Assembly: GCA_018334495.1 (NCBI GenBank)
Contig: JAGXLV010000004.1
Coordinates: 5,669-69,668, forward strand
Source: Oleiphilaceae bacterium
GTDB taxonomy: Bacteria > Pseudomonadota > Gammaproteobacteria > Pseudomonadales > Oleiphilaceae
Reading direction: 5' to 3'
DNA length: 64,000 nt
Shown: in pieces, positions 1 to 64,000 of the stretch
Layout: each line of letters opens with the position of its first letter
Position numbering within the stretch: the stretch's first letter is position 1
The notes under the pieces: generated by a model
Told to the model about the DNA's origin: nothing
The model's database searches: none
The model's input: the letters and a program-made list of their open reading frames with translations, nothing else
Position numbers and translations under genes: made by a program

Positions 1-44
1 TGATCTTCATGCACGCGTCCTGCGGTAATGAGTGTCTTTTCCGG

Positions 45-860
45 TTAACCCAGACCCAGTTCTGCCCAGACCGGGCAATGGTCGGAGGGGCGGGTCATGC
101 CGCGAAACTCATAAGATACACCGGCCGCTTTCACTTTAGGCAATAGCGCCTTGCTGGCCAGTATCAGGTCAATGCGCAAGCCGCGTTTCGGGTCTTTGGT
201 GAAACCGCCGCTGCGATAATCAAACCAGCTGAAGGTGCTGCCGTCGGTTGGATAGAGGTGCCGGAAGGTATCCGTCAGGCCACGGCCTTCAACCTGTGAT
301 AGCCATTCACGCTCTTCCGGCAAGAAACTGCACTTACCGGTACGCAGCCACCGTTTGGCATTGTCGGCCCCGATACCGACGTCCAGGTCGGTGGGTGATA
401 TGTTCATATCACCCATGACGATAATGTTGGGCTGTTGTTGCTGGAGCTCATCCAGGTATTGCATCAGGTCGGCGTAAAATTTCTGCTTGGCCGGAAACTT
501 GACCGGGTGGTTGCGACTTTCGCCCTGGGGGAAGTAGCCATTGATGACCGTCAAGGGCTCGCCATTGATCCTGAAATGACCGGTAATCAGGCGTTTTTGC
601 GCTTCGCTGTCGTCGCCGGGAAAGCCCTTTGTCACTGATTCCGGCATTGCGCGGGTCATCAGAGCGACCCCGTAATGGGTTTTTTGACCGTGATACTGGA
701 CGTGATAGCCGAGCGCTTCGATGGCATCAACGGGAAAATCGTCGTCTGAGACTTTGGTTTCCTGCAGGCCAATCACATCGGGTTCGTGGGACTTTATCAG
801 GGCTTCTAGCTGATGCATTCGGGTACGAATGCTGTTGACGTTGAACGACACGAACATCAT
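45..860 (-). CDS. xthA: Exodeoxyribonuclease III
   Basis: [24 protein letters not shown] and SDHCPV motifs of the ExoIII/AP endonuclease family. Confidence 0.95.
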
Positions 861-930
861 GAGGAAAACAACCTTATCTTAAAGAGACCACCAGGTTGCA
901 AATCCTAGCACAGAATCCATGGGTGACGGT

Positions 931-1731
931 TTACTGCACCAGATCGCAGCCGGGCATGCGGTCATGCTCGTAACGAATATTCGCCGTGTAATTGCTGTCT
1001 GCGTCCTGGCGCAGATTGGTCAGGCCGAGATATTGTTTGAGCGCGCCGCGACGGTCGTAGCCTAGCAGGATAGGGTCCACCAGAAAGCGCATAACCATAC
1101 CGGTCGGCCCAATGCGGCGGACAATTTCCGATTCGATGCGGTTGTCCTGCGCCGGCTCGAGTACAAAACCGTAATGTTCGCCTCTGGTCGGCGCCAGGAA
1201 CTGAAAACTGACGGCTGTATCGGAAACCACCGCCTGCCAGTTTTCCCGGGTCAGATTATCAAAGCCGGCATCGACCGCGACTTCGTCGTTCAGAGAAAGT
1301 GAAAATTCTTTGGTTTGCCCGTCATTGGTCTGCCAGTCGATGGTCAGGCGCTTGTCATTGCTGTTTTCGACCACCATCTTTTCATCAAACTCCGGTTGTC
1401 TTAATTCAAAACTGGGTCTCAAAACGGATTCGGAGTAATCCAGTGTCTTATTGGCAAACTGCTCGTCTGTGCCTGGTTTCAGGTAACGGACCTCGTGGCT
1501 TTCAGGTTGCCAAAGTCCGTCCCTGCATTCACCACTGACCTCATGGTGTTCCTCATATAACGGCTTGCCTTCCAACGATTCGGCCTTGCCCACAAACGAC
1601 CAGGTTTCGGCGCTGACGCTTAAGGGCAGTAAAAGGAGAAGCCCGAGGCCTGTGACACCGGTGGGGAGAAAGCCCGCTGTCGCCTGTGCCTGGTGGGGAC
1701 GCTGTTGCCTTATCTCTCCTTGATGTTTCAT
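931..1731 (-). CDS. Secreted hypothetical protein, last gene of the desaturase/cfa operon
   Basis: The ATG at 1731 overlaps the DUF2878 stop (ATGA). Hydrophobic signal peptide ending LSVSA-E. The ORF-track extension to 1866 lies inside the upstream gene. Confidence 0.7.
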   Translation of the reverse strand: MKHQGEIRQQRPHQAQATAGFLPTGVTGLGLLLLLPLSVSAETWSFVGKAESLEGKPLYEEHHEVSGECRDGLWQPESHEVRYLKPGTDEQFANKTLDYSESVLRPSFELRQPEFDEKMVVENSNDKRLTIDWQTNDGQTKEFSLSLNDEVAVDAGFDNLTRENWQAVVSDTAVSFQFLAPTRGEHYGFVLEPAQDNRIESEIVRRIGPTGMVMRFLVDPILLGYDRRGALKQYLGLTNLRQDADSNYTANIRYEHDRMPGCDLVQ

Positions 1732-2249
1732 GTGGTGATCTCCGGGTAATAACGCTTTTTGAAATGCATTAGAAGAGGAAATATAACCAGCCAGCCCAGA
1801 GCCAGAGCCAGCAGTGATGGCACCAGTTGCGGCAGATTCACTGCACCCATCTGGCTGGCGCTCCAATACGCAAAGGGGCCAGCGATGGGGGCCAGAGCAA
1901 ACGGTAGCCAGGGCCGGCTGCCCATCCAGGCCAGTGAGTGGGCAAAGGTTGTAAGGAAGACCGCCCAGATGCCGACCAGCCAGATCGGCGTCCAGGTGAG
2001 GCCCTGAGCGCCATCAACCATGATGCCGGTGCGGAACCAGAGCCCGTCCAGCAAAGAGCCCAGCACCGTGCCCAGCACGATGAACTGCCATTCCCGCCCC
2101 GGCTTCTGGCTGACCAATACCAGATGAATGCTGACAATGCTGAGAGCCGTAATCGCACTCCAGACGCCCGGATACAGGACGCAGAGAAACCACCCGGCCT
2201 GAAAAAGCACAAAATTAATGAGATTGCGTAATCCGCTCGACTTGATCAT
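1728..2249 (-). CDS. DUF2878 family membrane protein
   Basis: NFVLFQAGWFLC, GSLLDG, WLVGIW and GPFAYW motifs, hydrophobic, typical position after a cfa-like gene. Confidence 0.8.
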   Translation of the reverse strand: MIKSSGLRNLINFVLFQAGWFLCVLYPGVWSAITALSIVSIHLVLVSQKPGREWQFIVLGTVLGSLLDGLWFRTGIMVDGAQGLTWTPIWLVGIWAVFLTTFAHSLAWMGSRPWLPFALAPIAGPFAYWSASQMGAVNLPQLVPSLLALALGWLVIFPLLMHFKKRYYPEITT

Positions 2250-3517
2250 AAGCTCAGGATGTTCTCTCGTTTATTACCGGGCTTGGCCAGAACTATCTGT
2301 GAAACGCCAATAGCGCGCTCTCGGAAACCGGCTTCACAGTAGGCGAAGTAAAAGTGCCACAGGCGCTTGAATCTGTCGTCATAGCCCAGGCCCTGAATCC
2401 GGTCATGGTTGGCCAAGAAGCGCTCGCACCAGTCGTTCAATGTACGAGCGTAATGAAAGCCGATATCTTCGGCATGGGTCAGGACCAGCTGTGTTTCCTT
2501 GCCCATGGACTCAAGCATGGCGCCGAAAGAGGGAATAAAACTGCCTGGGAAGATGAAACGTTGGATGAAATCGACGTTTTTGAGCGCCCGGCGGTAGCGT
2601 TGTTCCGGCATGTTAATCGCCTGTATCAACGCCAGTCCCTCGGGTTTGAGCAGTGAATCGATCTGGCCCAGGTAGCTGTCGAGATACTGAGGCCCGACCG
2701 CTTCGATCATTTCGATGGAGACCAACTTGTCGAACTGCCCGGTCAGGTCCCGGTAGTCCTCAAACAGCAGGGTGATGCGGTCGTTCAAGCCTTCGGCCTG
2801 GACCCGTTGCTGCGCCAGTTCCAGCTGCTCCCGGCTGATGGTGGTGGTGGTGACATGGCAACCGTAATGCTTGGCGGCATGGATTGCGAATCCGCCCCAG
2901 CCGGTACCGATTTCCATCACGTCATCGCCGGGCTTGAGGTCGAGCTTGCGACAGATGGTCTCCAGTTTATGGACTGCGCCTTGCTCCAGCGTCGAACTTG
3001 CGGTCGGGTAGATGGCCGATGAGTACATCATGGTGGGGTCAAGGAATAGCTCGAACAGTTCGTTGCCCAGATCGTAATGCGCCTCGATATTTTTGCGAGC
3101 CCCGGCGGGCGTGTTCCTGTTCAGCCAGTGCAATCCCTTCAGGGCCGGCTTGGTCACCCAGCTGAACTTATCTTCGAAAGCGTTCATGCGATCGACATTG
3201 CGGGTGAAGAAACGAAGTAAGGATACCAAATCCGGGCTTGACCAGTCGCCGGCCACATAGGATTCGGCTGCGCCAATGCTGCCGCCGGTCAGCAGGTCGC
3301 GCCAGGTGCTGGCATCATGGACGATCAGCTCCGCCGACGGGTGGCTGGTGTCCCCGTCGCCGAAATGCCGCACACCCTGGCCGCTTTCACGGACCGTGAG
3401 GGTGCCGTCGCCCAGCTCGCCAAATTGATGACAAACCAGCTGACGGGCTGCCCGCGTGGTCATGGAAGTGGATGCAGTCCGAGCCTGCCGGTTCGATGAA
3501 GTGTTCAGGTTCTCCAT
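2246..3517 (-). CDS. Cyclopropane-fatty-acyl-phospholipid synthase family SAM methyltransferase (UfaM/UfaA1-like)
   Basis: NIEAHYDLGNELF, MMYSSA, EIGTGWGG, SIEMIEAVG and FIQRFIFPG motifs. Confidence 0.92.
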   Translation of the reverse strand: MENLNTSSNRQARTASTSMTTRAARQLVCHQFGELGDGTLTVRESGQGVRHFGDGDTSHPSAELIVHDASTWRDLLTGGSIGAAESYVAGDWSSPDLVSLLRFFTRNVDRMNAFEDKFSWVTKPALKGLHWLNRNTPAGARKNIEAHYDLGNELFELFLDPTMMYSSAIYPTASSTLEQGAVHKLETICRKLDLKPGDDVMEIGTGWGGFAIHAAKHYGCHVTTTTISREQLELAQQRVQAEGLNDRITLLFEDYRDLTGQFDKLVSIEMIEAVGPQYLDSYLGQIDSLLKPEGLALIQAINMPEQRYRRALKNVDFIQRFIFPGSFIPSFGAMLESMGKETQLVLTHAEDIGFHYARTLNDWCERFLANHDRIQGLGYDDRFKRLWHFYFAYCEAGFRERAIGVSQIVLAKPGNKRENILSL

Positions 3518-4410
3518 GAGCTTACCTTCGCTGTTTTATCGTCATGACCCTGATCAACCCGTTCACCCTGGTCGTGTTTACCCAGGCGGTAGCTGGGATT
3601 GTCCCGGCCAAGTTGATCAGGGTGGGTCTGAAAAACTGCCCCTTTAAGTTTAAGCCGCAGGGCATGCCAGTAGATGCCTGCCACCACCTTGAAAGATTCG
3701 AGCGGAAATTGCCGCAGGCTTTTGTTGAGCATTGACCGGGACAGGGGGGCGCGCTCCAGTTCCAGGGTGGCGTCGAACACCTTCTGGCCATTCTTGTTTA
3801 CGTTCATATGCACGCGTAGTTCACCGGGCCTGAAACTGAACAGCCAGTGGTAGTCCTGATCCATCGGGTTGTAGGGCGACACATGAAAACGTTTCCGAAA
3901 GCGGAAGGTCTGGGTATGCCAACCGCTTGAACCTGTCCTGCCGTCCCCGCGTTCAAGGCAGTACAGATGGCGCTCGTGCCAGGGCGTATTGGTGATTTGT
4001 GCGGCAATGACGCGCGGAATCGCTCCGGAGGCCGATGTCTGCCCCGCCTCGTAACAGAAATAAAAACTGACCGGGTTGAATACATAGCCCAGATAGCGAG
4101 GGTGAGTGATCAGTTCTATTTCGCCGTCGGGCCGCCAGCCGGTGGCCTGTTCGACCTGATCGCTGATGGCCTGTTTGAGGTCCGGTATTTCCGGCCGGAA
4201 ATAGTCCTCACGTTTCAGGGACATCCAGTTAAAACGCTCAACAGATAACCAGGGGCTGAGATTGCCGATGGATTCCCAATCCTCCAGATTCAGCGCCAGC
4301 ATGCCGGTTTTGTAAGTAAAGGCATGATGCACCGGCCGCATGCGGCGGTGTCTTACTGTGCCGGTGAGCCATTGGCTTCCCGGGCCTGCACCCGCTTCGA
4401 ACGAGCCCAC
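3505..4410 (-). CDS. DUF1365 family protein (UfaO-like)
   Basis: GTVRHRR, LGYVFNPVSFYFCY, NTPWHERH and FHVSPY motifs. Start set at the GTG at 4410, immediately after the upstream stop; the ORF-track start at 4665 lies inside the upstream gene. Confidence 0.85.
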   Translation of the reverse strand: MGSFEAGAGPGSQWLTGTVRHRRMRPVHHAFTYKTGMLALNLEDWESIGNLSPWLSVERFNWMSLKREDYFRPEIPDLKQAISDQVEQATGWRPDGEIELITHPRYLGYVFNPVSFYFCYEAGQTSASGAIPRVIAAQITNTPWHERHLYCLERGDGRTGSSGWHTQTFRFRKRFHVSPYNPMDQDYHWLFSFRPGELRVHMNVNKNGQKVFDATLELERAPLSRSMLNKSLRQFPLESFKVVAGIYWHALRLKLKGAVFQTHPDQLGRDNPSYRLGKHDQGERVDQGHDDKTAKVSSWRT

Positions 4411-4411
4411 G

Positions 4412-5677
4412 TCAGAGTCCGATACCAAACATTTCGGTGACTCGCAGGGCGCTGCGCACGCCATCTTCATGGAATCCGTTGAACCAGTAGGCACCACAAA
4501 AATGTGAGCGGTTGAGGCCGCCGATTTCGGCGTAACGCTCCTGGGCCGCCACGGCTTCGAGGCTGAAGACCGGATGAGCGTATTCATAACGGTGAAGAAT
4601 GCGGTCCGGATCAATGTCATGGGTGCGGTTAAGCGTGACACAGAAGGTTTCAGGCGCGTCGTCAAAATTTTGCAGGATGTTCATGTTGTAAGTAACCGAA
4701 ACCGCCTCATCGTTACGCCGGGGGATAAAATAGTTCCAGGCCGCCCAGGCCCGACGTTCCTCGGGAAGCACCGAAGCGTCAGTATGCAGCACCACATCGT
4801 TATTCTGATAGGGAATTGCGCCCAGGATTTCGCGCTCCCGGGGGCTCGGGTCTGCCAGCATGTTCAGGGCCTGGTCGCTGTGACAGGCAAATACGACCTG
4901 ATCGAAGGCGTGTTCCTCGCCACGAACCTGAAGAGTCACCCCCGAATCGTGTCGTTTAACGGAGTCTACCGGGCTCTGTAACCGGGTATGGGGTTTCAGC
5001 GAGTCCATCATCCGGTCGACGTAGCAGGCGGAGCCGCCGGTGATGACGCGCCAGGTAGGGCGGTCGTCCACTGACAGCATGCCGTGGTTATTGAAAAATT
5101 GCAGGAAAAACCGGATCGGAAAGCGCTCCAGAACCATTTCCGGGGCTGACCAGATAGCGGCACCCATGGGCACGATGTAGTTATTCCGGAAATAGTTCGA
5201 ATAGCCGTTGCGGGTTAAATACTCCCCGAGAGTTTCAGCGTTATCAATGCTCCCTGACGCCAGATCGGCGCGAGTTTGCTTGTTGAATTTGACGATCTCG
5301 CGAATCATGTTGAGAAAACGCGGATTAAACAGGTTGCGGCGTTGAGCGAAGAGCGTATTCAGGCTGTTGCCGTTGTATTCCAGTCCCGTGGTATTGCAGT
5401 CCACACTGAAGCTCATGGAACTGACTTCGGAGGCCACGCCCAGTCGGTCCATCAGTTTGATAAAGTTGGGGTACGTCCAGTCGTTGAATACGATAAAACC
5501 GGTGTTCACCGGCCAGTCCTGGCCGCCAGCTTTTACCGTTTGGGTGTTGGTGTGGCCGCCGGCATAATCGCCTGCCTCGAAGAGCGTGACCTCGTGATGC
5601 TGGGCCAGAAGCCAGGCGGTGGTGAGTCCGGAGACGCCGGCTCCGACAATAGCAATACGCTGGCGCGGTTCTGTCAT
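4412..5677 (-). CDS. FAD-dependent oxidoreductase (UfaD-like, amine-oxidase fold)
   Basis: GAGVSG Rossmann motif, GGHTNT, VNTGFIVFN and CGAYWFNGFHEDG. Confidence 0.9.
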   Translation of the reverse strand: MTEPRQRIAIVGAGVSGLTTAWLLAQHHEVTLFEAGDYAGGHTNTQTVKAGGQDWPVNTGFIVFNDWTYPNFIKLMDRLGVASEVSSMSFSVDCNTTGLEYNGNSLNTLFAQRRNLFNPRFLNMIREIVKFNKQTRADLASGSIDNAETLGEYLTRNGYSNYFRNNYIVPMGAAIWSAPEMVLERFPIRFFLQFFNNHGMLSVDDRPTWRVITGGSACYVDRMMDSLKPHTRLQSPVDSVKRHDSGVTLQVRGEEHAFDQVVFACHSDQALNMLADPSPREREILGAIPYQNNDVVLHTDASVLPEERRAWAAWNYFIPRRNDEAVSVTYNMNILQNFDDAPETFCVTLNRTHDIDPDRILHRYEYAHPVFSLEAVAAQERYAEIGGLNRSHFCGAYWFNGFHEDGVRSALRVTEMFGIGL

Positions 5678-6471
5678 TGATTCTGTTCCTGCTTGTTCTG
5701 ACTGCGAACCATGGCCGCTGCCATGCGATCGATCAGCCCCTGGGGCAGTGCGGCGAAGCCCCGCAACATCCAGGTAAACCGTTTCGGAAATTGTATTTCG
5801 GATTTGCCTTTCTTGAGGCCTTTGACGATTTGCCGCGCGGCCTCATCGGCGCTGATCAAAAATGGCATGGGAAAATCGTTCCGGTCCGTCAGTGGGGTTT
5901 TGACGAAACCCGGAGACACCACGGTCACGCCTATGCCTTCGGGCGCCAGGTCGGCCCGAAGGGACTGGGCAAAATAGGTCAGGGCGGCCTTGGACGCGCC
6001 GTAACCCTCCGCCCGGCCAAAGGGGAACCACCAGGCGGATGAGCTGACTATCACCAGACGCGCCGGCAGACCCTGCCGGCGGGCGGATCTGAGCGACGGC
6101 AGCACCGCCTCGACGCTTCGGGCCGTGCCGATCACGTTGGTGTGAATATTCTTCTCGATGATGTCGCTGCTGTAATTGGCTACATCCAGGTATTCGCAGG
6201 TGCCCGCGTTCAGAATGGCGACCTGAACCGTCTTCTCGCGATCCAGTTGCTCGCGCACGGCAGCCAGATCTTCCTTGCTGGTGGTGTCGGCCCGGGCCGT
6301 GGTGACCTGCTCGCCGGCCTCCCTGGCCATGGCGTCCAGAGCTTCCTGGCGCCGACCCGTGAGGATCAGGTGATGACCCTCGTCCAGCAGGGCCCTGGCC
6401 AGGGCGTGGCCAATACCGGAGGTGGCCCCGGTCAGCCAGATTTTGACAGGCGTTTCGAAAAGTTTTGTCAT
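5674..6471 (-). CDS. SDR family oxidoreductase
   Basis: TGATSGIG, LNAG and YGASK catalytic motif. Confidence 0.92.
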   Translation of the reverse strand: MTKLFETPVKIWLTGATSGIGHALARALLDEGHHLILTGRRQEALDAMAREAGEQVTTARADTTSKEDLAAVREQLDREKTVQVAILNAGTCEYLDVANYSSDIIEKNIHTNVIGTARSVEAVLPSLRSARRQGLPARLVIVSSSAWWFPFGRAEGYGASKAALTYFAQSLRADLAPEGIGVTVVSPGFVKTPLTDRNDFPMPFLISADEAARQIVKGLKKGKSEIQFPKRFTWMLRGFAALPQGLIDRMAAAMVRSQNKQEQNQ

Positions 6472-6938
6472 GCCGCGTTTTTCCTTAGCCAGCGCACAGC
6501 ACTGCCGAGCACGGGCAGGTTCTCATAAAGTAGCTGGCCTGCATCAAAATAGTCACGGTGCAGGATGACACGGCCGTTTTCCAGGCGAAGCCGGCTGATA
6601 CCATCAACCTGAATAAGCTCGCCCCGCCGAATCCGTTTATGGCGCAGGTTCATGACCCATGTCAGACAGGCGTTGTCATCATCAATGACCGTATCGCCAA
6701 ACTCGAAACGACATTCGATTACATTGCTGTAAGCGCCCTCGAAATACTCTCGCAAGGCATCCAGGCCTTTGACGGACGTGAAAGGGTCGGTGAATTCGAT
6801 CGTCTTACCGTAAACAAGGTCAAGGTCGCCAAGATTGCGTGAACTCATCTGGTTGAACAGCTCCCGGAAACGATCCACGACTCCCTCGCAGGGTGGAATG
6901 CGGGTCGCATCAGAAGTGTCGGTTCGTGCCTGACTCAT
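6468..6938 (-). CDS. NTF2/SnoaL-like protein
   Basis: FTDPF, HRDYFDAG and LYENLPVLG motifs. Confidence 0.85.
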   Translation of the reverse strand: MSQARTDTSDATRIPPCEGVVDRFRELFNQMSSRNLGDLDLVYGKTIEFTDPFTSVKGLDALREYFEGAYSNVIECRFEFGDTVIDDDNACLTWVMNLRHKRIRRGELIQVDGISRLRLENGRVILHRDYFDAGQLLYENLPVLGSAVRWLRKNAA

Positions 6939-7885
6939 GCTCGTGTCCTTTTATCGCGATTTAGGGTTTCTTCCTGAATGTGTCGGGGCAAGGGGTTGAG
7001 CTCCCGGACAATGCCCGCTTTTTCCATTAACCAGAGCAGGTAATAGGTGATATCGATCTCATACCAGCGGAAGCCCTGGCGGGCTGATTGCGGCCAGCGG
7101 TGATGGTTGTTGTGCCAGCCTTCGCCGAGGGTGATCAGGGCCAGCCAGACGTTGTTCCGGCTGTCATCGTTGGTATCGAAGCGACGGCTGCCCCAGACAT
7201 GGGCCAGGGAGTTAATGGACACCGTGGCGTGGAAAAGGAAAACGGTGGAAATAAAGAATCCCCAGACCACCAACTGCAGCCCGTTAGTGCCGAGGCCGGG
7301 TGCCCAGGCGGCCAGGGCCTCGCCAAGGCCGAATATGGCGACAATTGCCAGAACGGGTATGAGCGCATCGAAACGATTAATGAATTTCAATTCTGGAAAT
7401 TTGAGCCAGTCCCTTACCCGGCGTTCGTCCATGGCGAAGCCGGCATCACAGGTAAACCAGCCCATATGGGCCCACCAAAAACCGTTCTGATGCGGTGAAT
7501 GCAGATCTTCCGGATCGTCGGAATGCTGATGATGATGCCGGTGGTGGGCCGCCCACCAAAGCGGTCCGCGCTGCGCTGCGCTGGCGCCCAGAATGCCGAA
7601 CAGGAGTTGCCAGATGCGATTGGTCTTGAAGGTTTTGTGTGAAAAATAACGATGGTAAAAGCCGGTTATCGCGAACATCCGGATGAAGAAAAACGCGATA
7701 GCGAACCAAACGGCGAAAGCGCTGGTCCCGGTGACCAACACCAACAGACATGCCAGGTGTAACCCGATGAAGGGCAGTACCCTGACAAAGCTGAAGGCGC
7801 GGGAATCCCTGCTGATGTGATCTGAACAGGCGTCCGAGTCGAACCACCTTCGAACGTTTGCTAAGCAACTCTGCATTCGGGTCAT
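6935..7885 (-). CDS. Acyl-CoA (delta-9 type) fatty acid desaturase
   Basis: Three His boxes (HRYFSH, HRHHH, HNNHH) and transmembrane segments. Confidence 0.93.
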   Translation of the reverse strand: MTRMQSCLANVRRWFDSDACSDHISRDSRAFSFVRVLPFIGLHLACLLVLVTGTSAFAVWFAIAFFFIRMFAITGFYHRYFSHKTFKTNRIWQLLFGILGASAAQRGPLWWAAHHRHHHQHSDDPEDLHSPHQNGFWWAHMGWFTCDAGFAMDERRVRDWLKFPELKFINRFDALIPVLAIVAIFGLGEALAAWAPGLGTNGLQLVVWGFFISTVFLFHATVSINSLAHVWGSRRFDTNDDSRNNVWLALITLGEGWHNNHHRWPQSARQGFRWYEIDITYYLLWLMEKAGIVRELNPLPRHIQEETLNRDKRTRA

Positions 7886-7920
7886 ACCCTACTTACCCTT
7901 TTTTGCCATACTTGCGGTTT

Positions 7921-7947
7921 CACGAACCGAGTTTGAAAAACTGATCA
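7921..7947 (-). promoter_or_regulatory. Candidate RpoE/ChrR (singlet-oxygen ECF sigma) promoter for the desaturase-cfa operon
   Basis: The minus strand reads TGATC-N18-CGTG, one mismatch from the TGATC-N18-CGTA consensus, and ends 36 nt upstream of the desaturase ATG. Confidence 0.45.
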
Positions 7948-7987
7948 GTGTACGTAACGCCACTCAACAATGGATGCATAAAAAACC

Positions 7988-9016
7988 ATGTTTAAGGAAT
8001 CGTCCATCAATTTGGATATACGCCGGGTCGCTATCATTGGTTCAGGCCTGTCCGGGCTGACCGCCGGTCATCGTCTCAGGGCAGCGGGTGCGGCGACACG
8101 CATCTTTGAAAAAAGTCGGGGTCCCGGTGGAAGGCTCGCTTCCAAGCGGGTGGCTGGCGGCTCCGCCGATATTGGAGCGCAATACTTTACCATCCGCAAC
8201 CCCGATTTCGGGACTTTTCTGGATCATTACGCTGGGCCCGAAACCTACCAGAGGTGGCATGGGGATTTGCGCTATCAGCGCAAGGACGGCGGTTGGGAAG
8301 GCTTTCGTCCGGAACAGCGTTATGTCGGCGTGCCACGGATGACCGCAATTGCCCGTCAGCTCGCCAGACACCTTGAGATCGTGACCGAGGTGCGGATTGA
8401 GCACCTTGCACGGCAGGACGATGGCAGCTGGGAGCTTTTTGACAGCCAGGGCGGCAGCCGTGGTCACTTCGACGCTGTCATCATCACCACGCCGCCGGCG
8501 CAAGCGAAAATGATTCTGCAAAACAGCGGCCTGGATCACTTATCCGAGAATTTTTCCAGCGACGTGAAACAAATGCACGCCTGCTGGACCCTGGCCGCGC
8601 GATTCGAGCCGGGGCTCGCTCTGGGTTACGACGGCCTGCAGGCTCAAAGCGAGATTCTGCAATGGGCGGGCAACAATTCCAGCAAGCCAGGACGGCAGGG
8701 GGCCGGTGAATGGTGGGTTCTGCATGCCCGTCCGAACTGGTCCGACGAGCATCAGGACGCGGATCCGGAAACCGTCAAAGCGACCCTGCTGGAGGCATTC
8801 TTTCAGGCCACCGGCGTGGCACGCGAGCCGGCCGACGTGCTGATACATCGCTGGCTTTACGCCCGCTCGCAGGCGCCCGATGGCCCGGGCCATCTCTGGT
8901 TTGACGATCAGCGCCTCGGCATCATTGGTGACTGGCTGAGCGGGGGGCGCGTGGAAGGCGCGTTTAACAGCGCCGAAAGCCTGATTGCCGGATGGCAAAA
9001 GCAAGAAATTATTTAG
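7988..9016 (+). CDS. Renalase-family NAD(P)/FAD-dependent oxidoreductase
   Basis: GSGLSG, EKSRGPGGRLASKR, DIGAQYFT, HRWLYA and GDWLSGGRVEGA motifs. Confidence 0.9.
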   Translation: MFKESSINLDIRRVAIIGSGLSGLTAGHRLRAAGAATRIFEKSRGPGGRLASKRVAGGSADIGAQYFTIRNPDFGTFLDHYAGPETYQRWHGDLRYQRKDGGWEGFRPEQRYVGVPRMTAIARQLARHLEIVTEVRIEHLARQDDGSWELFDSQGGSRGHFDAVIITTPPAQAKMILQNSGLDHLSENFSSDVKQMHACWTLAARFEPGLALGYDGLQAQSEILQWAGNNSSKPGRQGAGEWWVLHARPNWSDEHQDADPETVKATLLEAFFQATGVAREPADVLIHRWLYARSQAPDGPGHLWFDDQRLGIIGDWLSGGRVEGAFNSAESLIAGWQKQEII

Positions 9017-10478
9017 TGTTTCGCACAAGTTCCGGCCGATGGTAGAAATGCGTAATGGTGCCGTCTCCGAATTTGGTGAAAAAGGCGCTGACCTCGGTGA
9101 TCCGCCGCAACTGGCGGGTCCGGGTGACCGGGTCCCGGATCAATACCTTGATACCGTTGAAGTTGTCCTGGATATTCGAAAACCGGGCCTTCATGGAACA
9201 GGTGACCACGTCGTTCGGATTGAGCCTTAACGCTTCCGCCAGATAGGCGCCATGAGCCCTGATGCCGTCAGTCAGCAGATCCTCACGGGTGTCCAGATGA
9301 TCCAGTTTTATCCGGTCGACAATGCATTTCGAGTAACTCTGGGGGTTGCGCCGGGCAAACCGTCGGAAGGCTTCCCAGAAAAAACTGTCGGTCAGTTCCG
9401 CGAAGTGGTGCATGTCACTCAGGCAGGTGTCCACCCAGTCAAAGGTGTCGGCGTCGTCCAGCACCTCATTAATCGCCTCCCGCAGCAACCAGTCAAAGCC
9501 CAGCGCCGTTTTGTGGGCATAGACCTTGCGATACATCTGGTAGCGGCTGTAGACGAAATCCTCCAGTGCTCCGAGGCCTTTCTGGGTAATGGCCAGTCCT
9601 AGCCAGGGCTGTTCCACATTCCAGCCGAAACGCAGGTTGCTCAGCAGGTGGTCGAGATTGAAGCCGCCGATCGTGACCGAAGAGTGGAAGCCATCCCGAA
9701 GCATGTAATCAGCGCGGTCGGCGTCTATCTCGCCGGAAACGATCGAAGACAACAGGTCCATGACCAGACCCGGCGTCGAGGTTTCACTGAGAGCGCCGGA
9801 TTCGGCGTCGTCGCCCGCTATAAAGGCCCAGAAAGTCCGCGCGTGCCGACAAAACGCCTGGCTCGGAGTCACTTCCGTGGTTTCCATGATGCCGAGCACG
9901 TCTTCCAGAAAAAGCCCGGCCTCGTCCAGATTAACGGATGTCAGTACATCGTAAGCCACCCGAACCGAGTAGTGTTCATGCTCCAGCTCGGTTGCCCGGT
10001 GAGGGTAAAAACGGGTGTAGTCCACGCCTTGCCAAAGATCGTCAAAGCGGCTGGGGTGGGCCATGAGTTCCTGAATACGCCTGACCTGGGTGAACTGGTG
10101 GGAAAAGCTCGAATGGCCGCTGTCGTGCAGGAGACAGCCGAGGCGAATGATCTTGGCGAAATAGTCAATGGCGTCGAGCTGGGTGAGGCTCAGGTCCGAT
10201 TGCTCGCTGAGCTTGCGCTCCCGCAAATAGGCGTCGATCATCGCCCGGAACATACGCCCGCCGACATGCATGACGCCAATGCTGTGGAGAAAACGGGAGT
10301 GGGTTGCGCCGGGAAAAACCAGACTCAGGATGTCGTTCTGACAAATATTTCTCAGACGCTGGAACAGGGGATGGTCGATGACCTGAATTTCGTGCCGATA
10401 CAGTGGAATACCACCGTGCACCGGGTCCATAATCAGCTTGTCGTAGGCGCCCAGTAGATCATTGACAGCACTTCGCAC
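9009..10478 (-). CDS. HD-superfamily phosphohydrolase (SAMHD1/COG1078-like)
   Basis: DPVHG, FQRLR, HSRFLHSIG, LLHDSGH and IDADRADYMLRD motifs; GTG start. Confidence 0.88.
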   Translation of the reverse strand: MRSAVNDLLGAYDKLIMDPVHGGIPLYRHEIQVIDHPLFQRLRNICQNDILSLVFPGATHSRFLHSIGVMHVGGRMFRAMIDAYLRERKLSEQSDLSLTQLDAIDYFAKIIRLGCLLHDSGHSSFSHQFTQVRRIQELMAHPSRFDDLWQGVDYTRFYPHRATELEHEHYSVRVAYDVLTSVNLDEAGLFLEDVLGIMETTEVTPSQAFCRHARTFWAFIAGDDAESGALSETSTPGLVMDLLSSIVSGEIDADRADYMLRDGFHSSVTIGGFNLDHLLSNLRFGWNVEQPWLGLAITQKGLGALEDFVYSRYQMYRKVYAHKTALGFDWLLREAINEVLDDADTFDWVDTCLSDMHHFAELTDSFFWEAFRRFARRNPQSYSKCIVDRIKLDHLDTREDLLTDGIRAHGAYLAEALRLNPNDVVTCSMKARFSNIQDNFNGIKVLIRDPVTRTRQLRRITEVSAFFTKFGDGTITHFYHRPELVRNTK

Positions 10479-10607
10479 GTTGAAACATCTCCATGATTAG
10501 CTGTTGAAAGAAAATCTTACCTTGTTATATCACAGCGTCATGCCAGAATAGCCTTAACAAATAACGCAATACTTCTTTTCTTAGCAGTTCACGGCTGGTG
10601 GTCCAGG

Positions 10608-11801
10608 GTGGTATTCATGACATCGCGCACCGAGCGCATTCTGATAATTGATCCAGACGAGAACGCCCGAGCCGAGCTCGACAAGTACCTGCAGTCGAAA
10701 GGCTTTTACGTAACCGGTTACCCTGACGTGCAATCGGCCCGCAGCTTGTTTTCTGACACTCCGCCTGACGCTATTTTTGTTGACATGACTCCTGCCGCTA
10801 TACGGAAGCTGAAAGGAGATCTGGAAAGTCAGGAAACGCTCATTCCTCTTGTCGCCTATACCAATGCCCACAAGGCATCGGAAGTCGTGGCCGCTTTGCG
10901 TGCCGGCGCCGCTGATTTTGTGCTCAAACCTTTCACCGACAAAGAAGCACTGGATGATGTGCTCAACAAGCTGATCGACCGTATCAGGTTGAACAACTTG
11001 AATCAGCTTTATCGCCTGGAGCTGGAAGACGCCAACAGGGAGCTGCGAGCTGGTATTTCAGAGCTCAGAGCCGACCAGCGGGCCGGCCGCAAAGTCCAGT
11101 TGAAAATGCTCCCGGATCACCAGCAAATCCTTGGTACCGTTTCTGTCGATCACCTGATCAAGCCGTCATTGTATCTTAGTGGCGACTTCCTCGACTATAT
11201 CCGGATCGATGCCGACCGGACACTGGTTTATATTGCCGATGTGTCGGGTCATGGGGCCAGTTCCGCTTTTGTTACGGTACTGTTGAAAAATCTGACCAAC
11301 AGACTCAAACGCAACATGCGGCGGGGGTCCAGTGACGACATTGTCCACCCGGACCGTTTCCTGGAACGGATTAATTCCGAACTCCTGGATACAGGCCTGG
11401 GTAAGCATGTTACGGTCTTTGTAGGGATTATCTCGGAGGATGAGCGGACATTGCGTTATTCGGTCGGGGCGCACTTCCCCATGCCAATTCTCTCTTTTGT
11501 GGGCGGGCAGACCGCGTTTCTGGAAGGCAACGGCTTGCCGGTAGGGTTGTTCGAAAATCCTCACTGGGATGTTTTCGAAGTGCCATTGCGGGGCCCTTTT
11601 CGTCTTATTATGTTTTCCGACGGCATTCTGGAAGTGATCAAGGCCAAAAGCCTTGATGAAAAGGAAAATCGACTACTTGAACTCGTGTCCGGAGGCCGCC
11701 ACACTATCAGGGAATTAAGCGATGCTCTTGACCTCGAACACATCCTGGAGTTGCCCGATGACATTGCCATTGTCACTGTGACCGACGTGGCTCCGGAATA
11801 A
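10608..11801 (+). CDS. rssB: Response regulator with PP2C/SpoIIE domain (RssB-like)
   Basis: N-terminal receiver (DFVLKP), coiled coil, then SGDF and ADVSGHG PP2C-type motifs; paired with a STAS gene as in Pseudomonas. Confidence 0.75.
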   Translation: MVFMTSRTERILIIDPDENARAELDKYLQSKGFYVTGYPDVQSARSLFSDTPPDAIFVDMTPAAIRKLKGDLESQETLIPLVAYTNAHKASEVVAALRAGAADFVLKPFTDKEALDDVLNKLIDRIRLNNLNQLYRLELEDANRELRAGISELRADQRAGRKVQLKMLPDHQQILGTVSVDHLIKPSLYLSGDFLDYIRIDADRTLVYIADVSGHGASSAFVTVLLKNLTNRLKRNMRRGSSDDIVHPDRFLERINSELLDTGLGKHVTVFVGIISEDERTLRYSVGAHFPMPILSFVGGQTAFLEGNGLPVGLFENPHWDVFEVPLRGPFRLIMFSDGILEVIKAKSLDEKENRLLELVSGGRHTIRELSDALDLEHILELPDDIAIVTVTDVAPE

Positions 11802-11813
11802 TGGTTTAAAAAC

Positions 11814-12296
11814 ATGACTGGCTACAAAATCCTGCAGGCCGAAAAACAGGGCATTTATCTTCTGAAATTCATCGGAGAGATAAGGCTGAATCTGTGTTCG
11901 ACCCTGGACAACCTGGTGGATACCATTACTCAGGACCCTCAGTTCAGGACGGTCGTCATTGACTTGACCGAAACAGACATCATTGACAGCACGACCCTGG
12001 GCCTGCTCGCAAAAATAGCCATGGCTGCCGAGAAACGGAGCCACTTCCTTCCAACGCTGATCTCCACGAATCCCGACATTACCCGAATCGTCACTTCCAT
12101 GGGTTTTGACCAGATATTCATCATCGTTAAAGAACCTGCATCCAGGATTGAAGAGCTGGAAGAAATTCCTGTTCTCAAGGCAAGTGAGCAGGAGGTCAGA
12201 GACAAGGTGCTGGATGCCCACCGGGTTTTGATGGGCCTTAACAGCCGCAACCGGGAAGAATTCAAGAACCTGGTGCACGCCCTGGAGTGTGAATAG
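11814..12296 (+). CDS. rssC: STAS-domain anti-sigma antagonist (RssC-like)
   Basis: IDLTETDIIDSTTLGLLAK STAS motif, directly after the rssB-like gene. Confidence 0.75.
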   Translation: MTGYKILQAEKQGIYLLKFIGEIRLNLCSTLDNLVDTITQDPQFRTVVIDLTETDIIDSTTLGLLAKIAMAAEKRSHFLPTLISTNPDITRIVTSMGFDQIFIIVKEPASRIEELEEIPVLKASEQEVRDKVLDAHRVLMGLNSRNREEFKNLVHALECE

Positions 12297-12381
12297 TGAG
12301 CCTAACCCTGACGCGATAGCCAACGGCGTCGATTGGTCAATAATATTTGTAAGCCCAGCCTGACGTTTGAGTGGAGATGTT

Positions 12382-13449
12382 ATGTCTGAGACAACAGGGC
12401 ACAGAAGCCAGGGACGGCCGACGGAAAATCGACAAGTTGCGGTCGTGGGGGGTGGCAGCTTTGGCACCGCCATGGCTAAGGTTCTGGGTGAAAACGGCCA
12501 TACCGCTCACTTCTGGATGCGTGATCCGCAGCAGGTTGAGGAAATGGCAACCCGGGGCTGCAACAGCCGCTACATGCCCGGGATCGAGTTAACCGGCGAC
12601 ATACGCCCGACCACGGATCTGGCCGCTGCGGTTGCGGATGCCGAGATGGTTCTGATCGCGCTACCCAGCAAGGTATTCCGCACGGTTATCCACGAATATG
12701 CCGGCGCATTTCAGCCCGGTCAGATTGTAGTGAGCCTGACCAAAGGGGTGGAAAAACAGGGCTTTAAGCTCATGAGTCAGATTCTGCACGAGGAGCTGCC
12801 GAACGCCAGAATCGGGGTTTTAAGCGGTCCCAATCTTGCGGGCGAAATTGTCCAGCGGGATCTGACAGCCACCGTGATCGCCGCCGCTGATCCGGGAGTC
12901 CGGTGCACGGTCCAGAAGCTGCTCAGTTGCGAGTACTTTCGGGTGTACGCCAACATCGACATGTACGGTGTGGAGCTCTCCGGAGCCTTAAAGAACATTT
13001 ACGCCATCGTCGCTGGGCTTGCTGACGCACTGGGGCTGGGCGAAAACGCCAAAGCCATGCTGATTACCCGAAGCCTGGCCGAGATGAGCCGTTTCGCCGT
13101 CAGTCTGGGTGCCAATCCGATGACATTTCTCGGACTTGCCGGGGTTGGTGACCTTGCCGTGACCTGTACGTCATCGAAAAGTCGCAACTTCCGTATCGGC
13201 TACGAACTGGGCCGCGGCAAAACCCTGGAGGAGGCGGTGGCCAAAATAGGGCAAACGGCCGAGGGCATTTATACCTTGCTGCTGGTCAAGGAGAAAGCGG
13301 ACGAAATTGGCATCTACATGCCATTGGCGAAAGGTCTCCATGAAATTGTCTATGGCCATGCGTCGATTAAGGCGGTTATAAATGGCCTGATGATGTCGGT
13401 ACAGAACTCGGATGTTGAGTTCATTTTACCGCGAACACTGGCTCAATAA
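12382..13449 (+). CDS. gpsA: NAD(P)H-dependent glycerol-3-phosphate dehydrogenase
   Basis: GGGSFGTA, SGPNLA, GALKNIYAI, GLAGVGDL and SKSRN motifs; start moved to the ATG at 12382 after GGAG. Confidence 0.93.
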   Translation: MSETTGHRSQGRPTENRQVAVVGGGSFGTAMAKVLGENGHTAHFWMRDPQQVEEMATRGCNSRYMPGIELTGDIRPTTDLAAAVADAEMVLIALPSKVFRTVIHEYAGAFQPGQIVVSLTKGVEKQGFKLMSQILHEELPNARIGVLSGPNLAGEIVQRDLTATVIAAADPGVRCTVQKLLSCEYFRVYANIDMYGVELSGALKNIYAIVAGLADALGLGENAKAMLITRSLAEMSRFAVSLGANPMTFLGLAGVGDLAVTCTSSKSRNFRIGYELGRGKTLEEAVAKIGQTAEGIYTLLLVKEKADEIGIYMPLAKGLHEIVYGHASIKAVINGLMMSVQNSDVEFILPRTLAQ

Positions 13450-13465
13450 GCTGCGGAGACGTTTC

Positions 13466-13924
13466 ATGCACTTGCTGGTTATGCGTCATGGTGAAGCCGG
13501 CTGGCACAGCCGGGATCACGAGCGTGAACTGACCGAGGCCGGGCGATTTGCCACTGGCATCGTTGCCCGACAAATCGCCGTATCGGGGCAGCGGCCCGAA
13601 GTGATCTGGTTCAGTCCACTGGTCCGGGCCCGCCAGACGGCCGCTATCGTGTCCGAGACCCTGAATTGCCCGATGCAGGAGAAGTTTTTTCTCAAGCCGG
13701 ACGATGATCCTCGGGAGTGCCTCGACGCGCTGCGGCGTGAAGACAGTGAACACTTGATGCTGGTCTCCCACATGCCGTTGGTCGGCGCCTTTTCGACTCT
13801 CATGGTGGATGGCCATCGTCGGGGTATCCCTTTTATGACCAGTCAGGCGGTACTCCTGGATGTCCCCATTATCGACGCCGGTTGCGCTGATATCAGAGAT
13901 CAGTTCCTGCCCGACCCTCACTGA
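13466..13924 (+). CDS. sixA: Phosphohistidine phosphatase SixA
   Basis: MRHGEA, SPLVRARQTA and LVSHMP motifs; start moved to the ATG at 13466. Confidence 0.88.
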   Translation: MHLLVMRHGEAGWHSRDHERELTEAGRFATGIVARQIAVSGQRPEVIWFSPLVRARQTAAIVSETLNCPMQEKFFLKPDDDPRECLDALRREDSEHLMLVSHMPLVGAFSTLMVDGHRRGIPFMTSQAVLLDVPIIDAGCADIRDQFLPDPH

Positions 13925-13971
13925 ATCGATTAACCCGGTACAGGTCCCAAAATACAGTCTGGAGCCAATGA

Positions 13972-14535
13972 ATGACCCAGGATCCAAAAGCTCTTGAAGA
14001 CCAGGTTGCTGGTACTGGCGACGCCGGGAATCCGCCACTGGACCAGTGGAACCCGGCGCTATGCGGCGACATCGATATCCGCATCGCCAGGAATGGCGAA
14101 TGGTTTTTCAAGAACGAAAAGATGCAGCGCCAGGCCTTGGTAAAACTGTTCACGTCTATTCTGCGGCGGGAAGACGATGGCCATTACTACCTGGTGACGC
14201 CGGCGGAAAAGTGGCGGATTCAGGTGGAAGATACCCCCTTGCTGGCCCACAGTGTCGAGGTGACCGGTGAGGGCAGAGGCCAGAACGTCGATGTCACCAC
14301 CAATGTCGGCGAAACGCTTCGGATTGGAAGGGCGCACCCGTTGCACCTGGGAACCTACGCCGAAACGGGTGAGCCTCGGCCGATCATCAGGGTTCGTCAG
14401 GGTTTGGAAGCCCGGCTGGTGACCGCGGCATTCTACGATCTGGCCGGATATGTCACTGAAAAAACGATAGAAGATCGAGACGTTCTGGGCGTGTGGAGTG
14501 ACGGAATCTTCTTCGAATTGGGCGAAGGGGGTTGA
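13972..14535 (+). CDS. DUF1285 family protein
   Basis: PPLDQWNP..CGDIDIRI and LVTPAEK..IQVEDTP motifs. Confidence 0.85.
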   Translation: MTQDPKALEDQVAGTGDAGNPPLDQWNPALCGDIDIRIARNGEWFFKNEKMQRQALVKLFTSILRREDDGHYYLVTPAEKWRIQVEDTPLLAHSVEVTGEGRGQNVDVTTNVGETLRIGRAHPLHLGTYAETGEPRPIIRVRQGLEARLVTAAFYDLAGYVTEKTIEDRDVLGVWSDGIFFELGEGG

Positions 14536-14752
14536 ATTAACCGGCGTAGGCCCTATTTTTACGGTAGAAAACAGAGTCTGACCCTTGTTAGACTACGTTT
14601 TCTGGAAAAGTACCAATGACGGGATCTTTGACGAGATCTGGTGGTACGAGGCCTGGTGGTCGTCAGTTCCTCTGTGCAGTTTGGCTGTTCATGATCACTT
14701 TCGATTGCCGTCATTAAATACATACAGTCATTGCGACACGCAAGGAGATCAC

Positions 14753-15214
14753 ATGGCCCAACCTCGTGTTGTCACCATCCATTACACGCTCACAAACGAC
14801 CAGGGAGAGCAGCTTGATACCTCCCGTGAAGAAGGCCGAGAGCCGCTGTCTTACGTGGAAGGTGCACAGAACATCATCGGTGGACTTGAGAACGCGCTAG
14901 TTGAAAAAGCCGCTGGCGACAAGTTAAAAGTGGACATCGAGCCGGCCGAAGGTTACGGCGAGATTAACGAAGAACTGGTTCAGCCGGTTCCGCGCTCCGC
15001 TTTCGAAGGCGTTGACAGCATCGAACCTGGCATGCAATTCCAGGCTCAGACACCGGGCGGCCCTCAGGTTGTTCGTGTGGTTGAAGTTGGCGATGAAAAC
15101 GTCACGATTGATGCCAACCACCCACTGGCGGGCGAAACCCTACACTTTGACGTGGAAGTGGTTGAAGCGCGCGAAGCAACTGACGAAGAAACCGAACACG
15201 GTCACGTACACTGA
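14753..15214 (+). CDS. slyD: FKBP-type peptidyl-prolyl isomerase (SlyD)
   Basis: VVTIHYTL, EAEGYG and DANHPLAGETLHFDVEV motifs with a His-rich tail; AGGAG RBS before the ATG at 14753. Confidence 0.88.
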   Translation: MAQPRVVTIHYTLTNDQGEQLDTSREEGREPLSYVEGAQNIIGGLENALVEKAAGDKLKVDIEPAEGYGEINEELVQPVPRSAFEGVDSIEPGMQFQAQTPGGPQVVRVVEVGDENVTIDANHPLAGETLHFDVEVVEAREATDEETEHGHVH

Positions 15215-15231
15215 TTGATGGTTCAGGTTTG

Positions 15232-15262
15232 AAAGGCGGCCCTTTTCGGGCCGCTTTTTTTT
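15232..15262 (+). terminator. Intrinsic terminator after slyD
   Basis: GGCGGCCC-TTTC-GGGCCGCT stem followed by a T run. Confidence 0.85.
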
Positions 15263-15284
15263 GTATTGAGAAAAGTTCTGCCAA

Positions 15285-15314
15285 CCCAAAAGCGGCCTCG
15301 GATCCGCTTTTGGG
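15285..15314 (-). terminator. Hairpin terminator after the ETF-QO gene
   Basis: CCCAAAAGCGG / CCGCTTTTGGG 11-bp inverted repeat just past the stop at 15321. Confidence 0.65.
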
Positions 15315-15320
15315 AGTCAA

Positions 15321-16973
15321 TTACATATTGGGATAATTCGGGCCACCGCCACCTTCCGGTGTGACCCATTCAATGTTCTGTGCCGGGTCCTTGATGTCGC
15401 AGGTTTTACAGTGGACACAGTTCTGGGCATTAATCTGAAAGCGTTTGCCGCTGCCGTCGTCTTTTTCGACCACTTCATAAACCCCAGCGGGGCAGTAGCG
15501 CTGAGCCGGTTCGTCGTATTTGGGCAGGTTTTCCTGAATGGGAATAGCCGGGTCTTTCAACTTCAGATGAACAGGCTGATCTTCTTCGTGATTGGTGTTG
15601 GAAACAAACACAGAGGTCAGCCGATCAAAGGTCAGCTTGTTATCCGGCTTGGGGTACTCAATTTTACGGGCACTGGCCGCCGGCTTGAGCGTGGCATGGT
15701 CCGGCACCGTGTCGTGAAAGGTAAAGGGCAGGCTTCGGCGTAGAATGTTCTGTTCCAGGAAAGCGATGCCACCCCCAATGACATTGCCGAACCTATGCAT
15801 TGCCGGGCTGAAGTTCCGTTCAGCAAAAAGTTCTTTGTAAAGCCAGCTGCCCTTAAACCGATTTTCAAAGCTGGTAATCTCCTCGCCTGCCTTGCCGTCT
15901 TTGAGCGCCTCGAAAACGGCCTCGGCACCGAGAATGCCGGACTTCATGGCGGTATGGGAGCCTTTGATTTTTGAACTGTTCAGAGTGCCCGCATCGCACC
16001 CCAGCAGAAGGCCGCCCGCAAAGCTCATTTTGGGCAATGAGTTATAACCGCCTTTGGACAGCGCTCTGGCACCGTAGGAAACACGTTTACCGCCTTCCAG
16101 GTGCCTGGTGATTTCCGGATGCAACTTGAGGCGTTGGAATTCTTCGAATGGCGACATGTGAGGATTACTGTAAGACAGATCCGCGATCAGCCCGACATAG
16201 ACCTGGCCATTCTCAAGGTGGTAAAGAAAGCTGCCGCCTGTGCTGCCGGTCTCTTTCAGCGGCCAGCCGGTGGTGTGGACCACCAGCCCTGGTTCGTGTT
16301 TGGCCGGGTCAATATCCCACAATTCCTTGATGCCGAGTCCGTAGTGCTGGGGATCCTTGCCTTCGTCAAGCTTGAAATCGCGGATGAGCGCTTTGCCCAG
16401 GTGGCCGCGGGAACCTTCGGTGAACAGGGTGTACTTGGCGCGTAACTCCATGCCCGGCATGTAGCTGTCCTTTTCTGCGCCGTCACGGGCCACACCCATA
16501 TCGCCGGTAATAATCCCTTTAACCTGGCCATCCTCGATGATGGTTTCCGCTGCCGGAAAACCGGGGTAAACCTCAACTCCCAGTTCTTCAGCCTGCTCGG
16601 CAAGCCAGCGGCACAGGTTGCCGAGACTGATGATGTAATTGCCGTCATTGTGCATGCTTTTCGGTACAAACGCCTGAGGCACTCTGGTTGCGGTGCTCTC
16701 ATTGCGCAAAACGAAGATATCGTCCCGGGTCACGGGCGTATGCAAGGGGGCGCCGCGATCCTTCCAGTCGGGGAAGAGCTCATTGAGGGCTGTGGGCTCA
16801 AAAACGGTCCCCGCGATTATGTGAGCGCCGATTTCGGAGCCTTTCTCAACCAAGCAAACACTCAATTCTTCGCCGGATTTTTCCGCCATCTGCATGACAC
16901 GACAGGCCGCTGACAGGCCTGCCGGCCCACCGCCGACGATCAGAACATCAAACTCCATTGATTCGCGTTCCAC
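15321..16973 (-). CDS. Electron transfer flavoprotein-ubiquinone oxidoreductase
   Basis: GGGPAG, RYCPAGVYE and NCVHCKTCDIKDP 4Fe-4S motif; GTG at 16973 with an AGGAG RBS. Confidence 0.95.
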   Translation of the reverse strand: MERESMEFDVLIVGGGPAGLSAACRVMQMAEKSGEELSVCLVEKGSEIGAHIIAGTVFEPTALNELFPDWKDRGAPLHTPVTRDDIFVLRNESTATRVPQAFVPKSMHNDGNYIISLGNLCRWLAEQAEELGVEVYPGFPAAETIIEDGQVKGIITGDMGVARDGAEKDSYMPGMELRAKYTLFTEGSRGHLGKALIRDFKLDEGKDPQHYGLGIKELWDIDPAKHEPGLVVHTTGWPLKETGSTGGSFLYHLENGQVYVGLIADLSYSNPHMSPFEEFQRLKLHPEITRHLEGGKRVSYGARALSKGGYNSLPKMSFAGGLLLGCDAGTLNSSKIKGSHTAMKSGILGAEAVFEALKDGKAGEEITSFENRFKGSWLYKELFAERNFSPAMHRFGNVIGGGIAFLEQNILRRSLPFTFHDTVPDHATLKPAASARKIEYPKPDNKLTFDRLTSVFVSNTNHEEDQPVHLKLKDPAIPIQENLPKYDEPAQRYCPAGVYEVVEKDDGSGKRFQINAQNCVHCKTCDIKDPAQNIEWVTPEGGGGPNYPNM

Positions 16974-17118
16974 GTTGGTCTCCTCAAACTTGGCATTGGA
17001 TAAAACTTCGACGCTCGCCGTCGCAGGACTCATATGATACCCAAATTAACCCTGGCAAACGAATCCGGTGCGGACGTCACAAGTGCATTTATGGGCCCAA
17101 GGGTATAGTATTTCAAAA

Positions 17119-17140
17119 TTCAAACAAACGTTTGTTTGAA
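17119..17140. promoter_or_regulatory. PsrA-type operator palindrome
   Basis: Perfect 22-bp palindrome TTCAAACAAACGTTTGTTTGAA containing CAAAC-Nx-GTTTG, between the divergent ETF-QO and etfB genes. Confidence 0.8.
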
Positions 17141-17446
17141 AATAATCGAAGAATTTGGCATTGTAATTATTACTGACGGTCTCCATTCTCCTTGCTATCA
17201 AGCGTATGGGCGACTGTCTGTGATGAGTGGAATCTTGACCCATCGGGGCTTTCGCTTCAGTATTATGGCGCTTTCAAGCGTCCGCCCGGTTTTGAACAGG
17301 CAGGTTTCAGCCTGACTATAATTGTTGACTGGCGCTGTGCCGTTCGACGCAACAGGCGCCCTTTGAGCTGCAAACCCTACTGTTACCGCGTTTGAACAGG
17401 TCTTGGGCGTGAGTTAATAAACCCATCGTAGAAGAACGAGGAATCT

Positions 17447-18196
17447 ATGAAGGTTCTGGTCGCTGTAAAACGAGTAATCGACTACAACGTCAAAGTACGC
17501 GTCAAGCCGGATCATTCCGGCGTTGACCTGGCCAATGTGAAGATGGCCATGAACCCTTTCTGTGAGATCGCAGTTGAAGAAGCTGTCCGTCTCAAAGAGA
17601 AAGGTGTCGCCACTGAGATCGTGGTAGTGACGATCGGTCCCAAGGCCGCTCAGGAGCAGATCCGTACTGCGCTTGCGCTGGGCTGTGACCGGGGTATCCA
17701 CATTGCCACTGACGAAGAAGTTCAGTCTCTTGAAGCCGCCAAGTTGCTCAAGGCTGTGGTGGAGAAAGAAGAGCCCAAGCTGGTCTTCCTCGGCAAGCAA
17801 TCCATCGATTCGGACAACAACCAGACCGGCCAGATGCTGGCGGCGCTAACCGGAATGGGGCAAGGCACCTTCGCGTCCGAAGTTGCAGTTGAAGGTGACA
17901 AAGTTCAGGTAACCCGTGAAATCGATGGCGGTCTGATGACCGTGTCCCTGGGATTGCCGGCGGTTGTAACGACCGATTTGCGACTCAACGAGCCTCGCTA
18001 CGCCTCCCTGCCGAACATCATGAAAGCCAAGAAAAAGCCTTTGGAAGCCATAAGTCCAGCCGATCTGGGTGTTGACATTGCCGCGCATCTGACCACGTTG
18101 AAAGTGGAGGCTCCGGCCGAGCGCAAGGGTGGTATCAAGGTCGCCAGCGTTGAAGAGCTGGTCGATAAATTGAAGAACGAAGCGAAGGTGATCTAA
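17447..18196 (+). CDS. etfB: Electron transfer flavoprotein beta subunit
   Basis: [21 protein letters not shown] and DLRLNEPRY motifs. Confidence 0.96.
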
Positions 18197-19137
18197 TGAG
18201 CATCCTTGTAATTGCTGAACACGATAATAGCACCCTGAAGCAGTCGACATTGAACGTGGTCGCGGCAGCCAACGCCGTGGGTGGCGATGTAGACGTGCTG
18301 GTTGCCGGTGAAAGCGTGGGTGGCGTAGCGGAATCTGCCGCAAAGATTGCCGGCATCAACAAGGTGTTTGTAGCAGACAACGCGGCGTACGGGCATTTTC
18401 TGGGGGAAAACCTGGCTGAACTCGTTGCTGAAGTCGGCAAAACGTACAGTCATATTTTCACTGGCGCCGGTACCACAGGCAAGGATTTTATGCCGCGAGT
18501 CGCCGCGTTACTGGACGTGGCCCAAGTCTCGGACATCATGAGCGTGGAGTCCGAAGACACCTTCGTGCGCCCGATCTACGCTGGCAATGCTATGGCGACG
18601 GTCAAGAGCAATGATCCGATCAAGGTTGTTACCGTTCGCGCCACGGCCTTTGACCCGGTGTCCGGGGAGGGTGGAGATGCTTCCGTCGAAGCGCTCGATC
18701 TGGTGAAAGACGCAGGTCTTTCGGAGTTTGTTCGTGAAGAACTGGCTAAATCGGACCGTCCGGATCTGGCCAGCGCGGACGTGGTTGTCTCCGGCGGACG
18801 CGGCATGCAGAACGGTGAGAATTTCAAGATGCTTGAAAGCCTTGCGGATGTTCTGGGTGCAGGCCTCGGCGCCTCCCGCGCTGCTGTTGACGCCGGCTTC
18901 GTGCCCAACGACATGCAGGTAGGGCAGACCGGCAAGATCGTGGCGCCGCAGCTTTACATTGCGGTCGGGATTTCCGGTGCGATTCAGCATATGGCGGGCA
19001 TGGGCGACTCCAAGGTGATCGTTGCGATCAACAAGGACGAGGACGCGCCGATTTTTCAGGTGGCGGACTATGGTCTGGTCGCGGACCTGTTTGAAGCTGT
19101 GCCCAAGCTCGAAGAAGAACTCAAGAAAGTCCTTTAA
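18196..19137 (+). CDS. etfA: Electron transfer flavoprotein alpha subunit
   Basis: RPIYAGNA, SGGRG and QVGQTGKIVAPQLYIAVGISGAIQH motifs; TAATG overlap with etfB. Confidence 0.96.
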   Translation: MSILVIAEHDNSTLKQSTLNVVAAANAVGGDVDVLVAGESVGGVAESAAKIAGINKVFVADNAAYGHFLGENLAELVAEVGKTYSHIFTGAGTTGKDFMPRVAALLDVAQVSDIMSVESEDTFVRPIYAGNAMATVKSNDPIKVVTVRATAFDPVSGEGGDASVEALDLVKDAGLSEFVREELAKSDRPDLASADVVVSGGRGMQNGENFKMLESLADVLGAGLGASRAAVDAGFVPNDMQVGQTGKIVAPQLYIAVGISGAIQHMAGMGDSKVIVAINKDEDAPIFQVADYGLVADLFEAVPKLEEELKKVL

Positions 19138-19155
19138 CATACTGGAGAGATTCTC

Positions 19156-19437
19156 ATGGCAAAAGCATCTGCCCGTCACCTTCTGGTGGCTGATGAAGCA
19201 ACCTGCAATGATCTGAAAGCACGCATTGAAAAGGGCGAAAAGTTCGCCGAGCTGGCAAAAGAGCATTCGACCTGCCCCTCCGGCCGAAGTGGCGGTGAGC
19301 TGGGTGAATTTGGTCCGGGCCAAATGGTTCCCGAGTTCGACAAAGTCGTTTTTTCAGCGCCGGTCAACGAAGTTCAGGGTCCGGTCAAGACCCAATTTGG
19401 TTATCACCTGCTGGAAGTTACTTCCCGCCAGGACTAA
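19156..19437 (+). CDS. ppiC: Parvulin-type peptidyl-prolyl isomerase
   Basis: ARHLLV, HSTCPSG..GGELGEF and VKTQFGYH motifs. Confidence 0.93.
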   Translation: MAKASARHLLVADEATCNDLKARIEKGEKFAELAKEHSTCPSGRSGGELGEFGPGQMVPEFDKVVFSAPVNEVQGPVKTQFGYHLLEVTSRQD

Positions 19438-19446
19438 CCCCCAGGC

Positions 19447-19484
19447 AAAGGGCCGGGCGGAATGGTAACGCCCGGTCCCTTTCT
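19447..19484 (+). terminator. Intrinsic terminator after ppiC
   Basis: AAAGGGCCGGGCG / CGCCCGGTCCCTTT stem with a T-rich tail. Confidence 0.7.
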
Positions 19485-19682
19485 GTTCGCGCCTCCACCT
19501 TGCTTCTATCTCTAATCCAAATCCAAATCTGGTGAACGTCACCCTCCAAATACCCCAAGACTGATAAAAACCGGCGAAAAAACCGATTATTTTTGCGATA
19601 GACCAACCTCTTGGCGCACAATCAGGTAACTTTTCCATCGGGATTTCTGGCAATATCCGCACAACAAGAAAGGATGCGTATC

Positions 19683-20102
19683 ATGATCTGGCTGAAAGCT
19701 TTTGTTAGTGGTTTCCTGGCAACATTGATTTTCCATCAGGGCCTGTTCGCCGTTTTCTATTTTGCCGACGTCGTTGGTTCACCTCCGTTCAACCTCACCC
19801 CCGTTCCGCCCTTCGGCGTGCCCTCCGTTATTTCTCTCGCTTTTTTCGGCGGCTTATGGGGTGTGCTAATCTGGGCGCTTATTGGCCGCATGAAGTCACT
19901 GGGTTTCTGGTCGCTTTCGATTATTCTCGGTGCGATTGGTCCTACCACCGTGGCCATGCTGGTGGTTTTTCCCATGAAAGGCATTGAGGTGACGGCACAG
20001 AGCTGGGTTGGAGGCGTCATCCTCAACGGTTTCTGGGGTCTGGGTCTCGCGATTTTTCTGGTTCTCATGGGCGCACGGAAAAAACACATGAACCTTTTTT
20101 GA
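19683..20102 (+). CDS. Hypothetical 4-TM membrane protein
   Basis: Hydrophobic ORF (ATLIFHQG, FGVPSVISLAFFGGLWG); ATG at 19683 chosen over the ORF-track TTG. Confidence 0.7.
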   Translation: MIWLKAFVSGFLATLIFHQGLFAVFYFADVVGSPPFNLTPVPPFGVPSVISLAFFGGLWGVLIWALIGRMKSLGFWSLSIILGAIGPTTVAMLVVFPMKGIEVTAQSWVGGVILNGFWGLGLAIFLVLMGARKKHMNLF

Positions 20103-20140
20103 GAGCCGTCAGGAATGAATTCCACAGATGAGGACAAGGC

Positions 20141-21379
20141 ATGACTGAATCACGGTTCGATATTATTGTGTTTGGCGCCACCAGTTTTGTGGGCCAGATC
20201 CTGTCGCGATATTTGCTTGAGACTTTTGGTGTCGGAGCGCAGATGAGGTGGGCCATTGCCGGCCGTTCGGACCAGAAACTGCAGAATCTCAAGGCCGATT
20301 TGGGGCCTTCGGCTGCTGGCCTGGAGTTAGTCGTAGCCAATGCCGACGATGAAGCGTCGCTGAGAGCCATGTGTGAGCAGACCCGGGTCGTGATTTCGAC
20401 AGTGGGCCCCTATGCCTTGTTCGGGGAGCCATTGGTGAAAGTCTGTGTTGAGTTGGGCACGGACTACTGCGACCTGACCGGCGAGGTACAGTGGGCGCGA
20501 AAAATGATTCAGAGGTACGAAGCCCAGGCAAAGCGGTCCGGCGCGCGGATCGTGCATTGTTGTGGCTTCGATTCCATCCCGTCTGATATGGGCGTGTATT
20601 ATTTGCAGCAGCAGGCCATGGAAAGCTTCGGCGTGCCCTGCAATGAAGTCAAGATGCGTGTCCGTGCGGCCAAAGGCGGATTCTCCGGTGGTACAGTGGC
20701 CAGTCTGATGAACGTCGCCAAAGAAGCTGCCTCCAATCCGGCCTTGCGCAAGGAACTGGCGAATCCTTTTTCTCTGTGTCCTCCGGAGCATCGATCCAAA
20801 CGTCGTCAGCCTAACGTGAAATCCGCCGAGTACGACACCGATTTCAACTGCTGGCTAGCGCCTTTTGTCATGGCGACGGTCAATACCCGCGTGGTGCATC
20901 GTTCAAACGCACTTCAGGGGGCTCCCTACAGTCGCGATTTCTCGTATGACGAAGCGATGATGACGGGCAAGGGCATCAAAGGCCGGCTCAGCGCCTATGG
21001 TGTTACCGCCGCGCTTGGCGGCTTCCTTGTGGCCTCGGTTGTGAAACCCAGCCGGTGGGCACTGGAGAGGTTTGTGGTTCCCAAACCCGGCGAGGGGCCC
21101 AGCAGGAAAGCACAGGAAAAAGGCTTCTACGACCTCAGGTTTATAGGTAAGACTGATGACGGCCGAACGCTCCGCACCAAAGTGACCGGCGATGGTGACC
21201 CCGGTTACGGTTCGACCGGTAAGATGTTGGGTCAGGCTGGCGCATGTCTGGCGTTTGACGTTTCGAAAGAGGAGAGGGCCGGCGGCTTCTGGACACCCGC
21301 GTCGATATTTGGGGAACACCTGCTGGGTCGGCTTCGTAAGTATTCGGGGCTGACCTTCGAGGTGCTGGACGAGCGTTAA
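20141..21379 (+). CDS. Saccharopine-dehydrogenase-like (trans-acting enoyl reductase family) oxidoreductase
   Basis: FGATSFVG, TVGPY, YCDLTGE, CGFDSIPSD and DPGYGST motifs. Confidence 0.88.
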   Translation: MTESRFDIIVFGATSFVGQILSRYLLETFGVGAQMRWAIAGRSDQKLQNLKADLGPSAAGLELVVANADDEASLRAMCEQTRVVISTVGPYALFGEPLVKVCVELGTDYCDLTGEVQWARKMIQRYEAQAKRSGARIVHCCGFDSIPSDMGVYYLQQQAMESFGVPCNEVKMRVRAAKGGFSGGTVASLMNVAKEAASNPALRKELANPFSLCPPEHRSKRRQPNVKSAEYDTDFNCWLAPFVMATVNTRVVHRSNALQGAPYSRDFSYDEAMMTGKGIKGRLSAYGVTAALGGFLVASVVKPSRWALERFVVPKPGEGPSRKAQEKGFYDLRFIGKTDDGRTLRTKVTGDGDPGYGSTGKMLGQAGACLAFDVSKEERAGGFWTPASIFGEHLLGRLRKYSGLTFEVLDER

Positions 21380-21408
21380 TCGCGAAAGCCCAGCCCATTC
21401 GGAAAAGT

Positions 21409-23061
21409 CTAGATTTCGATCATCTTATCAACCGTCGGGAGCGCTTCGGTTGAGTGGGCAAAGGCCACCAGGGTTTTGCCCTCCAGTCTGCGACTGATGC
21501 GGGTTCGCACCCGGTCTCGGGTGTGGCTGTCCAGGCCGGTAAAGGGCTCGTCAAGTATGACCAGTTTCGCCGGTTTGACCAGAACCCTGGCCAACGCGAT
21601 CCGGCGTGCTTCGCCACCGGAGACCTGACGGCCGTATGCGCCGAGCCAGGTGTCCAGCTTTTGCGGCAGCGTCAGAACCAGCTCGGTCAGGCAGACAGCT
21701 TCCAGCACGTGCCAGAGTTCGGCGTCCGTGGCCTCTGGCGCGCCAATTAACAGGTTGTTGCGCAGCGTATCTTCAAGTAGCCGGGTGGTCTGGGTCAGGT
21801 AGCTGACGTGTTCCAGCCATGCCTGCCAGTGCGGTTGCTCACCTGGCTTTCCACCCAGCCAGCAGTGACCGGATGTGGGTTGCACCAGTCCCGCTGCCAT
21901 ATCCGCCAACGACGATTTCCCGGTCCCCGAACGCCCGACTATGCCTACCCGCTCTGCCGTGTGCACATGGAATGACCAATTGGTGATAATCGGTGGCAAA
22001 CCGGGATAGCCGAAGCTGGCATTCTGCCACTTGATCGCCGCCTGGGGTTTGGACCCGTATTGACCCGTAAGACCTTCATCAGGGCTGCCTTTCATGTCGC
22101 GATTCAGGCGAGTGGCAGAGCTGATCGTTCCCCCCAATCGCCCGAACGTATCCGGTAGCACCGAGTAAAGTTCGTTCAGTCCCAGCAGTGCCAATGGAAG
22201 TGCGGCCACGATCGGTCCGCTGACCTGGCCTGACTCGACCAGAGTAAGTCCAAACCACAGAGATGCCACGGCCGCGGTGTGCATCAGGAGACTGGAGCCG
22301 GAACCGCACCAGCCGATCCGTTGATCCATCTTCGCCTGATCGCCGGACAGGTTTTCGGCCAGGTCGAGAAGCCGCATTTGATTGGTTTTATCAGTGCCGG
22401 CAGCTTTGAGTTCCGCTTGCGCTTCCAGGTGTTCGATGCTGAGTCCACGGACCCGTTCTAGCTTGCCAACCCGGCGCCTCGACAGGGTGGCTGTCTGGTG
22501 ATAAACCACGAAAGTGGCGACAACTAACGCGGCGCCCAGCATGAGGCCGGCAGCGAGCGCGACCAGGCCACTGTAAACCCAGGCCACCATTGCGACCAGA
22601 CCACCGCTTAGCAGCAACGCCAGTCCGGTTGGCGCCATCAGGCGCAAGTACAGAGTGTCCAGATTGTCCAGATCACTGGTCAGACGCGATAGCCAGTCCG
22701 ACCCGCGCCGGCTGGCGTGACTGGCCGCAGGTCTGGAGGCGAGGCCGCGAAACAGTCGAATCCTCAAATCCGCCAGTAAGGTCAGCACGGTGTTGTGGTT
22801 GTACACTCTCTCACCGTAACGCGCCAGCGTGCGGGTGAGAGCAAAGAAGCGGATGCCGCCCCCGGGCACGTAAACGTCGAATGCAACGCGCACGCCAGCC
22901 GCCATTAACAGGCCCGCGGCGGCCGACGCCGTGATGAACCAGCCCGAAAGCGCGAGCAGTCCCAGGCCTGCGATTACTGTCAGTGCCATCAAAGCGGCGC
23001 CCGCCGCCAGGCGGCCACGGCGCTTCATAATCAGGCGCAGCCAGGGCAGCAGCTCATTCAT
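21409..23061 (-). CDS. cydC: Thiol reductant ABC exporter subunit CydC
   Basis: LLALSGWFI, IRFFALTR..RYGER, GRSGTGKS and SGGEARR motifs; the ATG at 23061 overlaps the end of cydD. Confidence 0.9.
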   Translation of the reverse strand: MNELLPWLRLIMKRRGRLAAGAALMALTVIAGLGLLALSGWFITASAAAGLLMAAGVRVAFDVYVPGGGIRFFALTRTLARYGERVYNHNTVLTLLADLRIRLFRGLASRPAASHASRRGSDWLSRLTSDLDNLDTLYLRLMAPTGLALLLSGGLVAMVAWVYSGLVALAAGLMLGAALVVATFVVYHQTATLSRRRVGKLERVRGLSIEHLEAQAELKAAGTDKTNQMRLLDLAENLSGDQAKMDQRIGWCGSGSSLLMHTAAVASLWFGLTLVESGQVSGPIVAALPLALLGLNELYSVLPDTFGRLGGTISSATRLNRDMKGSPDEGLTGQYGSKPQAAIKWQNASFGYPGLPPIITNWSFHVHTAERVGIVGRSGTGKSSLADMAAGLVQPTSGHCWLGGKPGEQPHWQAWLEHVSYLTQTTRLLEDTLRNNLLIGAPEATDAELWHVLEAVCLTELVLTLPQKLDTWLGAYGRQVSGGEARRIALARVLVKPAKLVILDEPFTGLDSHTRDRVRTRISRRLEGKTLVAFAHSTEALPTVDKMIEI

Positions 23062-24748
23062 GGACGCAACGTCCAGCCCGCAGAGTGATTTTACGCTCAG
23101 CCAGCGCCAGTAATGATTCATGGTGTGTTGCGAACACGAGCGTACGCCCCTGGTCTGCAAACGTTTTAAGGGAGGCCAGAAGCAGTTTCTCGGTGTCGGC
23201 ATCCAGCCCTGCGGTTGGCTCGTCCATCAGAATGAGTTCGGCCGGGCTCAGAAACAGGCGCGCCAGGCTAAGGCGGCGGGCCTGGCCGCCCGAAAGACCG
23301 ATACCGGCCTCCGAGATGGGGCTATCCAGGCCTTGAGGTCGGGATGCCAGGGTCCCGGTCAGGCCGACAAAGGCCAGGGCTTCTTTCATTTCACCGGTGC
23401 TGGCGTGAGGAGCGGTCAATCGCAATTGGTCTTTCCAGGTGCCGTGGGCTATGTAGGGGGACTGTCCCAGCCATCCAATGATCTGGTCACCGGGCCTGCG
23501 GCCAAAAACAGCCACACTTCCGGACGTTGCCGGCATAAAACCGGCCAGGAGGTGGAGCAGGGTACTTTTACCGCCCCCGGAAGGGCCGGTGAGGGCTAAA
23601 CGCTCGCCTTTATCAATGGTCATCGACACATCATTGAGGCCCACTCGGCCGTCGCTGAATATAACCCCGGCATGATTCAATGCGATGACGTCCGGGGAGG
23701 CTATGGCCTCTTCATGGGCGGTGTTCTCTGTTTGCGGCCGGGTTGGCTCGCTGTCAGACAGACGCATTACAATCAGCTCAGCCGCGCCAAGCGCGGCGGC
23801 GCGATCGTGATAATGCTGTGCCAGCTGGCGTAAAGGTTGAAAGAATTCAGGCGCCAGCAGAAGAATAAACAACCCGCTGAACAGCGTCAGTTCCGAAGCC
23901 GGGCCGAAATCAATGTAGCCCAGCAAGCCAAAACCGATATACATGGCGATAACAGCGATACTGACTGAAGCAAAAAATTCGAGTACCGCTGATGACAGGA
24001 AGGCGACCCGAAGTGTTTTCATGGTAATGCGGCGGAAGTCGTCGGAGCGAGCCTGCAGGATGTCGGCTGCGGGCCCGGTCTGGTTGAAAAGCTGAAGGGT
24101 TGTCAGGCCACGGACACGGTCGAGGAACTGTCCGGAAAGTCGGCCCATGGTCTGAAAATGACGACGCTGCAATGACTCAGCGCCCATTCCCACCAGGGCC
24201 ATGAAGAGCGGGATCAGCGGTGCTGCCACTAACAGGAAAAGCGCTGCCAGCCAATCAAGGCCAATGACAGTAACCAGTATCGCCAGCGGTATCAGAACAG
24301 CCAGCTGAATCTGCGGCAGGTAACGCGCAAAATAGCCGTGCAGGGCTTCGACCTGATCGAGCCATTCGCGGCTGAGCGTTGCGGCAGACTCGTCCAGCAA
24401 GCGCAAAGGGCCCGCTTTGTGCCACGCCGCCAAAAGCTGACGCCTGGCATTATCCCGCACCGTCCGGCTGCCGTGTGCCATGAACCGGGACTGGACACCC
24501 TGCGATACCGCTCTCAGAGCAAGGGCCAGAAGGAGCAGACCAAACCAGCCGGTCAGTTGGTCAACGGGCCGTTCCAGCACGATTGCGGCATGAATAATGT
24601 ATGCCAGGCTGCCCATTTGCACGATGGTCAACAACCCGGCCAGCGTGCCCATAATGACCGCGCCCCTTATGGGGATGCGAGCCTCCCGGGCGAGCTCCTG
24701 CAACCAGTTTTTTGCTTCAGTGCCGGTTTTTGATGAGGTCCCGCTCAA
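23054..24748 (-). CDS. cydD: Thiol reductant ABC exporter subunit CydD
   Basis: GYFARYLPQ, APLIPLFM, TLRVAFLSS, LAPEFFQPLR..YHDR and GPSGGGKS motifs. Confidence 0.92.
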   Translation of the reverse strand: MSGTSSKTGTEAKNWLQELAREARIPIRGAVIMGTLAGLLTIVQMGSLAYIIHAAIVLERPVDQLTGWFGLLLLALALRAVSQGVQSRFMAHGSRTVRDNARRQLLAAWHKAGPLRLLDESAATLSREWLDQVEALHGYFARYLPQIQLAVLIPLAILVTVIGLDWLAALFLLVAAPLIPLFMALVGMGAESLQRRHFQTMGRLSGQFLDRVRGLTTLQLFNQTGPAADILQARSDDFRRITMKTLRVAFLSSAVLEFFASVSIAVIAMYIGFGLLGYIDFGPASELTLFSGLFILLLAPEFFQPLRQLAQHYHDRAAALGAAELIVMRLSDSEPTRPQTENTAHEEAIASPDVIALNHAGVIFSDGRVGLNDVSMTIDKGERLALTGPSGGGKSTLLHLLAGFMPATSGSVAVFGRRPGDQIIGWLGQSPYIAHGTWKDQLRLTAPHASTGEMKEALAFVGLTGTLASRPQGLDSPISEAGIGLSGGQARRLSLARLFLSPAELILMDEPTAGLDADTEKLLLASLKTFADQGRTLVFATHHESLLALAERKITLRAGRCVHE

Positions 24749-24749
24749 T

Positions 24750-25757
24750 TCAGTGATAGCCCTGGTCGGCTCGCACCTTGCCGCGGAACACCCAATAGGT
24801 CCAGGCGGTATAGGCCAATACTACTGGCACCACAAACACTACGCCAATCAGGAGAAATAGCTGGGACTCAGGCGCCGAGGCGGCATCGTAGACGGTGTAA
24901 CTCGGCGGCACGACATAAGGCCAGCGGCTGACCAGAAGCGCGAGATAGGTGAAGATGAACAGGCCCATGGTGGCCACAAACGGCGTCCCCTCGGTTCGAT
25001 TGCGAACAGCGCGGAAAACCAGAAAGGCACATACCAGCGTCAGTGCTGGCAATATCCAGATAATTGTCAGATTTGAAAACCAGCGCTCGCGCACAGCTTC
25101 TTCGACGAAGGGCGTCCAGATCCCGATAATACCGAAAACCACCAGAACAGCGATCAATAGCGGGGTGGTGATCTTATAGGCCCAGTCTTGCAAATGGCCC
25201 TGGGTCTTCAGAATCAGCCAGGTAGAGCCAAGCAGTGCGTAGCCTGCCAGAAGGCCCAAGCCCGTTAGCACGGTAAAGGGTGTCAACCAGTCCAAAGCAC
25301 CTCCCGTGTAGATCCTGCCGGCGGTCTCAAAGCCCTGAACATAAGCGCCGACCACGGCGCCCTGGGCGAAGGCGGCAAGGGTGGAGCCACCCGCGAATGC
25401 CCAGTTCCAGAGATAACGTGAGGTTCGGGCTTTAAAACGGAATTCAAAGGCCACCCCCCTGAAAATAAGACCTGCCAGCAGGAGGAATACGCCGATATAA
25501 AGTGCCGGCAGCAAGATGGAATAAACCAGAGGGAAAGCGGCAAGCAGGCCGGCTCCGCCGAGAACAAGCCATGTTTCATTACCGTCCCAGACTGGCGCGA
25601 CTGAATTCATCATGATGTCGCGAGACTCTTCATCAGGCGCGAACGGGAAGAGAATGCCAACACCCAGGTCAAAACCGTCCATCAACACGTACATGATGAC
25701 GCCGAAGCCAATGATGAAAGACCAGACCAAAACCAGATCGAGGGTTTCCATAATCAA
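24750..25757 (-). CDS. cydB: Cytochrome bd ubiquinol oxidase subunit II (CioB-like)
   Basis: DGFDLGVG, PVWDGNETWL and RGVAFEFR motifs. Confidence 0.95.
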   Translation of the reverse strand: MIMETLDLVLVWSFIIGFGVIMYVLMDGFDLGVGILFPFAPDEESRDIMMNSVAPVWDGNETWLVLGGAGLLAAFPLVYSILLPALYIGVFLLLAGLIFRGVAFEFRFKARTSRYLWNWAFAGGSTLAAFAQGAVVGAYVQGFETAGRIYTGGALDWLTPFTVLTGLGLLAGYALLGSTWLILKTQGHLQDWAYKITTPLLIAVLVVFGIIGIWTPFVEEAVRERWFSNLTIIWILPALTLVCAFLVFRAVRNRTEGTPFVATMGLFIFTYLALLVSRWPYVVPPSYTVYDAASAPESQLFLLIGVVFVVPVVLAYTAWTYWVFRGKVRADQGYH

Positions 25758-25765
25758 TAATCTCC

Positions 25766-27202
25766 TTATCTGGCGGGTTTGCCGTGGTTGGAAGGTTCCT
25801 GGTCGTCGCCAAACTCGAATGGCACGTGGGTCGCAGACAGGGGCCGCTTGGGGCGATCACTTTCATATTCTTCTGTGATGTGGCTGTCTTCCATGCCGGT
25901 GTACAGTACCCGCAGCAGATAATAGATGCCCGCCGAGAATACCACGGCGTAGACAAGGACATAGCCAATCAGACTAAACAATGCCATGCCGCCGGTGAGT
26001 GAGGGGGTCACAGACTGCGCGTGAGTCATCATGCCCTGGACCAACCAGGGTGCGCGGCCGATCTCAGTGACGAACCAGCCGGCCAATACGGCAATAAAAG
26101 GCGTAATACTCATGAATCGCAGCGATTGCAGAAACCAGGGCGTGCGCCAGTACCGTCCACCGGACCTTAAAACCAGCCCGGCAACAGAAACAGCAATCAT
26201 GAGCAATCCAATACCAACCATAACGCGGAACGACCAGAATACGATGCCCACCGGGGGTTGCTCCGCTCTCGGCACTTCATTCAAACCCGGGACAACGCCA
26301 TCCCACTCATGCGTGAGAATGTAACTGGCCAGCCCGGGTATGCCAATCTCGAAATGATTGGTCTGGTTCTCCTGGTCAGGCCAGGCGAACAGTAGCAGCG
26401 GCACATTGCTGGATGTTTCCCAGTTGCCTTCCATGGCCGCAACTTTCATGGGTTGATGTTCCAGGGTGTTCAAGCCGTGAAAATCACCCAGTATTGCCTG
26501 GGCCGGCGCAATGATCAGTAACAACCATAAACAGATCGAGAGGGCCTTTCGATTGGTTTCGACCTCACGACCACGAAGCAGGTACCAGGCACTGACCCCG
26601 GCCACCACGAATCCGCCGGTCAGGAACGAAGCCAGGCCCATGTGGGCAAAACGGTAGTAGAAGGACGGGTTGAAAATAGCTTCGCTCCAGGACACCACGT
26701 GAAAGATGCCGTCGCGTACTTCAACGCCAGCAGGCGTCTGCATCCAGCTGTTAGCCGACAGAATCCAGAACGACGAAATGAAGGTGCCCAGCGCAACCAT
26801 CAGCGCGGCCAGGAGGTGAACTCCTGGGGGCACCTTGTCGCGTCCAAACAGGAGCACCCCAAGAAACGCGGCCTCAAGGAAAAAAGCGGTGACGACCTCG
26901 TAACTGAGTACCGGCCCCATGAAATTGGCGGTAGCCTGGGCGAAATTGCTCCAGTTGGTTCCGAACTGAAACGACATGACGATGCCAGAGACCACACCCA
27001 TACCGAAAACCACGGCAAAAACCTTGGTCCAGAAGCCGGATAACCTTTGCCAAAGCGGGTTGCCGGTTTTGAAAGCAAGGGCCTCCAACAAGGCCACGAA
27101 AGAAGCCAGACCAATGGTGAAGACCGGGAAAATGGCGTGAAACGAGATAATAAATGCAAACTGAATGCGGGATAAAAAAAGGGGATCAAGCTCCACAGGC
27201 AC
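25766..27202 (-). CDS. cydA: Cytochrome bd ubiquinol oxidase subunit I (short Q-loop, CioA-like)
   Basis: FHAIF, FQFGTNW, EAAFLG, HQPMKVAAMEG and EIGRAPW motifs; 478 aa. Confidence 0.95.
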   Translation of the reverse strand: MPVELDPLFLSRIQFAFIISFHAIFPVFTIGLASFVALLEALAFKTGNPLWQRLSGFWTKVFAVVFGMGVVSGIVMSFQFGTNWSNFAQATANFMGPVLSYEVVTAFFLEAAFLGVLLFGRDKVPPGVHLLAALMVALGTFISSFWILSANSWMQTPAGVEVRDGIFHVVSWSEAIFNPSFYYRFAHMGLASFLTGGFVVAGVSAWYLLRGREVETNRKALSICLWLLLIIAPAQAILGDFHGLNTLEHQPMKVAAMEGNWETSSNVPLLLFAWPDQENQTNHFEIGIPGLASYILTHEWDGVVPGLNEVPRAEQPPVGIVFWSFRVMVGIGLLMIAVSVAGLVLRSGGRYWRTPWFLQSLRFMSITPFIAVLAGWFVTEIGRAPWLVQGMMTHAQSVTPSLTGGMALFSLIGYVLVYAVVFSAGIYYLLRVLYTGMEDSHITEEYESDRPKRPLSATHVPFEFGDDQEPSNHGKPAR

Positions 27203-27449
27203 CTCCTATCAGGGCGAATAAGATGCAAGCAACGTTAAAACTCTACCCAGCACCTTAGATTATTTGAGCATAATAATATAACTAAAATGAATTATCAATA
27301 AATGATAGATGCTCACCAATTATCAGTCCTGGTATGTTCCCCATGCAATGCCCATTGACCGGTAAATGTATGACAATATAGGTGCTTGAATTCAGGAAAA
27401 TTGTAAAACCACGCCAACGACTCAAGGTGTTATGCGTAGCGGAGAAAAC

Positions 27450-28085
27450 ATGAGCTTTTACAACGACTTGATACTGCCGCACCTGATCAATAGCGCCTGC
27501 TCCATGGGCCAGGTTATGAAATTGCGAAACCAGGTTGTGCCGCAGAGCAGGGGAGTGGTGCTGGAGGTGGGTATTGGTTCCGGTATCAACTTACCTTTAT
27601 ACGACCCGGACAAGGTCGAGCTGGTCTACGGCCTGGAGCCTTCAGAGGGCATGCGTCGCAAGGCTCAGTCCAACCTCAAAAAATCGGCTGTACCCGTGCG
27701 ATGGCTGGATCTTCCCGGTGAGGAAATTCCCCTCCAGGACAATTCAGTCGACACCCTGCTGCTGACCTTTACGCTCTGCACGATTCCCGATTGGAAAACC
27801 GCCTTGAAGCAAATGGCCCGAGTGCTGCGTCCGGATGGACAATTACTGTTCCTTGAGCACGGCCAGTCGCCACAAAGCAACGTACGCAAATGGCAGGATC
27901 GCATCACGCCGGGCTGGAAAAAGATCGCCGGCGGCTGCCATCTCAATCGGCCAATTGATGAGCTTATCGAGCAGGGAGGCTTTCATATTGAGCAACTTGA
28001 CACCTTCTATATGCCCAAAGCCCCGAAAGTCGCCGGGCATCTGTTCCTGGGCCGTGCGGTTAAAGAGAGTGCCCCGCCTGCTTAA
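27450..28085 (+). CDS. Class I SAM-dependent methyltransferase (METTL7-like)
   Basis: LEVGIGSG, FTLCTIPD, FLEHG and GGCHLNR motifs; GGAG RBS before the ATG at 27450. Confidence 0.85.
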   Translation: MSFYNDLILPHLINSACSMGQVMKLRNQVVPQSRGVVLEVGIGSGINLPLYDPDKVELVYGLEPSEGMRRKAQSNLKKSAVPVRWLDLPGEEIPLQDNSVDTLLLTFTLCTIPDWKTALKQMARVLRPDGQLLFLEHGQSPQSNVRKWQDRITPGWKKIAGGCHLNRPIDELIEQGGFHIEQLDTFYMPKAPKVAGHLFLGRAVKESAPPA

Positions 28086-28127
28086 TGCGCTGATACAGTG
28101 TGAATCGTAAATTATTGGGCAATAAAA

Positions 28128-28156
28128 TTGCGTTCCCCGCTGTCGCCTTATACACT
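28128..28156 (+). promoter_or_regulatory. Sigma70-type promoter of tRNA-Leu
   Basis: TTGCGT-N17-TACACT followed by a GC-rich discriminator-like sequence. Confidence 0.55.
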
Positions 28157-28179
28157 CTTTGCCCGCAGTTTCCCCGAAT

Positions 28180-28266
28180 GCTCCGGTGGTGGAATCGGTA
28201 GACACTACAGACTTAAAATCTGTTGCCCGTCAGGGCGTGCCGGTTCAAGTCCGGCCCGGAGCACCA
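28180..28266 (+). tRNA. tRNA-Leu (anticodon TAA)
   Basis: GCTCCGG..CCGGAGC acceptor stem, ACAGA-CTTAAAA-TCTGT anticodon arm, long variable arm, GGTTCAAGTCC T-loop and encoded CCA. Confidence 0.95.
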
Positions 28267-28356
28267 TTGAAATCAACATCTTGCCTTTCAGGCCTCTGGT
28301 GGATTACTGACTGCCGGGGTGTTTCCTATGGCCCTGCCCGCACATAGAAAGGAATC

Positions 28357-29283
28357 TTGATGACCGCGGCGCTGGCGTTATTCCTCAAGCTCATTCCCCT
28401 TTACATTACTGTTTTTCTGGGCTGGATAGCGGGCCGTTATCTGGAGGCCAGTGGTAAACACATTGCGGGTATCATGCTGTACATCATCACGCCCTCGGTC
28501 ATCTTCTACGGTGTGATGAAGACGCCTCTGTCCACGGCAGTGATTTTTTTGCCATTGCTGACCTTCAGTCTCTCCACGTTGATCGGGGTGTCACACCTGT
28601 ATATCGCCCGGCGCTGGATTAAGGATGGCAGCGCCAACATCATGCCTTTGGCTGCGGGCACGGGTAATACCGGTTACTTTGGCATTCCGGTTGCGCTTTT
28701 GCTGTTTGGTGAGGCAGGCGTTGGTCTTTATATTGTCTGCATGCTGGGCACAACCCTGTTCGAAACCTCGGTGGGCTTCTATCTGGCGGCTCGGGGTCGC
28801 TACAGTGTGAAAAGCTGCCTTGGGCGTGTCGCTCGACTACCTTCTATTTATGCCTTTGCCCTTGCGGTTGCGCTGAATTTTTCGGGGCTCACCATTCCCG
28901 ATGTATTGTTGCCCCTGTTCGAAAATTTGCGAGGTGCCTACAGCATTTTCGGCATGATGATTATTGGCATGAGCATTCTCGGTTTTCGGGGCCTGGCGGG
29001 CGATCTCCGCTTTACCGGCGTGGCCTTTTTCGGAAAGTTCGTGGTCTGGCCAGTGGCAGTGCTGGCGCTTTGGTTGCTCGATAGCCAGCTTTTGCACTTT
29101 TACGACCTGGCGGTTTACCAGGCACTTTTTCTGATGTCGATTACGCCTCTGGCCGCCAATACCGTGGTTATAGCCACGTTACTGGATACTTCGCCGCGTC
29201 AGGCGGCAGGTACAACACTCTTAAGTACAGTCTTCGCACTTTTTTACATTCCCCTCATGGTGTCACTGTTTGGCGCTTTTTAA
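28357..29283 (+). CDS. AEC (auxin efflux carrier) family transporter
   Basis: About 10 TM segments with GNTGYFGIP and TPLAANT motifs. Confidence 0.88.
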   Translation: MMTAALALFLKLIPLYITVFLGWIAGRYLEASGKHIAGIMLYIITPSVIFYGVMKTPLSTAVIFLPLLTFSLSTLIGVSHLYIARRWIKDGSANIMPLAAGTGNTGYFGIPVALLLFGEAGVGLYIVCMLGTTLFETSVGFYLAARGRYSVKSCLGRVARLPSIYAFALAVALNFSGLTIPDVLLPLFENLRGAYSIFGMMIIGMSILGFRGLAGDLRFTGVAFFGKFVVWPVAVLALWLLDSQLLHFYDLAVYQALFLMSITPLAANTVVIATLLDTSPRQAAGTTLLSTVFALFYIPLMVSLFGAF

Positions 29284-29431
29284 GCGCGGATCCTTGATGT
29301 TTGCTGACAATGTACCCATTGAATTAAGAGTTGGATTCATCGTTTACTGATAAGCATCGGCCGGAAAGTCATGCCAATGGGCAGACTTAACGGCTATCAG
29401 GTCCAGGCAGGATTGGCGGGGGAGGCACGCA

Positions 29432-29890
29432 ATGGAAATCACGACCTTTGGCGAACTGATTGAGTGGACTCGGGAACAGCACAGCAGTCTTGCGCGCTGC
29501 CTGGACCACTACGCCGCCCGGCACGAGGACGAGCGTAGCCGGGGGTTGCTGGCATATCTGGCCAGACACGAATCAGAAATCGAGTGGATGGTGGCGGATT
29601 TCAAGCGTCAGGGTGACGAAAAAGCCTTGAACACCACGCTATACGACTACCTGTCCAGTCCTTCACACCACGCCCAGAGCCCCTGCGGCAAGCATTTCCT
29701 GGAATTGGATTTCGACGGTATTTGCCGGGAAGTGCTGGATTTTCATAATGATGTGATTCAGCTTTACCAACTTTTGCTGAGAAAAGCGCTTATTCCTGAA
29801 GTCGAGGAATTGATCAGTCCCTTGCTGGAGATGGAAAGAAGCCAGGCCAAGCTTATGGCTCAGCAGGTTGTGCTGATGACCGATCTCTGA
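29432..29890 (+). CDS. Hypothetical four-helix (ferritin/rubrerythrin-like) protein
   Basis: All-helical ORF with HSSL, RHESE and FHNDV; GGAGG RBS. Confidence 0.65.
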   Translation: MEITTFGELIEWTREQHSSLARCLDHYAARHEDERSRGLLAYLARHESEIEWMVADFKRQGDEKALNTTLYDYLSSPSHHAQSPCGKHFLELDFDGICREVLDFHNDVIQLYQLLLRKALIPEVEELISPLLEMERSQAKLMAQQVVLMTDL

Positions 29891-30403
29891 CTTGACGCCC
29901 GGCCAAATACCCAAGCCCCCTTTGGCCAACCAATTGTTCCGAGTAACGTGATTGTGCCCCGTTGATCTGATAAAAAACCGCAGGGGGACCACTCTTGCTG
30001 GAAAAAAGCTTTTCCCGCCCCCGTCAATTACCTTGAAACTCTGATAACAGCGCTGGTAGCGCTGGACGCATTTTAATCCTTATGTCGATGCGGCCTCCCG
30101 TCCTTTTCTGTTTTGCTTTGAGCCATAAAATTTTTATTTTCGAGCATCCTTTTAATGATCATAAAAGGCTCAAATTTCGAATATTTTCTTTAAAAAACCT
30201 ATTTAAGCGCACCAAATACACATTAACAACAAAAGTAACATTGATAAGGTGATTTTCGGGTTTTTCACTCAAAGCATATTTGGTAAGATACGTTATCAAA
30301 TACGCTAACAATATCTCATGCACAGTACGCATACTGGTTAACCGTCAGGGCAAAAACGCGCCGACCCACTCGTATGTTTTTTTCTGTCGGATGGAGCCCA
30401 CTT

Positions 30404-30841
30404 ATGCACATAACCCGTTATACCGACTATTCAGTGCGAGTGCTCATGTACCTCGCGGTTCGTCCGGACAGCCTGTCGACCATGCAAGAAATAGCCGATA
30501 GCTATAACATTTCCAGGAATCACCTGATGAAAGTGGTGCACCAACTGAACCGTAAAGGCTACGTGAAAACAGTGCGCGGCAAAAACGGGGGCCTACGGCT
30601 GAACATGGTGCCGAGCCAGATTAATATCGGTGTTCTGGTGCGCGAGACAGAGCATGATTTGCAATTGGTCGAATGCTTTGAATCTGATAGAAATTGCGTG
30701 ATTTCTCCGGTTTGTGGCCTTAAAAACCTGTTTTCTGAGGCCCTCGAGGCGTTTTTGGTTGCCCTGGACCAACATACTCTTGAGGATCTTGTGCCCGAAC
30801 ATAGCAAGGCCCAGCTTGTGCGCCTGCTCCAGATTGCGTGA
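30404..30841 (+). CDS. nsrR: Rrf2-family regulator, NsrR-like
   Basis: MHITRYTDYSVR, HLMKVV, RGKNGG and the three-Cys motif ECF..NCVISPVC. Confidence 0.8.
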   Translation: MHITRYTDYSVRVLMYLAVRPDSLSTMQEIADSYNISRNHLMKVVHQLNRKGYVKTVRGKNGGLRLNMVPSQINIGVLVRETEHDLQLVECFESDRNCVISPVCGLKNLFSEALEAFLVALDQHTLEDLVPEHSKAQLVRLLQIA

Positions 30842-31035
30842 GGGCAATACCAGGGTGCGGATCAGTGGATCAACGAACTGACTAGCCGGGCCTCCAGGCG
30901 GGACTCTGACAGTTGAAGTCTGTGATCCGCGACCCATCTGTATTCAGTAAGGGGTTTTCCTTTGCCCGAATCCAATGGGTTTCCTGGTGTTGTCAGGATT
31001 ACCACGAACAATCGCGCTCAAAGGGAGTACAGACG

Positions 31036-31275
31036 ATGGAACAGTCTTCACAGAAAGTTGAAAATATTCTCCCCGGCGAGACCGCCAGCATTGAAAATAC
31101 AGACGCCGAACCACTGTTCATTAGCGTGACTTGCGATCGCGGCTGCTGCCTTGAGATGGAACTGATGCCGGGACAGGCGGTTACGTTTTCATCCGGTGAT
31201 CTCGATGCGCAAGTCATGCTGCACAGTGGTGATCCGAGCAATCTGCTGGTAATAAAACCCGAGTCTCCGTCTTGA
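31036..31275 (+). CDS. Small hypothetical protein with a CxxxCC motif
   Basis: GGGAG RBS before the ATG at 31036; 79 aa, acidic. Confidence 0.55.
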   Translation: MEQSSQKVENILPGETASIENTDAEPLFISVTCDRGCCLEMELMPGQAVTFSSGDLDAQVMLHSGDPSNLLVIKPESPS

Positions 31276-31419
31276 ATGATGAGCCATCACCCGCGGACTA
31301 CTTCCTGACCTGGATCTGAAAGCTGTACAACCAGGGCTTACAGGGAGAAACTACGCACGTTGAAGTGGCATCCGAGCCACTCAAATGAACTCATTGCATG
31401 ATTGCTTGGAGGCGGTGTT

Positions 31420-31872
31420 ATGTATCGAATCTTGCTGATTCCAGTTCTCTTAATTCTGTTTGCCAGTTCCTCAGCTCACGGTGCGCAAGGTCTCATCGCG
31501 GTTAAAAGCAACCACAGTGTTGAAACCACGGCAGACAACCTGGTGAAAGCGTTGGAGAACAGCGGCATGACTGTATTTACCCGGATCAATCATGCCGAGG
31601 GCGCGGCCGATGTGGACATTGAATTAGCGCCAACGGAAGTGGTGATTTTTGGTAACCCCAAAGCTGGCACTCCGCTGATGCAGTGCGGTCGAAGCGTCGC
31701 TATTGACCTGCCGCAAAAAGCATTGATCTGGGAAGACGACAGCGGTGATGTCTGGTTAGGCTATAACGATCCGGAATACCTGAAATATCGGCATGACCTC
31801 AATGGCTGCGATGCGGCTCTGGCAAATATAAGGCAGGCCCTGACGAATTTCGCCGGGATAGCCACTGATTGA
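31420..31872 (+). CDS. DUF302 family periplasmic protein
   Basis: Signal peptide; FTRINH, FGNPKAGTPLMQ and IDLPQKALIWED motifs. Confidence 0.88.
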   Translation: MYRILLIPVLLILFASSSAHGAQGLIAVKSNHSVETTADNLVKALENSGMTVFTRINHAEGAADVDIELAPTEVVIFGNPKAGTPLMQCGRSVAIDLPQKALIWEDDSGDVWLGYNDPEYLKYRHDLNGCDAALANIRQALTNFAGIATD

Positions 31873-31903
31873 AGGCAGATTTGTGTGTGCTCACGGGCAA
31901 CGC

Positions 31904-32731
31904 CTAATCCGCATCATTCAAGAGCTTGCGGTACTGATCCAGTACTTCCGGCCGTTCAGAAGGGTAATCCGGCGCCAGCCTCTGTAAATGTTCGGCCAGC
32001 AATTCCGCCACTATGGCGCGAGCGGCTGGTTTATTATCCCCTGGAATAATATGCCAGGGGGCCTTGTCAGTGTGGGTTGCAGCCATCGACTGTTCCGCAA
32101 AGTCCATGTACTCCTTGCGGCGGTACCAGGCTTCTATATCGGATTTATCGAATTTCCAGCGTTTACGAGGTTTGTCGAGTCGTTTGATCAAACGCTTTTT
32201 ATGCTCGGAATCGGACAAATTCAGCCATAGCTTGATCAGGCTGGTGCCCTCCGACAGCAGGTGTTTTTCAAACGCTCGAATGGCGTCGTAGCGGGCTTGC
32301 CAGTCGTAGCGCTCGGGCTCGTGGACCGGCCAGACGCGCTCGGCGATTGTCGCTTCGTGGTAGCTGCGGTTGAAAGCCGAAACTTCGCCATGGGCTGGCA
32401 GCTTGGGCACGACTCGCCAAAGAAAATCATGCCGTGCTTCCTCGCCCAGAGGCCGGCCGAACGACCAGGCATGAAACCCCGCAGGGTCCATGTGGGTGGC
32501 CAGAGTGCGAATCAAGCTGTCTTTACCGCTGGCATCGATACCATGAACCAGCAGCAACACGCTGTGGCGCCGGTTGGCCCAAAGGCGGCGCTGGTATTCT
32601 CCAATCAGCTCCAGCGTCGGTTGCAGGGGTTTGAGGGTTTCTGTCGATCTGGTCGGGTAATCCGCGAGGCGTGGCTTATCCAACTGGTAGCAAAAACGGG
32701 AACCCGGAGGCTGTTCTTTCCTGGCTTTCAT
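31904..32731 (-). CDS. Polyphosphate kinase 2 family protein
   Basis: Walker A GIDASGKD, SFGRP...E..HDFLWR, FNRS and KRWKF motifs. Confidence 0.88.
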   Translation of the reverse strand: MKARKEQPPGSRFCYQLDKPRLADYPTRSTETLKPLQPTLELIGEYQRRLWANRRHSVLLLVHGIDASGKDSLIRTLATHMDPAGFHAWSFGRPLGEEARHDFLWRVVPKLPAHGEVSAFNRSYHEATIAERVWPVHEPERYDWQARYDAIRAFEKHLLSEGTSLIKLWLNLSDSEHKKRLIKRLDKPRKRWKFDKSDIEAWYRRKEYMDFAEQSMAATHTDKAPWHIIPGDNKPAARAIVAELLAEHLQRLAPDYPSERPEVLDQYRKLLNDAD

Positions 32732-32830
32732 AAGAAAGCTCCAACCTGATTTTTGTCTGTACACACTAACACAGGCTTTGCTTTTGGCAAGCGGGCGCCG
32801 TTCGAGTCAGCAGAACTCCCTGTTAAATGT

Positions 32831-33247
32831 TTAGAAGCGATTATGCTTGAATTTCATATAGGTTATGCCGGTGCTGAGTACAAGCCGCCAGGCCAGTTCA
32901 ACGTCGTCATCGGAGTATGGATCGTATTCTTTCATTGTATCAATCAGGCTCTCCAGCCAGTGATCGTAAAGCGCCGGTTTGATATCACGCCCACGTGTGC
33001 TGTGGGTAAAGGCGACTTTCTCCGGGAGCCCTGCCGCTGAACCACTGGCATGGAAAACCACCATGCCATAGAAAGCTTTCTTCACCGTCTTGCGCTGTTC
33101 CAGCCGGTCGGATTCGGTGAATTTTTCCCGAATCAGCGGAGATGATCTGAGTAGGCGCTGATAAAAGGCATCGAAAAAGTCGTTTTCTTGTTGTTTATCC
33201 CGGACTACACGCTCGAAACTGTTATCAAAAAGATTTTCAAAGGACAT
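32831..33247 (-). CDS. Single-domain globin
   Basis: FFDAFYQRL (B helix), CD1 Phe, proximal His in THS and LYDHWLESL; ATG at 33247. Confidence 0.75.
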   Translation of the reverse strand: MSFENLFDNSFERVVRDKQQENDFFDAFYQRLLRSSPLIREKFTESDRLEQRKTVKKAFYGMVVFHASGSAAGLPEKVAFTHSTRGRDIKPALYDHWLESLIDTMKEYDPYSDDDVELAWRLVLSTGITYMKFKHNRF

Positions 33248-33449
33248 TATTAAATCCACGTAAGTAGTCGGTTTTATTATAAAAATCTGGCGACATCTCA
33301 AGTCATGAAAATAAGTATAACAGCCTCCGATTCATTTACAATCAGTTACAGTCATAAATAATACTGGTTTGTGAGGGTGAGTCTTAATGCAGGCCCAGGT
33401 CAGAAGGGGGGAGTGATCTGACCCGGGAATTTCCGGGTTTTTTGTTCTA

Positions 33450-34550
33450 TTACCAGCTTTCGCGGACCGCCTGAACAACTCTGTCGACCTGCTCCCGGCT
33501 CATTTCCGGGTAGATTGGCAAGGAGAGGCAACGGGCGGTCACTGATTCGGCCACCGGCAGCTTATGGCTGTGGTACTCCTCCGGTAGGGCTTGCTGTCGA
33601 TAGGCCGGCAAGGCGTAGTGGATGGCGGAGGCAATGCCCTGTTCCGACAGGTGGTGCCTGATTGTCTCACGAACCTGTTCCGGAACCAGAATCGTAAACT
33701 GGTGGTACACATGATCACCACCGGCATTCACCGTTGGCGCCTCAATACCGCTGACGTCCCCCAGGCCTTCACGGTACCAGTCGGCCACCTGGCGTCTGGC
33801 CCGGTTGCATTCGTGAACATGGTTAAGCTTGATGCGCAGAATGGCCGCCTGCATGGAATCCAGCCGGCTGTTGTAGCCGATGATCTTGTGATGATTCCGC
33901 TCATTGCTGCCATGGCTGCAAAGTAGCCGGAGCTTGTCGGCAAGTTCTGGCGAGTGGGTGGTCATCAGGCCGCCGTCACCACAGGCGCCCAGATTTTTGG
34001 TGGGGAAAAAACTGAAGCAGCCTACATCGCCGAATGTGCCGGTAAAGTCCGCGCCGTGTCTCGCGCCAAAGGATTGAGCGCAGTCTTCGACGACATGCAG
34101 GTGATGTTTTTTGGCAAGAGGCATGAGCTGGTCCATCGCCGCCGGCTGACCAAAGATATGCACCGGTACAATTGCGCGGGTGGCCGGCGTGACGGCTTCT
34201 TCCAGCTGGCTCACGTCGATATTGAAGGTGTGAGGGTCAATGTCGACGAATACGGGCTTTGCGCCGACATAAAAAATGGCCTCCACAGTGGCAAAGTAGG
34301 TGAAGGGGGTCGTAATGACCTCATCGCCCGGGCCAATGTCCAGAGCGCGCAACGCCATGTGGAGCGCGTCTGTGCCCGAGGCGCAGCTTATGGCGTAAGG
34401 TGCGCCTAAAAAAGTAGCGGCCTCTTTTTCGAAACCCTGGACATGCGGCCCGCCTACGAATTGGCCGGTCGCAACGATATCCTTGAGTGCATTGGCAATA
34501 TCTTCCTGCAGGGCCGTATGACCCGCTGCAATATCGACCATCGGTATCAT
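33450..34550 (-). CDS. gnnB: DegT/DnrJ/EryC1/StrS PLP aminotransferase, GnnB-like
   Basis: SGTDAL, EDCAQ, SFFPTKNLG (PLP Lys) and GYNSRLD motifs; third gene of the lpxA-oxidoreductase-aminotransferase trio. Confidence 0.7.
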   Translation of the reverse strand: MIPMVDIAAGHTALQEDIANALKDIVATGQFVGGPHVQGFEKEAATFLGAPYAISCASGTDALHMALRALDIGPGDEVITTPFTYFATVEAIFYVGAKPVFVDIDPHTFNIDVSQLEEAVTPATRAIVPVHIFGQPAAMDQLMPLAKKHHLHVVEDCAQSFGARHGADFTGTFGDVGCFSFFPTKNLGACGDGGLMTTHSPELADKLRLLCSHGSNERNHHKIIGYNSRLDSMQAAILRIKLNHVHECNRARRQVADWYREGLGDVSGIEAPTVNAGGDHVYHQFTILVPEQVRETIRHHLSEQGIASAIHYALPAYRQQALPEEYHSHKLPVAESVTARCLSLPIYPEMSREQVDRVVQAVRESW

Positions 34551-34566
34551 CTGTTTTATCTCCGGT

Positions 34567-35544
34567 TCAGGTAAGTTTTACGTTAGTGGGGCTCACTGGC
34601 GGGGACTCTTTCTTTACTTGCGCGATGACCGCAGTGGCCATTTCCAATGCGCGCAAACCATCCTCACCACTGACAACTGGCGGGCGGCCTTCCAGGACGC
34701 TGTTGGCAAACGCGCGTATCTCGCTTTCCAGAGCGTCAATGTTGTCCAGAACCAGAGTTTCACTCTCAATATCGGGTATGCCGGGGAACATCATTTCTTT
34801 ATTGGATTTGCGCCGCACTTCCAGGCGACGCTCGGACATGTCCGCCGAGAAGTAGGCATCGCTCTGGAAAAGCCGCATGCGCCTTTCCTGTTTCAGGCTG
34901 ATTCGGCTGGCAGTGACATTGGCGACACAGCCATTGGCGAAAAGTACGCGGGCGTTGGCAATGTCGATCGCTGACGATAAGACTTGGCTGCCGCTGGCGT
35001 CGATACGCTCGACTGGGGACTTGACCAGATCCAGGATAAGATCAATGTCGTGAATCATCAGGTCAAGCACCACATCTACATCCATCGCACGGGTGTTAAA
35101 AGGTGCGATGCGGTGGGATTCAATAAAAATCGGAGTCTGGATGCGTTTTGCCAGTTCCTGCATGACGGGGTTGAATCGCTCCAGGTGACCGACCTGGAGC
35201 ACACAATCCTGGTCCCGGGCCAACTGGATCAGATGTTTTGCTTCGGTGGGGGTGGTGGTGATCGGTTTTTCCACCAGGACGTGGATTCCCGCTTCCAGAA
35301 GATCCCGAACCACCGTGTAGTGATGGGATGTCGGGACCACCACACTGGCAACGTCAACCTGACCGATCAAATCCCGATGACTGCCACAGACTTGAGCGCC
35401 GTTTGCCTCAGCAACCGCGGCGGCTCGTTCCGGGTCAGGATCAACCACAAAGACAAGATTTGTTTGATTCAGTGCGGCGTATTTTTGAGCATGAAATTTA
35501 CCCAGGTGCCCTACACCTACGACAGCAGCTCGAAGCTGATTCAT
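34567..35544 (-). CDS. gnnA: Gfo/Idh/MocA NAD-dependent oxidoreductase, GnnA-like
   Basis: GVGHLG, VEKP, VGHLERFNP, DLMIHDID and VANVTASRIS motifs; overlaps the lpxA stop (ATGA). Confidence 0.72.
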   Translation of the reverse strand: MNQLRAAVVGVGHLGKFHAQKYAALNQTNLVFVVDPDPERAAAVAEANGAQVCGSHRDLIGQVDVASVVVPTSHHYTVVRDLLEAGIHVLVEKPITTTPTEAKHLIQLARDQDCVLQVGHLERFNPVMQELAKRIQTPIFIESHRIAPFNTRAMDVDVVLDLMIHDIDLILDLVKSPVERIDASGSQVLSSAIDIANARVLFANGCVANVTASRISLKQERRMRLFQSDAYFSADMSERRLEVRRKSNKEMMFPGIPDIESETLVLDNIDALESEIRAFANSVLEGRPPVVSGEDGLRALEMATAVIAQVKKESPPVSPTNVKLT

Positions 35545-36329
35545 CGGCTAAATCCCCGTTTCGATGGTTGCATGAAATTCAAGAGTTCTTTGACCGCCGC
35601 AGACTGGGGGGCCTCCGATAACTGACGTATGGCTTCGGCCAGTGGCAGCCCCGAGCGGTAAAGTATTTTATAGGCGCGTTTAAGGTCCGCGATGCCGTCG
35701 GCGTCGAAACCGGCTCGCTGCAGGCCCCGGCGATTAAGGCCAAACAATTTCGCGCTGTTGCCGTTGGCAAGCATGAAAGGGGGGATGTCCCGTAGGACAA
35801 TGCTGCCGCCGCCGATCATGGCAAGGCGCCCAATTCGGGTAAACTGATGGATCGCCACTGTCCCTGCGATGTTAGCGCGATCCTCAACCACGACATGGCC
35901 GCCTACATTGACGCAATTGGCCATGATTACGTTATCGCCAATAATACAATCATGACCCACATGACTCTGGACCATGAACAGGTTGTCGTTACCAACGGTG
36001 GTCAGGGCCCGGTCTTTGGGCGTGCCCCGGTGAATCGAAACAAATTCCCGGATGGTGTTGCGGTCACCAATTTCCAGGCGGGTTTCTTCGCCCCGGTAGC
36101 CCAGGTCTTGCGGAGCGTCGCCCAGGGAAACGTGCGCATGAATACGATTGTCGCGGCCGATACGGGTCGGCCCGTTAATGACAGCATGGGGGCCGATGCT
36201 TGTTCCGGATTCGATCTCCACTCCGGCCCCGATAATGGCGTAAGGGCCCACGGATACGTCGTCCGCAAGTCTTGCCGCAGGGTCTATGATGGCACTTGCG
36301 TGTATCTCAGCTTGTTGTTTATTATTCAT
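35541..36329 (-). CDS. lpxA: Acyl-ACP--UDP-N-acetylglucosamine acyltransferase
   Basis: Hexapeptide repeats, IREFVSIHRGT, HVGHDC catalytic His, HQF, and the C-terminal GLNRRGLQRAGF helical domain. Confidence 0.92.
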   Translation of the reverse strand: MNNKQQAEIHASAIIDPAARLADDVSVGPYAIIGAGVEIESGTSIGPHAVINGPTRIGRDNRIHAHVSLGDAPQDLGYRGEETRLEIGDRNTIREFVSIHRGTPKDRALTTVGNDNLFMVQSHVGHDCIIGDNVIMANCVNVGGHVVVEDRANIAGTVAIHQFTRIGRLAMIGGGSIVLRDIPPFMLANGNSAKLFGLNRRGLQRAGFDADGIADLKRAYKILYRSGLPLAEAIRQLSEAPQSAAVKELLNFMQPSKRGFSR

Positions 36330-36705
36330 TTCACAGGCTCGTCATTGAACGTCAAAGTTGTTTGATACTTACGGCGATTCTGGCTTGAGTCGGATTGATC
36401 CCATCGGGTCTGCGAATATCAGGATTGTCGCACAGTTCAAATGTCTCCGTCTTTATCTTACGGTCTCGCGAGAACCCGCCCCGCCCGGTGTCCAATAACA
36501 GTATTTCCGGGACTTCGGATGGGTTTTCAGTGGCTAAGGCTGGTAAACTGCCAGGCGCTCCTACTTTGAAGGCTGACGCCTTGTAAAAGTCGCCTGGTAT
36601 TTGGTTAACAAGCCGTCACGGAAATACCCCAAGAAACAGGCACAGGCATCGCAACGCTGTGCTAACGTCTGCATCTGTTCCATTTGCTAAAAGTTGATTG
36701 TGTCG

Positions 36706-37500
36706 ATGAGTAATCCCAAACATACCCTCTTCTGGATGACGCTGTTTCTGGGGGTGGTGCTGGCCGTTTGTGTTTTGATCCATGCGCCTCTGACAACTGC
36801 CTTCATGGCGAACTGGGTTTTTAACCTTCTGATTGTGTCTGTTTTGCTGATTGGTATCGGTTTAACCTACCGGCAGGTGTTTGTACTCTTTCCCGAAATG
36901 CGTTGGATTGCCCAGTTCAGAACAGGGCATGCGGGTCTGTCTGTCTTGCAAGAGCCCCATCTTTTAAAGCCACTTGCCAGGCAACTGGGTGACGATTACA
37001 AGCGCGACCAATTCTCCCTCTCGACCATGTCATTGCGTACGGTTCTCGACGGTATCCACAGTCGCATGGATGAACAGCGCGAAATCACCCGTTACTTTAT
37101 CAGTCTTCTGGTGTTTCTGGGCCTGTTGGGTACTTTCTGGGGCTTGCTGGGAACCATCAATGCTGTCGGCGGTGTCATTACCGGCCTCGATATGGGGCAG
37201 GGTGATTTCGCAGACGTCTTCGCCGAATTGCAATCCGGGCTTTTGACACCGCTGGAGGGTATGGGCACCGCCTTCAGTTCCTCCCTGCTGGGGCTCGGCG
37301 GGTCACTGATTCTGGGGTTTCTGGATATTCAGGCCGGCCACGCCCAGAACCGTTTCTACGATGGCCTGGAAGAGTGGCTGACAGGGGTAACGCACCTGGT
37401 CGATACGGTGGACAAGGTGGACACCCGGAAAGACGACGATCTTGCCCGCGTCCTGGAGGAAAATCAGGCATTGAAAGTTCAACTTGCCAGCAAGGAGTAA
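36706..37500 (+). CDS. MotA/TolQ/ExbB-type proton-channel protein (non-flagellar)
   Basis: Four TM segments with LGLLGTFWGL and GMGTAFSSSLLG; start moved to the ATG at 36706. Confidence 0.75.
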   Translation: MSNPKHTLFWMTLFLGVVLAVCVLIHAPLTTAFMANWVFNLLIVSVLLIGIGLTYRQVFVLFPEMRWIAQFRTGHAGLSVLQEPHLLKPLARQLGDDYKRDQFSLSTMSLRTVLDGIHSRMDEQREITRYFISLLVFLGLLGTFWGLLGTINAVGGVITGLDMGQGDFADVFAELQSGLLTPLEGMGTAFSSSLLGLGGSLILGFLDIQAGHAQNRFYDGLEEWLTGVTHLVDTVDKVDTRKDDDLARVLEENQALKVQLASKE

Positions 37501-37533
37501 TAATGCGATGAGCAAGTTGAAGAGTGATCATTC

Positions 37534-38601
37534 ATGATCGGATCAAGACGCCGAACGAAAAGTAACATCAATGTCTGGCCGGGCTACGTGGACGCCCTGT
37601 CGGCTTTGTTGATGCTGGTTATCTTCATGCTGCTGATCTATGTGGTCAGCCAGCTTTACCTCTCCCAGACCCTGTCGGATCGCAACAGCGAATTGGCTCG
37701 CCTCAACACCCGGCTTGCTGAAATATCCCGACTTCTCGGGCTTGAGCAGGAAAAAACCGACGCATTGCAACAGGAAATGGTGTCGGTGCAGGACAATTAC
37801 AGCGACAGTCTGGCTCTCAACGATATGTTGGGCGCTGAATTGGACGAAAAAAACGAACAGTTGCGAGCCCAGCAATTCGACGCCGAGGCCCAGGCACTGA
37901 GAATCGAGGACCTGAACGAAGCCGCAGGAGAGGCGCAACAGACCCTGGATGAGGAACAGCTGCTTTCTTTTGAACAGCAAACCCTGATCACGCGTTTGTC
38001 CAATCAGATATCGGCACTGCAGAAGCAGCTCGGCCAGATTACCGCGGCATTGCGCCTGCAGAAGGATCTTACTGCCGAGAAGGACGCGGAGCTGCAGCGG
38101 GTAGGTAAGCGCCTGAACACCCTGTTGGCCGAACGGGTGAATCAGCTCGAACGCTATCAGTCCGAGTTTTTCGGACGTCTCAGGGAGATTCTGTCCGACA
38201 ATGAAAACGTCCGGATTGTTGGCGACCGCTTCCTGCTGCCCTCGGAGCTTTTGTTTGCCTCCGCCTCGGCAAGCCTCGGCCCTGCGGGCAAAGTTGAACT
38301 CGACAAGCTGGCCAGGGTATTACTGAACGTCGTGGAGGAAATCCCCGACGATATTGAATGGATTCTGCGTATCGACGGACACACCGATCTCATTCCCATC
38401 AATACAGCCGAATTCCCGTCGAACTGGGAGCTTTCCACTGCACGGGCAGTCGCGGTTGTGCGCTACCTGTCAGAGCAGGGTGTGCCCGACAAGCGTATGG
38501 TAGCTGCGGGCTTTGGTGAGTTTTTCCCCGTTGCGCAGGGCAATTCGGCACAGGCGCTGCAAAAAAACCGGCGGATTGAACTCAAACTGACTGACCGCTA
38601 A
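37534..38601 (+). CDS. MotB/OmpA-type peptidoglycan-binding protein with long coiled coil
   Basis: WPGYVDAL TM segment with the conserved Asp, about 170 aa of coiled coil, then RIDGHTD, NWELSTARA and NRRIELK. Confidence 0.82.
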   Translation: MIGSRRRTKSNINVWPGYVDALSALLMLVIFMLLIYVVSQLYLSQTLSDRNSELARLNTRLAEISRLLGLEQEKTDALQQEMVSVQDNYSDSLALNDMLGAELDEKNEQLRAQQFDAEAQALRIEDLNEAAGEAQQTLDEEQLLSFEQQTLITRLSNQISALQKQLGQITAALRLQKDLTAEKDAELQRVGKRLNTLLAERVNQLERYQSEFFGRLREILSDNENVRIVGDRFLLPSELLFASASASLGPAGKVELDKLARVLLNVVEEIPDDIEWILRIDGHTDLIPINTAEFPSNWELSTARAVAVVRYLSEQGVPDKRMVAAGFGEFFPVAQGNSAQALQKNRRIELKLTDR

Positions 38602-38653
38602 ACGTGACAGACCCGGGGAAAGGGTGCATCCGGGTTCAACTGACTTTCATTGT

Positions 38654-38959
38654 TTAGCCTTTGCCTCTGTGAGTCGGCACACGCATCTCGGTTTTTTCGT
38701 CTTCGTTCATTCCCACCATTTCCTCATAGCCGCCCGGCGGAAGCACATCGGTCTGGGTAATGGGGAAAGCGCTCAGCGCCTCTTCCGCAGCGGCAACCCC
38801 GGTGTAAAGCAGTGGCTCGCCGTGTTTGTCCGTCAGAATTTTCTGGGCCCCGTCCACATGCAGTCTTGCCAGGTAATAGCGACCCTCCACCGAGACCAGT
38901 TCGACCAGTCCAATGGTTGGATCTGATCGTGATTTCAGTTCCTTGAGTGTTATTTTCAT
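38654..38959 (-). CDS. DUF6482 family protein
   Basis: SVEGRYYLAR and YEEMVG motifs; size typical of the family. Confidence 0.65.
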   Translation of the reverse strand: MKITLKELKSRSDPTIGLVELVSVEGRYYLARLHVDGAQKILTDKHGEPLLYTGVAAAEEALSAFPITQTDVLPPGGYEEMVGMNEDEKTEMRVPTHRGKG

Positions 38960-39251
38960 CCTGGAGTCCTCTTGTCGTTGGCCTTTCGGGTTTGGTTGCA
39001 GGGGGTACTGTTGGTCATCTGCAAAGCCTGGTTGGGTCTGAAATAGGATTTGGGCGTGCCAGTTGCGATTATTTCGACAACCACGCTAAGAGTAACGTAG
39101 CCAAAGATTATGCGCACTGCCGAGTTGATTGGATCAGTATTGGCCGCAAACAGACGCTTAATGATGACCCAACCGGTTTTCGGTGGGCGAGTCGGCCTGA
39201 AGTATAGGCATGGCGGCACCCATATGCCTGATAAATGGGGGCGGTTCTGGA

Positions 39252-39794
39252 TCAGACACTACAATCGGCCTCATGACTGCGGACAAAGGTGTCGCCCACA
39301 TCTATACCCTCAGCGGCAAAAAATCCGCGATTCATTTCCAGGGCCTTGTTAAAGGAAACCCCGGCGGGGTATTTCGGACACTCGTGGGCGCCGGCGGTGC
39401 AGGGAGTCATGGCGTTGATCGCCAGTATCTGGTCGTTCGGCCCAATATAGGCAATATCCAGAGGCAGGTGGGTCCGGTACATCCAGAAGGCAGTGGAGGG
39501 TGGCTGGAGTCGGTCATAAACAAACAGCATGCCGTCATGAGTTCCGAGGTTTTTGCGCCCCATTAAACCCTGCTGGCGCTTCGCCGGCGAATCGGCCACT
39601 TCAATATCAATCACGACTTTGACCGAATCGCCAACCAGGCAGGCGTGTTCCGGGGGTGTTGTCTTCTCGACGTCGGCTTCCGCCGTGACGGAAATGACCA
39701 ACAGGTAAAATGCTATCAGAAGACAACTCACCGGCCACCTGTGGCTGTCGACAGAAATCTTTCGGTAAAAACAATTTACCATTGTCTCGCTCAT
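39252..39794 (-). CDS. DUF192 family protein
   Basis: [37 protein letters not shown] and ALEMNRG motifs; the ATG at 39794 overlaps the permease stop. Confidence 0.88.
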
Positions 39795-40552
39795 GACCGC
39801 AGCCGGTACCCGGTTTTGAAAATCCACCAGATGGTGGTCATGCAGGCAAGCAGGAAAAACACGATCATGGCGACGCTGACGCCAATATGAATATCGGAAA
39901 CGCCATAGAAGGCCCACCGGAAGCCGCTGATCAGGTAAACCACCGGGTTGAGCAGGGTAATTTTCTGCCAGATATCCGGTAGCATATCGATAGAATAGAA
40001 GGTGCCGCCCAGGAAGACCAGAGGCGTGACAATCATCAAGGGTATGACTTGCAGCTTTTCGAAACCGTCCGCCCAGATGCCGATAATAAAGCCGAACAGA
40101 CTGAAAGTTATCGCGGTGAGTACCAGGAAGGCCAGCATCCAGAAGGGGTGCATGACCTCGTAGGGCACGAACAGGCGGGCGGTTAGAAGAATGATGATGC
40201 CCAGCATGGTGGATTTTGTGGCCGCGGCGCCGACATAACCGATAACCACCTCCAGGTAGGACACAGGAGCGGACAGCACTTCGTAGATCGTGCCGGAAAA
40301 CTTGGGCATATAGATGCCAAATGAGGCGTTGGAAATGCTTTGCATCAGCAGAGACAGCATGACCAGGCCGGGAATAATGAAAGCCCCGTAACTGATGCCG
40401 TCGATATCGCCCATGCGGGAACCGATCGCCGAGCCGAAGACGACAAAATAGAGTGTGGTTGAGATGACCGGAGAGGCCACACTCTGCATGAGGGTGCGCC
40501 ACATGCGGGCCATTTCGAACTTGTAGATTGCGCGTATGCCGTAAATATTCAT
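39791..40552 (-). CDS. ABC-2 type permease (YadH-like)
   Basis: Six TM segments with [16 protein letters not shown] and [13 protein letters not shown]. Confidence 0.9.
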
Positions 40553-41478
40553 GATTTGTTCTCGTTGACCAGGTCCACGAAAATATCCTCCAGGGAGCTT
40601 TCCCGCGTCTGGATGTCGCGGAAGTCGATGCCCTGTTCGCCCAGATGACGCAACAGGCGCGCGACGCCGGCTTGTTCCCTCTGGGCATCGAAGGTATAGA
40701 CCAACTCATAGCCGTTGACCGAAAGTTCCAGCGGTTCGTCCCTGAGGCTTTCCGGCACACTGGCGAGGGGGTGCTGAAGGTGCAAGCGGAGCTCTTTGTT
40801 GCCGAGCTTGGCCATCAGCCGCTCCTTGTCCTCGACCAGGATGATCTCGCCGTCCCGAATCACACCGATGCGGTCAGCCATCTCCTCGGCTTCTTCGATG
40901 TAATGGGTGGTCAGAATAATGGTGACGCCGTTATCCCGCAGCTTGCGCACCATGGCCCACATGTCTTTCCTGAGTTCCACGTCGACGCCGGCGGTGGGTT
41001 CGTCAAGAAACAGGATTTGCGGCTCGTGGGAAAGTGCCTTGGCGATCATGACCCGTCGTTTCATGCCGCCGGACAGCGACATGATGCGGTTATTGCGTTT
41101 GTCCCAGAGCGAAAGATCCTTCAGAACCTTTTCTATGTGGGCGGGGTTCGGTGGTTTGCCGAACAGGCCACGGCTGAACGATACGGTGTTCCAGACCTTT
41201 TCAAAGGAGTCGGTACTGAGCTCCTGCGGCACCAGGCCAATGGCTTTGCGTGCCCCCCGGTAATCTTTGATGACGTCGTGCCCTGCCGCCAATACGCGGC
41301 CTTCACTGATATTGACGATACCGCAGATCATGCTGATCAGGGTGGTTTTGCCGGCGCCATTGGGGCCGAGAAGCGCAAAGATCTCACCCTTCTGGATATC
41401 CAGATTGATGTTTTTGAGGGCGTGAAACCCGCCTTCGTAGATCTTGCTTACCTGTTGAATGGAAATGTCCGGTTGCAA
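40549..41478 (-). CDS. ABC transporter ATP-binding protein (YadG-like)
   Basis: [25 protein letters not shown] and TTHYIEEAE motifs; TTG start. Confidence 0.92.
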
Positions 41479-41514
41479 ACTCGTTTCCTATTTAAAAGTG
41501 TCAAAATCCGGCTG

Positions 41515-42981
41515 CTAGCAGGTCGGCATGGTCTGTAGAGCCAGTTTGCGTCTGATAAAACGCGAAAGGGCATCGATGCCGATGTTCAGCATTGCCGTGA
41601 TAAGAATCAGGATCATTGCCCGGTCAAACCGGATATCCTGAATCGCACTGTCGATGTAGAAGCCCAGCGTGGCGATGCCCAGAATCCCCAGAATCGCCGT
41701 TTCGCGCATGATGATTTCCCATCGGTAGAACAGAAACGCAAGAAAGGAGCGGTAAACTCTCGGCGTCAGTTCGTAGGAATAACGGTTCAGGCCTACTGGC
41801 GCATCGGCCCGTAATTTAATGCCACTGCTCTGACGGCCGATCAGATGCCCGATAATGCCGCCGTTATGAAGGGCCAGGGCCACCGCTGCCGGCAACATGG
41901 AGGGGCCCCACAACTGCAAAAGGATATAGGCGAGGATGTATTCCGGCGTCGACCGCGCGACCACCAGAAACACATTGCCGAAGATACGCCGAATCGGCCC
42001 GCCAAAATGTGTGGATATCAGGGGAAATGCGGCCAGTGCGATCAGACCGGTGGTCACCAGGGCGATCTGGGTCAGGATAAGGGTATTCCAGATTCCCGGC
42101 AGCGCCGAATGCACCATGAGATCACCAAACCAGCTCATGAGGCTGCCAAAACCTTCACTGTTTCGAATCGGGCTCGGAACTATGTCTTCGGTAAAGAAGC
42201 GGGTGACATTGCCCCAGACAATAGGCATACCGTCCCCCAGGAAAAACGGCGCCGACAGAACATAGACTGGCAAAAGTTTGGGCCGGACCCAGATCGGTAT
42301 GGTGGCAATGAGCACATAAAATACCAGTAAAAGCGCGCCAGCCTCGGAATAGTGTGTCTGCGAAAATGCACTCTCAAGATAAAAGCCCATGGTGGGCAAG
42401 CCGACAAAGCCCAGGATGGCGCTGGAGCGCAGGCCGCACTCCAGCCGATAGGATGTATAAGTGCGTAGCTGTAGCCAGCAGTCCGGTACGCGGGCGAAGA
42501 AGAACGCCGATACGATACCCGTGCCGAACGGCAACAGCTTCCGGGGTTCCGGGTCGGCCTCGTCCAGAATTTCCGAATACACTTTGGCAAAAATACCGGC
42601 GTAGGGAATGGCAATGGCCAGGACGCCCGTTAATGGATGGAAGCCGAAAAATTGCAGAAAAATGAGCGCCCAGAAAAGCTCGTGAATAGCGCGAATGAAG
42701 GCGCAGAAAAGCCGCACGGCACGAAAACGGTAAACCAGTGACAGCAGAAAACCACTAAGACTGCCGAGCGCAACGCCGGTAAAGGCAAAGGCCACTGTGC
42801 GAAGCACGGCGGTATACAGGCCTTCAATACTCAGGAAATCGGGCGTCACCATGCCCATGAAAAAGCGCCCGAGATCAAGCCAGGGATTGGTTGCAGTTAT
42901 TGCCATATCGGCGAACAGGAGGCAGCCGAACGCTATGGCGATAAACAGGAAGCTGACACGGACAGTGGGGGACGAAGGCAT
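41515..42981 (-). CDS. PhnE/PtxC-like double-domain ABC permease (putative selenate uptake)
   Basis: RAIHEL.WAL, AIAIPYAG.FAKVYSEILDE, ECGLRSSAILG and WEIIMRETAILG motifs; true start at the ATG at 42981. Confidence 0.85.
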   Translation of the reverse strand: MPSSPTVRVSFLFIAIAFGCLLFADMAITATNPWLDLGRFFMGMVTPDFLSIEGLYTAVLRTVAFAFTGVALGSLSGFLLSLVYRFRAVRLFCAFIRAIHELFWALIFLQFFGFHPLTGVLAIAIPYAGIFAKVYSEILDEADPEPRKLLPFGTGIVSAFFFARVPDCWLQLRTYTSYRLECGLRSSAILGFVGLPTMGFYLESAFSQTHYSEAGALLLVFYVLIATIPIWVRPKLLPVYVLSAPFFLGDGMPIVWGNVTRFFTEDIVPSPIRNSEGFGSLMSWFGDLMVHSALPGIWNTLILTQIALVTTGLIALAAFPLISTHFGGPIRRIFGNVFLVVARSTPEYILAYILLQLWGPSMLPAAVALALHNGGIIGHLIGRQSSGIKLRADAPVGLNRYSYELTPRVYRSFLAFLFYRWEIIMRETAILGILGIATLGFYIDSAIQDIRFDRAMILILITAMLNIGIDALSRFIRRKLALQTMPTC

Positions 42982-42988
42982 GGTTCGC

Positions 42989-43642
42989 TCAGTACAGCGG
43001 TAGAATGTCGGTCTCGGACAGGCGCTCGCTGGGCTCATCGAGTGCCACCTGGCCATCGAGAATACCGACGATGCGATCACTGTATCTGAGCGCCAGTTCG
43101 ACATCGTGCAAGGCGATAACGGAGGTGCCAAAGGATTCCCGCAAAAGCCCCATGACGACATGGGCGAGAGGACCGTCCAGAGCCGATACTGGCTCATCGG
43201 CCAACAACACGGGCGCGCGACTGTAGATCCCCCGGGCGATGGCTGTGCGCTGGCGCTGGCCCCCGGAAAGACTCGCCACTGGCGACCACTGTTTTTCACC
43301 AATGCCAAGCTGGCCCAGCAATGGCTCTATTTCGTCACGGTCCCGCTTGAACGGCTTTACCAGGGTGGCCAGGTTGTACCAGCTCGAACGCTCGTTGAGC
43401 CGGCCCATGAAAACGTTATGAAATACAGATAACGACTGCACCAGCCCGAGTTCCTGGGGAACATAGGCCACCGGGCCCAAGGCCTCCTGGTACAACAGAC
43501 GTATCAGGGTCGACTTGCCCGCACCGCTTTTCCCGACCAGAGCAATGCGCTCACCTGGCTCAACCGAAAGGGAAAGGGGCCCAAGGACCCGCTTCCCGCC
43601 AAAGGAGGCCGTAATGCCATAAAGCTGTAGTGCTGTCATCAA
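42989..43642 (-). CDS. PhnC-like ABC ATP-binding protein
   Basis: GKSGAGKS, LSGGQRQR and LLADEP motifs. Confidence 0.9.
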   Translation of the reverse strand: MMTALQLYGITASFGGKRVLGPLSLSVEPGERIALVGKSGAGKSTLIRLLYQEALGPVAYVPQELGLVQSLSVFHNVFMGRLNERSSWYNLATLVKPFKRDRDEIEPLLGQLGIGEKQWSPVASLSGGQRQRTAIARGIYSRAPVLLADEPVSALDGPLAHVVMGLLRESFGTSVIALHDVELALRYSDRIVGILDGQVALDEPSERLSETDILPLY

Positions 43643-44511
43643 TCCAGAATTCCTACTTCTTCACCGACCTTCTGGATGGGCTCGTAATCGTCGTTGGACG
43701 CGGGGATGAAGGATGAGCGCGGAAAGCTGTTCAGCAGTTCCTTGTCCTCAAGGTTCAGCAGCGCATCGGTGACGCGTTGTTTGAAGCCTTCACCGAACCG
43801 GTCATCGACACCGGCGCGGATGGTCCACTGGTAATTGGGGTAGGGCGGAGTCGTCCAGATGATACTGACCTCGTCGGTATCGATGTTGTCGTTCGCCAAC
43901 TCCTTCTCCCAGACTTTGAAATTAATGGCCCCGGTTTCATAGGTGCCGGACTCCACGAGCCTCAACGTACGTGTATGGTTACCGCTGTACCCGACGCGTG
44001 AAAAGACGTCATCAGGCGACTCGCCAAAAGCCTCGCGAATATGGAATTCCGGCATCAGGCGGCCGGATGTGGAGCCCTTGGAGCCGAAGGTGAAGGTTTT
44101 ACCCCGCAATTCTTCGGAGAGCTCATCCATGGGTTCCAGACTGGTGCTTTTGTGAGCGATGAAATGGGACACAAAATTAGAGGCGTCTTCGGTACCCTGG
44201 GCGATGGCTTCGGAACCCGGCACCAGGTTTCGTGCCTGAACGCCGGACAGACCGCCAAACCAGGCCAGCTGAACCTGGTTGTTGCGGAACGCCGAGATGG
44301 CCGCAGCGTAGGATTTCACCGGAATGTAGCGCACCTCCACGTCCAGCTCCTCTGAAAGGTAGTCCGCCATGCCACGGAAACGTTCGATCAGCTTGGTTTC
44401 ATCTTCGTCCGGAATCGCCGTGAAAATGAAAGTTTCCGCTGCGAGGGGCATACTGGCCAGGGTCACGGCGCCCAGTGCGCCAATCATGCTTTTTTTCAAT
44501 TTGGTAAACAT
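43639..44511 (-). CDS. Putative selenate ABC transporter substrate-binding protein (PhnD-like)
   Basis: Signal peptide; FTAIPD, AWFGGLSGVQAR and FGSKGSTSGRLMP match the family usually found beside selD/senB. Confidence 0.82.
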   Translation of the reverse strand: MFTKLKKSMIGALGAVTLASMPLAAETFIFTAIPDEDETKLIERFRGMADYLSEELDVEVRYIPVKSYAAAISAFRNNQVQLAWFGGLSGVQARNLVPGSEAIAQGTEDASNFVSHFIAHKSTSLEPMDELSEELRGKTFTFGSKGSTSGRLMPEFHIREAFGESPDDVFSRVGYSGNHTRTLRLVESGTYETGAINFKVWEKELANDNIDTDEVSIIWTTPPYPNYQWTIRAGVDDRFGEGFKQRVTDALLNLEDKELLNSFPRSSFIPASNDDYEPIQKVGEEVGILD

Positions 44512-44743
44512 CGTGCTTTCTCTCGTTCCGTTGGTGCCAAGGGCACATGGATTTTGAATCGCCGGGGAGGGGCGATCCTTGCTTTAAAGATCGGTCCCCT
44601 AGGATACTCGCTCTGGCATCAAGCGTTAACCTTTACGCCAGGGCTTTTCGTTTGGTTCGTTTTTTTACACACTATTTGCAATAACCCTAGGCAAAAGCCC
44701 GGCTTACAGTGGCGGAGCCGATCAAAGTGAGCAAGCAACATTT

Positions 44744-45733
44744 ATGAAACTGATCCTGATGACGCCTGCACCGCCAGGCTCCAAAGCCGGAAACAGAGCC
44801 ACAGCGGAACGCTGGGCAGCCCTGTTGCACGAGGCCGGCCACGACATTGATATTCTTACCGAATATCACGGTCAGGCGGCGGACGCCATGATCGCACTGC
44901 ACGCCTGGCGTAGCCACGATGCCATTATGGCCTTCCGCCAGGAACACCCGAAGGCGCCGATGATTACGGTTCTGGCCGGCACCGACGTGTACCGTTTTCA
45001 GCACAGCCATCCGGACGAAACCCTGGCGTCCATGGCAGCCAGTCATGTTCTGATCGGGCTTCACCGGGAGGTTGCACAGGATATTCCCGCCAGACTCCAC
45101 GACCGGCTGGCCATCGTGCTGCAATCTGCCGACGTTCCCCCGCGTGATTTACCGGCGGCAAGAAAAGATAACCGGTACTTTGATGTCTGTGTCATCGGTC
45201 ACTTGCGCGAAGAAAAAGACCCGCTGCGCGCGGCCTACGCTTCTCGGTTGTTGCCCACCGACTCGAACATTCGCATCCTCCAGGCAGGCAAGGCCCATAA
45301 CGAAGACTGGTCCGAGGCTGCCCGATGTGAAGAACGGGAAAATTCCCGTTACCAATGGCTGGGCGAACTCGGTAAAGAGGCCACCCAGGCATTGATGATT
45401 CAGTCAGACGCCATGGTCATCAGCTCGGTGATGGAGGGTGGCGCCAATGTCGTTTCCGAAGCCTGCCGCGCTGGCCTGCCGGTCATCGCCTCGGATATCG
45501 CCGGCAATCGTGGGCTGCTTGGCAAGCAATATCCCGGATACTTCGCCGTCCGCAACGATGCCGCTCTCGCCCATTTGCTGTTGCGTGCCGAAACCGAATC
45601 GGATTTCCTGCAGGCACTGCGTCGGCACGTTGAAAGCGAAGCGGCCAATTTCACCCCCGCCATGGAGCAAAAAGCCCTGTTGGCGGCGCTGAATCAGGCC
45701 TTCAGAACAATTGGTTCAATCGCTTCGCCCTGA
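44744..45733 (+). CDS. senB: Selenosugar synthase SenB (selenoneine-pathway glycosyltransferase)
   Basis: GNRATAERWA, MIALHAWRSH, VLAGTDVY, GHLREEKDP, SSVMEGGANV.SEA and YPGYF motifs; adjacent to selD. Confidence 0.85.
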   Translation: MKLILMTPAPPGSKAGNRATAERWAALLHEAGHDIDILTEYHGQAADAMIALHAWRSHDAIMAFRQEHPKAPMITVLAGTDVYRFQHSHPDETLASMAASHVLIGLHREVAQDIPARLHDRLAIVLQSADVPPRDLPAARKDNRYFDVCVIGHLREEKDPLRAAYASRLLPTDSNIRILQAGKAHNEDWSEAARCEERENSRYQWLGELGKEATQALMIQSDAMVISSVMEGGANVVSEACRAGLPVIASDIAGNRGLLGKQYPGYFAVRNDAALAHLLLRAETESDFLQALRRHVESEAANFTPAMEQKALLAALNQAFRTIGSIASP

Positions 45734-47964
45734 GGCAGAATGCGGCCAATGATCGCGGTCTCCGGGTAACCCAGCGCCTTGAGTTCCGCAACACAGGCGT
45801 CAGCCTTGTCCGCCGGTATGCTGGCCAGCAGGCCGCCCGCTGTCTGCGGGTCGAATATCAGCGGATAGCGTTCGTTATTGATCCATTCATCCTGGTTACG
45901 TATGCCGCGGCGAAGGCGTATGTTCGCGGGCTGAAGCGAGCTCAGGATGCCTGCCGCCGCCGTTTCCTCGGCACCCGGAAGAATCGGAATGGACGACAGC
46001 GAGAGCTCGGCGTCAACGCCGGAGGGCCGCGTCATCTCCACAAGGTGCCCAAGCAGGCCAAAGCCCGTGACGTCGGTACAGGCGCGCGAACCAAAACGGC
46101 TCAGGCACTCCGCAGCCGTCTTGTTGGACTGCATCATGGATTCCAGCGCCGAATCGATCCAGCGGCCCCGAGCCTTTAGCTGGGCGTGAGCAGCGAAGAG
46201 CGTTCCGGTGCCGATGGGTTTGGTCAACAGCAGAACGTCACCCGCCACCAGACCGCCTTTGCTCATGACTTTGTCCGGATCAATGTAGCCATTGACGGCA
46301 AAGCCCAGGGCCAGCTCCCGACCCTCACCGGTATGGCCGCCCACCAGGGCGCAGCCCGCCTCATTGAGCACATCCACAGCACCGGACATCATCTGGAAGA
46401 CGATGTCCTCGACCTTGGATTCGATACCGTAGGGCACGGTCGCCACTGCCGTTGCGCTCTGCGCGTGAGCGCCCATGGCAAACACGTCCCCCAGGCTGTG
46501 ATTGGCAGCCACCCGGCCAAAAACATAAGGATCATCGATAAAGGCACGGAAAAAGTCCACGGTATGAACCACGGCCTTGCCTGGCGGAACCGTCAAAACC
46601 GCGGCGTCGTCGGGGGCGTGCAGGCCGACGAGAATGTCGTCGCGCTCGATGGGCTTAAGGTTGGCTAGGGCCCGGGACAGAACAGTACTGCCGACCTTGG
46701 CGCCGCAGCCGCCGCAACGCATGGCGACAGCGGAGATGGCCTGGGCGGCTTCCTCGGGGTTCTGGGCGGCGGAAGTGTCGGGCAGGTTGCCTGTATCTGC
46801 CATTGCCGGGAGGTCGTTGAACTTCGACATGAATTGATGATCAATCCAGTCTTTCCAGTGCCACACCAGTTTGCCTGCGATGGCGAAGTCACCTCTTGAT
46901 GCGACCGCGAATTTGTCGCCGGTGCTGATCAGTGCCAGCCATTTTTTCTGGGGCTTGAACGGCTTTGCTTTGCGGCCCGTGGCGACACGTTTGAGATTGT
47001 CAGCCAGAGGACGGCCCTGGCGTACTGCAAACACGCCGGCTTTTTCGCGCGGGTGGTCGATCACATTGGCGATATCCCCCGCGGCAAAAATCCTGTCGTC
47101 GGTTTCCGTTTGCAGGGTGTCTCTAGTCAGAATAAAACCGTCGTCATCCAGCGCCAGCCCTGTTTTCTGGAGCCATTCCGGACCGCCGGCCCGGGTTACC
47201 CAAAGCACTTCGTCTGCATCCAGAATTTCGCCTGACTCGGTGGTTAACCGCTGCGCGTCAACATGGGTAACGGGCGCTCCCAGGTGAAGTCGGACCCCTC
47301 GTTCATGGAGCGTTTTTTCGAATTGCTGGCGAACCTTGTCGTTATGGGTTGGAAGCAGCTGGGGTGCGGCGTCGAACAAGTGGAAAGACAGCCTGCCCGG
47401 ATCGCCACCACGCTTGCTGATCTCCTCCCGCAGACGGTGCTGCATGGCCAGAGTCAGCTCCACACCGCCGGCACCAGCACCAACAACGGCCACAGTCATC
47501 GGGCCCTGATGATTCTCCAGCCTGGATAACAGCGCTACCCAACGGTCATTGAACCCCTGAATGGGCTTGACCGGTACGGCGTGATCCCGGGCGCCCGGCA
47601 CGTCCTGGACACGCGGGGCGGAGCCGATGTTGATGGACAGAAGATCGTAAGGCACCGAGGGCCGGTTCCGGCAATCCACCCGTTGCTCCGACCGGTTGAT
47701 CGCAACGGCTTCGTCGCGGTAGAAACGGGCACCAGCGAACTCCGCCAGTCGGCTGAGATCAATGTGAACTTCGTCATAACTGTAATGCCCGGCCACATAG
47801 CCGGGCAGCATGCCGGAGTAGGGCGTATGGGTATCCCGGCAGATCAGGGTCAGGCGCACGCCGAGCACGGGATTCATGGCAAAGCGTTTGAGAACACCTA
47901 CGTGACTGTGGCCTCCGCCAATGAGGACAATGTCACGTAGGACTGGCTGTTCGGATGTCTGCAT
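45694..47964 (-). CDS. selD: Selenide,water dikinase fused to an N-terminal FAD/pyridine-nucleotide oxidoreductase domain
   Basis: N-terminal GGGHSH, YSGMLPG and KAGVFAVRQG; C-terminal MRCGGCGAKV, DDAAV, TVDFF, TDVTGFGLLGH and DPQTAGGLL. Confidence 0.92.
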   Translation of the reverse strand: MQTSEQPVLRDIVLIGGGHSHVGVLKRFAMNPVLGVRLTLICRDTHTPYSGMLPGYVAGHYSYDEVHIDLSRLAEFAGARFYRDEAVAINRSEQRVDCRNRPSVPYDLLSINIGSAPRVQDVPGARDHAVPVKPIQGFNDRWVALLSRLENHQGPMTVAVVGAGAGGVELTLAMQHRLREEISKRGGDPGRLSFHLFDAAPQLLPTHNDKVRQQFEKTLHERGVRLHLGAPVTHVDAQRLTTESGEILDADEVLWVTRAGGPEWLQKTGLALDDDGFILTRDTLQTETDDRIFAAGDIANVIDHPREKAGVFAVRQGRPLADNLKRVATGRKAKPFKPQKKWLALISTGDKFAVASRGDFAIAGKLVWHWKDWIDHQFMSKFNDLPAMADTGNLPDTSAAQNPEEAAQAISAVAMRCGGCGAKVGSTVLSRALANLKPIERDDILVGLHAPDDAAVLTVPPGKAVVHTVDFFRAFIDDPYVFGRVAANHSLGDVFAMGAHAQSATAVATVPYGIESKVEDIVFQMMSGAVDVLNEAGCALVGGHTGEGRELALGFAVNGYIDPDKVMSKGGLVAGDVLLLTKPIGTGTLFAAHAQLKARGRWIDSALESMMQSNKTAAECLSRFGSRACTDVTGFGLLGHLVEMTRPSGVDAELSLSSIPILPGAEETAAAGILSSLQPANIRLRRGIRNQDEWINNERYPLIFDPQTAGGLLASIPADKADACVAELKALGYPETAIIGRILPQGEAIEPIVLKA

Positions 47965-48614
47965 CAGGTCACTTTTTTGGCTTCTGTGGACCAGTTGCTA
48001 AAGCCTCGTGAAGAAGAAAACGCCTTGAGCTTTTCCCGGTCTTCGTCAGACGGATTGGCAATCTGATCAATGGTTGTAATACCCGCGTCCTTCAGTTTTT
48101 TCTCGGTCGCAGGTCCGATGCCTTTCACTTGGGTCAGGCCAGTTCTGTCTGCCGCCGGCTTGGGAGCCGCGGGAGGGGTTTTTTTCTTCGGGGCCGGCGC
48201 TTTCTTTTCGGCCTTGGAAGGCAGAGCCTGTTCGGATTTTGAGGGCGAAGTTTCCGTCGGTTCACCCGGCAGATTGCCCTTCACTTTCTTGCCTGCTTTA
48301 CCGGTGGTTTTTTTGGCTTCTTTTTTGGCATCGCGAGCAGCAACGCCCAGGCGCTCCATCATGTTTTCCCGGAACTCGTAGAGTTCGTTGCGCCGTCGAT
48401 CCAGCTCCGCACTCAGGCGTTTCAATTCGCGCTCGCGCACCCGGTCAAAATCACCGGCCATTTTGCGTATGGGCTCTTCGATCTGGGCCTGCAGCGACTC
48501 GACTTTCTTGAGCGCCTTGCCGACCATTTTTTCGACCTTGGATGAGGTCTTCTCGAATTCCTTGTTAATGTCTTTAACGATCTTGTCCGTACCCTGTTTA
48601 CGTTTCTTCGCCAT
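47964..48614 (-). CDS. Coiled-coil / Lys-Ala-Pro linker / helix-hairpin-helix protein
   Basis: Helical N-terminus, KKAPAPKKK linker and LTQVKGIGPATEKKL HhH motif; the stop overlaps the selD ATG by 1 nt. Confidence 0.75.
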   Translation of the reverse strand: MAKKRKQGTDKIVKDINKEFEKTSSKVEKMVGKALKKVESLQAQIEEPIRKMAGDFDRVRERELKRLSAELDRRRNELYEFRENMMERLGVAARDAKKEAKKTTGKAGKKVKGNLPGEPTETSPSKSEQALPSKAEKKAPAPKKKTPPAAPKPAADRTGLTQVKGIGPATEKKLKDAGITTIDQIANPSDEDREKLKAFSSSRGFSNWSTEAKKVT

Positions 48615-48728
48615 GGTGACGACTCCTTATCCGAGGATTAACCTGCAAGAGCCCGACAGACACATACCACTTTAAAGCGTGATTGGATGACTGTTTCGGG
48701 ATTTTCTTCACGATCGGGCCTGCTTGGC

Positions 48729-49145
48729 TCAGGCGCTTTGTTTCAGGCCGGCAGTTGCTCTGTTACGGCGCGACCTTAATGACTGTTTTTTGGTCAGAAT
48801 GCGGCAGATCCGCTCAAGTCTGTTTTGAGTCGCGTTGGCGGAACGGGAGCCAAAGTCGATAAAATCAACCAAATAGAAAAAATTGCTACAGTGCTTTTTA
48901 CGTTCGGTGATCAATGCGCTCAAAGCCGAGGCGTCCACGTTTTCAAACGGCATGGTCATAACCAGATCCAGTAACAACGTGTCGCCCGGATTAAACAATT
49001 TGTCAGTCTTGAAAATACAGGTGTGTTGATCCAGGGCATAGACCTTTGCTTCGACTTTTTCAGTCCGAAACAGGCCCCGCTTCACTTTGAAGCGGGCGAT
49101 AAGGTCCGGGAGCGGCTGGTGGGAAGTTTGAATGCTATTTTTCAT
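48729..49145 (-). CDS. Hypothetical protein (possibly PilZ-like)
   Basis: Intact 138-aa ORF filling the gap; the fold is a guess. Confidence 0.55.
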   Translation of the reverse strand: MKNSIQTSHQPLPDLIARFKVKRGLFRTEKVEAKVYALDQHTCIFKTDKLFNPGDTLLLDLVMTMPFENVDASALSALITERKKHCSNFFYLVDFIDFGSRSANATQNRLERICRILTKKQSLRSRRNRATAGLKQSA

Positions 49146-49288
49146 GGTTCCGATTATTGCCGGGGCCGGCCGCTCAAGTGCGATCAGCGGCGCTACCCTC
49201 TGTTATTTGTATCAATTGCTCAACAATAGCCAGATCAAACACATTTGGCAAACACGGCTCTGCGCGTTCCCTTTGTTGCATTCGCCGG

Positions 49289-50854
49289 TCAACCTTCTTC
49301 GTTGGCTTCGTCCTCTGGAGAAGCACTCAGACTGAACTGAGGCGCTACATGATACATGTCGGTGCGCCGATCCTTGAGATTGGTGACTGAGCCCTCGTCG
49401 CGCACCAGGGTGAGCTTTTCCAGATCCAGGTCCGAGAACATCATCATTTCCGTATTGGGCGTGGTTTCGGCCATCACCGCATCATGGGGGAATGCAAAGT
49501 CAGACGGCGAGAACACAGAGGACTGGGCATACTGAATGTCCAGATTCTCGACTTTCGGAAGGTTGCCGACACTGCCCGTAATGACCACGTAGCACTCGTT
49601 TTCGATGGCTCTGGCCTGAGCGCAGTGACGCACCCGAAGGTAGCTGTTCTTGGTGTCGGTCCAGAAGGGCACGCAGATGATGTCGACGCCCTGGCTCGCC
49701 GCAAGACGGCCCAGTTCCGGAAACTCGATGTCGTAGCAGATCATGATGGCGACACGGCCGGCATCGGTTTCGAAGACTTCAAACTTGTCGCCGCCCTCGA
49801 TAACCCAGTCCCGGCGTTCGTGAGGCGTGATGTGGATTTTGCGCTGCTCATCGACCCGGCCATCGCGATGACAAAGGTAGGACACATTGAATACCCGGTC
49901 ATCGACCAGCAGCGGCATGGAGCCTGTCACAATGTTGATGTTGTAACTGACCGCCAGGTCCGACATGCGGTCGCGAAACTGTTTGGTGAAGCCTGCCAGA
50001 AAGCGCACCGCGCGGGTCTGATCGACCTGATCAGTCAAACCCATGAGGGGCGCGTTAAAAAACTCCGGAAAGAGCGCAAAGTCGCTTTTGTAATTCGACA
50101 GGGCATCAACGAAGTATTCGACCTGCTCCAGTACTTCCTCGACGGAGTGAAATTCCCGCATTTGCCACTGTACGGCGCCCATGCGTACCTGGGTTTTCCG
50201 GACATCCAGTATAGATGAGGGTGGGGTGTAGAGGATGTTGTTCCACTCGAGAAGAGTCGCGTAACCCAATGATTTCTCGTCTTCCGGCAGATATTTATGC
50301 ATCAGCCGCTTGACCTGGAACTCGTTGGAAAGCTGAAAACTCAGGATCGGGTCGTAGATCGCCTTGCGGTCTACTTGCTCTATATATTCGGCTGGCGAAA
50401 ACTGGTCGGCGTACTTGTGATAGCTGGGGATTCGACCACCGGCCAATATGGCACGCAGGTTCATGGAGCGGCAAAGCTCTTTGCGAGCCTCGTACAGACG
50501 CCGACCCAGTCGGTAGCCGCGATAATCCGGATGGATGAACACGTCCAGACCGTAAAGTGCGTCGCCGGTATCCTTATGCCGTATCTTGTCGTTGGCGAGG
50601 ATCAAGTCGTCATAGGTATGCGGGTTGCTGAACCGGTCGTACTTGACCTTCACGGTCAGGGCGACGGCGATCAACTCGCCTGAATCCTCGATGCAGATCT
50701 GTCCATCCGGAAACTGTTCTACCAGCTCCTTGATGGTTTCCCTGGGCCAGGCCCCGCCTATGTCATCGTAGATCCGATCCATCAGAATCTTGAGCTGGGG
50801 ATAGTCCTCCAGCTTGAGGTTTCTGAGGTTCAGTTGCAGATCTTCATGCGCCAT
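49289..50854 (-). CDS. Bifunctional GNAT acetyltransferase / carbon-nitrogen hydrolase
   Basis: N-terminal DVFIHPDYRGYRLGRRL, then the nitrilase triad FPEF, QRKIH and ICYDIEFPE. Confidence 0.9.
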   Translation of the reverse strand: MAHEDLQLNLRNLKLEDYPQLKILMDRIYDDIGGAWPRETIKELVEQFPDGQICIEDSGELIAVALTVKVKYDRFSNPHTYDDLILANDKIRHKDTGDALYGLDVFIHPDYRGYRLGRRLYEARKELCRSMNLRAILAGGRIPSYHKYADQFSPAEYIEQVDRKAIYDPILSFQLSNEFQVKRLMHKYLPEDEKSLGYATLLEWNNILYTPPSSILDVRKTQVRMGAVQWQMREFHSVEEVLEQVEYFVDALSNYKSDFALFPEFFNAPLMGLTDQVDQTRAVRFLAGFTKQFRDRMSDLAVSYNINIVTGSMPLLVDDRVFNVSYLCHRDGRVDEQRKIHITPHERRDWVIEGGDKFEVFETDAGRVAIMICYDIEFPELGRLAASQGVDIICVPFWTDTKNSYLRVRHCAQARAIENECYVVITGSVGNLPKVENLDIQYAQSSVFSPSDFAFPHDAVMAETTPNTEMMMFSDLDLEKLTLVRDEGSVTNLKDRRTDMYHVAPQFSLSASPEDEANEEG

Positions 50855-51098
50855 AAAGGCCAGACTCCTTTGATTTTGAATACTCCCGGCATGGCCACCG
50901 GCCCCGTTTCATGAAAAATGGGGCGACAATGCCTGGTTCGGTATAAAGCGGTTATTTTAACAGAAGCCACCGTAGACTTCGCCCATAGCGCCGATATCTC
51001 CTATGGATGCGGCCCCTGATTTGCCCCCGCCGGCGCTTGAGCACAGCGGGCGCCCCTGCAATGATGGGTTATGAATGATTTAACGCTTGGAGGATAGA

Positions 51099-51674
51099 AT
51101 GGCTTTAATGGATCGCGTTATTGGCGTTACCGGGCGATGGCTGGCTAAGGCCGACTCCGAGGCAACGCCGCTTCGGCCCCTGGCCTGGGCCAGAAAAACC
51201 ACCGGCTATCTGGCGGTGAACCGGCTTATCGGGATGGCCATACCCTTTGCCACTCGCAATGGCTTTAGCGTGGAGGAAGTGCGCCCCGGCTACGTTCGGG
51301 CGCGTATTCGCCTGAAGGGCAACAAGAACCACTTTGGCAGCCTCTATGCGGGCGCCTACTTTCTGGTCGCGGAAATTCCTGGTGGGGTTTTGTCTCTGTT
51401 CGATCTCGGGCCGGCTTACACGCCCATACTCAAGGAAATGACGCTGCAATTTCTCAAGCCGGCCGACTCGGATGTGACTGTGGAATTTAACATGGACAGC
51501 AAAACCATCGACGCCATCAAGACGGAGGCTGATTACACCGGCCGGGCCGCCTTCTCCCTTGAGGGCCAGTTATACGATGACACGGGCGAGCTGGTCGCCA
51601 TTTCCATCGCTCATTACCGGGTGAGGCGCAAAGGCTTCGAGAGCGACAAGGCCGGCGGCGCCACTCTTTCCTGA
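51099..51674 (+). CDS. Hotdog-fold (PaaI/YiiD-C, DUF4442-like) thioesterase-family protein
   Basis: NKNHFGSLYAGA and EIPGG motifs; GGAGG RBS before the ATG at 51099. Confidence 0.75.
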   Translation: MALMDRVIGVTGRWLAKADSEATPLRPLAWARKTTGYLAVNRLIGMAIPFATRNGFSVEEVRPGYVRARIRLKGNKNHFGSLYAGAYFLVAEIPGGVLSLFDLGPAYTPILKEMTLQFLKPADSDVTVEFNMDSKTIDAIKTEADYTGRAAFSLEGQLYDDTGELVAISIAHYRVRRKGFESDKAGGATLS

Positions 51675-51711
51675 AGTGAGACTCTTACAGTCGGATTCAG
51701 AAGGGGGAGCC

Positions 51712-53559
51712 TCAGGCCGAGGCGGCGTCAAGCTCTGCCAGGGCGCTGAGGAAGGCCTCGCCGTACCGCTCCAGCTTGGCCCTGCCGACGCCATTTATGT
51801 CCGCCAGTTGCGCCAGTGATGCCGGCCGCTGTTCCAGAATATCGAACAGCGTGGTGTCGTGAAAGATGACATAGGGAGGCACACCCTGTTCGTCCGCTAA
51901 AGCCTTGCGGCAGGCCCTCAGGGCCTCCCAGCCGGTGGGGTCGGTGATGCGATCACGGACCCTGGCCTTGCCGCCCGCCGATGTCTTTTTAGCCACCGGG
52001 TCCTGGCGCAGGTCCACTTGGACCTCGCCCTTCAATAAGGGACGGCAGGTTTCGGTGAGCTGCAAGGCGCCATAGCCCTCGGGGTCGGCCCGCAGGTAAC
52101 CGTTGGCCACCAGTTGCCGAAACACCGATTTCCAGTCAGTGACACTGAGGTCTCCACCAATACCGTAAGTCGACACCGCCTGATGGCCGAACTGGCGGAT
52201 GCGCTCATTATCGGAGCCGCGCAGCACATCGATGAGGTAACTGACGCCGAATCTTTGCCCGGTGCGGAAGACGCACGACAGCGCTTTTTGAACCGCTATC
52301 GTGCCGTCCCAGGTCTGAGGGGGTGTGATACAGGTGTCGCAGTTGCCACAAGGCTGCTCCATGACATCACCGAAGTATCGCAATAACGCCTGGCGCCGGC
52401 AGCTGGTGATTTCGCACAGACCCAGCATGGCATCCAGTTTCTGGCGCTCAACCCGCTTGAAATGATCATTGGCCGCCGATCCTTCCAGCATCTGGCGCAG
52501 CTTGATCACGTCCTGCAGGCCGTAAACCATCCATGCGGTTGATGGGTTGCCGTCCCGACCCGCGCGTCCTGTTTCCTGATAGTAGGCCTCCAGACTCTTG
52601 GGCAGGTCCAGGTGAGCGACGAAGCGAACATCGGGCTTATCGATACCCATGCCAAACGCGATGGTGGCTACAATGATGACACCGTCTTCCCGCAGAAATC
52701 GTTCCTGGTGCTGTGCCCGCTGCTCTGCGGGCAATCCGGCGTGATAGGGCAGGGCTTCATGGCCTTTGCCCTGAAGAAGCTTCGCGGTGGCCTCGACTTT
52801 ATTCCGGGAAAGGCAATACACGATCCCGGAATCGCCTTCATGCTCAACTTTAATAAAATCCAATAACTGTTTGTTGGCATTGGTTTTCGGCGCAATCCGG
52901 TATTGAATATTGGGGCGATCAAAGCCGCTGACAAAATGCCGGGCGTCTACCAGTGACAGGCGCTCTGCAATTTCACGCCGGGTGCGCTCGTCCGCGGTGG
53001 CGGTCAGCGCAATGCGGGGCACCTGGGCAAAATCCCGGGCCAGTATATCCAGACCCAGGTAATCTGAGCGAAAGTCGTGACCCCATTGCGACACGCAGTG
53101 GGCCTCATCAATAGCAAAAAGCGAAACCGAGGCCTGGTGAAGCAGATCCAGAGTGCGGGGTTGCAGCAGGCGCTCAGGGGCGCAGTAAAGCAGGTCGATT
53201 TCCCCTGTCAGTAAGGCGTTTTCGGTGTCACGGGCCTGCTGGTAATCCATGGTGGAATTGAGGAACGCCGCCCGAACGCCAAGCTGTTGCAGCGCCGCCA
53301 CCTGGTCCTGCATCAGTGCGATCAGGGGCGATATAATGATACCGGTGCCCGGCCGCACCAGAGCCGGGACCTGATAACACAGGGATTTGCCGCCACCGGT
53401 GGGCATCAGCACCAGAGCATTGCCGCCGGCGACAATTTCCTGGATGACCTCGCCCTGCAGAGGTCGAAAAGTGTCGTAGCCAAATACCCGGTGCAGTATT
53501 GCCTCGGGCGATGCCAGGTTCGCATCGGGTTGCTCACTGCTGAGGTTTTCAAAATCCAT
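51712..53559 (-). CDS. recQ: DNA helicase RecQ
   Basis: [21 protein letters not shown] and [12 protein letters not shown] motifs, with RQC and HRDC domains. Confidence 0.96.
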
Positions 53560-53661
53560 GGAAAAAGTGCCCGTATGACGGAAAGCTGGCAGTATCTGAA
53601 TGTACTGCGATCACGAATGATAACAGAGTGCTACTCGGGGTTGAGACGAAAAGGGATTAAG

Positions 53662-54681
53662 CTACCCCTTCTGTTTATCGCCGCCAAGCCCGAGGCAATC
53701 GTCGGTCACGCAATCGGATGAACTGCGCGTGGAGGCCTGGGAGATCTGGCTGCTGGCCGGCAGGCTGCGGGTAAGCCAGACGTTGCCGCCAATCACCGAC
53801 TCCTTGCCAATCGTGATTCGGCCCAGAATCGTGGCGCCAGCGTAGATGACCACATCGTCCTCGACGATCGGATGCCGTGGCTCGCCCTTCTTCAGGGAGC
53901 CGCTTTCGTCTTCAGGGAAGCGCACCGCCCCCAGTGTGACAGCCTGATACAGCCGCACCCGGTTGCCGATAATGGCAGTTTCTCCAATGACGACACCGGT
54001 ACCGTGATCAATAAAGAATTCCTGGCCGATGGTGGCCCCGGGATGAATATCAATGCCCGTTGCGGAGTGGGCCTTTTCCGAAATAATGCGGGCAATCAGC
54101 GGAAGCCCGAGGCGGTAAAATTCATGGGCGACACGGTGGTAGATGATGGCGTATACCCCTGGGTAACAGATCAGCACCTCATCGACACAGGTAGCGGCCG
54201 GATCGCCGCGAAAAGCCGCAGTCACATCCAGATCAAGAATTTTGCGAATGCCCGGCAGCCGCTTGGAGAAACTGCTGACAACCGAATGAGGGTCGGCATC
54301 CGGCTCGCCCGCTTTCTTATAGCCAAGCTCCAGACCAACCTGGGTGCAAAAGACATTCAGAACATTATTGAGCATGTAGCCCACGTAGTGATCTTCGCCT
54401 TCTTTATTGAGTTCCGGCGGCCCCAGGCGCATAGGAAAGAGAACCCCGCAGAGCGTATCCATGGCCTGATGAATGGCCGCGTGGGAGGGCAGTTCGCGGC
54501 TGCCCAGCTCAAGTTCCCGGCCGTGCTTTTGACGCCACTGGTGGCGGGCATCGCGCAGGCTCTCGATGACAGGTTCCAGGTTCCAATCGGTGACGGGAGT
54601 CCGGGGCCTCGCGCTGATCGGGCCGGTGGGACCGACTTCCTTTCTCGCTTCGGCCTCGGCCGCCTCTGGCGTCTTTGTCAT
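53662..54681 (-). CDS. Serine O-acetyltransferase (EpsC/SrpH type)
   Basis: GDPAA, GIDIHPGA, IDHGTGVVIGET, YQAVTLG and RHP motifs; true start at the ATG at 54681. Confidence 0.88.
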   Translation of the reverse strand: MTKTPEAAEAEARKEVGPTGPISARPRTPVTDWNLEPVIESLRDARHQWRQKHGRELELGSRELPSHAAIHQAMDTLCGVLFPMRLGPPELNKEGEDHYVGYMLNNVLNVFCTQVGLELGYKKAGEPDADPHSVVSSFSKRLPGIRKILDLDVTAAFRGDPAATCVDEVLICYPGVYAIIYHRVAHEFYRLGLPLIARIISEKAHSATGIDIHPGATIGQEFFIDHGTGVVIGETAIIGNRVRLYQAVTLGAVRFPEDESGSLKKGEPRHPIVEDDVVIYAGATILGRITIGKESVIGGNVWLTRSLPASSQISQASTRSSSDCVTDDCLGLGGDKQKG

Positions 54682-54860
54682 TTCGTGTCTCCTGTTAACA
54701 CGCGTATACGAATTGCGTTCTGGCCGTTCATGATAATGATTTCGCCGGTCGCAGGCGACTCTTGTACAGCACCAGACTGCAGCTGGCACTGTTATACAGT
54801 ACAATCTTCGCAGCGACAGAGTCTGTCCATTTAATGCCCACCGAATCAAGCGAGGCAATT

Positions 54861-55526
54861 GTGAGCTACCTGAAAGCGATCGAAATAGAAACCCGACCAT
54901 CCCCCGACGCTGCGGTTATATGGTTGCATGGCCTGGGTGCCTCAGGCCATGACTTTGAACCGGTGGTCCCGCAGCTTCAGCTGCCAGCCGATGCCGCTGT
55001 GCGTTTTGTTTTTCCTCACGCGCCCATGTTGCCCATTACGGTTAACGGTGGCATGAGCATGCCGGCCTGGTACGACATCAAGGCCATGGATGTGGATCGC
55101 GCCATCGATACCGACCAGCTTATGGCTTCTGCCGCGGAAATCGACAAGCTGATCGAACGGGAGCGGGAACGTGGTGTTGCCAACGAGCGCATTGTTATTG
55201 CCGGTTTTTCCCAGGGCGGTGCTGTCGCCTACCAGGTCGGGCTTTCGTACCCCGAGAGGCTGGCCGGAATCCTGGGGCTTTCCACCTATTTTGCCACGGC
55301 CGGGAATATTCACCCATCAGACGCCAACCGGGACATTCCGATCAAGGTTTATCATGGCCTTCATGACCCCATGGTGCCCGAGGTGCTTGGGCGCCGCACC
55401 ATCGATAGCCTGAAAGCGATGGGCTACAAGCCGGAGTACAAGACCTACCCCATGGATCACAGTGTCTGCATGGAAGAAATCGTCGATATCGGACTTTTCC
55501 TCCGCCAGCACCTGAATCTGGTCTAG
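54861..55526 (+). CDS. Phospholipase/carboxylesterase (alpha/beta hydrolase)
   Basis: WLHGLGA, WYDI, GFSQGG and HG..D..HS triad; GTG start after GAGG. Confidence 0.9.
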   Translation: MSYLKAIEIETRPSPDAAVIWLHGLGASGHDFEPVVPQLQLPADAAVRFVFPHAPMLPITVNGGMSMPAWYDIKAMDVDRAIDTDQLMASAAEIDKLIERERERGVANERIVIAGFSQGGAVAYQVGLSYPERLAGILGLSTYFATAGNIHPSDANRDIPIKVYHGLHDPMVPEVLGRRTIDSLKAMGYKPEYKTYPMDHSVCMEEIVDIGLFLRQHLNLV

Positions 55527-55538
55527 CGGGTTAATTCG

Positions 55539-56990
55539 CTAACCTTTCCAAAAGCCGGGTGACAGGACGACCATCACGCTCAGCAACTCAAGGCGCCCGG
55601 CGATCATGCCAAAGCACAGGATCCACTTAACCTCGTCGGGAAGGCTCTGGAAATTGCCCGCCGGTCCAATGGTGTCACCCAACCCCGGGCCCACATTGGT
55701 CAGGGCGGTCAGTGTGCCTGAAAGGCTGGTGATGAAATCCAGTCCGAAAAAAGACAAGGCCATGGTGCCTGCCAGCAGGCAGGCCAGAAACATGAATGCG
55801 TAGGCGATCATCGAAGCGATTATCTCGTCACTGACCGCCCGGTCGTTATATTTTCGGGTCAGCACTGCCCGAGGATGCAGAAGACGCTTGAACTGTTCCC
55901 GCAAAACCATGAAGGAAAGCTGAAAACGGAAGATTTTCATGCCACCGGTGGTCGAGCCCGAGCAGCCGCCGACAAACATCAGAAAGAAAAAGCCGGCGAA
56001 CGCGAAGGGCCCCCAGAGCTGGTACTCTTCCGATGCGAAACCCGCGGTCGTCAGTATGGACGTTACATTGAACAGGGTTGCCGTGAACAATGAAAAGGGG
56101 TCGCCGGTCTCATTCCATAACCGATAGGTCGTCATGATCAGGGTCACCACAATGACCAGTAGCAGAAAGGCCCGAACCTGCTGATCGCGCCAGAGCACCC
56201 CATGCTGGCCGTTTATTTCCCGCACATAAAGAAAGAAAGGCAAGGCGCCAAGGATCAGGAAAAATGAAGCTTCCAGCATAAGCAGGTTGGAATCGGCGAA
56301 CTTGCCCATGGACTGGTCTGATGTGGAAAAGCCCCCGGTCGCTATGGTGGTGAAGCCGTGATTGACCGCATCAAAAACCGACATGCCGGAGGCAAGATAG
56401 GTCAACATGCAAAGAATGGTAAAGCTTACATATACAAAGACCAGGCCACGGCCCAGTGTCTTCATGCGGGGAAGGGCTTTATCCGTCCATTCCGAGGACT
56501 CAGTGGTGAACAAACGCATGCCGCCAATACCGAGGGCAGGCAAAACCGCGACGAACATGCCGATAATACCAATACCGCCTATCCACTGCAGGATGGAGCG
56601 CCAGTACAGAATGTCGGGAGACATTTCGTCGAGGCCGCTAAAGACCGTTGAGCCGGTGGTGGTGATGCCCGATACGGATTCAAACAACGCATCGGTGACG
56701 GAGAGATTCAGGTCGCTGAAGTACAGGGGAACCGCAGCAAACAGGGAGATCAGGAACCAGCTACTAATGGTGAGGATAAACATGTAGCGTGGCTTGAGAT
56801 AACGGGAGTGGCCCCGCGTCATCAGCATACCAATCAGGGCCAGTGTAAACACACCCGTAGCGGAAAACAGAAATGCCTCGGCGTTGGGACTGTCAGTAAA
56901 GCCCACAAAGGCCACCGGCAAAATCATGAAGACGCTGAGGAGGGCCAGCATGATGCTAATGATAAAGGTTACGGGTGAAAGATCTTTCAT
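55539..56990 (-). CDS. trkH: TrkH family potassium uptake permease
   Basis: ESVSGITTTGS, TTGGFS, FVGGCSGSTTGGMK and NVGPG pore-loop motifs. Confidence 0.93.
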   Translation of the reverse strand: MKDLSPVTFIISIMLALLSVFMILPVAFVGFTDSPNAEAFLFSATGVFTLALIGMLMTRGHSRYLKPRYMFILTISSWFLISLFAAVPLYFSDLNLSVTDALFESVSGITTTGSTVFSGLDEMSPDILYWRSILQWIGGIGIIGMFVAVLPALGIGGMRLFTTESSEWTDKALPRMKTLGRGLVFVYVSFTILCMLTYLASGMSVFDAVNHGFTTIATGGFSTSDQSMGKFADSNLLMLEASFFLILGALPFFLYVREINGQHGVLWRDQQVRAFLLLVIVVTLIMTTYRLWNETGDPFSLFTATLFNVTSILTTAGFASEEYQLWGPFAFAGFFFLMFVGGCSGSTTGGMKIFRFQLSFMVLREQFKRLLHPRAVLTRKYNDRAVSDEIIASMIAYAFMFLACLLAGTMALSFFGLDFITSLSGTLTALTNVGPGLGDTIGPAGNFQSLPDEVKWILCFGMIAGRLELLSVMVVLSPGFWKG

Positions 56991-57092
56991 CAGGACAAGG
57001 TCACTTCAGCAGAGTCAGCCTGGAACGACCGGTAGGTTACTCTCACATGAAGTTAAAATCGACACTGAGGACAAAAACGGAGGACTGTTTTC

Positions 57093-57665
57093 TTGAACCA
57101 TCTTGCGCACCTGTTTCTTTCACCGCCCAGCATGGAGGCGAGAGTCGGTAACCTGTTGGGCGATTTCGCTCGTGGCCTGAAGCCGGAAACCCTGCCACAG
57201 GAGGTGCAGACAGGTCTGAAATTTCATCGGGCCGTGGATTCCTTTACCGATCAGCATCCGGAAGTGCTTGCGGCGAAAACGGTGTTTTCGGCCCAGCGCC
57301 GGCGCTTCGCCGGGGTCGCGCTGGATGTATTGTTCGACCATTACCTGTTGCGCCACTGGGAGAAATTCGAGCGCAAACCGAGTTCCGTTTTTATTCGCGA
57401 AGCCTACGAGGATCTGGATCGAGGCCAATACCTCATGCCGACCCAGATGATCCGGGTGACCCAGCAAATGATTCGTCATGACTGGCTGAACTCCTACCGC
57501 AACCTGGACAACATCGGCTTCGCCCTGGACCGCATTGCTCAGCGCATCCGTTTCCCCAATCAATTTGCTGGCATCATCACCGAAATCAAAGCCAACGACC
57601 GCAAGCTGGAAACCCATTTTCTGAACTTCTTCCCTGAACTCATTGAATTTTATCAGAACCTGTAG
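57093..57665 (+). CDS. acpH: ACP phosphodiesterase (DUF479)
   Basis: MNHLAHL, GNLLGDF, HRAVDSFTD and DVLFDH motifs. Confidence 0.88.
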   Translation: MNHLAHLFLSPPSMEARVGNLLGDFARGLKPETLPQEVQTGLKFHRAVDSFTDQHPEVLAAKTVFSAQRRRFAGVALDVLFDHYLLRHWEKFERKPSSVFIREAYEDLDRGQYLMPTQMIRVTQQMIRHDWLNSYRNLDNIGFALDRIAQRIRFPNQFAGIITEIKANDRKLETHFLNFFPELIEFYQNL

Positions 57666-57692
57666 GCTCGATCCGGATCAAACAGCCTGACG

Positions 57693-58121
57693 TCAGGGCA
57701 ATACAGGGTTGGGTGGAATCGCGGGCTCGTCCGGGTCCGGCACCGGATCCACTTCACCGTCCATGCCGGGGCCTCTGGCCCGCAGGACAACTTTGCTCGC
57801 TTTCAGAGTGGGTGGTTCGGCCCCATCATCGGTCAGTCGTCCCGTTACGGTAACACGGTCCTCCTCCTCGATACTCCGCAGACCGGGCCGCTTCAACGGG
57901 TTATAGTCCATGTGGCTGGTATCCACGGTTAATAATCGCTCGCCACTGGTGAGCGTGAATATACGGCCATTAATGCTTTCGACCCGGCCGGTTACCGAAA
58001 CCTGACCCTCTGCTTCGCCTTGTCCGGATTCGCTGGCGCCAAATGCAAAAGCGGCAAACCCCGCCATCAGCGTCATAATAAAAAGGCTTGATACAATGCG
58101 GTGACTCGTTCCTCTATTCAT
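57693..58121 (-). CDS. Secreted OB-fold-like hypothetical protein
   Basis: Signal peptide; VSVTGRVE..DRVTVTGRL pattern; Pro-rich tail. Confidence 0.6.
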   Translation of the reverse strand: MNRGTSHRIVSSLFIMTLMAGFAAFAFGASESGQGEAEGQVSVTGRVESINGRIFTLTSGERLLTVDTSHMDYNPLKRPGLRSIEEEDRVTVTGRLTDDGAEPPTLKASKVVLRARGPGMDGEVDPVPDPDEPAIPPNPVLP

Positions 58122-58215
58122 AGCTGCCCCCTATCCGATCCCTGGTTCGCAATGCCTGCGATCTTATTGATAAAGATGCTGATGATTTACCCGTTATCAA
58201 CCATTTGGCCATCAG

Positions 58216-58249
58216 AAATAAAAAAACCGGCTGTTGCAGCCGGTTTTTC
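58216..58249 (-). terminator. Intrinsic (probably bidirectional) terminator after glgP
   Basis: AAAAACCGGCTG-TTG-CAGCCGGTTTTT hairpin with A/T runs on both sides. Confidence 0.8.
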
Positions 58250-58269
58250 AGAGACTCAGGTTTTCTGTC

Positions 58270-60819
58270 TTACGCCCAGATCATACGACCGAGCTCCAAC
58301 GGGTGGCTGAGTGCGGGATGGTAGGGATAGATGCGAATCCGCAGGGACTGGACACCCGAAAACGGCGGTGTAAGCGTCAGCTCGAATCGGCTGGTCTCCC
58401 CCTGGAGTTCGCCAGGTTCCATCAGCAGACTCCGGGGCTTGACTGCTTCGTCACTGTCTGCAGGGGCTTTGTCGACCAGACATTCAACGCGAACATCGTC
58501 CTGGCTAAGGCCATTCAGGAAGGCTTCAACACGATAGGTCACCGGCTCATCAAACGTACATCGAGTCGGTACCTCACCCACGACCTTCAAGCTGACACCT
58601 TCCCAGCAACTGACAACATGCTGCTTCCAGTGGGCCAGCGTTTTCGCCAATGTGTAATTGTCGGCTGACAGGCGGGCATGTTGAAGTGATGCAGGCCGGT
58701 AAAATTTGCGCATGTAGTCCATGACCATACGCTGGGCGTTGAAGCGCGGCGTGATGGACTTCATCGACGCCTTGGAGAGGCCAATCCATTCGTTGGAGTA
58801 ATCAGTGCCCTCGCGGGCATAATAAGTCGGGATAACCTGGTACTCCAGAATGTCCAGCAAATCCCGGGCTTCTTCGCGGTTGCGGAATTCTTTGGAGAAA
58901 CTGACATCGCGGGGCGAAATCGCCCAGCCGTTATGACCGTCGTAGCCTTCCCCCCACCAGCCATCGAGCACGCTCAGGTTCAGTGCACCGTTCACGGCCG
59001 CTTTTTCACCGGATGTGCCACTGGCTTCCAGCGGGTACTCCGGCGTGTTAAGCCAGACATCAACACCGCACACTAATCGGCGAGCCATGGCCTGGTCATA
59101 ATCCTCAAGTAGCAGGATCTTGCCAATCAAGGTCGGGTGCTGGGACAGATCGTGGATCACTTTGATCAGCTCCTGGCCGGGCTCATCCCGTGGGTGAGCT
59201 TTACCGGCGAACACGATAATAACCGGGCGCTGTTCATCATTGACCAGGCGTTCCAGGCGGTGAATGTCTGAAAAGAGCAGGGTGGCGCGTTTGTAGGTTG
59301 CGAACCGGCGCGCGAAGCCGATGATCAAGGCATCCCGTTCAGGCCTGTCGATGCCCGACGTCATACGCTGAGTGATCGAATGGCTGGTGCCGTTGCGTCG
59401 ATGCTGTTTGGTCAGCCGGCGGCGAATAAAGTTGAACATTTGCTGCTTGAGCGCCTTGTGCACGCTCCAATAGTGATATTCCGGTATTTTGTCGATGAAG
59501 TTCCAGAAATCAGGGTCACGAAGTGCGCTTCGCCACGTTGGCGCGTGCATGTCGAACAGGCTTGCCCACTCTGGCGCAAGAAAGGTCGGCACATGGACGC
59601 CATTGGTAATATAGTCCAGCGGGTTTTCGGCCGGCGGAATTTGCGGCCAGATGGCGCCCTCCATTCTGGAGGCCTCAAGACCGTGGATTCGGCTGACGCC
59701 ATTATGAAAACGGGAGCCGCGCAGGCCCAGAGTCGTCATGTTGAAGGCATCGCCCGCCGGTGTCATGCCGAGCAGGAAAAGGGCATCAAAATCTATCCCG
59801 AGGCTCCCCGCGACCCGGCCAAGATAACGCTGCGCAAGATCCCGCGGAAAGATGTCGTGACCTGCCGGCACCGGCGTGTGCGTTGTAAACAACGTCGCAG
59901 AGGCCACGGTTTCCAGTGCGGTAGCGAAATCAAGGCCTTCTTCAACCCCGCGCCGACACCGTTCCAGGATCTGGAATGAAGAGTGGCCTTCGTTGATATG
60001 CCAGACGGTGGGAGCATAGTTGAGCTTCCAGAGTGCCCGTGGCCCGCCAATACCCAGAACCAGTTCCTGTTGAATGCGGGTTTCCTGGTCGCCCCCGTAG
60101 AGTTGCAGGGTAATGCTGCGATCGGCTTCGTTGTTCGATTCGGTATTGGTATCCAGCAAATAGAGCTTGATGTGACCGGCCTTGGCCTGCCAAACCCTGG
60201 CATGGACCATGCGATCAGGGAAGGGCACCTCTATTTCCAGTGACTGACCGTCCACTTCTACCGGTGTGATCGGCAATTCATTGCTGGGGTGGGAATGATA
60301 TTGCGCGACCTGACCGCCGTCCGCATCAATGGTCTGAATAAAGTAACCCTGCTGATAGAGCAGGCCGACCGCTACAAAAGGGACGCCCAGATCACTTGCC
60401 GCCTTGCAGTGGTCACCCGCCAGAATCCCCAGGCCACCGGAATAGATGGGAAAGCTTTCATGAAAGCCGAATTCAGCGCAGAAATACGCCACCAGGTCTT
60501 TTTCCGGGTCGAGGTGATCAGTTATCTCGGCATGGGGCGCGGTGTCAAGGTAGCCGTCATACGCGGCCAACGCCTTTCGGTATTGGGCCATATACGCCCG
60601 GTCTCCGGCCGCGGCTTCCAGTTTGTCCTGAGCGACCTGACGCAGAAAGAGAGTGGGGTTATGCCCCACTTTCTGCCATAGGTCCGGATCCAGGCGTACA
60701 AAAATTTCACGAACAGCGTGATCCCAGCTGTAGTAAAGATCGCTGGCAAGCGTTTTAAGCCGCTCCAGAGCTTCAGGAATTCGGGGCTGCGCCTCCAATT
60801 GGAAACGGGATGCTGACAT
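58270..60819 (-). CDS. glgP: Alpha-glucan phosphorylase
   Basis: YSGGLGILAGDH.K, HINEGH, NGVH, ARRFATYKR, GKAHP and EASGTSGEK (PLP Lys) motifs. Confidence 0.93.
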   Translation of the reverse strand: MSASRFQLEAQPRIPEALERLKTLASDLYYSWDHAVREIFVRLDPDLWQKVGHNPTLFLRQVAQDKLEAAAGDRAYMAQYRKALAAYDGYLDTAPHAEITDHLDPEKDLVAYFCAEFGFHESFPIYSGGLGILAGDHCKAASDLGVPFVAVGLLYQQGYFIQTIDADGGQVAQYHSHPSNELPITPVEVDGQSLEIEVPFPDRMVHARVWQAKAGHIKLYLLDTNTESNNEADRSITLQLYGGDQETRIQQELVLGIGGPRALWKLNYAPTVWHINEGHSSFQILERCRRGVEEGLDFATALETVASATLFTTHTPVPAGHDIFPRDLAQRYLGRVAGSLGIDFDALFLLGMTPAGDAFNMTTLGLRGSRFHNGVSRIHGLEASRMEGAIWPQIPPAENPLDYITNGVHVPTFLAPEWASLFDMHAPTWRSALRDPDFWNFIDKIPEYHYWSVHKALKQQMFNFIRRRLTKQHRRNGTSHSITQRMTSGIDRPERDALIIGFARRFATYKRATLLFSDIHRLERLVNDEQRPVIIVFAGKAHPRDEPGQELIKVIHDLSQHPTLIGKILLLEDYDQAMARRLVCGVDVWLNTPEYPLEASGTSGEKAAVNGALNLSVLDGWWGEGYDGHNGWAISPRDVSFSKEFRNREEARDLLDILEYQVIPTYYAREGTDYSNEWIGLSKASMKSITPRFNAQRMVMDYMRKFYRPASLQHARLSADNYTLAKTLAHWKQHVVSCWEGVSLKVVGEVPTRCTFDEPVTYRVEAFLNGLSQDDVRVECLVDKAPADSDEAVKPRSLLMEPGELQGETSRFELTLTPPFSGVQSLRIRIYPYHPALSHPLELGRMIWA

Positions 60820-60849
60820 TAAATACCTCCGGGCTGATTTAAAATCAGG

Positions 60850-62334
60850 TTAAATTTGGCTGGCACGATCCTCTCGCGCCAGGCTGTAAACGTCTGAATA
60901 AGCACGAGCGCTTCGGTCCCAGGAAAAATCCTGTTCCATGGCGTTCCGTTGCAATGTTTTCCAGTGTTTTTTGTTGCCATAGCATTCAAGGCAACGCGCC
61001 AGAGCGGACCAAAGGGCTGCGGCGGTTGCGGGCTCAAAGCTGAAGCCATTGGCCTGGGCTGACGTTGTTGTGGTTTCATCGAAGACAGTATCCCGCAATC
61101 CACCGACAGCGTGAACCACGGGCAGGGTGCCATAATGCAAACTGTACATCTGATTAAGGCCGCAGGGTTCAAAGCGTGACGGCATAAGAAAAATATCAGC
61201 GCCTGCGGTAATTCTGTGGGCAAGCCCTTCATCATAGCCGATAAACACGGACATACGGCCGGGATAACGGGCCGCCACCTCGGCAATCACTGCCTCCAAT
61301 TCTGGTGAGCCGCTGCCCAGCATCGCTACCTGGCAGCCGGAATCGAGCAGTCCCGGCAATACCTCGACGATCAGATCCACGCCTTTTTGATCAACCAGGC
61401 GGCCGATGAAGCCAGCTAGAGGGGCATCGGGCTGAATTTCGAGGCCCTGACTTTCCTGCAAAGCGGCTTTGCAAGCGACCTTGCCGTCAAGGTTGTCGGC
61501 TTCATAGGCTCTGATAATGTGCGGATCCCGGGCCGGGTTCCATTCCTGTTCGTCTATGCCGTTGAGAATGCCCACCAGGCGGTCATGGCGATGTCTGATC
61601 AGTCCGTCCAGGCCCTGGCCGAATGCCTCGGTCTGAATCTCCTCAGCGTAAGTCGGGCTGACGGTGGTCACCCGGTCTGCGTATACGAGGCCGCCTTTGA
61701 TAAAGGCCAGTTGGCCATGAAATTCCAGCCGCTCATGGCTCCAGAAGTGCATTGGCAGCGCCAGCTCCTGGAATGTGCTGTAGGGGAACCAGCCATGATA
61801 GGCGAGGTTGTGCACCGTGAACACCGTGGCAGGCCGGGCGGGTTGGCCGTCGAGGAGGGCCGGTACCAGGGCGCTTTGCCAATCGTTGCAGTGCACAACT
61901 TCGGGTTGCCAGTTGAGCCCGGCGCGGTCCAGGGCCAGCATGGCCGCGACTCGCGCGAACAGACCGAAGCGCTGGGCATTATCGGGCCAGTCGTGGCCTT
62001 CGGGGTTCTGGTAGGGGTTGCCCGGTCGGTCGAATAACTCCGGCACGTCCACCAGCCAGAGCACCAGGCTTGTGCCCGGCAGCACGCTTTGCCAAACCCT
62101 GACCTGATAGCCTTGCACAATCAGTTCGGCGATCGGCTCTTTCTTGCGCTTGGACGCGGCCTTTGCCATCGCACTCGGATAGGCGGGCAGGAGCAGGTGG
62201 ACTTTATGGCCCAGTTTCATCAACGCCTGCGGAAGGCTGGCCGACACATCCGCCAGACCGCCGACTTTAGCCAGAGGAAATACTTCGCTACTGACGAACA
62301 GAACATCACTGGTCGTTTTTTCTGTCTTAGCCAT
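60850..62334 (-). CDS. glgA: Glycogen synthase
   Basis: KVGGLADV, HCNDWQ and PSRFEPCGL.Q motifs. Confidence 0.95.
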   Translation of the reverse strand: MAKTEKTTSDVLFVSSEVFPLAKVGGLADVSASLPQALMKLGHKVHLLLPAYPSAMAKAASKRKKEPIAELIVQGYQVRVWQSVLPGTSLVLWLVDVPELFDRPGNPYQNPEGHDWPDNAQRFGLFARVAAMLALDRAGLNWQPEVVHCNDWQSALVPALLDGQPARPATVFTVHNLAYHGWFPYSTFQELALPMHFWSHERLEFHGQLAFIKGGLVYADRVTTVSPTYAEEIQTEAFGQGLDGLIRHRHDRLVGILNGIDEQEWNPARDPHIIRAYEADNLDGKVACKAALQESQGLEIQPDAPLAGFIGRLVDQKGVDLIVEVLPGLLDSGCQVAMLGSGSPELEAVIAEVAARYPGRMSVFIGYDEGLAHRITAGADIFLMPSRFEPCGLNQMYSLHYGTLPVVHAVGGLRDTVFDETTTTSAQANGFSFEPATAAALWSALARCLECYGNKKHWKTLQRNAMEQDFSWDRSARAYSDVYSLAREDRASQI

Positions 62335-62338
62335 GGTT

Positions 62339-64000
62339 TTACACCGATAGAATCAATGCGCCCAACGGCGGCAGGGTTAACGAAATGGAGTGATTTTTCC
62401 CCATCCAGGGCACAGGCTCTGATTCCACCGGTTTCAGGTTGCCGGTGTTACTGCCGCCATAATAGCTGGAATCGGTGTTGATGCGCTCGTGATAAACACC
62501 CGCAACAGGCACGCCAATGCGATATTCGTCCCGCGTGATGGGCGTAAAGTTGAGGACAACCACGACGAACCCGGAATCCGACTTGCGCATGAAACTGACA
62601 ACGGATTGGGACGCGTCGTTACAATCAATCCACTCAAAACCCTCGGCATTGTAATTGTATAAATGCAACGCGGGTTCTTCACGGTAAAGGTGATTCAAGT
62701 CACGAACCAGATGTTGAATGCCGGCATGATCCGCCGATTCCAGCAAGTCCCAATCCAGTTGCCGATGGTCACTCCATTCACGACTCTGGCCAAACTCTCC
62801 CCCCATAAAGAGAAGCTTTGAGCCAGGGTAGGCATACATGAAACCGAATAAAAGCCTCAGGTTGGCACGTTTGCGCCATTCGTCCCCCGGCATTTTTTCA
62901 AGCAGACTGCGCTTGCCGTGAACCACTTCGTCGTGGGAGAGGGGCAGCAGGAAGTTTTCGTTGAACGCATACAGCAAGCCGAAACTGAGGCTGTCATGAT
63001 GATATTTCCGGTGGATGGGGTCCTGCATCATGTATTCCAGCGTGTCGTGCATCCAGCCCATATTCCATTTGGTCGCAAAGCCGAGACCGTCTTCCCAGGG
63101 CGGGCGGGTGACTTTGGGCCAGGAGGTGGACTCTTCCGCCATCATCAATGTGCCGGGGTATTGGCCCTGGCAAAGGCTGTTCAGCTCCTTCAGGAACGTG
63201 ATCGCTTCCAGGTTCTCGTTGCTGCCGTGAATATTGGCAATCCAGTCGCCTTCCTCCCGGGAATAGTCAAGGTAAAGCATGGAGGCCACCGCATCCACGC
63301 GCAGACCGTCCAGGTGAAATTCATCAAGCCAGTAAAGGGCGCTGGCCAGCAAGAAGTTGCGAACCTCGTTGCTGCCGTAATTAAAGATCAGTGTACCCCA
63401 GTCGCGGTGCTCGCCCTGGCGGGGGTCAACGTGTTCATAAAGGGCGGTGCCATCGAAGCGGGCCAGGGCGTGATCGTCTTTTGGAAAGTGTCCCGGCACC
63501 CAGTCCAGAATGAGTCCGATGCCGTGCTGGTGGCAGTGGTCGACAAAGTAGCGGAAATCATCGGGGCTGCCGAACCGGCTGGTAGGTGCAAAATAACCGG
63601 TGGTCTGGTAGCCCCAGGACTCATCCAGCGGGTGCTCGGTGACCGGCAGTAATTCGATGTGGGTGAACCCCATCGTGGTGACGTAATCCACCAGTTCATG
63701 GGCCAGTTCGCGATAGTTGAGCCAGTGGCCGGCGGCGTTGTGACGCCAGGAAGCCAGGTGGACTTCATAAATAGACATAGGCGCGTGTTGCCAGGGCCAG
63801 GCGTGCCGGTCCTGGAGCCATTTCTGATCGCCCCACTGATACGTTCGGGGGCCGGCCACCAGGGCTGCATTGCTGGGCCGCTTTTCGAACTGGCGACCGT
63901 AGGGGTCGCTTTTATCGACGACCTGCCCGCTGGTGCCGGAGCCGATGGCGAACTTGTACAGATCACCGGCCTTAAGGTCGGGAATAAACAGTTCCCAAAC
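62339..64000 (-). CDS. glgB: 1,4-alpha-glucan branching enzyme (5' part beyond the window end)
   Basis: [32 protein letters not shown] and [10 protein letters not shown] motifs; the frame stays open to the window edge ([18 protein letters not shown]). Confidence 0.93.

Follow-up and report, generated by a model that had tools for sequence, protein, structure and literature searches.

Organization and genomic setting of the locus

The window analyzed here, a 64-kb stretch of DNA from a salt-lake metagenome, carries on its minus strand three co-directional genes that encode an LpxA paralogue (termed LpxA2), a Gfo/Idh/MocA oxidoreductase and a DegT aminotransferase (Table 1). The first-pass annotation of this DNA had described these genes as a tight operon with an ATGA overlap at one junction and a 16-nt gap at the other, and the coordinates and sequence agree with that description. 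It had also held that fabZ, lpxD and lpxB are missing beside the trio; indeed, a blastp comparison of E. coli and Acidithiobacillus reference proteins with all ORFs of the window detected no FabZ, LpxD or LpxB homologue in the 64 kb. The likeness to the Acidithiobacillus order lpxA-gnnA-gnnB, claimed at the same stage, was confirmed: the locus in that organism reads bamA-skp-lpxD-fabZ-lpxA-gnnA-gnnB-lpxB. The neighbors of the cassette in the window are motA-like, ompA-like, globin-like, PPK2 and DUF302 genes.

Table 1. Features of the lpxA2-gnnA-gnnB locus (positions within the window).
Feature	Position	Strand	Size and basis
lpxA paralogue (lpxA2), acyl-ACP--UDP-GlcNAc(3N) acyltransferase	35541..36329	-	262 aa; NCBIfam LpxA equivalogs, PF13720, separate clade
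gnnA-type UDP-GlcNAc 3''-dehydrogenase (Gfo/Idh/MocA)	34567..35544	-	325 aa; 7bvj match, EKP (at 92) and HDIDL motifs kept
Predicted gnnB-type PLP-dependent UDP-3-keto-GlcNAc aminotransferase (DegT family)	33450..34550	-	366 aa; PF01041, C3-aminotransferase relatives
ATGA stop/start overlap of lpxA2 and gnnA (translational coupling)	35541..35544	-	read in sequence
gnnA-gnnB spacer, accggagataaaacag, with GGAG ribosome-binding site	34551..34566	-	16 nt; read in sequence
G+C-rich palindromic hairpin, 11 nt past the gnnB stop	33420..33439	.	terminator-like site from scan
Upstream intergenic region between lpxA2 and the divergent motA-like gene	36330..36693	-	364 bp; presumed promoter region

The hairpin beyond gnnB likely marks the end of the operon; the terminator scan places its T-run on the plus strand, and its role for minus-strand transcripts is presumed. 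A promoter scan of the minus strand of the upstream intergenic region revealed no sigma-70 consensus. Within that region, a stretch at ~36411-36441 (TTTG..TGTGACAAT..GAT) is partly conserved with loci L001 and L020. RNA runs searched for the cassette stretch yielded no match.

Synteny connects the flanks of the window with Marinobacter sp. CP085217.1, where counterparts of the motA-like, ompA-like and ABC-transporter genes are 74–90% identical in amino-acid sequence and those of the two small flanking genes 56–57%; to call the host “Marinobacter-like” is thus reasonable but indirect. The cassette did not arise by chimeric assembly, as independent Logan contigs (run X1) tile the window from 30 to 40 kb without a break at 16–28x. 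Its GC content (~0.53–0.55) resembles that of its surroundings, a comparison of base composition that gives no sign of recent transfer. Neither did we find evidence of plasmid carriage: a tblastn search of PLSDB returned only matches of <60% identity, mostly canonical lpxA genes on mislabelled chromosomes or chromids. No exact protein is on record for the LpxA of the window.

Identities of the three encoded proteins

LpxA2 has the construction expected of an LpxA, with left-handed β-helix hexapeptide repeats (PF00132) and the LpxA-specific C-terminal helical domain, and it scores above the equivalog cutoffs of both NF003657 (358 bits; cutoff 226) and TIGR01852 (331 bits; cutoff 231). It retains Q73, D74, H99, H122, H125, H144, H160, Q161, N198 and R204 (E. 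coli numbering). Three positions differ from the E. coli enzyme: K76 is replaced by G, E200 by R and R205 by A. The motif QDLG therefore stands where E. coli has Q73-D74-L75-K76, and LpxA2 lacks the lysine that typifies the canonical UDP-GlcNAc O-acyltransferase subtype. In the product complex of E. coli LpxA, the Nζ atom of K76 contacts the ring oxygen of glucosamine (PMC6286764). On the strength of a Gly76 shared with enzymes discussed below and of the linkage to gnnA, we predict that LpxA2 is selective for UDP-GlcNAc3N.

The oxidoreductase comprises the domains PF01408 (GFO_IDH_MocA) and PF22725. Its sole close relative of solved structure is PDB entry 7bvj (E 6e-64; the next match is at 5e-21), which matches proteins of Acidithiobacillus at 99% identity. 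We take 7bvj to be GnnA, an identification supported by the position of its Acidithiobacillus gene directly after lpxA; the product of that gene and the window protein are 41% identical. A Gfo/Idh/MocA fold, a specific kinship to the Acidithiobacillus enzyme and a gene immediately downstream of lpxA are thus combined in this protein. No chain named WbpB or WlbA appeared among its PDB matches, and 3q2i and 3q2k, which are presumably WlbA, matched at E 1e-8 to 1e-9 only. The archaeal UDP-GlcNAc 3-dehydrogenase model NF040723 scored 188 bits against a cutoff of 450, marking the oxidoreductase as a relative of that family but not an equivalog member.

The aminotransferase belongs to the DegT_DnrJ_EryC1 family (416 bits) of PLP enzymes, with its Schiff-base lysine, K185, in the motif FFPTKNLG, and its gene adjoins gnnA. 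The top PDB relative is 7b0d; the best identified ones, DesV, WbpE and QdtB, are all sugar C3-aminotransferases. With 47% identity to Acidithiobacillus GnnB (338 bits) and 41% to WbpE (280 bits), its sequence is only modestly closer to the former, and we assign it to the GnnB type with that qualification. The first-pass annotation had named the two enzymes as GnnA and GnnB; the oxidoreductase indeed groups with GnnA and not with WbpB/WlbA, and the aminotransferase lies somewhat nearer to GnnB. Its reading of the LpxA as a GlcN3N-type enzyme gains support from the Lys76-to-Gly change, found also in the Leptospira and Acidithiobacillus enzymes.

The LpxA clade and its linkage to gnnA

A neighbor-joining tree (simple distance, with bootstrap replicates) was calculated for 134 LpxAs. 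LpxA2 falls in a clade, here termed the cassette clade (77% bootstrap), that was split from every canonical LpxA of the Gammaproteobacteria (E. coli, Nitrincola and the canonical copy of contig L018) in 96% of replicates. A grouping of this clade with the Acidithiobacillus LpxA was unsupported (16–20% bootstrap).

The clade has a marked sequence signature, for which 37 of its members were compared with 79 canonical LpxAs. K76 is kept by 0/37 of the former, 34 of which have G, S or A at this position, vs. 74/79 of the latter. Position 200 (E in E. coli) is R or K in every member, and position 205 (R in E. coli) is A in 29 of the 37. At ruler position 173, 35/37 have G, whereas 49/79 canonical proteins have M. 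The catalytic His125 and residues Q73, D74, H122, H144, H160, Q161, N198 and R204 are kept throughout the clade, with the exception of one D74E.

Is the loss of K76 associated with gnnA more generally? Among 80 metagenome LpxA loci chosen without regard to gnnA, a gnnA lies within 4.5 kb of 4/7 K76-less LpxA genes vs. 4/73 others (Fisher p = 0.0014). The Acidithiobacillus LpxA likewise has QDLG at this position, and in the tandem lpxA pairs of Endomicrobiellum, only the copy adjoining gnnB-gnnA is without K76. Some gnnA-adjacent LpxAs retain the lysine (loci L014, L032, L047, L076 and L098). We thus regard K76 loss as a candidate marker of selectivity, resting on a correlation among related sequences.

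The linkage to gnnA is strict. In 10/10 distinct genomic contexts examined, gnnA lies directly downstream of the cassette-clade lpxA, and gnnB follows in 8/10. The ATGA junction between lpxA and gnnA was present in all ten loci compared, Acidithiobacillus included. The trio with this junction was found at at least 10 independent loci, a recurrence that argues against a chance arrangement. Homologues of GnnA with 55–62% identity are common in Gammaproteobacteria. The hosts of the clade (Marinobacter, Kineobactrum, Alkalilimnicola and Ectothiorhodospiraceae) are out of step with its branching, which points to the cassette lpxA being an added xenologue. Most likely, the trio is a horizontally gained, detached accessory cassette in a Marinobacter-like lineage.

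An accessory lpxA presupposes another. On contigs L018/L019 and L108, which derive from other bacteria, a canonical fabZ-lpxA-lpxB cluster co-occurs with a cassette LpxA gene followed by gnnA. The canonical LpxAs of these two-copy contigs have QDKK and an M or F ruler, and the cassette LpxAs have a G ruler and no K76. The notion of an accessory second lpxA is strengthened by these contigs and by the separateness of the LpxA2 clade; a second, canonical, fabZ-linked lpxA is probably present in the same genome as the cassette. A scan of genome contigs, with patterns over-specific to the query, recovered mostly distant phyla and one partial Marinobacter MAG contig, and a cluster look-up of ten canonical-looking LpxA matches gave no Marinobacter names. 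In current annotation, both kinds of LpxA share the name “UDP-N-acetylglucosamine O-acyltransferase”.

Precedents, proposed pathway and alternatives

The lpxA-gnnA-gnnB genes of Acidithiobacillus ferrooxidans (Sweet, Ribeiro and Raetz 2004, J Biol Chem 279:25400, and a companion paper, as cited in PMC8036547 and PMC3342949) are the nearest precedent. The two systems share gene order, ATGA overlap and QDLG motif, with identities of 50% (LpxA), 41% (GnnA) and 47% (GnnB). They differ in that the Acidithiobacillus trio sits inside a housekeeping cluster (lpxD through lpxB) with a single lpxA, which we take to encode a UDP-GlcNAc3N-selective enzyme, whereas the trio of the window is detached, lies between unrelated genes and encodes an LpxA of a separate clade.

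The LpxA of Leptospira interrogans resembles LpxA2 in that Gly stands in place of E. coli Lys76 while the active site is otherwise conserved, catalytic His included. This enzyme has reportedly been measured to be UDP-GlcNAc3N-selective (Sweet 2004; Robins, Williams and Raetz 2009; PDB entry 3HSQ); for LpxA2, selectivity is predicted. The Leptospira protein is the more distant relative, at 207 bits vs. 248–264 for proteobacterial LpxAs. The table in PMC7072397 gives Asp69-Leu70-Gly71 for its K76 region.

Two further precedents concern paired LpxAs. In Capnocytophaga canimorsus, lpxA, lpxA' and gnnA/gnnB were proposed to explain a hybrid GlcN3N-GlcN lipid A (PMC3342949). The logic, in which two LpxA paralogues with GnnA/GnnB yield a mixed backbone, is that of an accessory LpxA2. 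However, C. canimorsus is a member of the Bacteroidota, its operon contains lpxA, lpxA', lpxC and lpxD, and its gnnA and gnnB are dispersed rather than forming a three-gene cassette; moreover, chemical analysis established the structure of its lipid A. The gammaproteobacterium Psychrobacter cryohalolentis K5 has two LpxA homologues (PMC4113819), a precedent for lpxA duplication in the Pseudomonadales, although the paper connects the pair with neither gnnA/gnnB nor GlcN3N.

We consider it likely that the three genes form a single operon and supply lipid A synthesis with a UDP-GlcNAc3N branch. GnnA would oxidize UDP-GlcNAc at C3'' in an NAD-dependent step, and the PLP-dependent GnnB would transaminate the 3-keto intermediate to UDP-2-acetamido-3-amino-2,3-dideoxyglucose (UDP-GlcNAc3N). 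The co-translated LpxA2 would then move an R-3-hydroxyacyl chain from ACP to the 3-amine, forming an amide bond. Its product would continue along the usual Raetz pathway (LpxC, LpxD, LpxH, LpxB and further enzymes) and therefore place GlcN3N at one or both positions of the lipid A backbone. Acting beside a canonical, fabZ-linked LpxA, LpxA2 would probably give a mixed GlcN/GlcN3N backbone. Acyl-chain length may differ as well, since LpxA2 has Gly as its ruler, whereas the canonical copies of the two-copy contigs have Met or Phe.

The same chemistry could run with LpxA2 as the sole LpxA, the canonical fabZ-linked copy having been lost or displaced; the lipid A would then be all-amide GlcN3N-GlcN3N, as in Acidithiobacillus and Leptospira. 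One K76-less LpxA suffices in Acidithiobacillus, Ectothiorhodospira sp. BSL-9 has one QDIG LpxA in a fabZ cluster with gnnA-gnnB-lpxB nearby, and no other lpxA was seen within the window. We nevertheless judge this arrangement unlikely, given the co-occurrence of clade members and canonical copies on two contigs and the mismatch with host taxonomy. In addition, only one named Marinobacter LpxA appeared among the 120 best matches, weakly suggesting that the usual LpxA of Marinobacter is a different, canonical protein.

Alternatively, LpxA2 might be an ordinary O-acyltransferase duplicate that differs by chain length alone, its linkage to gnnA/gnnB having no effect on the sugar substrate. E. coli LpxA can use both UDP-GlcNAc and UDP-GlcNAc3N, such that selectivity need not be strict, and the ruler is systematically G in the clade but M in many canonical gammaproteobacterial LpxAs. 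Chain length alone does not, however, explain the conserved coupling to gnnA together with changes at positions 76, 200 and 205, which contact the sugar nucleotide, rendering this alternative highly improbable.

Oxidation followed by transamination at C3 of a UDP-sugar is also performed by WbpB/WbpE of P. aeruginosa and WlbA/WlbC of Bordetella in the formation of the ManNAc3NAcA O-antigen. These enzymes act on UDP-GlcNAcA, and their genes adjoin those of WbpA, WbpD and WbpI; the window is without such partner genes, and no WbpB/WlbA-type chain comes near the GnnA-level match. An O-antigen or capsule pathway of this type (UDP-GlcNAc3NAc(A) sugars), with the LpxA-like protein unrelated or a generic N-acyltransferase, is the least probable explanation, and we rejected it: the aminotransferase has a strong structural match in WbpE (E 1.6e-84) and the archaeal dehydrogenase model does match below its cutoff, but the trio neither contains a WbpB/WlbA-type oxidoreductase nor has wbpA, wbpD, wbpI or any further polysaccharide gene at its flanks, the putative WlbA chains fall far behind the Acidithiobacillus enzyme, and the first gene encodes a full LpxA with an ACP-binding C-terminal domain, coupled to gnnA at all ten loci.

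The pathway, a selective LpxA and the co-occurrence of two lpxA genes and gnnA/gnnB (in C. canimorsus) are already known; the biochemistry is thus not new, and what the UDP-GlcNAc3N branch proposed here offers is a credible but modest extension of known chemistry to a new group. A search of the literature found no report of GlcN3N lipid A for Marinobacter. If the proposal is correct, amide-linked, GlcN3N-containing lipid A is to be expected in a Marinobacter-like halophile and in cultured Gammaproteobacteria such as Kineobactrum sediminis and Alkalilimnicola sp. S0819. The three-gene cassette would flag genomes that likely make hybrid lipid A, and Lys76 loss would be a candidate annotation marker separating UDP-GlcNAc3N-using from ordinary LpxAs.

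Taken jointly, the data would also fit something broader, which we put forward as somewhat short of an even chance: a mobile “backbone-switch” cassette, composed of an amine-specific LpxA lineage (marked by Lys76 loss, E200 to R/K and R205 to A) and GnnA/GnnB, that occupies at least 5 gammaproteobacterial chromosomal sites (in Marinobacter-like genomes, Kineobactrum, Alkalilimnicola, Ectothiorhodospiraceae and others) alongside a canonical LpxA. Such a cell could make two lipid A precursors that differ in linkage (amide vs. ester) and in chain length (Gly vs. Met ruler), perhaps with conditional regulation where the habitat is saline or alkaline. Were this so, position 76 would be a usable predictor of the sugar-nucleotide selectivity of LpxA.

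Organization and surroundings of the cassette

The first-pass annotation had described lpxA, gnnA and gnnB as a tight operon, and direct reading of the sequence confirmed this three-gene cassette. ORF calling in the window placed the co-directional genes at exactly the coordinates first assigned to them; the lpxA stop and the gnnA start overlap as ATGA, and gnnB follows gnnA after 16 nt that include a GGAG site. ORF1 exceeded both NCBIfam LpxA equivalog cutoffs (358 bits vs. 226; 331 vs. 231). That fabZ, lpxD and lpxB are missing beside the trio also held: blastp with E. coli and Acidithiobacillus queries found no homologue of FabZ, LpxD or LpxB across the 64-kb window.

Coordinates of the cassette and of other features in the window
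Feature	Position	Strand	Description
lpxA (ORF1)	35541-36329	minus	262 aa; NCBIfam LpxA equivalogs and LpxA-specific C-terminal domain
gnnA-type oxidoreductase (ORF2)	34567-35544	minus	325 aa; Gfo/Idh/MocA
gnnB-type aminotransferase (ORF3)	33450-34550	minus	366 aa; DegT/DnrJ/EryC1
MotA/ExbB-like membrane protein (weak match; 268 aa) and OmpA-domain genes	36694-38601	plus	divergent pair, upstream of cassette
Short stretch upstream of lpxA	36411-36441	minus	TTTGAACTGTGCGACAATCCTGATATTCGCA
Cyclopropane-fatty-acid synthase cluster	2246-7885	minus	with SDR, amine-oxidase-like and desaturase-like genes
Membrane-protein ORF	41515-43308	minus	597 aa; start codon uncertain
Phosphonate-type periplasmic binding protein	43639-44511		neighbours the 597-aa ORF
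Oxidoreductase/SelD-like fusion	45694-47964	minus	756 aa

The stretch itself was well represented in a salt-lake metagenome run, X1 (0.95 of sampled words present), with weaker word matches to other salt-lake, marine and soil metagenomes. Independent Logan contigs of X1 tile 30–40 kb in unbroken order at 16–28x, which shows that the cassette genuinely adjoins its flanks. The nearest named genome, Marinobacter sp. CP085217.1 (L001), carries the same trio at the same locus, flanked by the motA-like/ompA-like pair and a globin-like gene. Identities to the window are 66% for LpxA, 78% for GnnA, 66% for GnnB, 85% for the MotA-like protein, 74% for the OmpA-like protein and 82–90% for an ABC transporter. 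A second syntenic copy, L003, is closer (75/87/82% for LpxA/GnnA/GnnB); others occur in L020/L021 and in a Marinobacter MAG (L016). Given these copies, the label “Marinobacter-like” is a fair one.

The OmpA-domain protein (355 aa, coiled-coil) matches the “peptidoglycan-binding protein” model NCBIfam PRK09039 at 390 bits. In the window, in L001 and in L020/L021, it and its MotA/ExbB-like partner border the cassette; in Kineobactrum and the Ectothiorhodospiraceae they do not. The genes downstream of the cassette are globin-like, PPK2 and DUF302; the remaining window is housekeeping (xthA, cfa cluster, gpsA, etfAB, cydDC, recQ, lnt-like, trkH). The short stretch upstream of lpxA is partly conserved in the equivalent L001 and L020 regions (TTTG-TGTGACAAT...GAT); no sigma-70 consensus was called there on the minus strand, and the stretch possibly serves as promoter or operator. 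Elsewhere, the cyclopropane-fatty-acid synthase genes form a further membrane-lipid-modifying cluster, and the 597-aa ORF (no Pfam match at 1e-8) probably codes for a fused ABC permease. The 756-aa protein joins a pyridine-nucleotide-disulfide oxidoreductase domain to a SelD-like (selenide, water dikinase) domain, a known fusion type (TIGR03169, 511 bits, cutoff 310; TIGR04369, 473, below its cutoff of 700).

Assignment of the oxidoreductase and aminotransferase

The only close solved relative of the oxidoreductase is 7bvj/7bvk (E 6e-64), followed by a myo-inositol dehydrogenase at 5e-21. The 7bvj sequence, rebuilt from the printed alignment, is 99% identical to Acidithiobacillus proteins; Manissorn et al. 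2020 reportedly described it as GnnA. Contigs from that genus read bamA-skp-lpxD-fabZ-lpxA-[7bvj-like gene]-DegT-lpxB-rnhB-dnaE, bearing out the order lpxA-gnnA-gnnB with which the window trio had been compared. GnnA homologues with 55–62% identity occur commonly in Ectothiorhodospira, Thioalkalivibrio, Methylococcus, Thiohalomonas and groups related to them. Only about seven clusters above 70% were found in 5.8 billion proteins, two of them labelled Marinobacter; the cassette thus seems restricted to a small sub-lineage.

The aminotransferase retains its PLP lysine (K185), and its best solved relatives (top match 7b0d) include the sugar C3-aminotransferases DesV, WbpE and QdtB. On one blastp scale it is nearer to Acidithiobacillus GnnB (47%, 338 bits) than to WbpE (41%, 280 bits), a modest preference on which, together with gene context, the GnnB assignment rests. 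An O-antigen pair of the WbpB/WbpE type was considered and rejected: 3q2i and 3q2k, which we take to be WlbA chains, match the oxidoreductase at only about 1e-8 to 1e-9, no wbpA, wbpD or wbpI lies near the cassette, and the lpxA/gnnA ATGA junction is kept in 10/10 loci compared.

The LpxA lineage and its signature

The best database matches to the window LpxA were a JGI contig (75%), Marinobacter sp. (66%) and Alkalilimnicola sp. S0819 (64%), followed by a long tail at 51–62%. In a neighbour-joining tree of 134 LpxAs, it groups with L001, L003, L020, Alkalilimnicola (L002), Kineobactrum sediminis P0092 (L025) and one of the pair of LpxAs that an Ectothiorhodospiraceae MAG (L018) encodes. The other L018 copy falls with E. 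coli, Nitrincola and Methylocalor in a separate canonical clade. Bootstrap support for the cassette clade was 77%, and 96% of replicates held a split with the entire clade, and no canonical LpxA, on one side; a grouping of the clade with Acidithiobacillus LpxA had 16–20% bootstrap support. By this phylogeny, the window LpxA is a distinct lineage apart from the canonical enzymes. In ten distinct contexts (window, L001, L002, L003, L018/L019, L020/L021, L025, L106, L107 and L108), gnnA directly follows the clade lpxA in all ten and gnnB follows in eight. These contexts vary widely, which suggests repeated insertion. At L002 (1531-4524), a fabV-type enoyl-ACP reductase gene precedes and overlaps lpxA, and gnnA follows with no adjacent gnnB; the aminotransferase is therefore encoded elsewhere or missing.

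Of the E. coli LpxA residues, all catalytic ones and most that bind substrate are conserved (Q73, D74, H99, H122, H125, H144, H160, Q161, N198 and R204 in E. coli numbering); four positions differ systematically.

Residues at four LpxA positions in the cassette clade (n=37) and in canonical gammaproteobacterial LpxA (n=79)
Position	Cassette clade	Canonical
K76	G 21, S 8, A 5, other 3; K 0/37	K 74/79
G173 (acyl-chain ruler)	G 35/37	M 49/79
E200	R or K 37/37	E 47, V 14, R 11
R205	A 29/37	R 60/79

A preference for UDP-GlcNAc3N has reportedly been shown for the LpxAs of L. interrogans and A. ferrooxidans (Sweet 2004; Robins 2009). The L. interrogans pocket reads Asp69-Leu70-Gly71 in a table of PMC7072397, which gives Lys at the same position in E. 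coli, P. aeruginosa, A. baumannii, H. pylori and B. fragilis; Acidithiobacillus LpxA is likewise QDLG. A figure legend of PMC6286764 on the E. coli product complex puts K76 N-zeta at 3.0 Å from the ring oxygen of glucosamine and has R205 bound to uracil O4. Among 80 metagenome LpxA loci retrieved regardless of gnnA, gnnA lay within 4.5 kb of 4/7 without K76 and 4/73 with it (Fisher p = 0.0014, kinship among loci ignored). The association has exceptions: K76 is retained in five LpxAs that adjoin gnnA, which may be dual-substrate enzymes.

Paired LpxA copies and the predicted pathway

Two contigs from relatives carry a second lpxA alongside the cassette. In L018/L019, bamA-skp-fabZ-lpxA-lpxB-rnhB occupies one strand, and the full cassette lies on the opposite one, inserted between rnhB and dnaE; in L108, bamA-skp-fabZ-lpxA-lpxB converges with lpxA-gnnA. 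The canonical lpxA of L108 is split, which we ascribe to indel errors rather than decay, since rseP and dxr are likewise split there. The canonical copies have QDKK, Met or Phe at the hydrocarbon ruler and Glu at 200, whereas in the cassette copies the Lys is absent, the ruler is Gly and position 200 holds Arg or Lys.

Candidatus Endomicrobiellum MAGs (L008-L013, about 5060-9700 per locus) have lpxD-fabZ, tandem lpxA-lpxA, gnnB-like and gnnA-like genes, then lpxB. Lys76 is present in the first LpxA and replaced by Ser or Asn in the second; only the copy adjoining gnnB-gnnA lacks K76. The Elusimicrobiota thereby provide an independent case of two LpxAs side by side. In Ectothiorhodospira sp. 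BSL-9 (L024, CP011994.1), a gnnA-gnnB-lpxB unit lies ~3.3 kb from lpxD-fabZ-lpxA, and the single visible LpxA already has QDIG, yet its ruler is Met. This is apparently a third type of organization, midway between that of Acidithiobacillus and the detached cassette.

In the proposed pathway, GnnA would oxidize UDP-GlcNAc at C3'', GnnB would transaminate the product to UDP-GlcNAc3N, and the cassette LpxA would N-acylate the 3-amine from R-3-hydroxyacyl-ACP, the product then entering the usual Raetz steps. The backbone would be mixed GlcN/GlcN3N if a canonical LpxA is also present and all-amide if not. The Gly ruler may mean a longer acyl chain than that of Met-type canonical enzymes.

It is established, as first claimed, that GnnA/GnnB and GlcN3N lipid A occur in Acidithiobacillus, Leptospira and Legionella, and also in Campylobacter, rhizobia and others (PMC8036547). 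A hybrid backbone has already been ascribed to two lpxA genes plus gnnA/gnnB in Capnocytophaga canimorsus (PMC3342949), and two LpxA homologues were noted in Psychrobacter (PMC4113819). Our literature searches found no description of the pathway in Marinobacter, in agreement with the first-pass annotation, or of a detached lpxA-gnnA-gnnB cassette that has an LpxA lineage of its own; this genomic organization is mildly new. The reading of the trio as a GlcN3N lipid A module is supported by its enzyme relatives, the Acidithiobacillus gene order and the LpxA signature, and that signature offers a testable sequence marker for LpxA.

Follow-up and report, generated by a model that had tools for sequence, protein, structure and literature searches.

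The window, by which we mean the whole 64-kb stretch of DNA analysed, carries genes of a PhnDCE-like importer, a senB gene and a fused selD gene (senC). These genes and the other features referred to below are as follows:

41515-42981, minus strand: fused, duplicated PhnE-like ABC permease, 488 aa, matching TIGR01097 PhnE in two stretches
42989-43642, minus strand: short PhnC-like ABC ATPase, 216-217 aa (PF00005 ABC_tran; TIGR02315 phnC)
43639-44511, minus strand: PhnD-like periplasmic binding protein of the "putative selenate" family (TIGR04553; PF12974)
44512-44743: intergenic region of 232 bp that separates senB from the divergent importer operon
44744-45733, plus strand: senB, selenosugar synthase, 329 aa (TIGR04348)
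45694-45733: 40 nt shared, by ORF coordinates, by senB and the selD fusion, which overlap tail to tail
45694-47964, minus strand: senC, a FAD/NAD(P) pyridine-nucleotide-disulfide oxidoreductase domain joined to selenophosphate synthetase SelD, 756 aa
47964-48614, minus strand: HhH-motif protein, 216 aa (PF14520 HHH_5), directly upstream of the selD fusion with one base in common
2246-3517: CMAS methyltransferase, not OvsM
27432-28085: UbiE/PmtA-like methyltransferase, 217 aa, not OvsM

The first-pass annotation had called senB, the FAD-SelD fusion and the PhnDCE-like importer, and these calls are borne out by the coordinates and the profile scores. The arrangement it described, with senB divergent from the importer and convergent with the fusion over 40 nt, agrees with the ORF coordinates.

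SelD (SenC) converts selenide and ATP to selenophosphate and is the common selenium donor for every selenium trait, and the SenB of V. paradoxus converts selenophosphate and UDP-GlcNAc to 1-seleno-GlcNAc. The window SenB scores 394.8 bits against TIGR04348, above the cut-off of 300, and matches the crystallised V. paradoxus SenB (PDB 8JJQ/8FBX) at E = 6e-41. The V. paradoxus residues N20, T23, H58, R61, T85 and D86 are kept (N17, T20, H53, R56, T80 and D81 in the window), as are R155, K158, E231 (in the EGGA motif) and E239, which have the same numbers in both proteins. The window SenB is predicted to use selenophosphate and a UDP-sugar to form a 1-seleno-sugar. The equivalent of T83 is Ala78 (T78A), a change that falls in the selenophosphate pocket and is unique among 49 SenBs; T83A reduces the activity of V. 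paradoxus SenB. The senB ORF is unbroken, and an independent assembly, a 4,149-bp Logan contig, has it in identical form. All named relatives of the window SenB are Marinobacter (57-65% identity), and the SenBs linked to SenA stand furthest from it (49-57% identity).

The 756-aa fusion scores 511 bits against TIGR03169 Nterm_to_SelD (cut-off 310) and 300.6 bits against TIGR00476 SelD (cut-off 125), and its 473 bits against TIGR04369 "fusion_not_SelD" lie below the cut-off of 700, as is the case for a true SelD fusion. The SelD loop reads RCGGCGAKVGS; it has Cys in place of Sec and keeps the Lys. When coupling of senB to selD was tested, it was evident from the 40-nt convergent overlap; the two genes are convergent in all 58 loci that have both, and most overlaps range from 4 to 82 nt.

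The binding protein scores 414 bits against TIGR04553 "putative selenate ABC transporter substrate-binding protein" (cut-off 250) and belongs to this family both by score and by its linkage to senB/selD. A literature search for an experimental ligand of a TIGR04553 binding protein found none. The importer is like the PhnCDE and PtxABC phosphonate and phosphite importers in its folds (PF12974, TIGR01098), its PhnE-like permease and its PhnC-like ATPase; however, TIGR04553 is a separate family defined by SelD linkage, the binding protein stays below the cut-off of the PhnD equivalog (141 bits, cut-off 261), the ATPase is unusually short and the permease is a fused duplicate. The ATPase matches PF00005 ABC_tran, scores below cut-off against TIGR02315 phnC (153 bits) and shows a Walker A (GKSGAGKST), a signature (LSGGQRQR) and a Walker B motif, and the ATPases of relatives are likewise short (208-218 aa). 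In the profile search the permease reached 194 bits against TIGR01097 PhnE over two stretches, which is below cut-off. The mechanical permease ORF spans 41515-43308 on the minus strand; the ATG at 42981 is most likely the true start, giving a translation that opens with MPSSPTV and has 488 aa as in relatives, the length also called for the permease orthologues in L002, L003 and L004.

The binding-protein gene is divergent from senB in the window and in the dispersed Marinobacter loci. The clustered ovs loci L063, L086 and L087 show this orientation too, and so do 7 of the 20 loci linked to SenA. Conservation of the 232-bp intergenic region is limited to the sister contig L002, and neither a consensus sigma-70 site nor an Rfam family was found at 44512-44743. 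A shared operator or RNA element was considered for this region and set aside, given its conservation with the sister contig only and the lack of an Rfam match.

Identities of the SelD fusion, RecQ and the CN-hydrolase are 86-89% with Marinobacter sp. CP085217.1 and 92-97% with the sister contig L002; the fusion taken singly is 94% identical to L002 and 86-87% identical to the Marinobacter loci L003-L005. Synteny with Marinobacter extends over the whole block from OmpA to RecQ. The source organism is, judged by its sequence, a salt-lake relative of Marinobacter.

The first-pass annotation had seen no EgtB/OvoA-like synthase or methyltransferase partner in the flanking 10+ kb, and this holds for all 64 kb: no EgtB/OvoA/SenA/OvsA-type enzyme and no OvsM methyltransferase was found across the window. 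Neither an FGE-sulfatase nor a DinB_2 domain turned up when about 60 large ORFs were scanned with Pfam, and a tblastn search with OvsA and OvsM against the six frames gave a best E of 0.005 over 41 aa. The 217-aa methyltransferase at 27432 was considered as a displaced OvsM and rejected, being UbiE/PmtA-like and dissimilar to OvsM. Neither selA, selB, selU nor tRNA-Sec is present in the window; an 84-87-nt tRNA at 28180, taken as a candidate tRNA-Sec, turned out to be tRNA-Leu(TAA), the sole tRNA.

A senB/selD cassette that is remote from its partner gene is the usual state in Marinobacter. In Marinobacter sp. CP085217.1 (4.19 Mb), senB lies at ~2.94 Mb and ovsA-ovsM at ~0.43 Mb. A survey of 80 species genomes anchored on ovsA gave no case of senB, the selD fusion or the binding-protein gene lying within 10 kb of it. 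SenB and OvsA were found on contigs of equal size in four cases (CP085217.1, M. sediminum, M. pelagius and M. subterrani), and OvsA was found in the sister lineage and in all sampled Marinobacter. NCBIfam holds no OvsA model and all these proteins score as SenA; the published residue motif and identity to PDB entries were therefore used to tell the two types apart. An EgtB sequence served solely as a tblastn probe, and the hits relied on were rechecked by NCBIfam or PDB. Y398, M401, Q405, Q430 and A431 are kept in 121 of 121 aligned homologues of the crystallised H. utahensis OvsA, dozens of which come from named Marinobacter species.

The salt-lake metagenome run X1 contains 97% of the 31-mers of the window at a contig depth of 19-26, and the remaining Marinobacter-like contigs in this run have depths of 2-7. 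In this run there is also a contig of 2,087 bp, with a depth of 24.6, which aligns collinearly with the ovsA-ovsM pair of CP085217.1. The readable OvsA part of this contig amounts to 67 + 24 + 10 + 9 residues (~110/448), which are identical to P0223 (NCBI MBS3803498.1, an OvsA-type protein of the MAG Oleiphilaceae bacterium) and cover every tested position that separates P0223 from its nearest relatives. The contig contains the OvsA motifs YPYMSTLQ and YRQAY and runs on into MNLYETD, the N-terminus of OvsM (7 OvsM residues recovered). In NCBI, the window proteins are on a 97,381-bp contig and MBS3803498.1 is on a separate one of 76,657 bp; the two contigs very probably belong to one NCBI MAG. 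In the sister lineage, a single JGI metagenome has both the senBC contig L002 and the ovsA-ovsM contig L089, and P0223 has its closest relative in P0193, the OvsA encoded on L089. We link the window to this ovsA because of the shared metagenome, the matching depth, the dominance of one Marinobacter-like population there and the parallel phylogeny.

These results suggest, with a probability of about 0.85, that the locus encodes one half of the ovoselenol (ovs) pathway, selenium uptake and selenosugar formation, in the dispersed layout of Marinobacter, with ovsA and ovsM on another contig of the same genome. The ovoselenol product, the identity of the selenosugar and the ligand of the importer are predicted by orthology. 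The PhnDCE-like importer would take up an inorganic selenium oxyanion, its putative ligand; reduced selenium would presumably come from the FAD/NAD(P) oxidoreductase domain of the fusion, and the SelD domain would make selenophosphate from selenide and ATP. SenB would then move selenium from selenophosphate onto UDP-GlcNAc, giving 1-seleno-GlcNAc (SeGlcNAc), a compound detected in Marinobacter vinifirmus (PMC11030361). OvsA, a non-heme-iron selenoxide synthase, would consume the selenosugar and selenylate C5 of histidine, and OvsM would methylate the N-pi position to yield ovoselenol. That the partner is encoded elsewhere was one of the alternatives offered by the first-pass annotation, and it is the one now favoured: as far as the metagenomic data reach, an OvsA-type gene followed by ovsM is present on a contig of the same metagenome and depth, in a layout that has been published (PMC11030361).

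The split of the ovoselenol genes on the Marinobacter chromosome is thus already known from the published work (PMC11030361) and is reproduced here. Ovoselenol production that depends on senB, senC and ovsA has been shown in M. vinifirmus and H. utahensis only. M. vinifirmus DSM 17747, with its dispersed ovs genes (Kayrouz et al. 2024, PMC11030361), shares its lineage with the window at the genus level and has the same senB/senC cassette with no adjacent NHISS gene; its ovsA and ovsM occupy a different part of the chromosome, and its partner is of OvsA type with the M/Q/Q/A motif, as is the probable partner of the window cassette. The window differs from M. vinifirmus in that its source is a salt-lake MAG of an uncultured organism, known from genes alone, with partner genes assigned through the metagenome; its SenB is only 57-65% identical to those of named Marinobacter and carries T78A. 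In the clustered ovs locus of Halomonas utahensis (OvsA PDB 8U41/8U42; near-identical contig L063, compare the Oleiphilaceae MAG locus L086), the importer is likewise divergent from senB and the fused SelD is convergent at the far end, and SenB is an ortholog with 52% identity to that of the window; however, ovsA-ovsM (~2.15 kb) lies between senB and selD there, whereas the window has the 40-nt overlap with nothing between. The senA-senB-senC cluster of V. paradoxus (Kayrouz et al. 2022) shares with the window the SenB chemistry and catalytic residues, SelD as the source of selenophosphate and the senB-selD overlap, and a "selenate" transporter is occasionally co-located in sen clusters. Its NHISS is SenA, which is hercynine-specific, acts at C2, is encoded next to senB and leads to selenoneine; the likely partner of the window cassette, in contrast, is distant and of OvsA type, and a SenA-type NHISS gene beside senB/senC was sought in the window and is absent.

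Importer, senB and senC are physically uncoupled from ovsA, and 48 of 80 Marinobacter-type genomes have ovsM apart from ovsA as well, so that the selenosugar may be made at times when OvsA is not. We consider it unlikely that the selenosugar is made when OvsA is not and then has a role of its own (as a store, antioxidant or means of detoxification) or a second acceptor, with T78A representing a lineage-specific shift. Still a little less likely is that OvsA and SenA are absent or unused altogether, so that 1-seleno-GlcNAc is the end product (for storage, detoxification or as an antioxidant) or feeds an undescribed acceptor. The 64 kb without an NHISS gene would fit this, as would the 59 of 80 SenB-anchored metagenome loci that have no NHISS within reach, the independent expression that physical separation would permit, and the many NHISS with divergent motifs that are still uncharacterised (PMC11030361); the cell also tolerates SeGlcNAc, since the ovsA mutant of M. 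vinifirmus builds it up (PMC11030361). However, the depth-matched ovsA-ovsM contig equal to the NCBI MAG protein, the occurrence of OvsA in the sister lineage and all sampled Marinobacter, and the consistent co-occurrence of the four ovs-pathway genes (PMC11030361) argue against it. A literature search for a third senB-dependent pathway found nothing, and the suggestion of the first-pass annotation that the selenosugar is itself the product or serves a new selenium acceptor gained no positive support; instead of a new branch of selenometabolism, the locus points to the ovoselenol pathway already published for Marinobacter-type bacteria. In genome mining, the lack of an EgtB-like neighbour beside a senB/selD cassette should not be read as a sign of new chemistry; in Marinobacter it is the rule.

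Automatic annotation names these genes "selenoneine" (SenB, SenA), although the partner enzyme is of ovoselenol type. If those NCBI names were right, the distant partner would be a true SenA acting on hercynine, which is most improbable. Marinobacter partner proteins do score 425-434 bits on NCBIfam NF041186 SenA (cut-off 420), and a SenA-type gene adjoins senB in 20 of 80 SenB-anchored loci; however, the partner proteins have M401, Q405, Q430 and A431 rather than the Y/N/F motif of SenA, and three mutations at these OvsA-defining sites turn OvsA to hercynine. The partners are also 61-67% identical to crystallised OvsA, whereas an OvsA-type protein matches SenA only at E = 3e-51, the partner gene is followed by an N1-methyltransferase gene (the OvsM orthologue of CP085217.1 scores 304 bits against TIGR04345, cut-off 170), and the window SenB is furthest from the SenA-linked SenBs. 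It is equally hard to credit that the SelD fusion chiefly serves selenocysteine or 2-selenouridine, with senB a decaying passenger weakened by T78A: SelD does donate to all selenium traits and no other of the 49 SenBs has T78A, but the senB ORF is intact and reproduced in the independent assembly, its remaining catalytic and pocket residues are all kept, the convergent cassette persists in 58/58 loci, and selA, selB, selU and tRNA-Sec are not in the window.

The gene of the HhH-motif protein is missing from the clustered ovs locus L086 and is found in L002-L005; its product is probably a conserved Marinobacter neighbour rather than a member of the pathway.

ORF listing and family scans of the window reproduce the five gene calls and coordinates that the first-pass annotation gave for the selenosugar locus, as follows:

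41515-43308 (-): ORF of a PhnE-like permease, likeliest start ATG 42981, 488 aa as called in relatives
42989-43642 (-): short PhnC-like ATPase, with Walker A, Walker B and signature motifs intact
43639-44511 (-): binding protein, TIGR04553 "putative selenate ABC transporter substrate-binding protein" (414 bits, cut-off 250)
44744-45733, opposite strand to the importer: senB, TIGR04348 (395 bits, cut-off 300)
45694-47964 (-): oxidoreductase-SelD fusion (senC), 756 aa, TIGR03169 (511 bits) and TIGR00476 (301 bits)

The convergent overlap claimed for senB and the selD fusion is likewise exactly 40 nt, tail to tail, in ORF coordinates. The TIGR03169 part of the fusion is the oxidoreductase domain known N-terminal to SelD, and the TIGR00476 part is a genuine SelD, whose loop (CGGCGAK) carries Cys, not Sec. 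TIGR04348 was discovered in the selenoneine work through its frequent overlap with selD, and a putative selenate transporter was seen there close to many clusters (10.1101/2022.04.13.486033).

No sulfoxide or selenoxide synthase had been noticed around this locus, and the absence extends to the whole window (64 kb): Pfam detected neither FGE-sulfatase nor DinB_2 domains in ~60 large ORFs, and tblastn with OvsA and OvsM against the six frames of the window gave a best E of 0.005 over 41 residues. The named SenB relatives are all from Marinobacter (57-65% identity), the best match (78%) is on a JGI metagenome contig, and SenB is fast-evolving in this genus, with a between-species median of ~59%. 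The SelD fusion, RecQ and the GNAT/CN-hydrolase protein show 86-89% identity to Marinobacter sp. QJJ-212 (CP085217.1) and 92-97% to the JGI sister contig (L002), and synteny with relatives covers OmpA, DUF6482, DUF192, the ABC-2 exporter, the importer, senB, the selD fusion, the HhH protein, a small protein, CN-hydrolase and RecQ. Judged by its slower-evolving proteins, the window belongs firmly with Marinobacter.

OvsA, an enzyme of aquatic gammaproteobacteria, forms a clade sister to SenA, and OvsM is the methyltransferase of the ovoselenol pathway (PMC11030361). The two types of synthase are separated by a motif, OvsA having Y398, M401, Q405, Q430 and A431 and SenA having Y, N and F; M. vinifirmus produces ovoselenol, and its ovsA mutant builds up SeGlcNAc (PMC11030361). 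In Halomonas utahensis the ovs genes are clustered (Fig. 3 legend, PMC11030361). The situation flagged by the first-pass annotation is the published normal state of Marinobacter, because the ovoselenol literature already reports it (PMC11030361); the split layout is thus already known.

To 97%, the window DNA is found in a salt-lake metagenome run, X1 (31-mers). X1 contigs covering the window region have a depth of 19-26, and other Marinobacter-like contigs in the run have a depth of 2-7. When X1 contigs were aligned, with likeness set at 80%, to CP085217.1 around ovsA, a 2,087-bp contig of depth 24.6 was collinear with ovsA and ovsM, and the syntenic contigs flanking it have a depth of 19-21. 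The ovsA contig was read partially, as two interior stretches rebuilt from listed base differences plus two loose ends, and the four readable pieces (67, 24, 10 and 9 residues) are all identical to the OvsA-type protein P0223 (MBS3803498.1, "MAG: Oleiphilaceae bacterium"). P0151 and P0193 are the proteins most closely related to P0223, and at every tested position that sets P0223 apart from them the contig agrees with P0223 (T302, Y303, H311, T319 and L437), as it does in the distinguishing strings YQKGQWQERL and RAGEAFNRF. The contig protein is OvsA-type because it carries the motifs YPYMSTLQ and YRQAY, and the contig runs on into ATGAATCTGTATGAAACCGAC (MNLYETD), the OvsM N-terminus. The P0223 gene is on a 76,657-bp NCBI contig, and the window proteins are on a different one of 97,381 bp. 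A parallel is found in the sister lineage: P0193, the closest relative of P0223 (83% identity), stems from the JGI metagenome that also yielded L002, and its context matches CP085217.1, with a CitMHS transporter, ovsA, ovsM, a Na/H exchanger and, further on, purD.

From the shared metagenome, the depth, the identity to P0223 and the sister-lineage parallel, we put the probability that ovsA-ovsM lies in the same genome as the window at about 0.85-0.9. The original observation is confirmed, and of its two readings only the mundane one, a partner encoded elsewhere, is supported; the probable partner gene is found with ovsM on a different contig of window-like depth in the same metagenome. The other reading, in which the selenosugar is itself the product or feeds a new acceptor with no OvsA or SenA partner, found no positive support and is improbable. 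A selenoneine route is more improbable still, as the probable partner protein has the OvsA-type motif and a TIGR04345 methyltransferase lies adjacent to it.

With the partner encoded elsewhere, homology to characterised enzymes predicts that SelD would make selenophosphate, SenB would convert it with UDP-GlcNAc to SeGlcNAc, OvsA would transfer selenium to C5 of histidine and OvsM would methylate N-pi to give ovoselenol. The importer may carry a selenium oxyanion, and the fused FAD/NAD(P) domain may deliver reduced selenium to SelD.

SenB of the window aligns to the crystallised V. paradoxus SenB (E = 6e-41) and keeps N20, T23, H58, R61, T85, D86, R155, K158, E231 and E239 (V. paradoxus numbering), which matter by mutagenesis of that enzyme (PMC10891094). 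Residue 78 (44975-44977) is Ala and is Thr in 48 of 48 other aligned SenBs; it is equivalent to T83 in the selenophosphate pocket of V. paradoxus SenB, where single Ala mutants lose activity (PMC10891094). Since an independent Logan assembly encodes the identical SenB protein, Ala78 is not an assembly error. This unique T78A speaks for a senB in decay, which is nevertheless very unlikely against an intact, conserved gene.

To survey relatives, metagenome contigs were scanned with a SenB alignment, giving 80 SenB-anchored loci. The probe for the non-heme-iron synthases (NHISS; EgtB/OvoA/SenA/OvsA type) was an EgtB sequence, and the matches relied on were verified afterwards. An NHISS gene adjoins senB in 22 of these loci, all with more distant SenBs. 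With length and identity filters, 59 loci have no NHISS in reach, 20 have a SenA-like one and a single locus (L063) has OvsA and OvsM, its protein being ~95% identical to the crystallised H. utahensis OvsA (8U41/8U42). Where senB and selD occur in one locus (58 cases), they are always convergent, with an overlap usually of 4-82 nt. Gaps of ~2.15 kb are confined to L086 and L087, two copies of one locus with ovsA-ovsM inserted; unlike the window, this Oleiphilaceae MAG locus (L086) is clustered, running importer, senB, ovsA, ovsM and then the convergent selD fusion. Because convergence with a short overlap is typical and a gap of that size occurs only with inserted ovsA-ovsM, the window holds a standard senBC cassette.

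An OvsA search returned dozens of Marinobacter proteins (61-67% identity), and the five OvsA residues are kept in 121 of 121 aligned homologues. For M. sediminum, M. pelagius and M. subterrani, the contigs that encode SenB and OvsA are of equal length. CP085217.1 carries both genes on one chromosome, and the complete genome (4.19 Mb) has senB at ~2.94 Mb and ovsA-ovsM at ~0.43 Mb. An OvsA scan of species genomes, one for each species, yielded 80 loci, almost all of them from Marinobacter, and no senB, selD-fusion or binding-protein gene lies within 10 kb of ovsA in any of the 80. In 32 of these genomes ovsM adjoins ovsA; in the other 48 (among L090-L169), many of them core Marinobacter, it is not within 10 kb, and thus the pathway can be spread over three loci instead of two. 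A model for OvsA is lacking in NCBIfam release 20, and OvsA-type proteins (P0223, P0151 and L063:5530-6876) barely pass the SenA equivalog (425-434 bits, cut-off 420), which explains why Marinobacter OvsA-type enzymes bear the NCBI name "selenoneine synthase SenA". SenB is likewise annotated "selenoneine biosynthesis" in Marinobacter. The OvsA-type enzymes carry the SenA name, and therefore the annotation-predicted product is wrong for Marinobacter.

The importer ATPase (42989-43642) is unusually short, with 208-218 aa in all relatives, and the permease (41515-42981) is a fused duplicate with a PhnE score under the cut-off and zero matches in Pfam. By sequence comparison, the importer is a distinct transporter subfamily; a literature search found no data on its ligand. 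Between the window and a 4,149-bp metagenome contig, six of seven base differences fall inside 181 bp of the binding-protein gene (43720-43900); they lead to one amino-acid change and may reflect either microdiversity at this site or a patch of recombination.

The neighbouring genes include:

within 47964-50854 (-): HhH-motif protein, 216 aa, one base in common with the selD start
within 47964-50854 (-): 138-aa protein, no family
within 47964-50854 (-): GNAT/CN-hydrolase fusion, 521 aa
within 39252-40760: DUF192 protein, 170 aa, relatives' gene call
39791-40552: ABC-2 permease, 253 aa, in another frame than DUF192, relatives' gene call
40549-41478: DrrA-like ATPase, after the ABC-2 permease

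The first three form a same-strand block upstream of the selD fusion, which has a weak promoter-like site at 49251-49223, is kept in all Marinobacter loci seen and is missing from L086. A mechanical 502-aa ORF at 39252-40760 (-) was rejected as a single gene, for relatives call separate genes there in different frames. Pfam at E <= 1e-5 assigned no family to 9009-10478 (-; 489 aa), 36694-37500 (+; 268 aa) or 931-1866 (-; 311 aa); the sister-contig counterpart of the 268-aa ORF has merely a faint MotA/ExbB match. The stretch 21409-28266 holds a cytochrome bd oxidase cluster (cydA, cydB and two CydDC-type ABC exporter genes), then a UbiE/PmtA-like methyltransferase gene and the sole tRNA of the window, Leu-TAA at 28180-28266.
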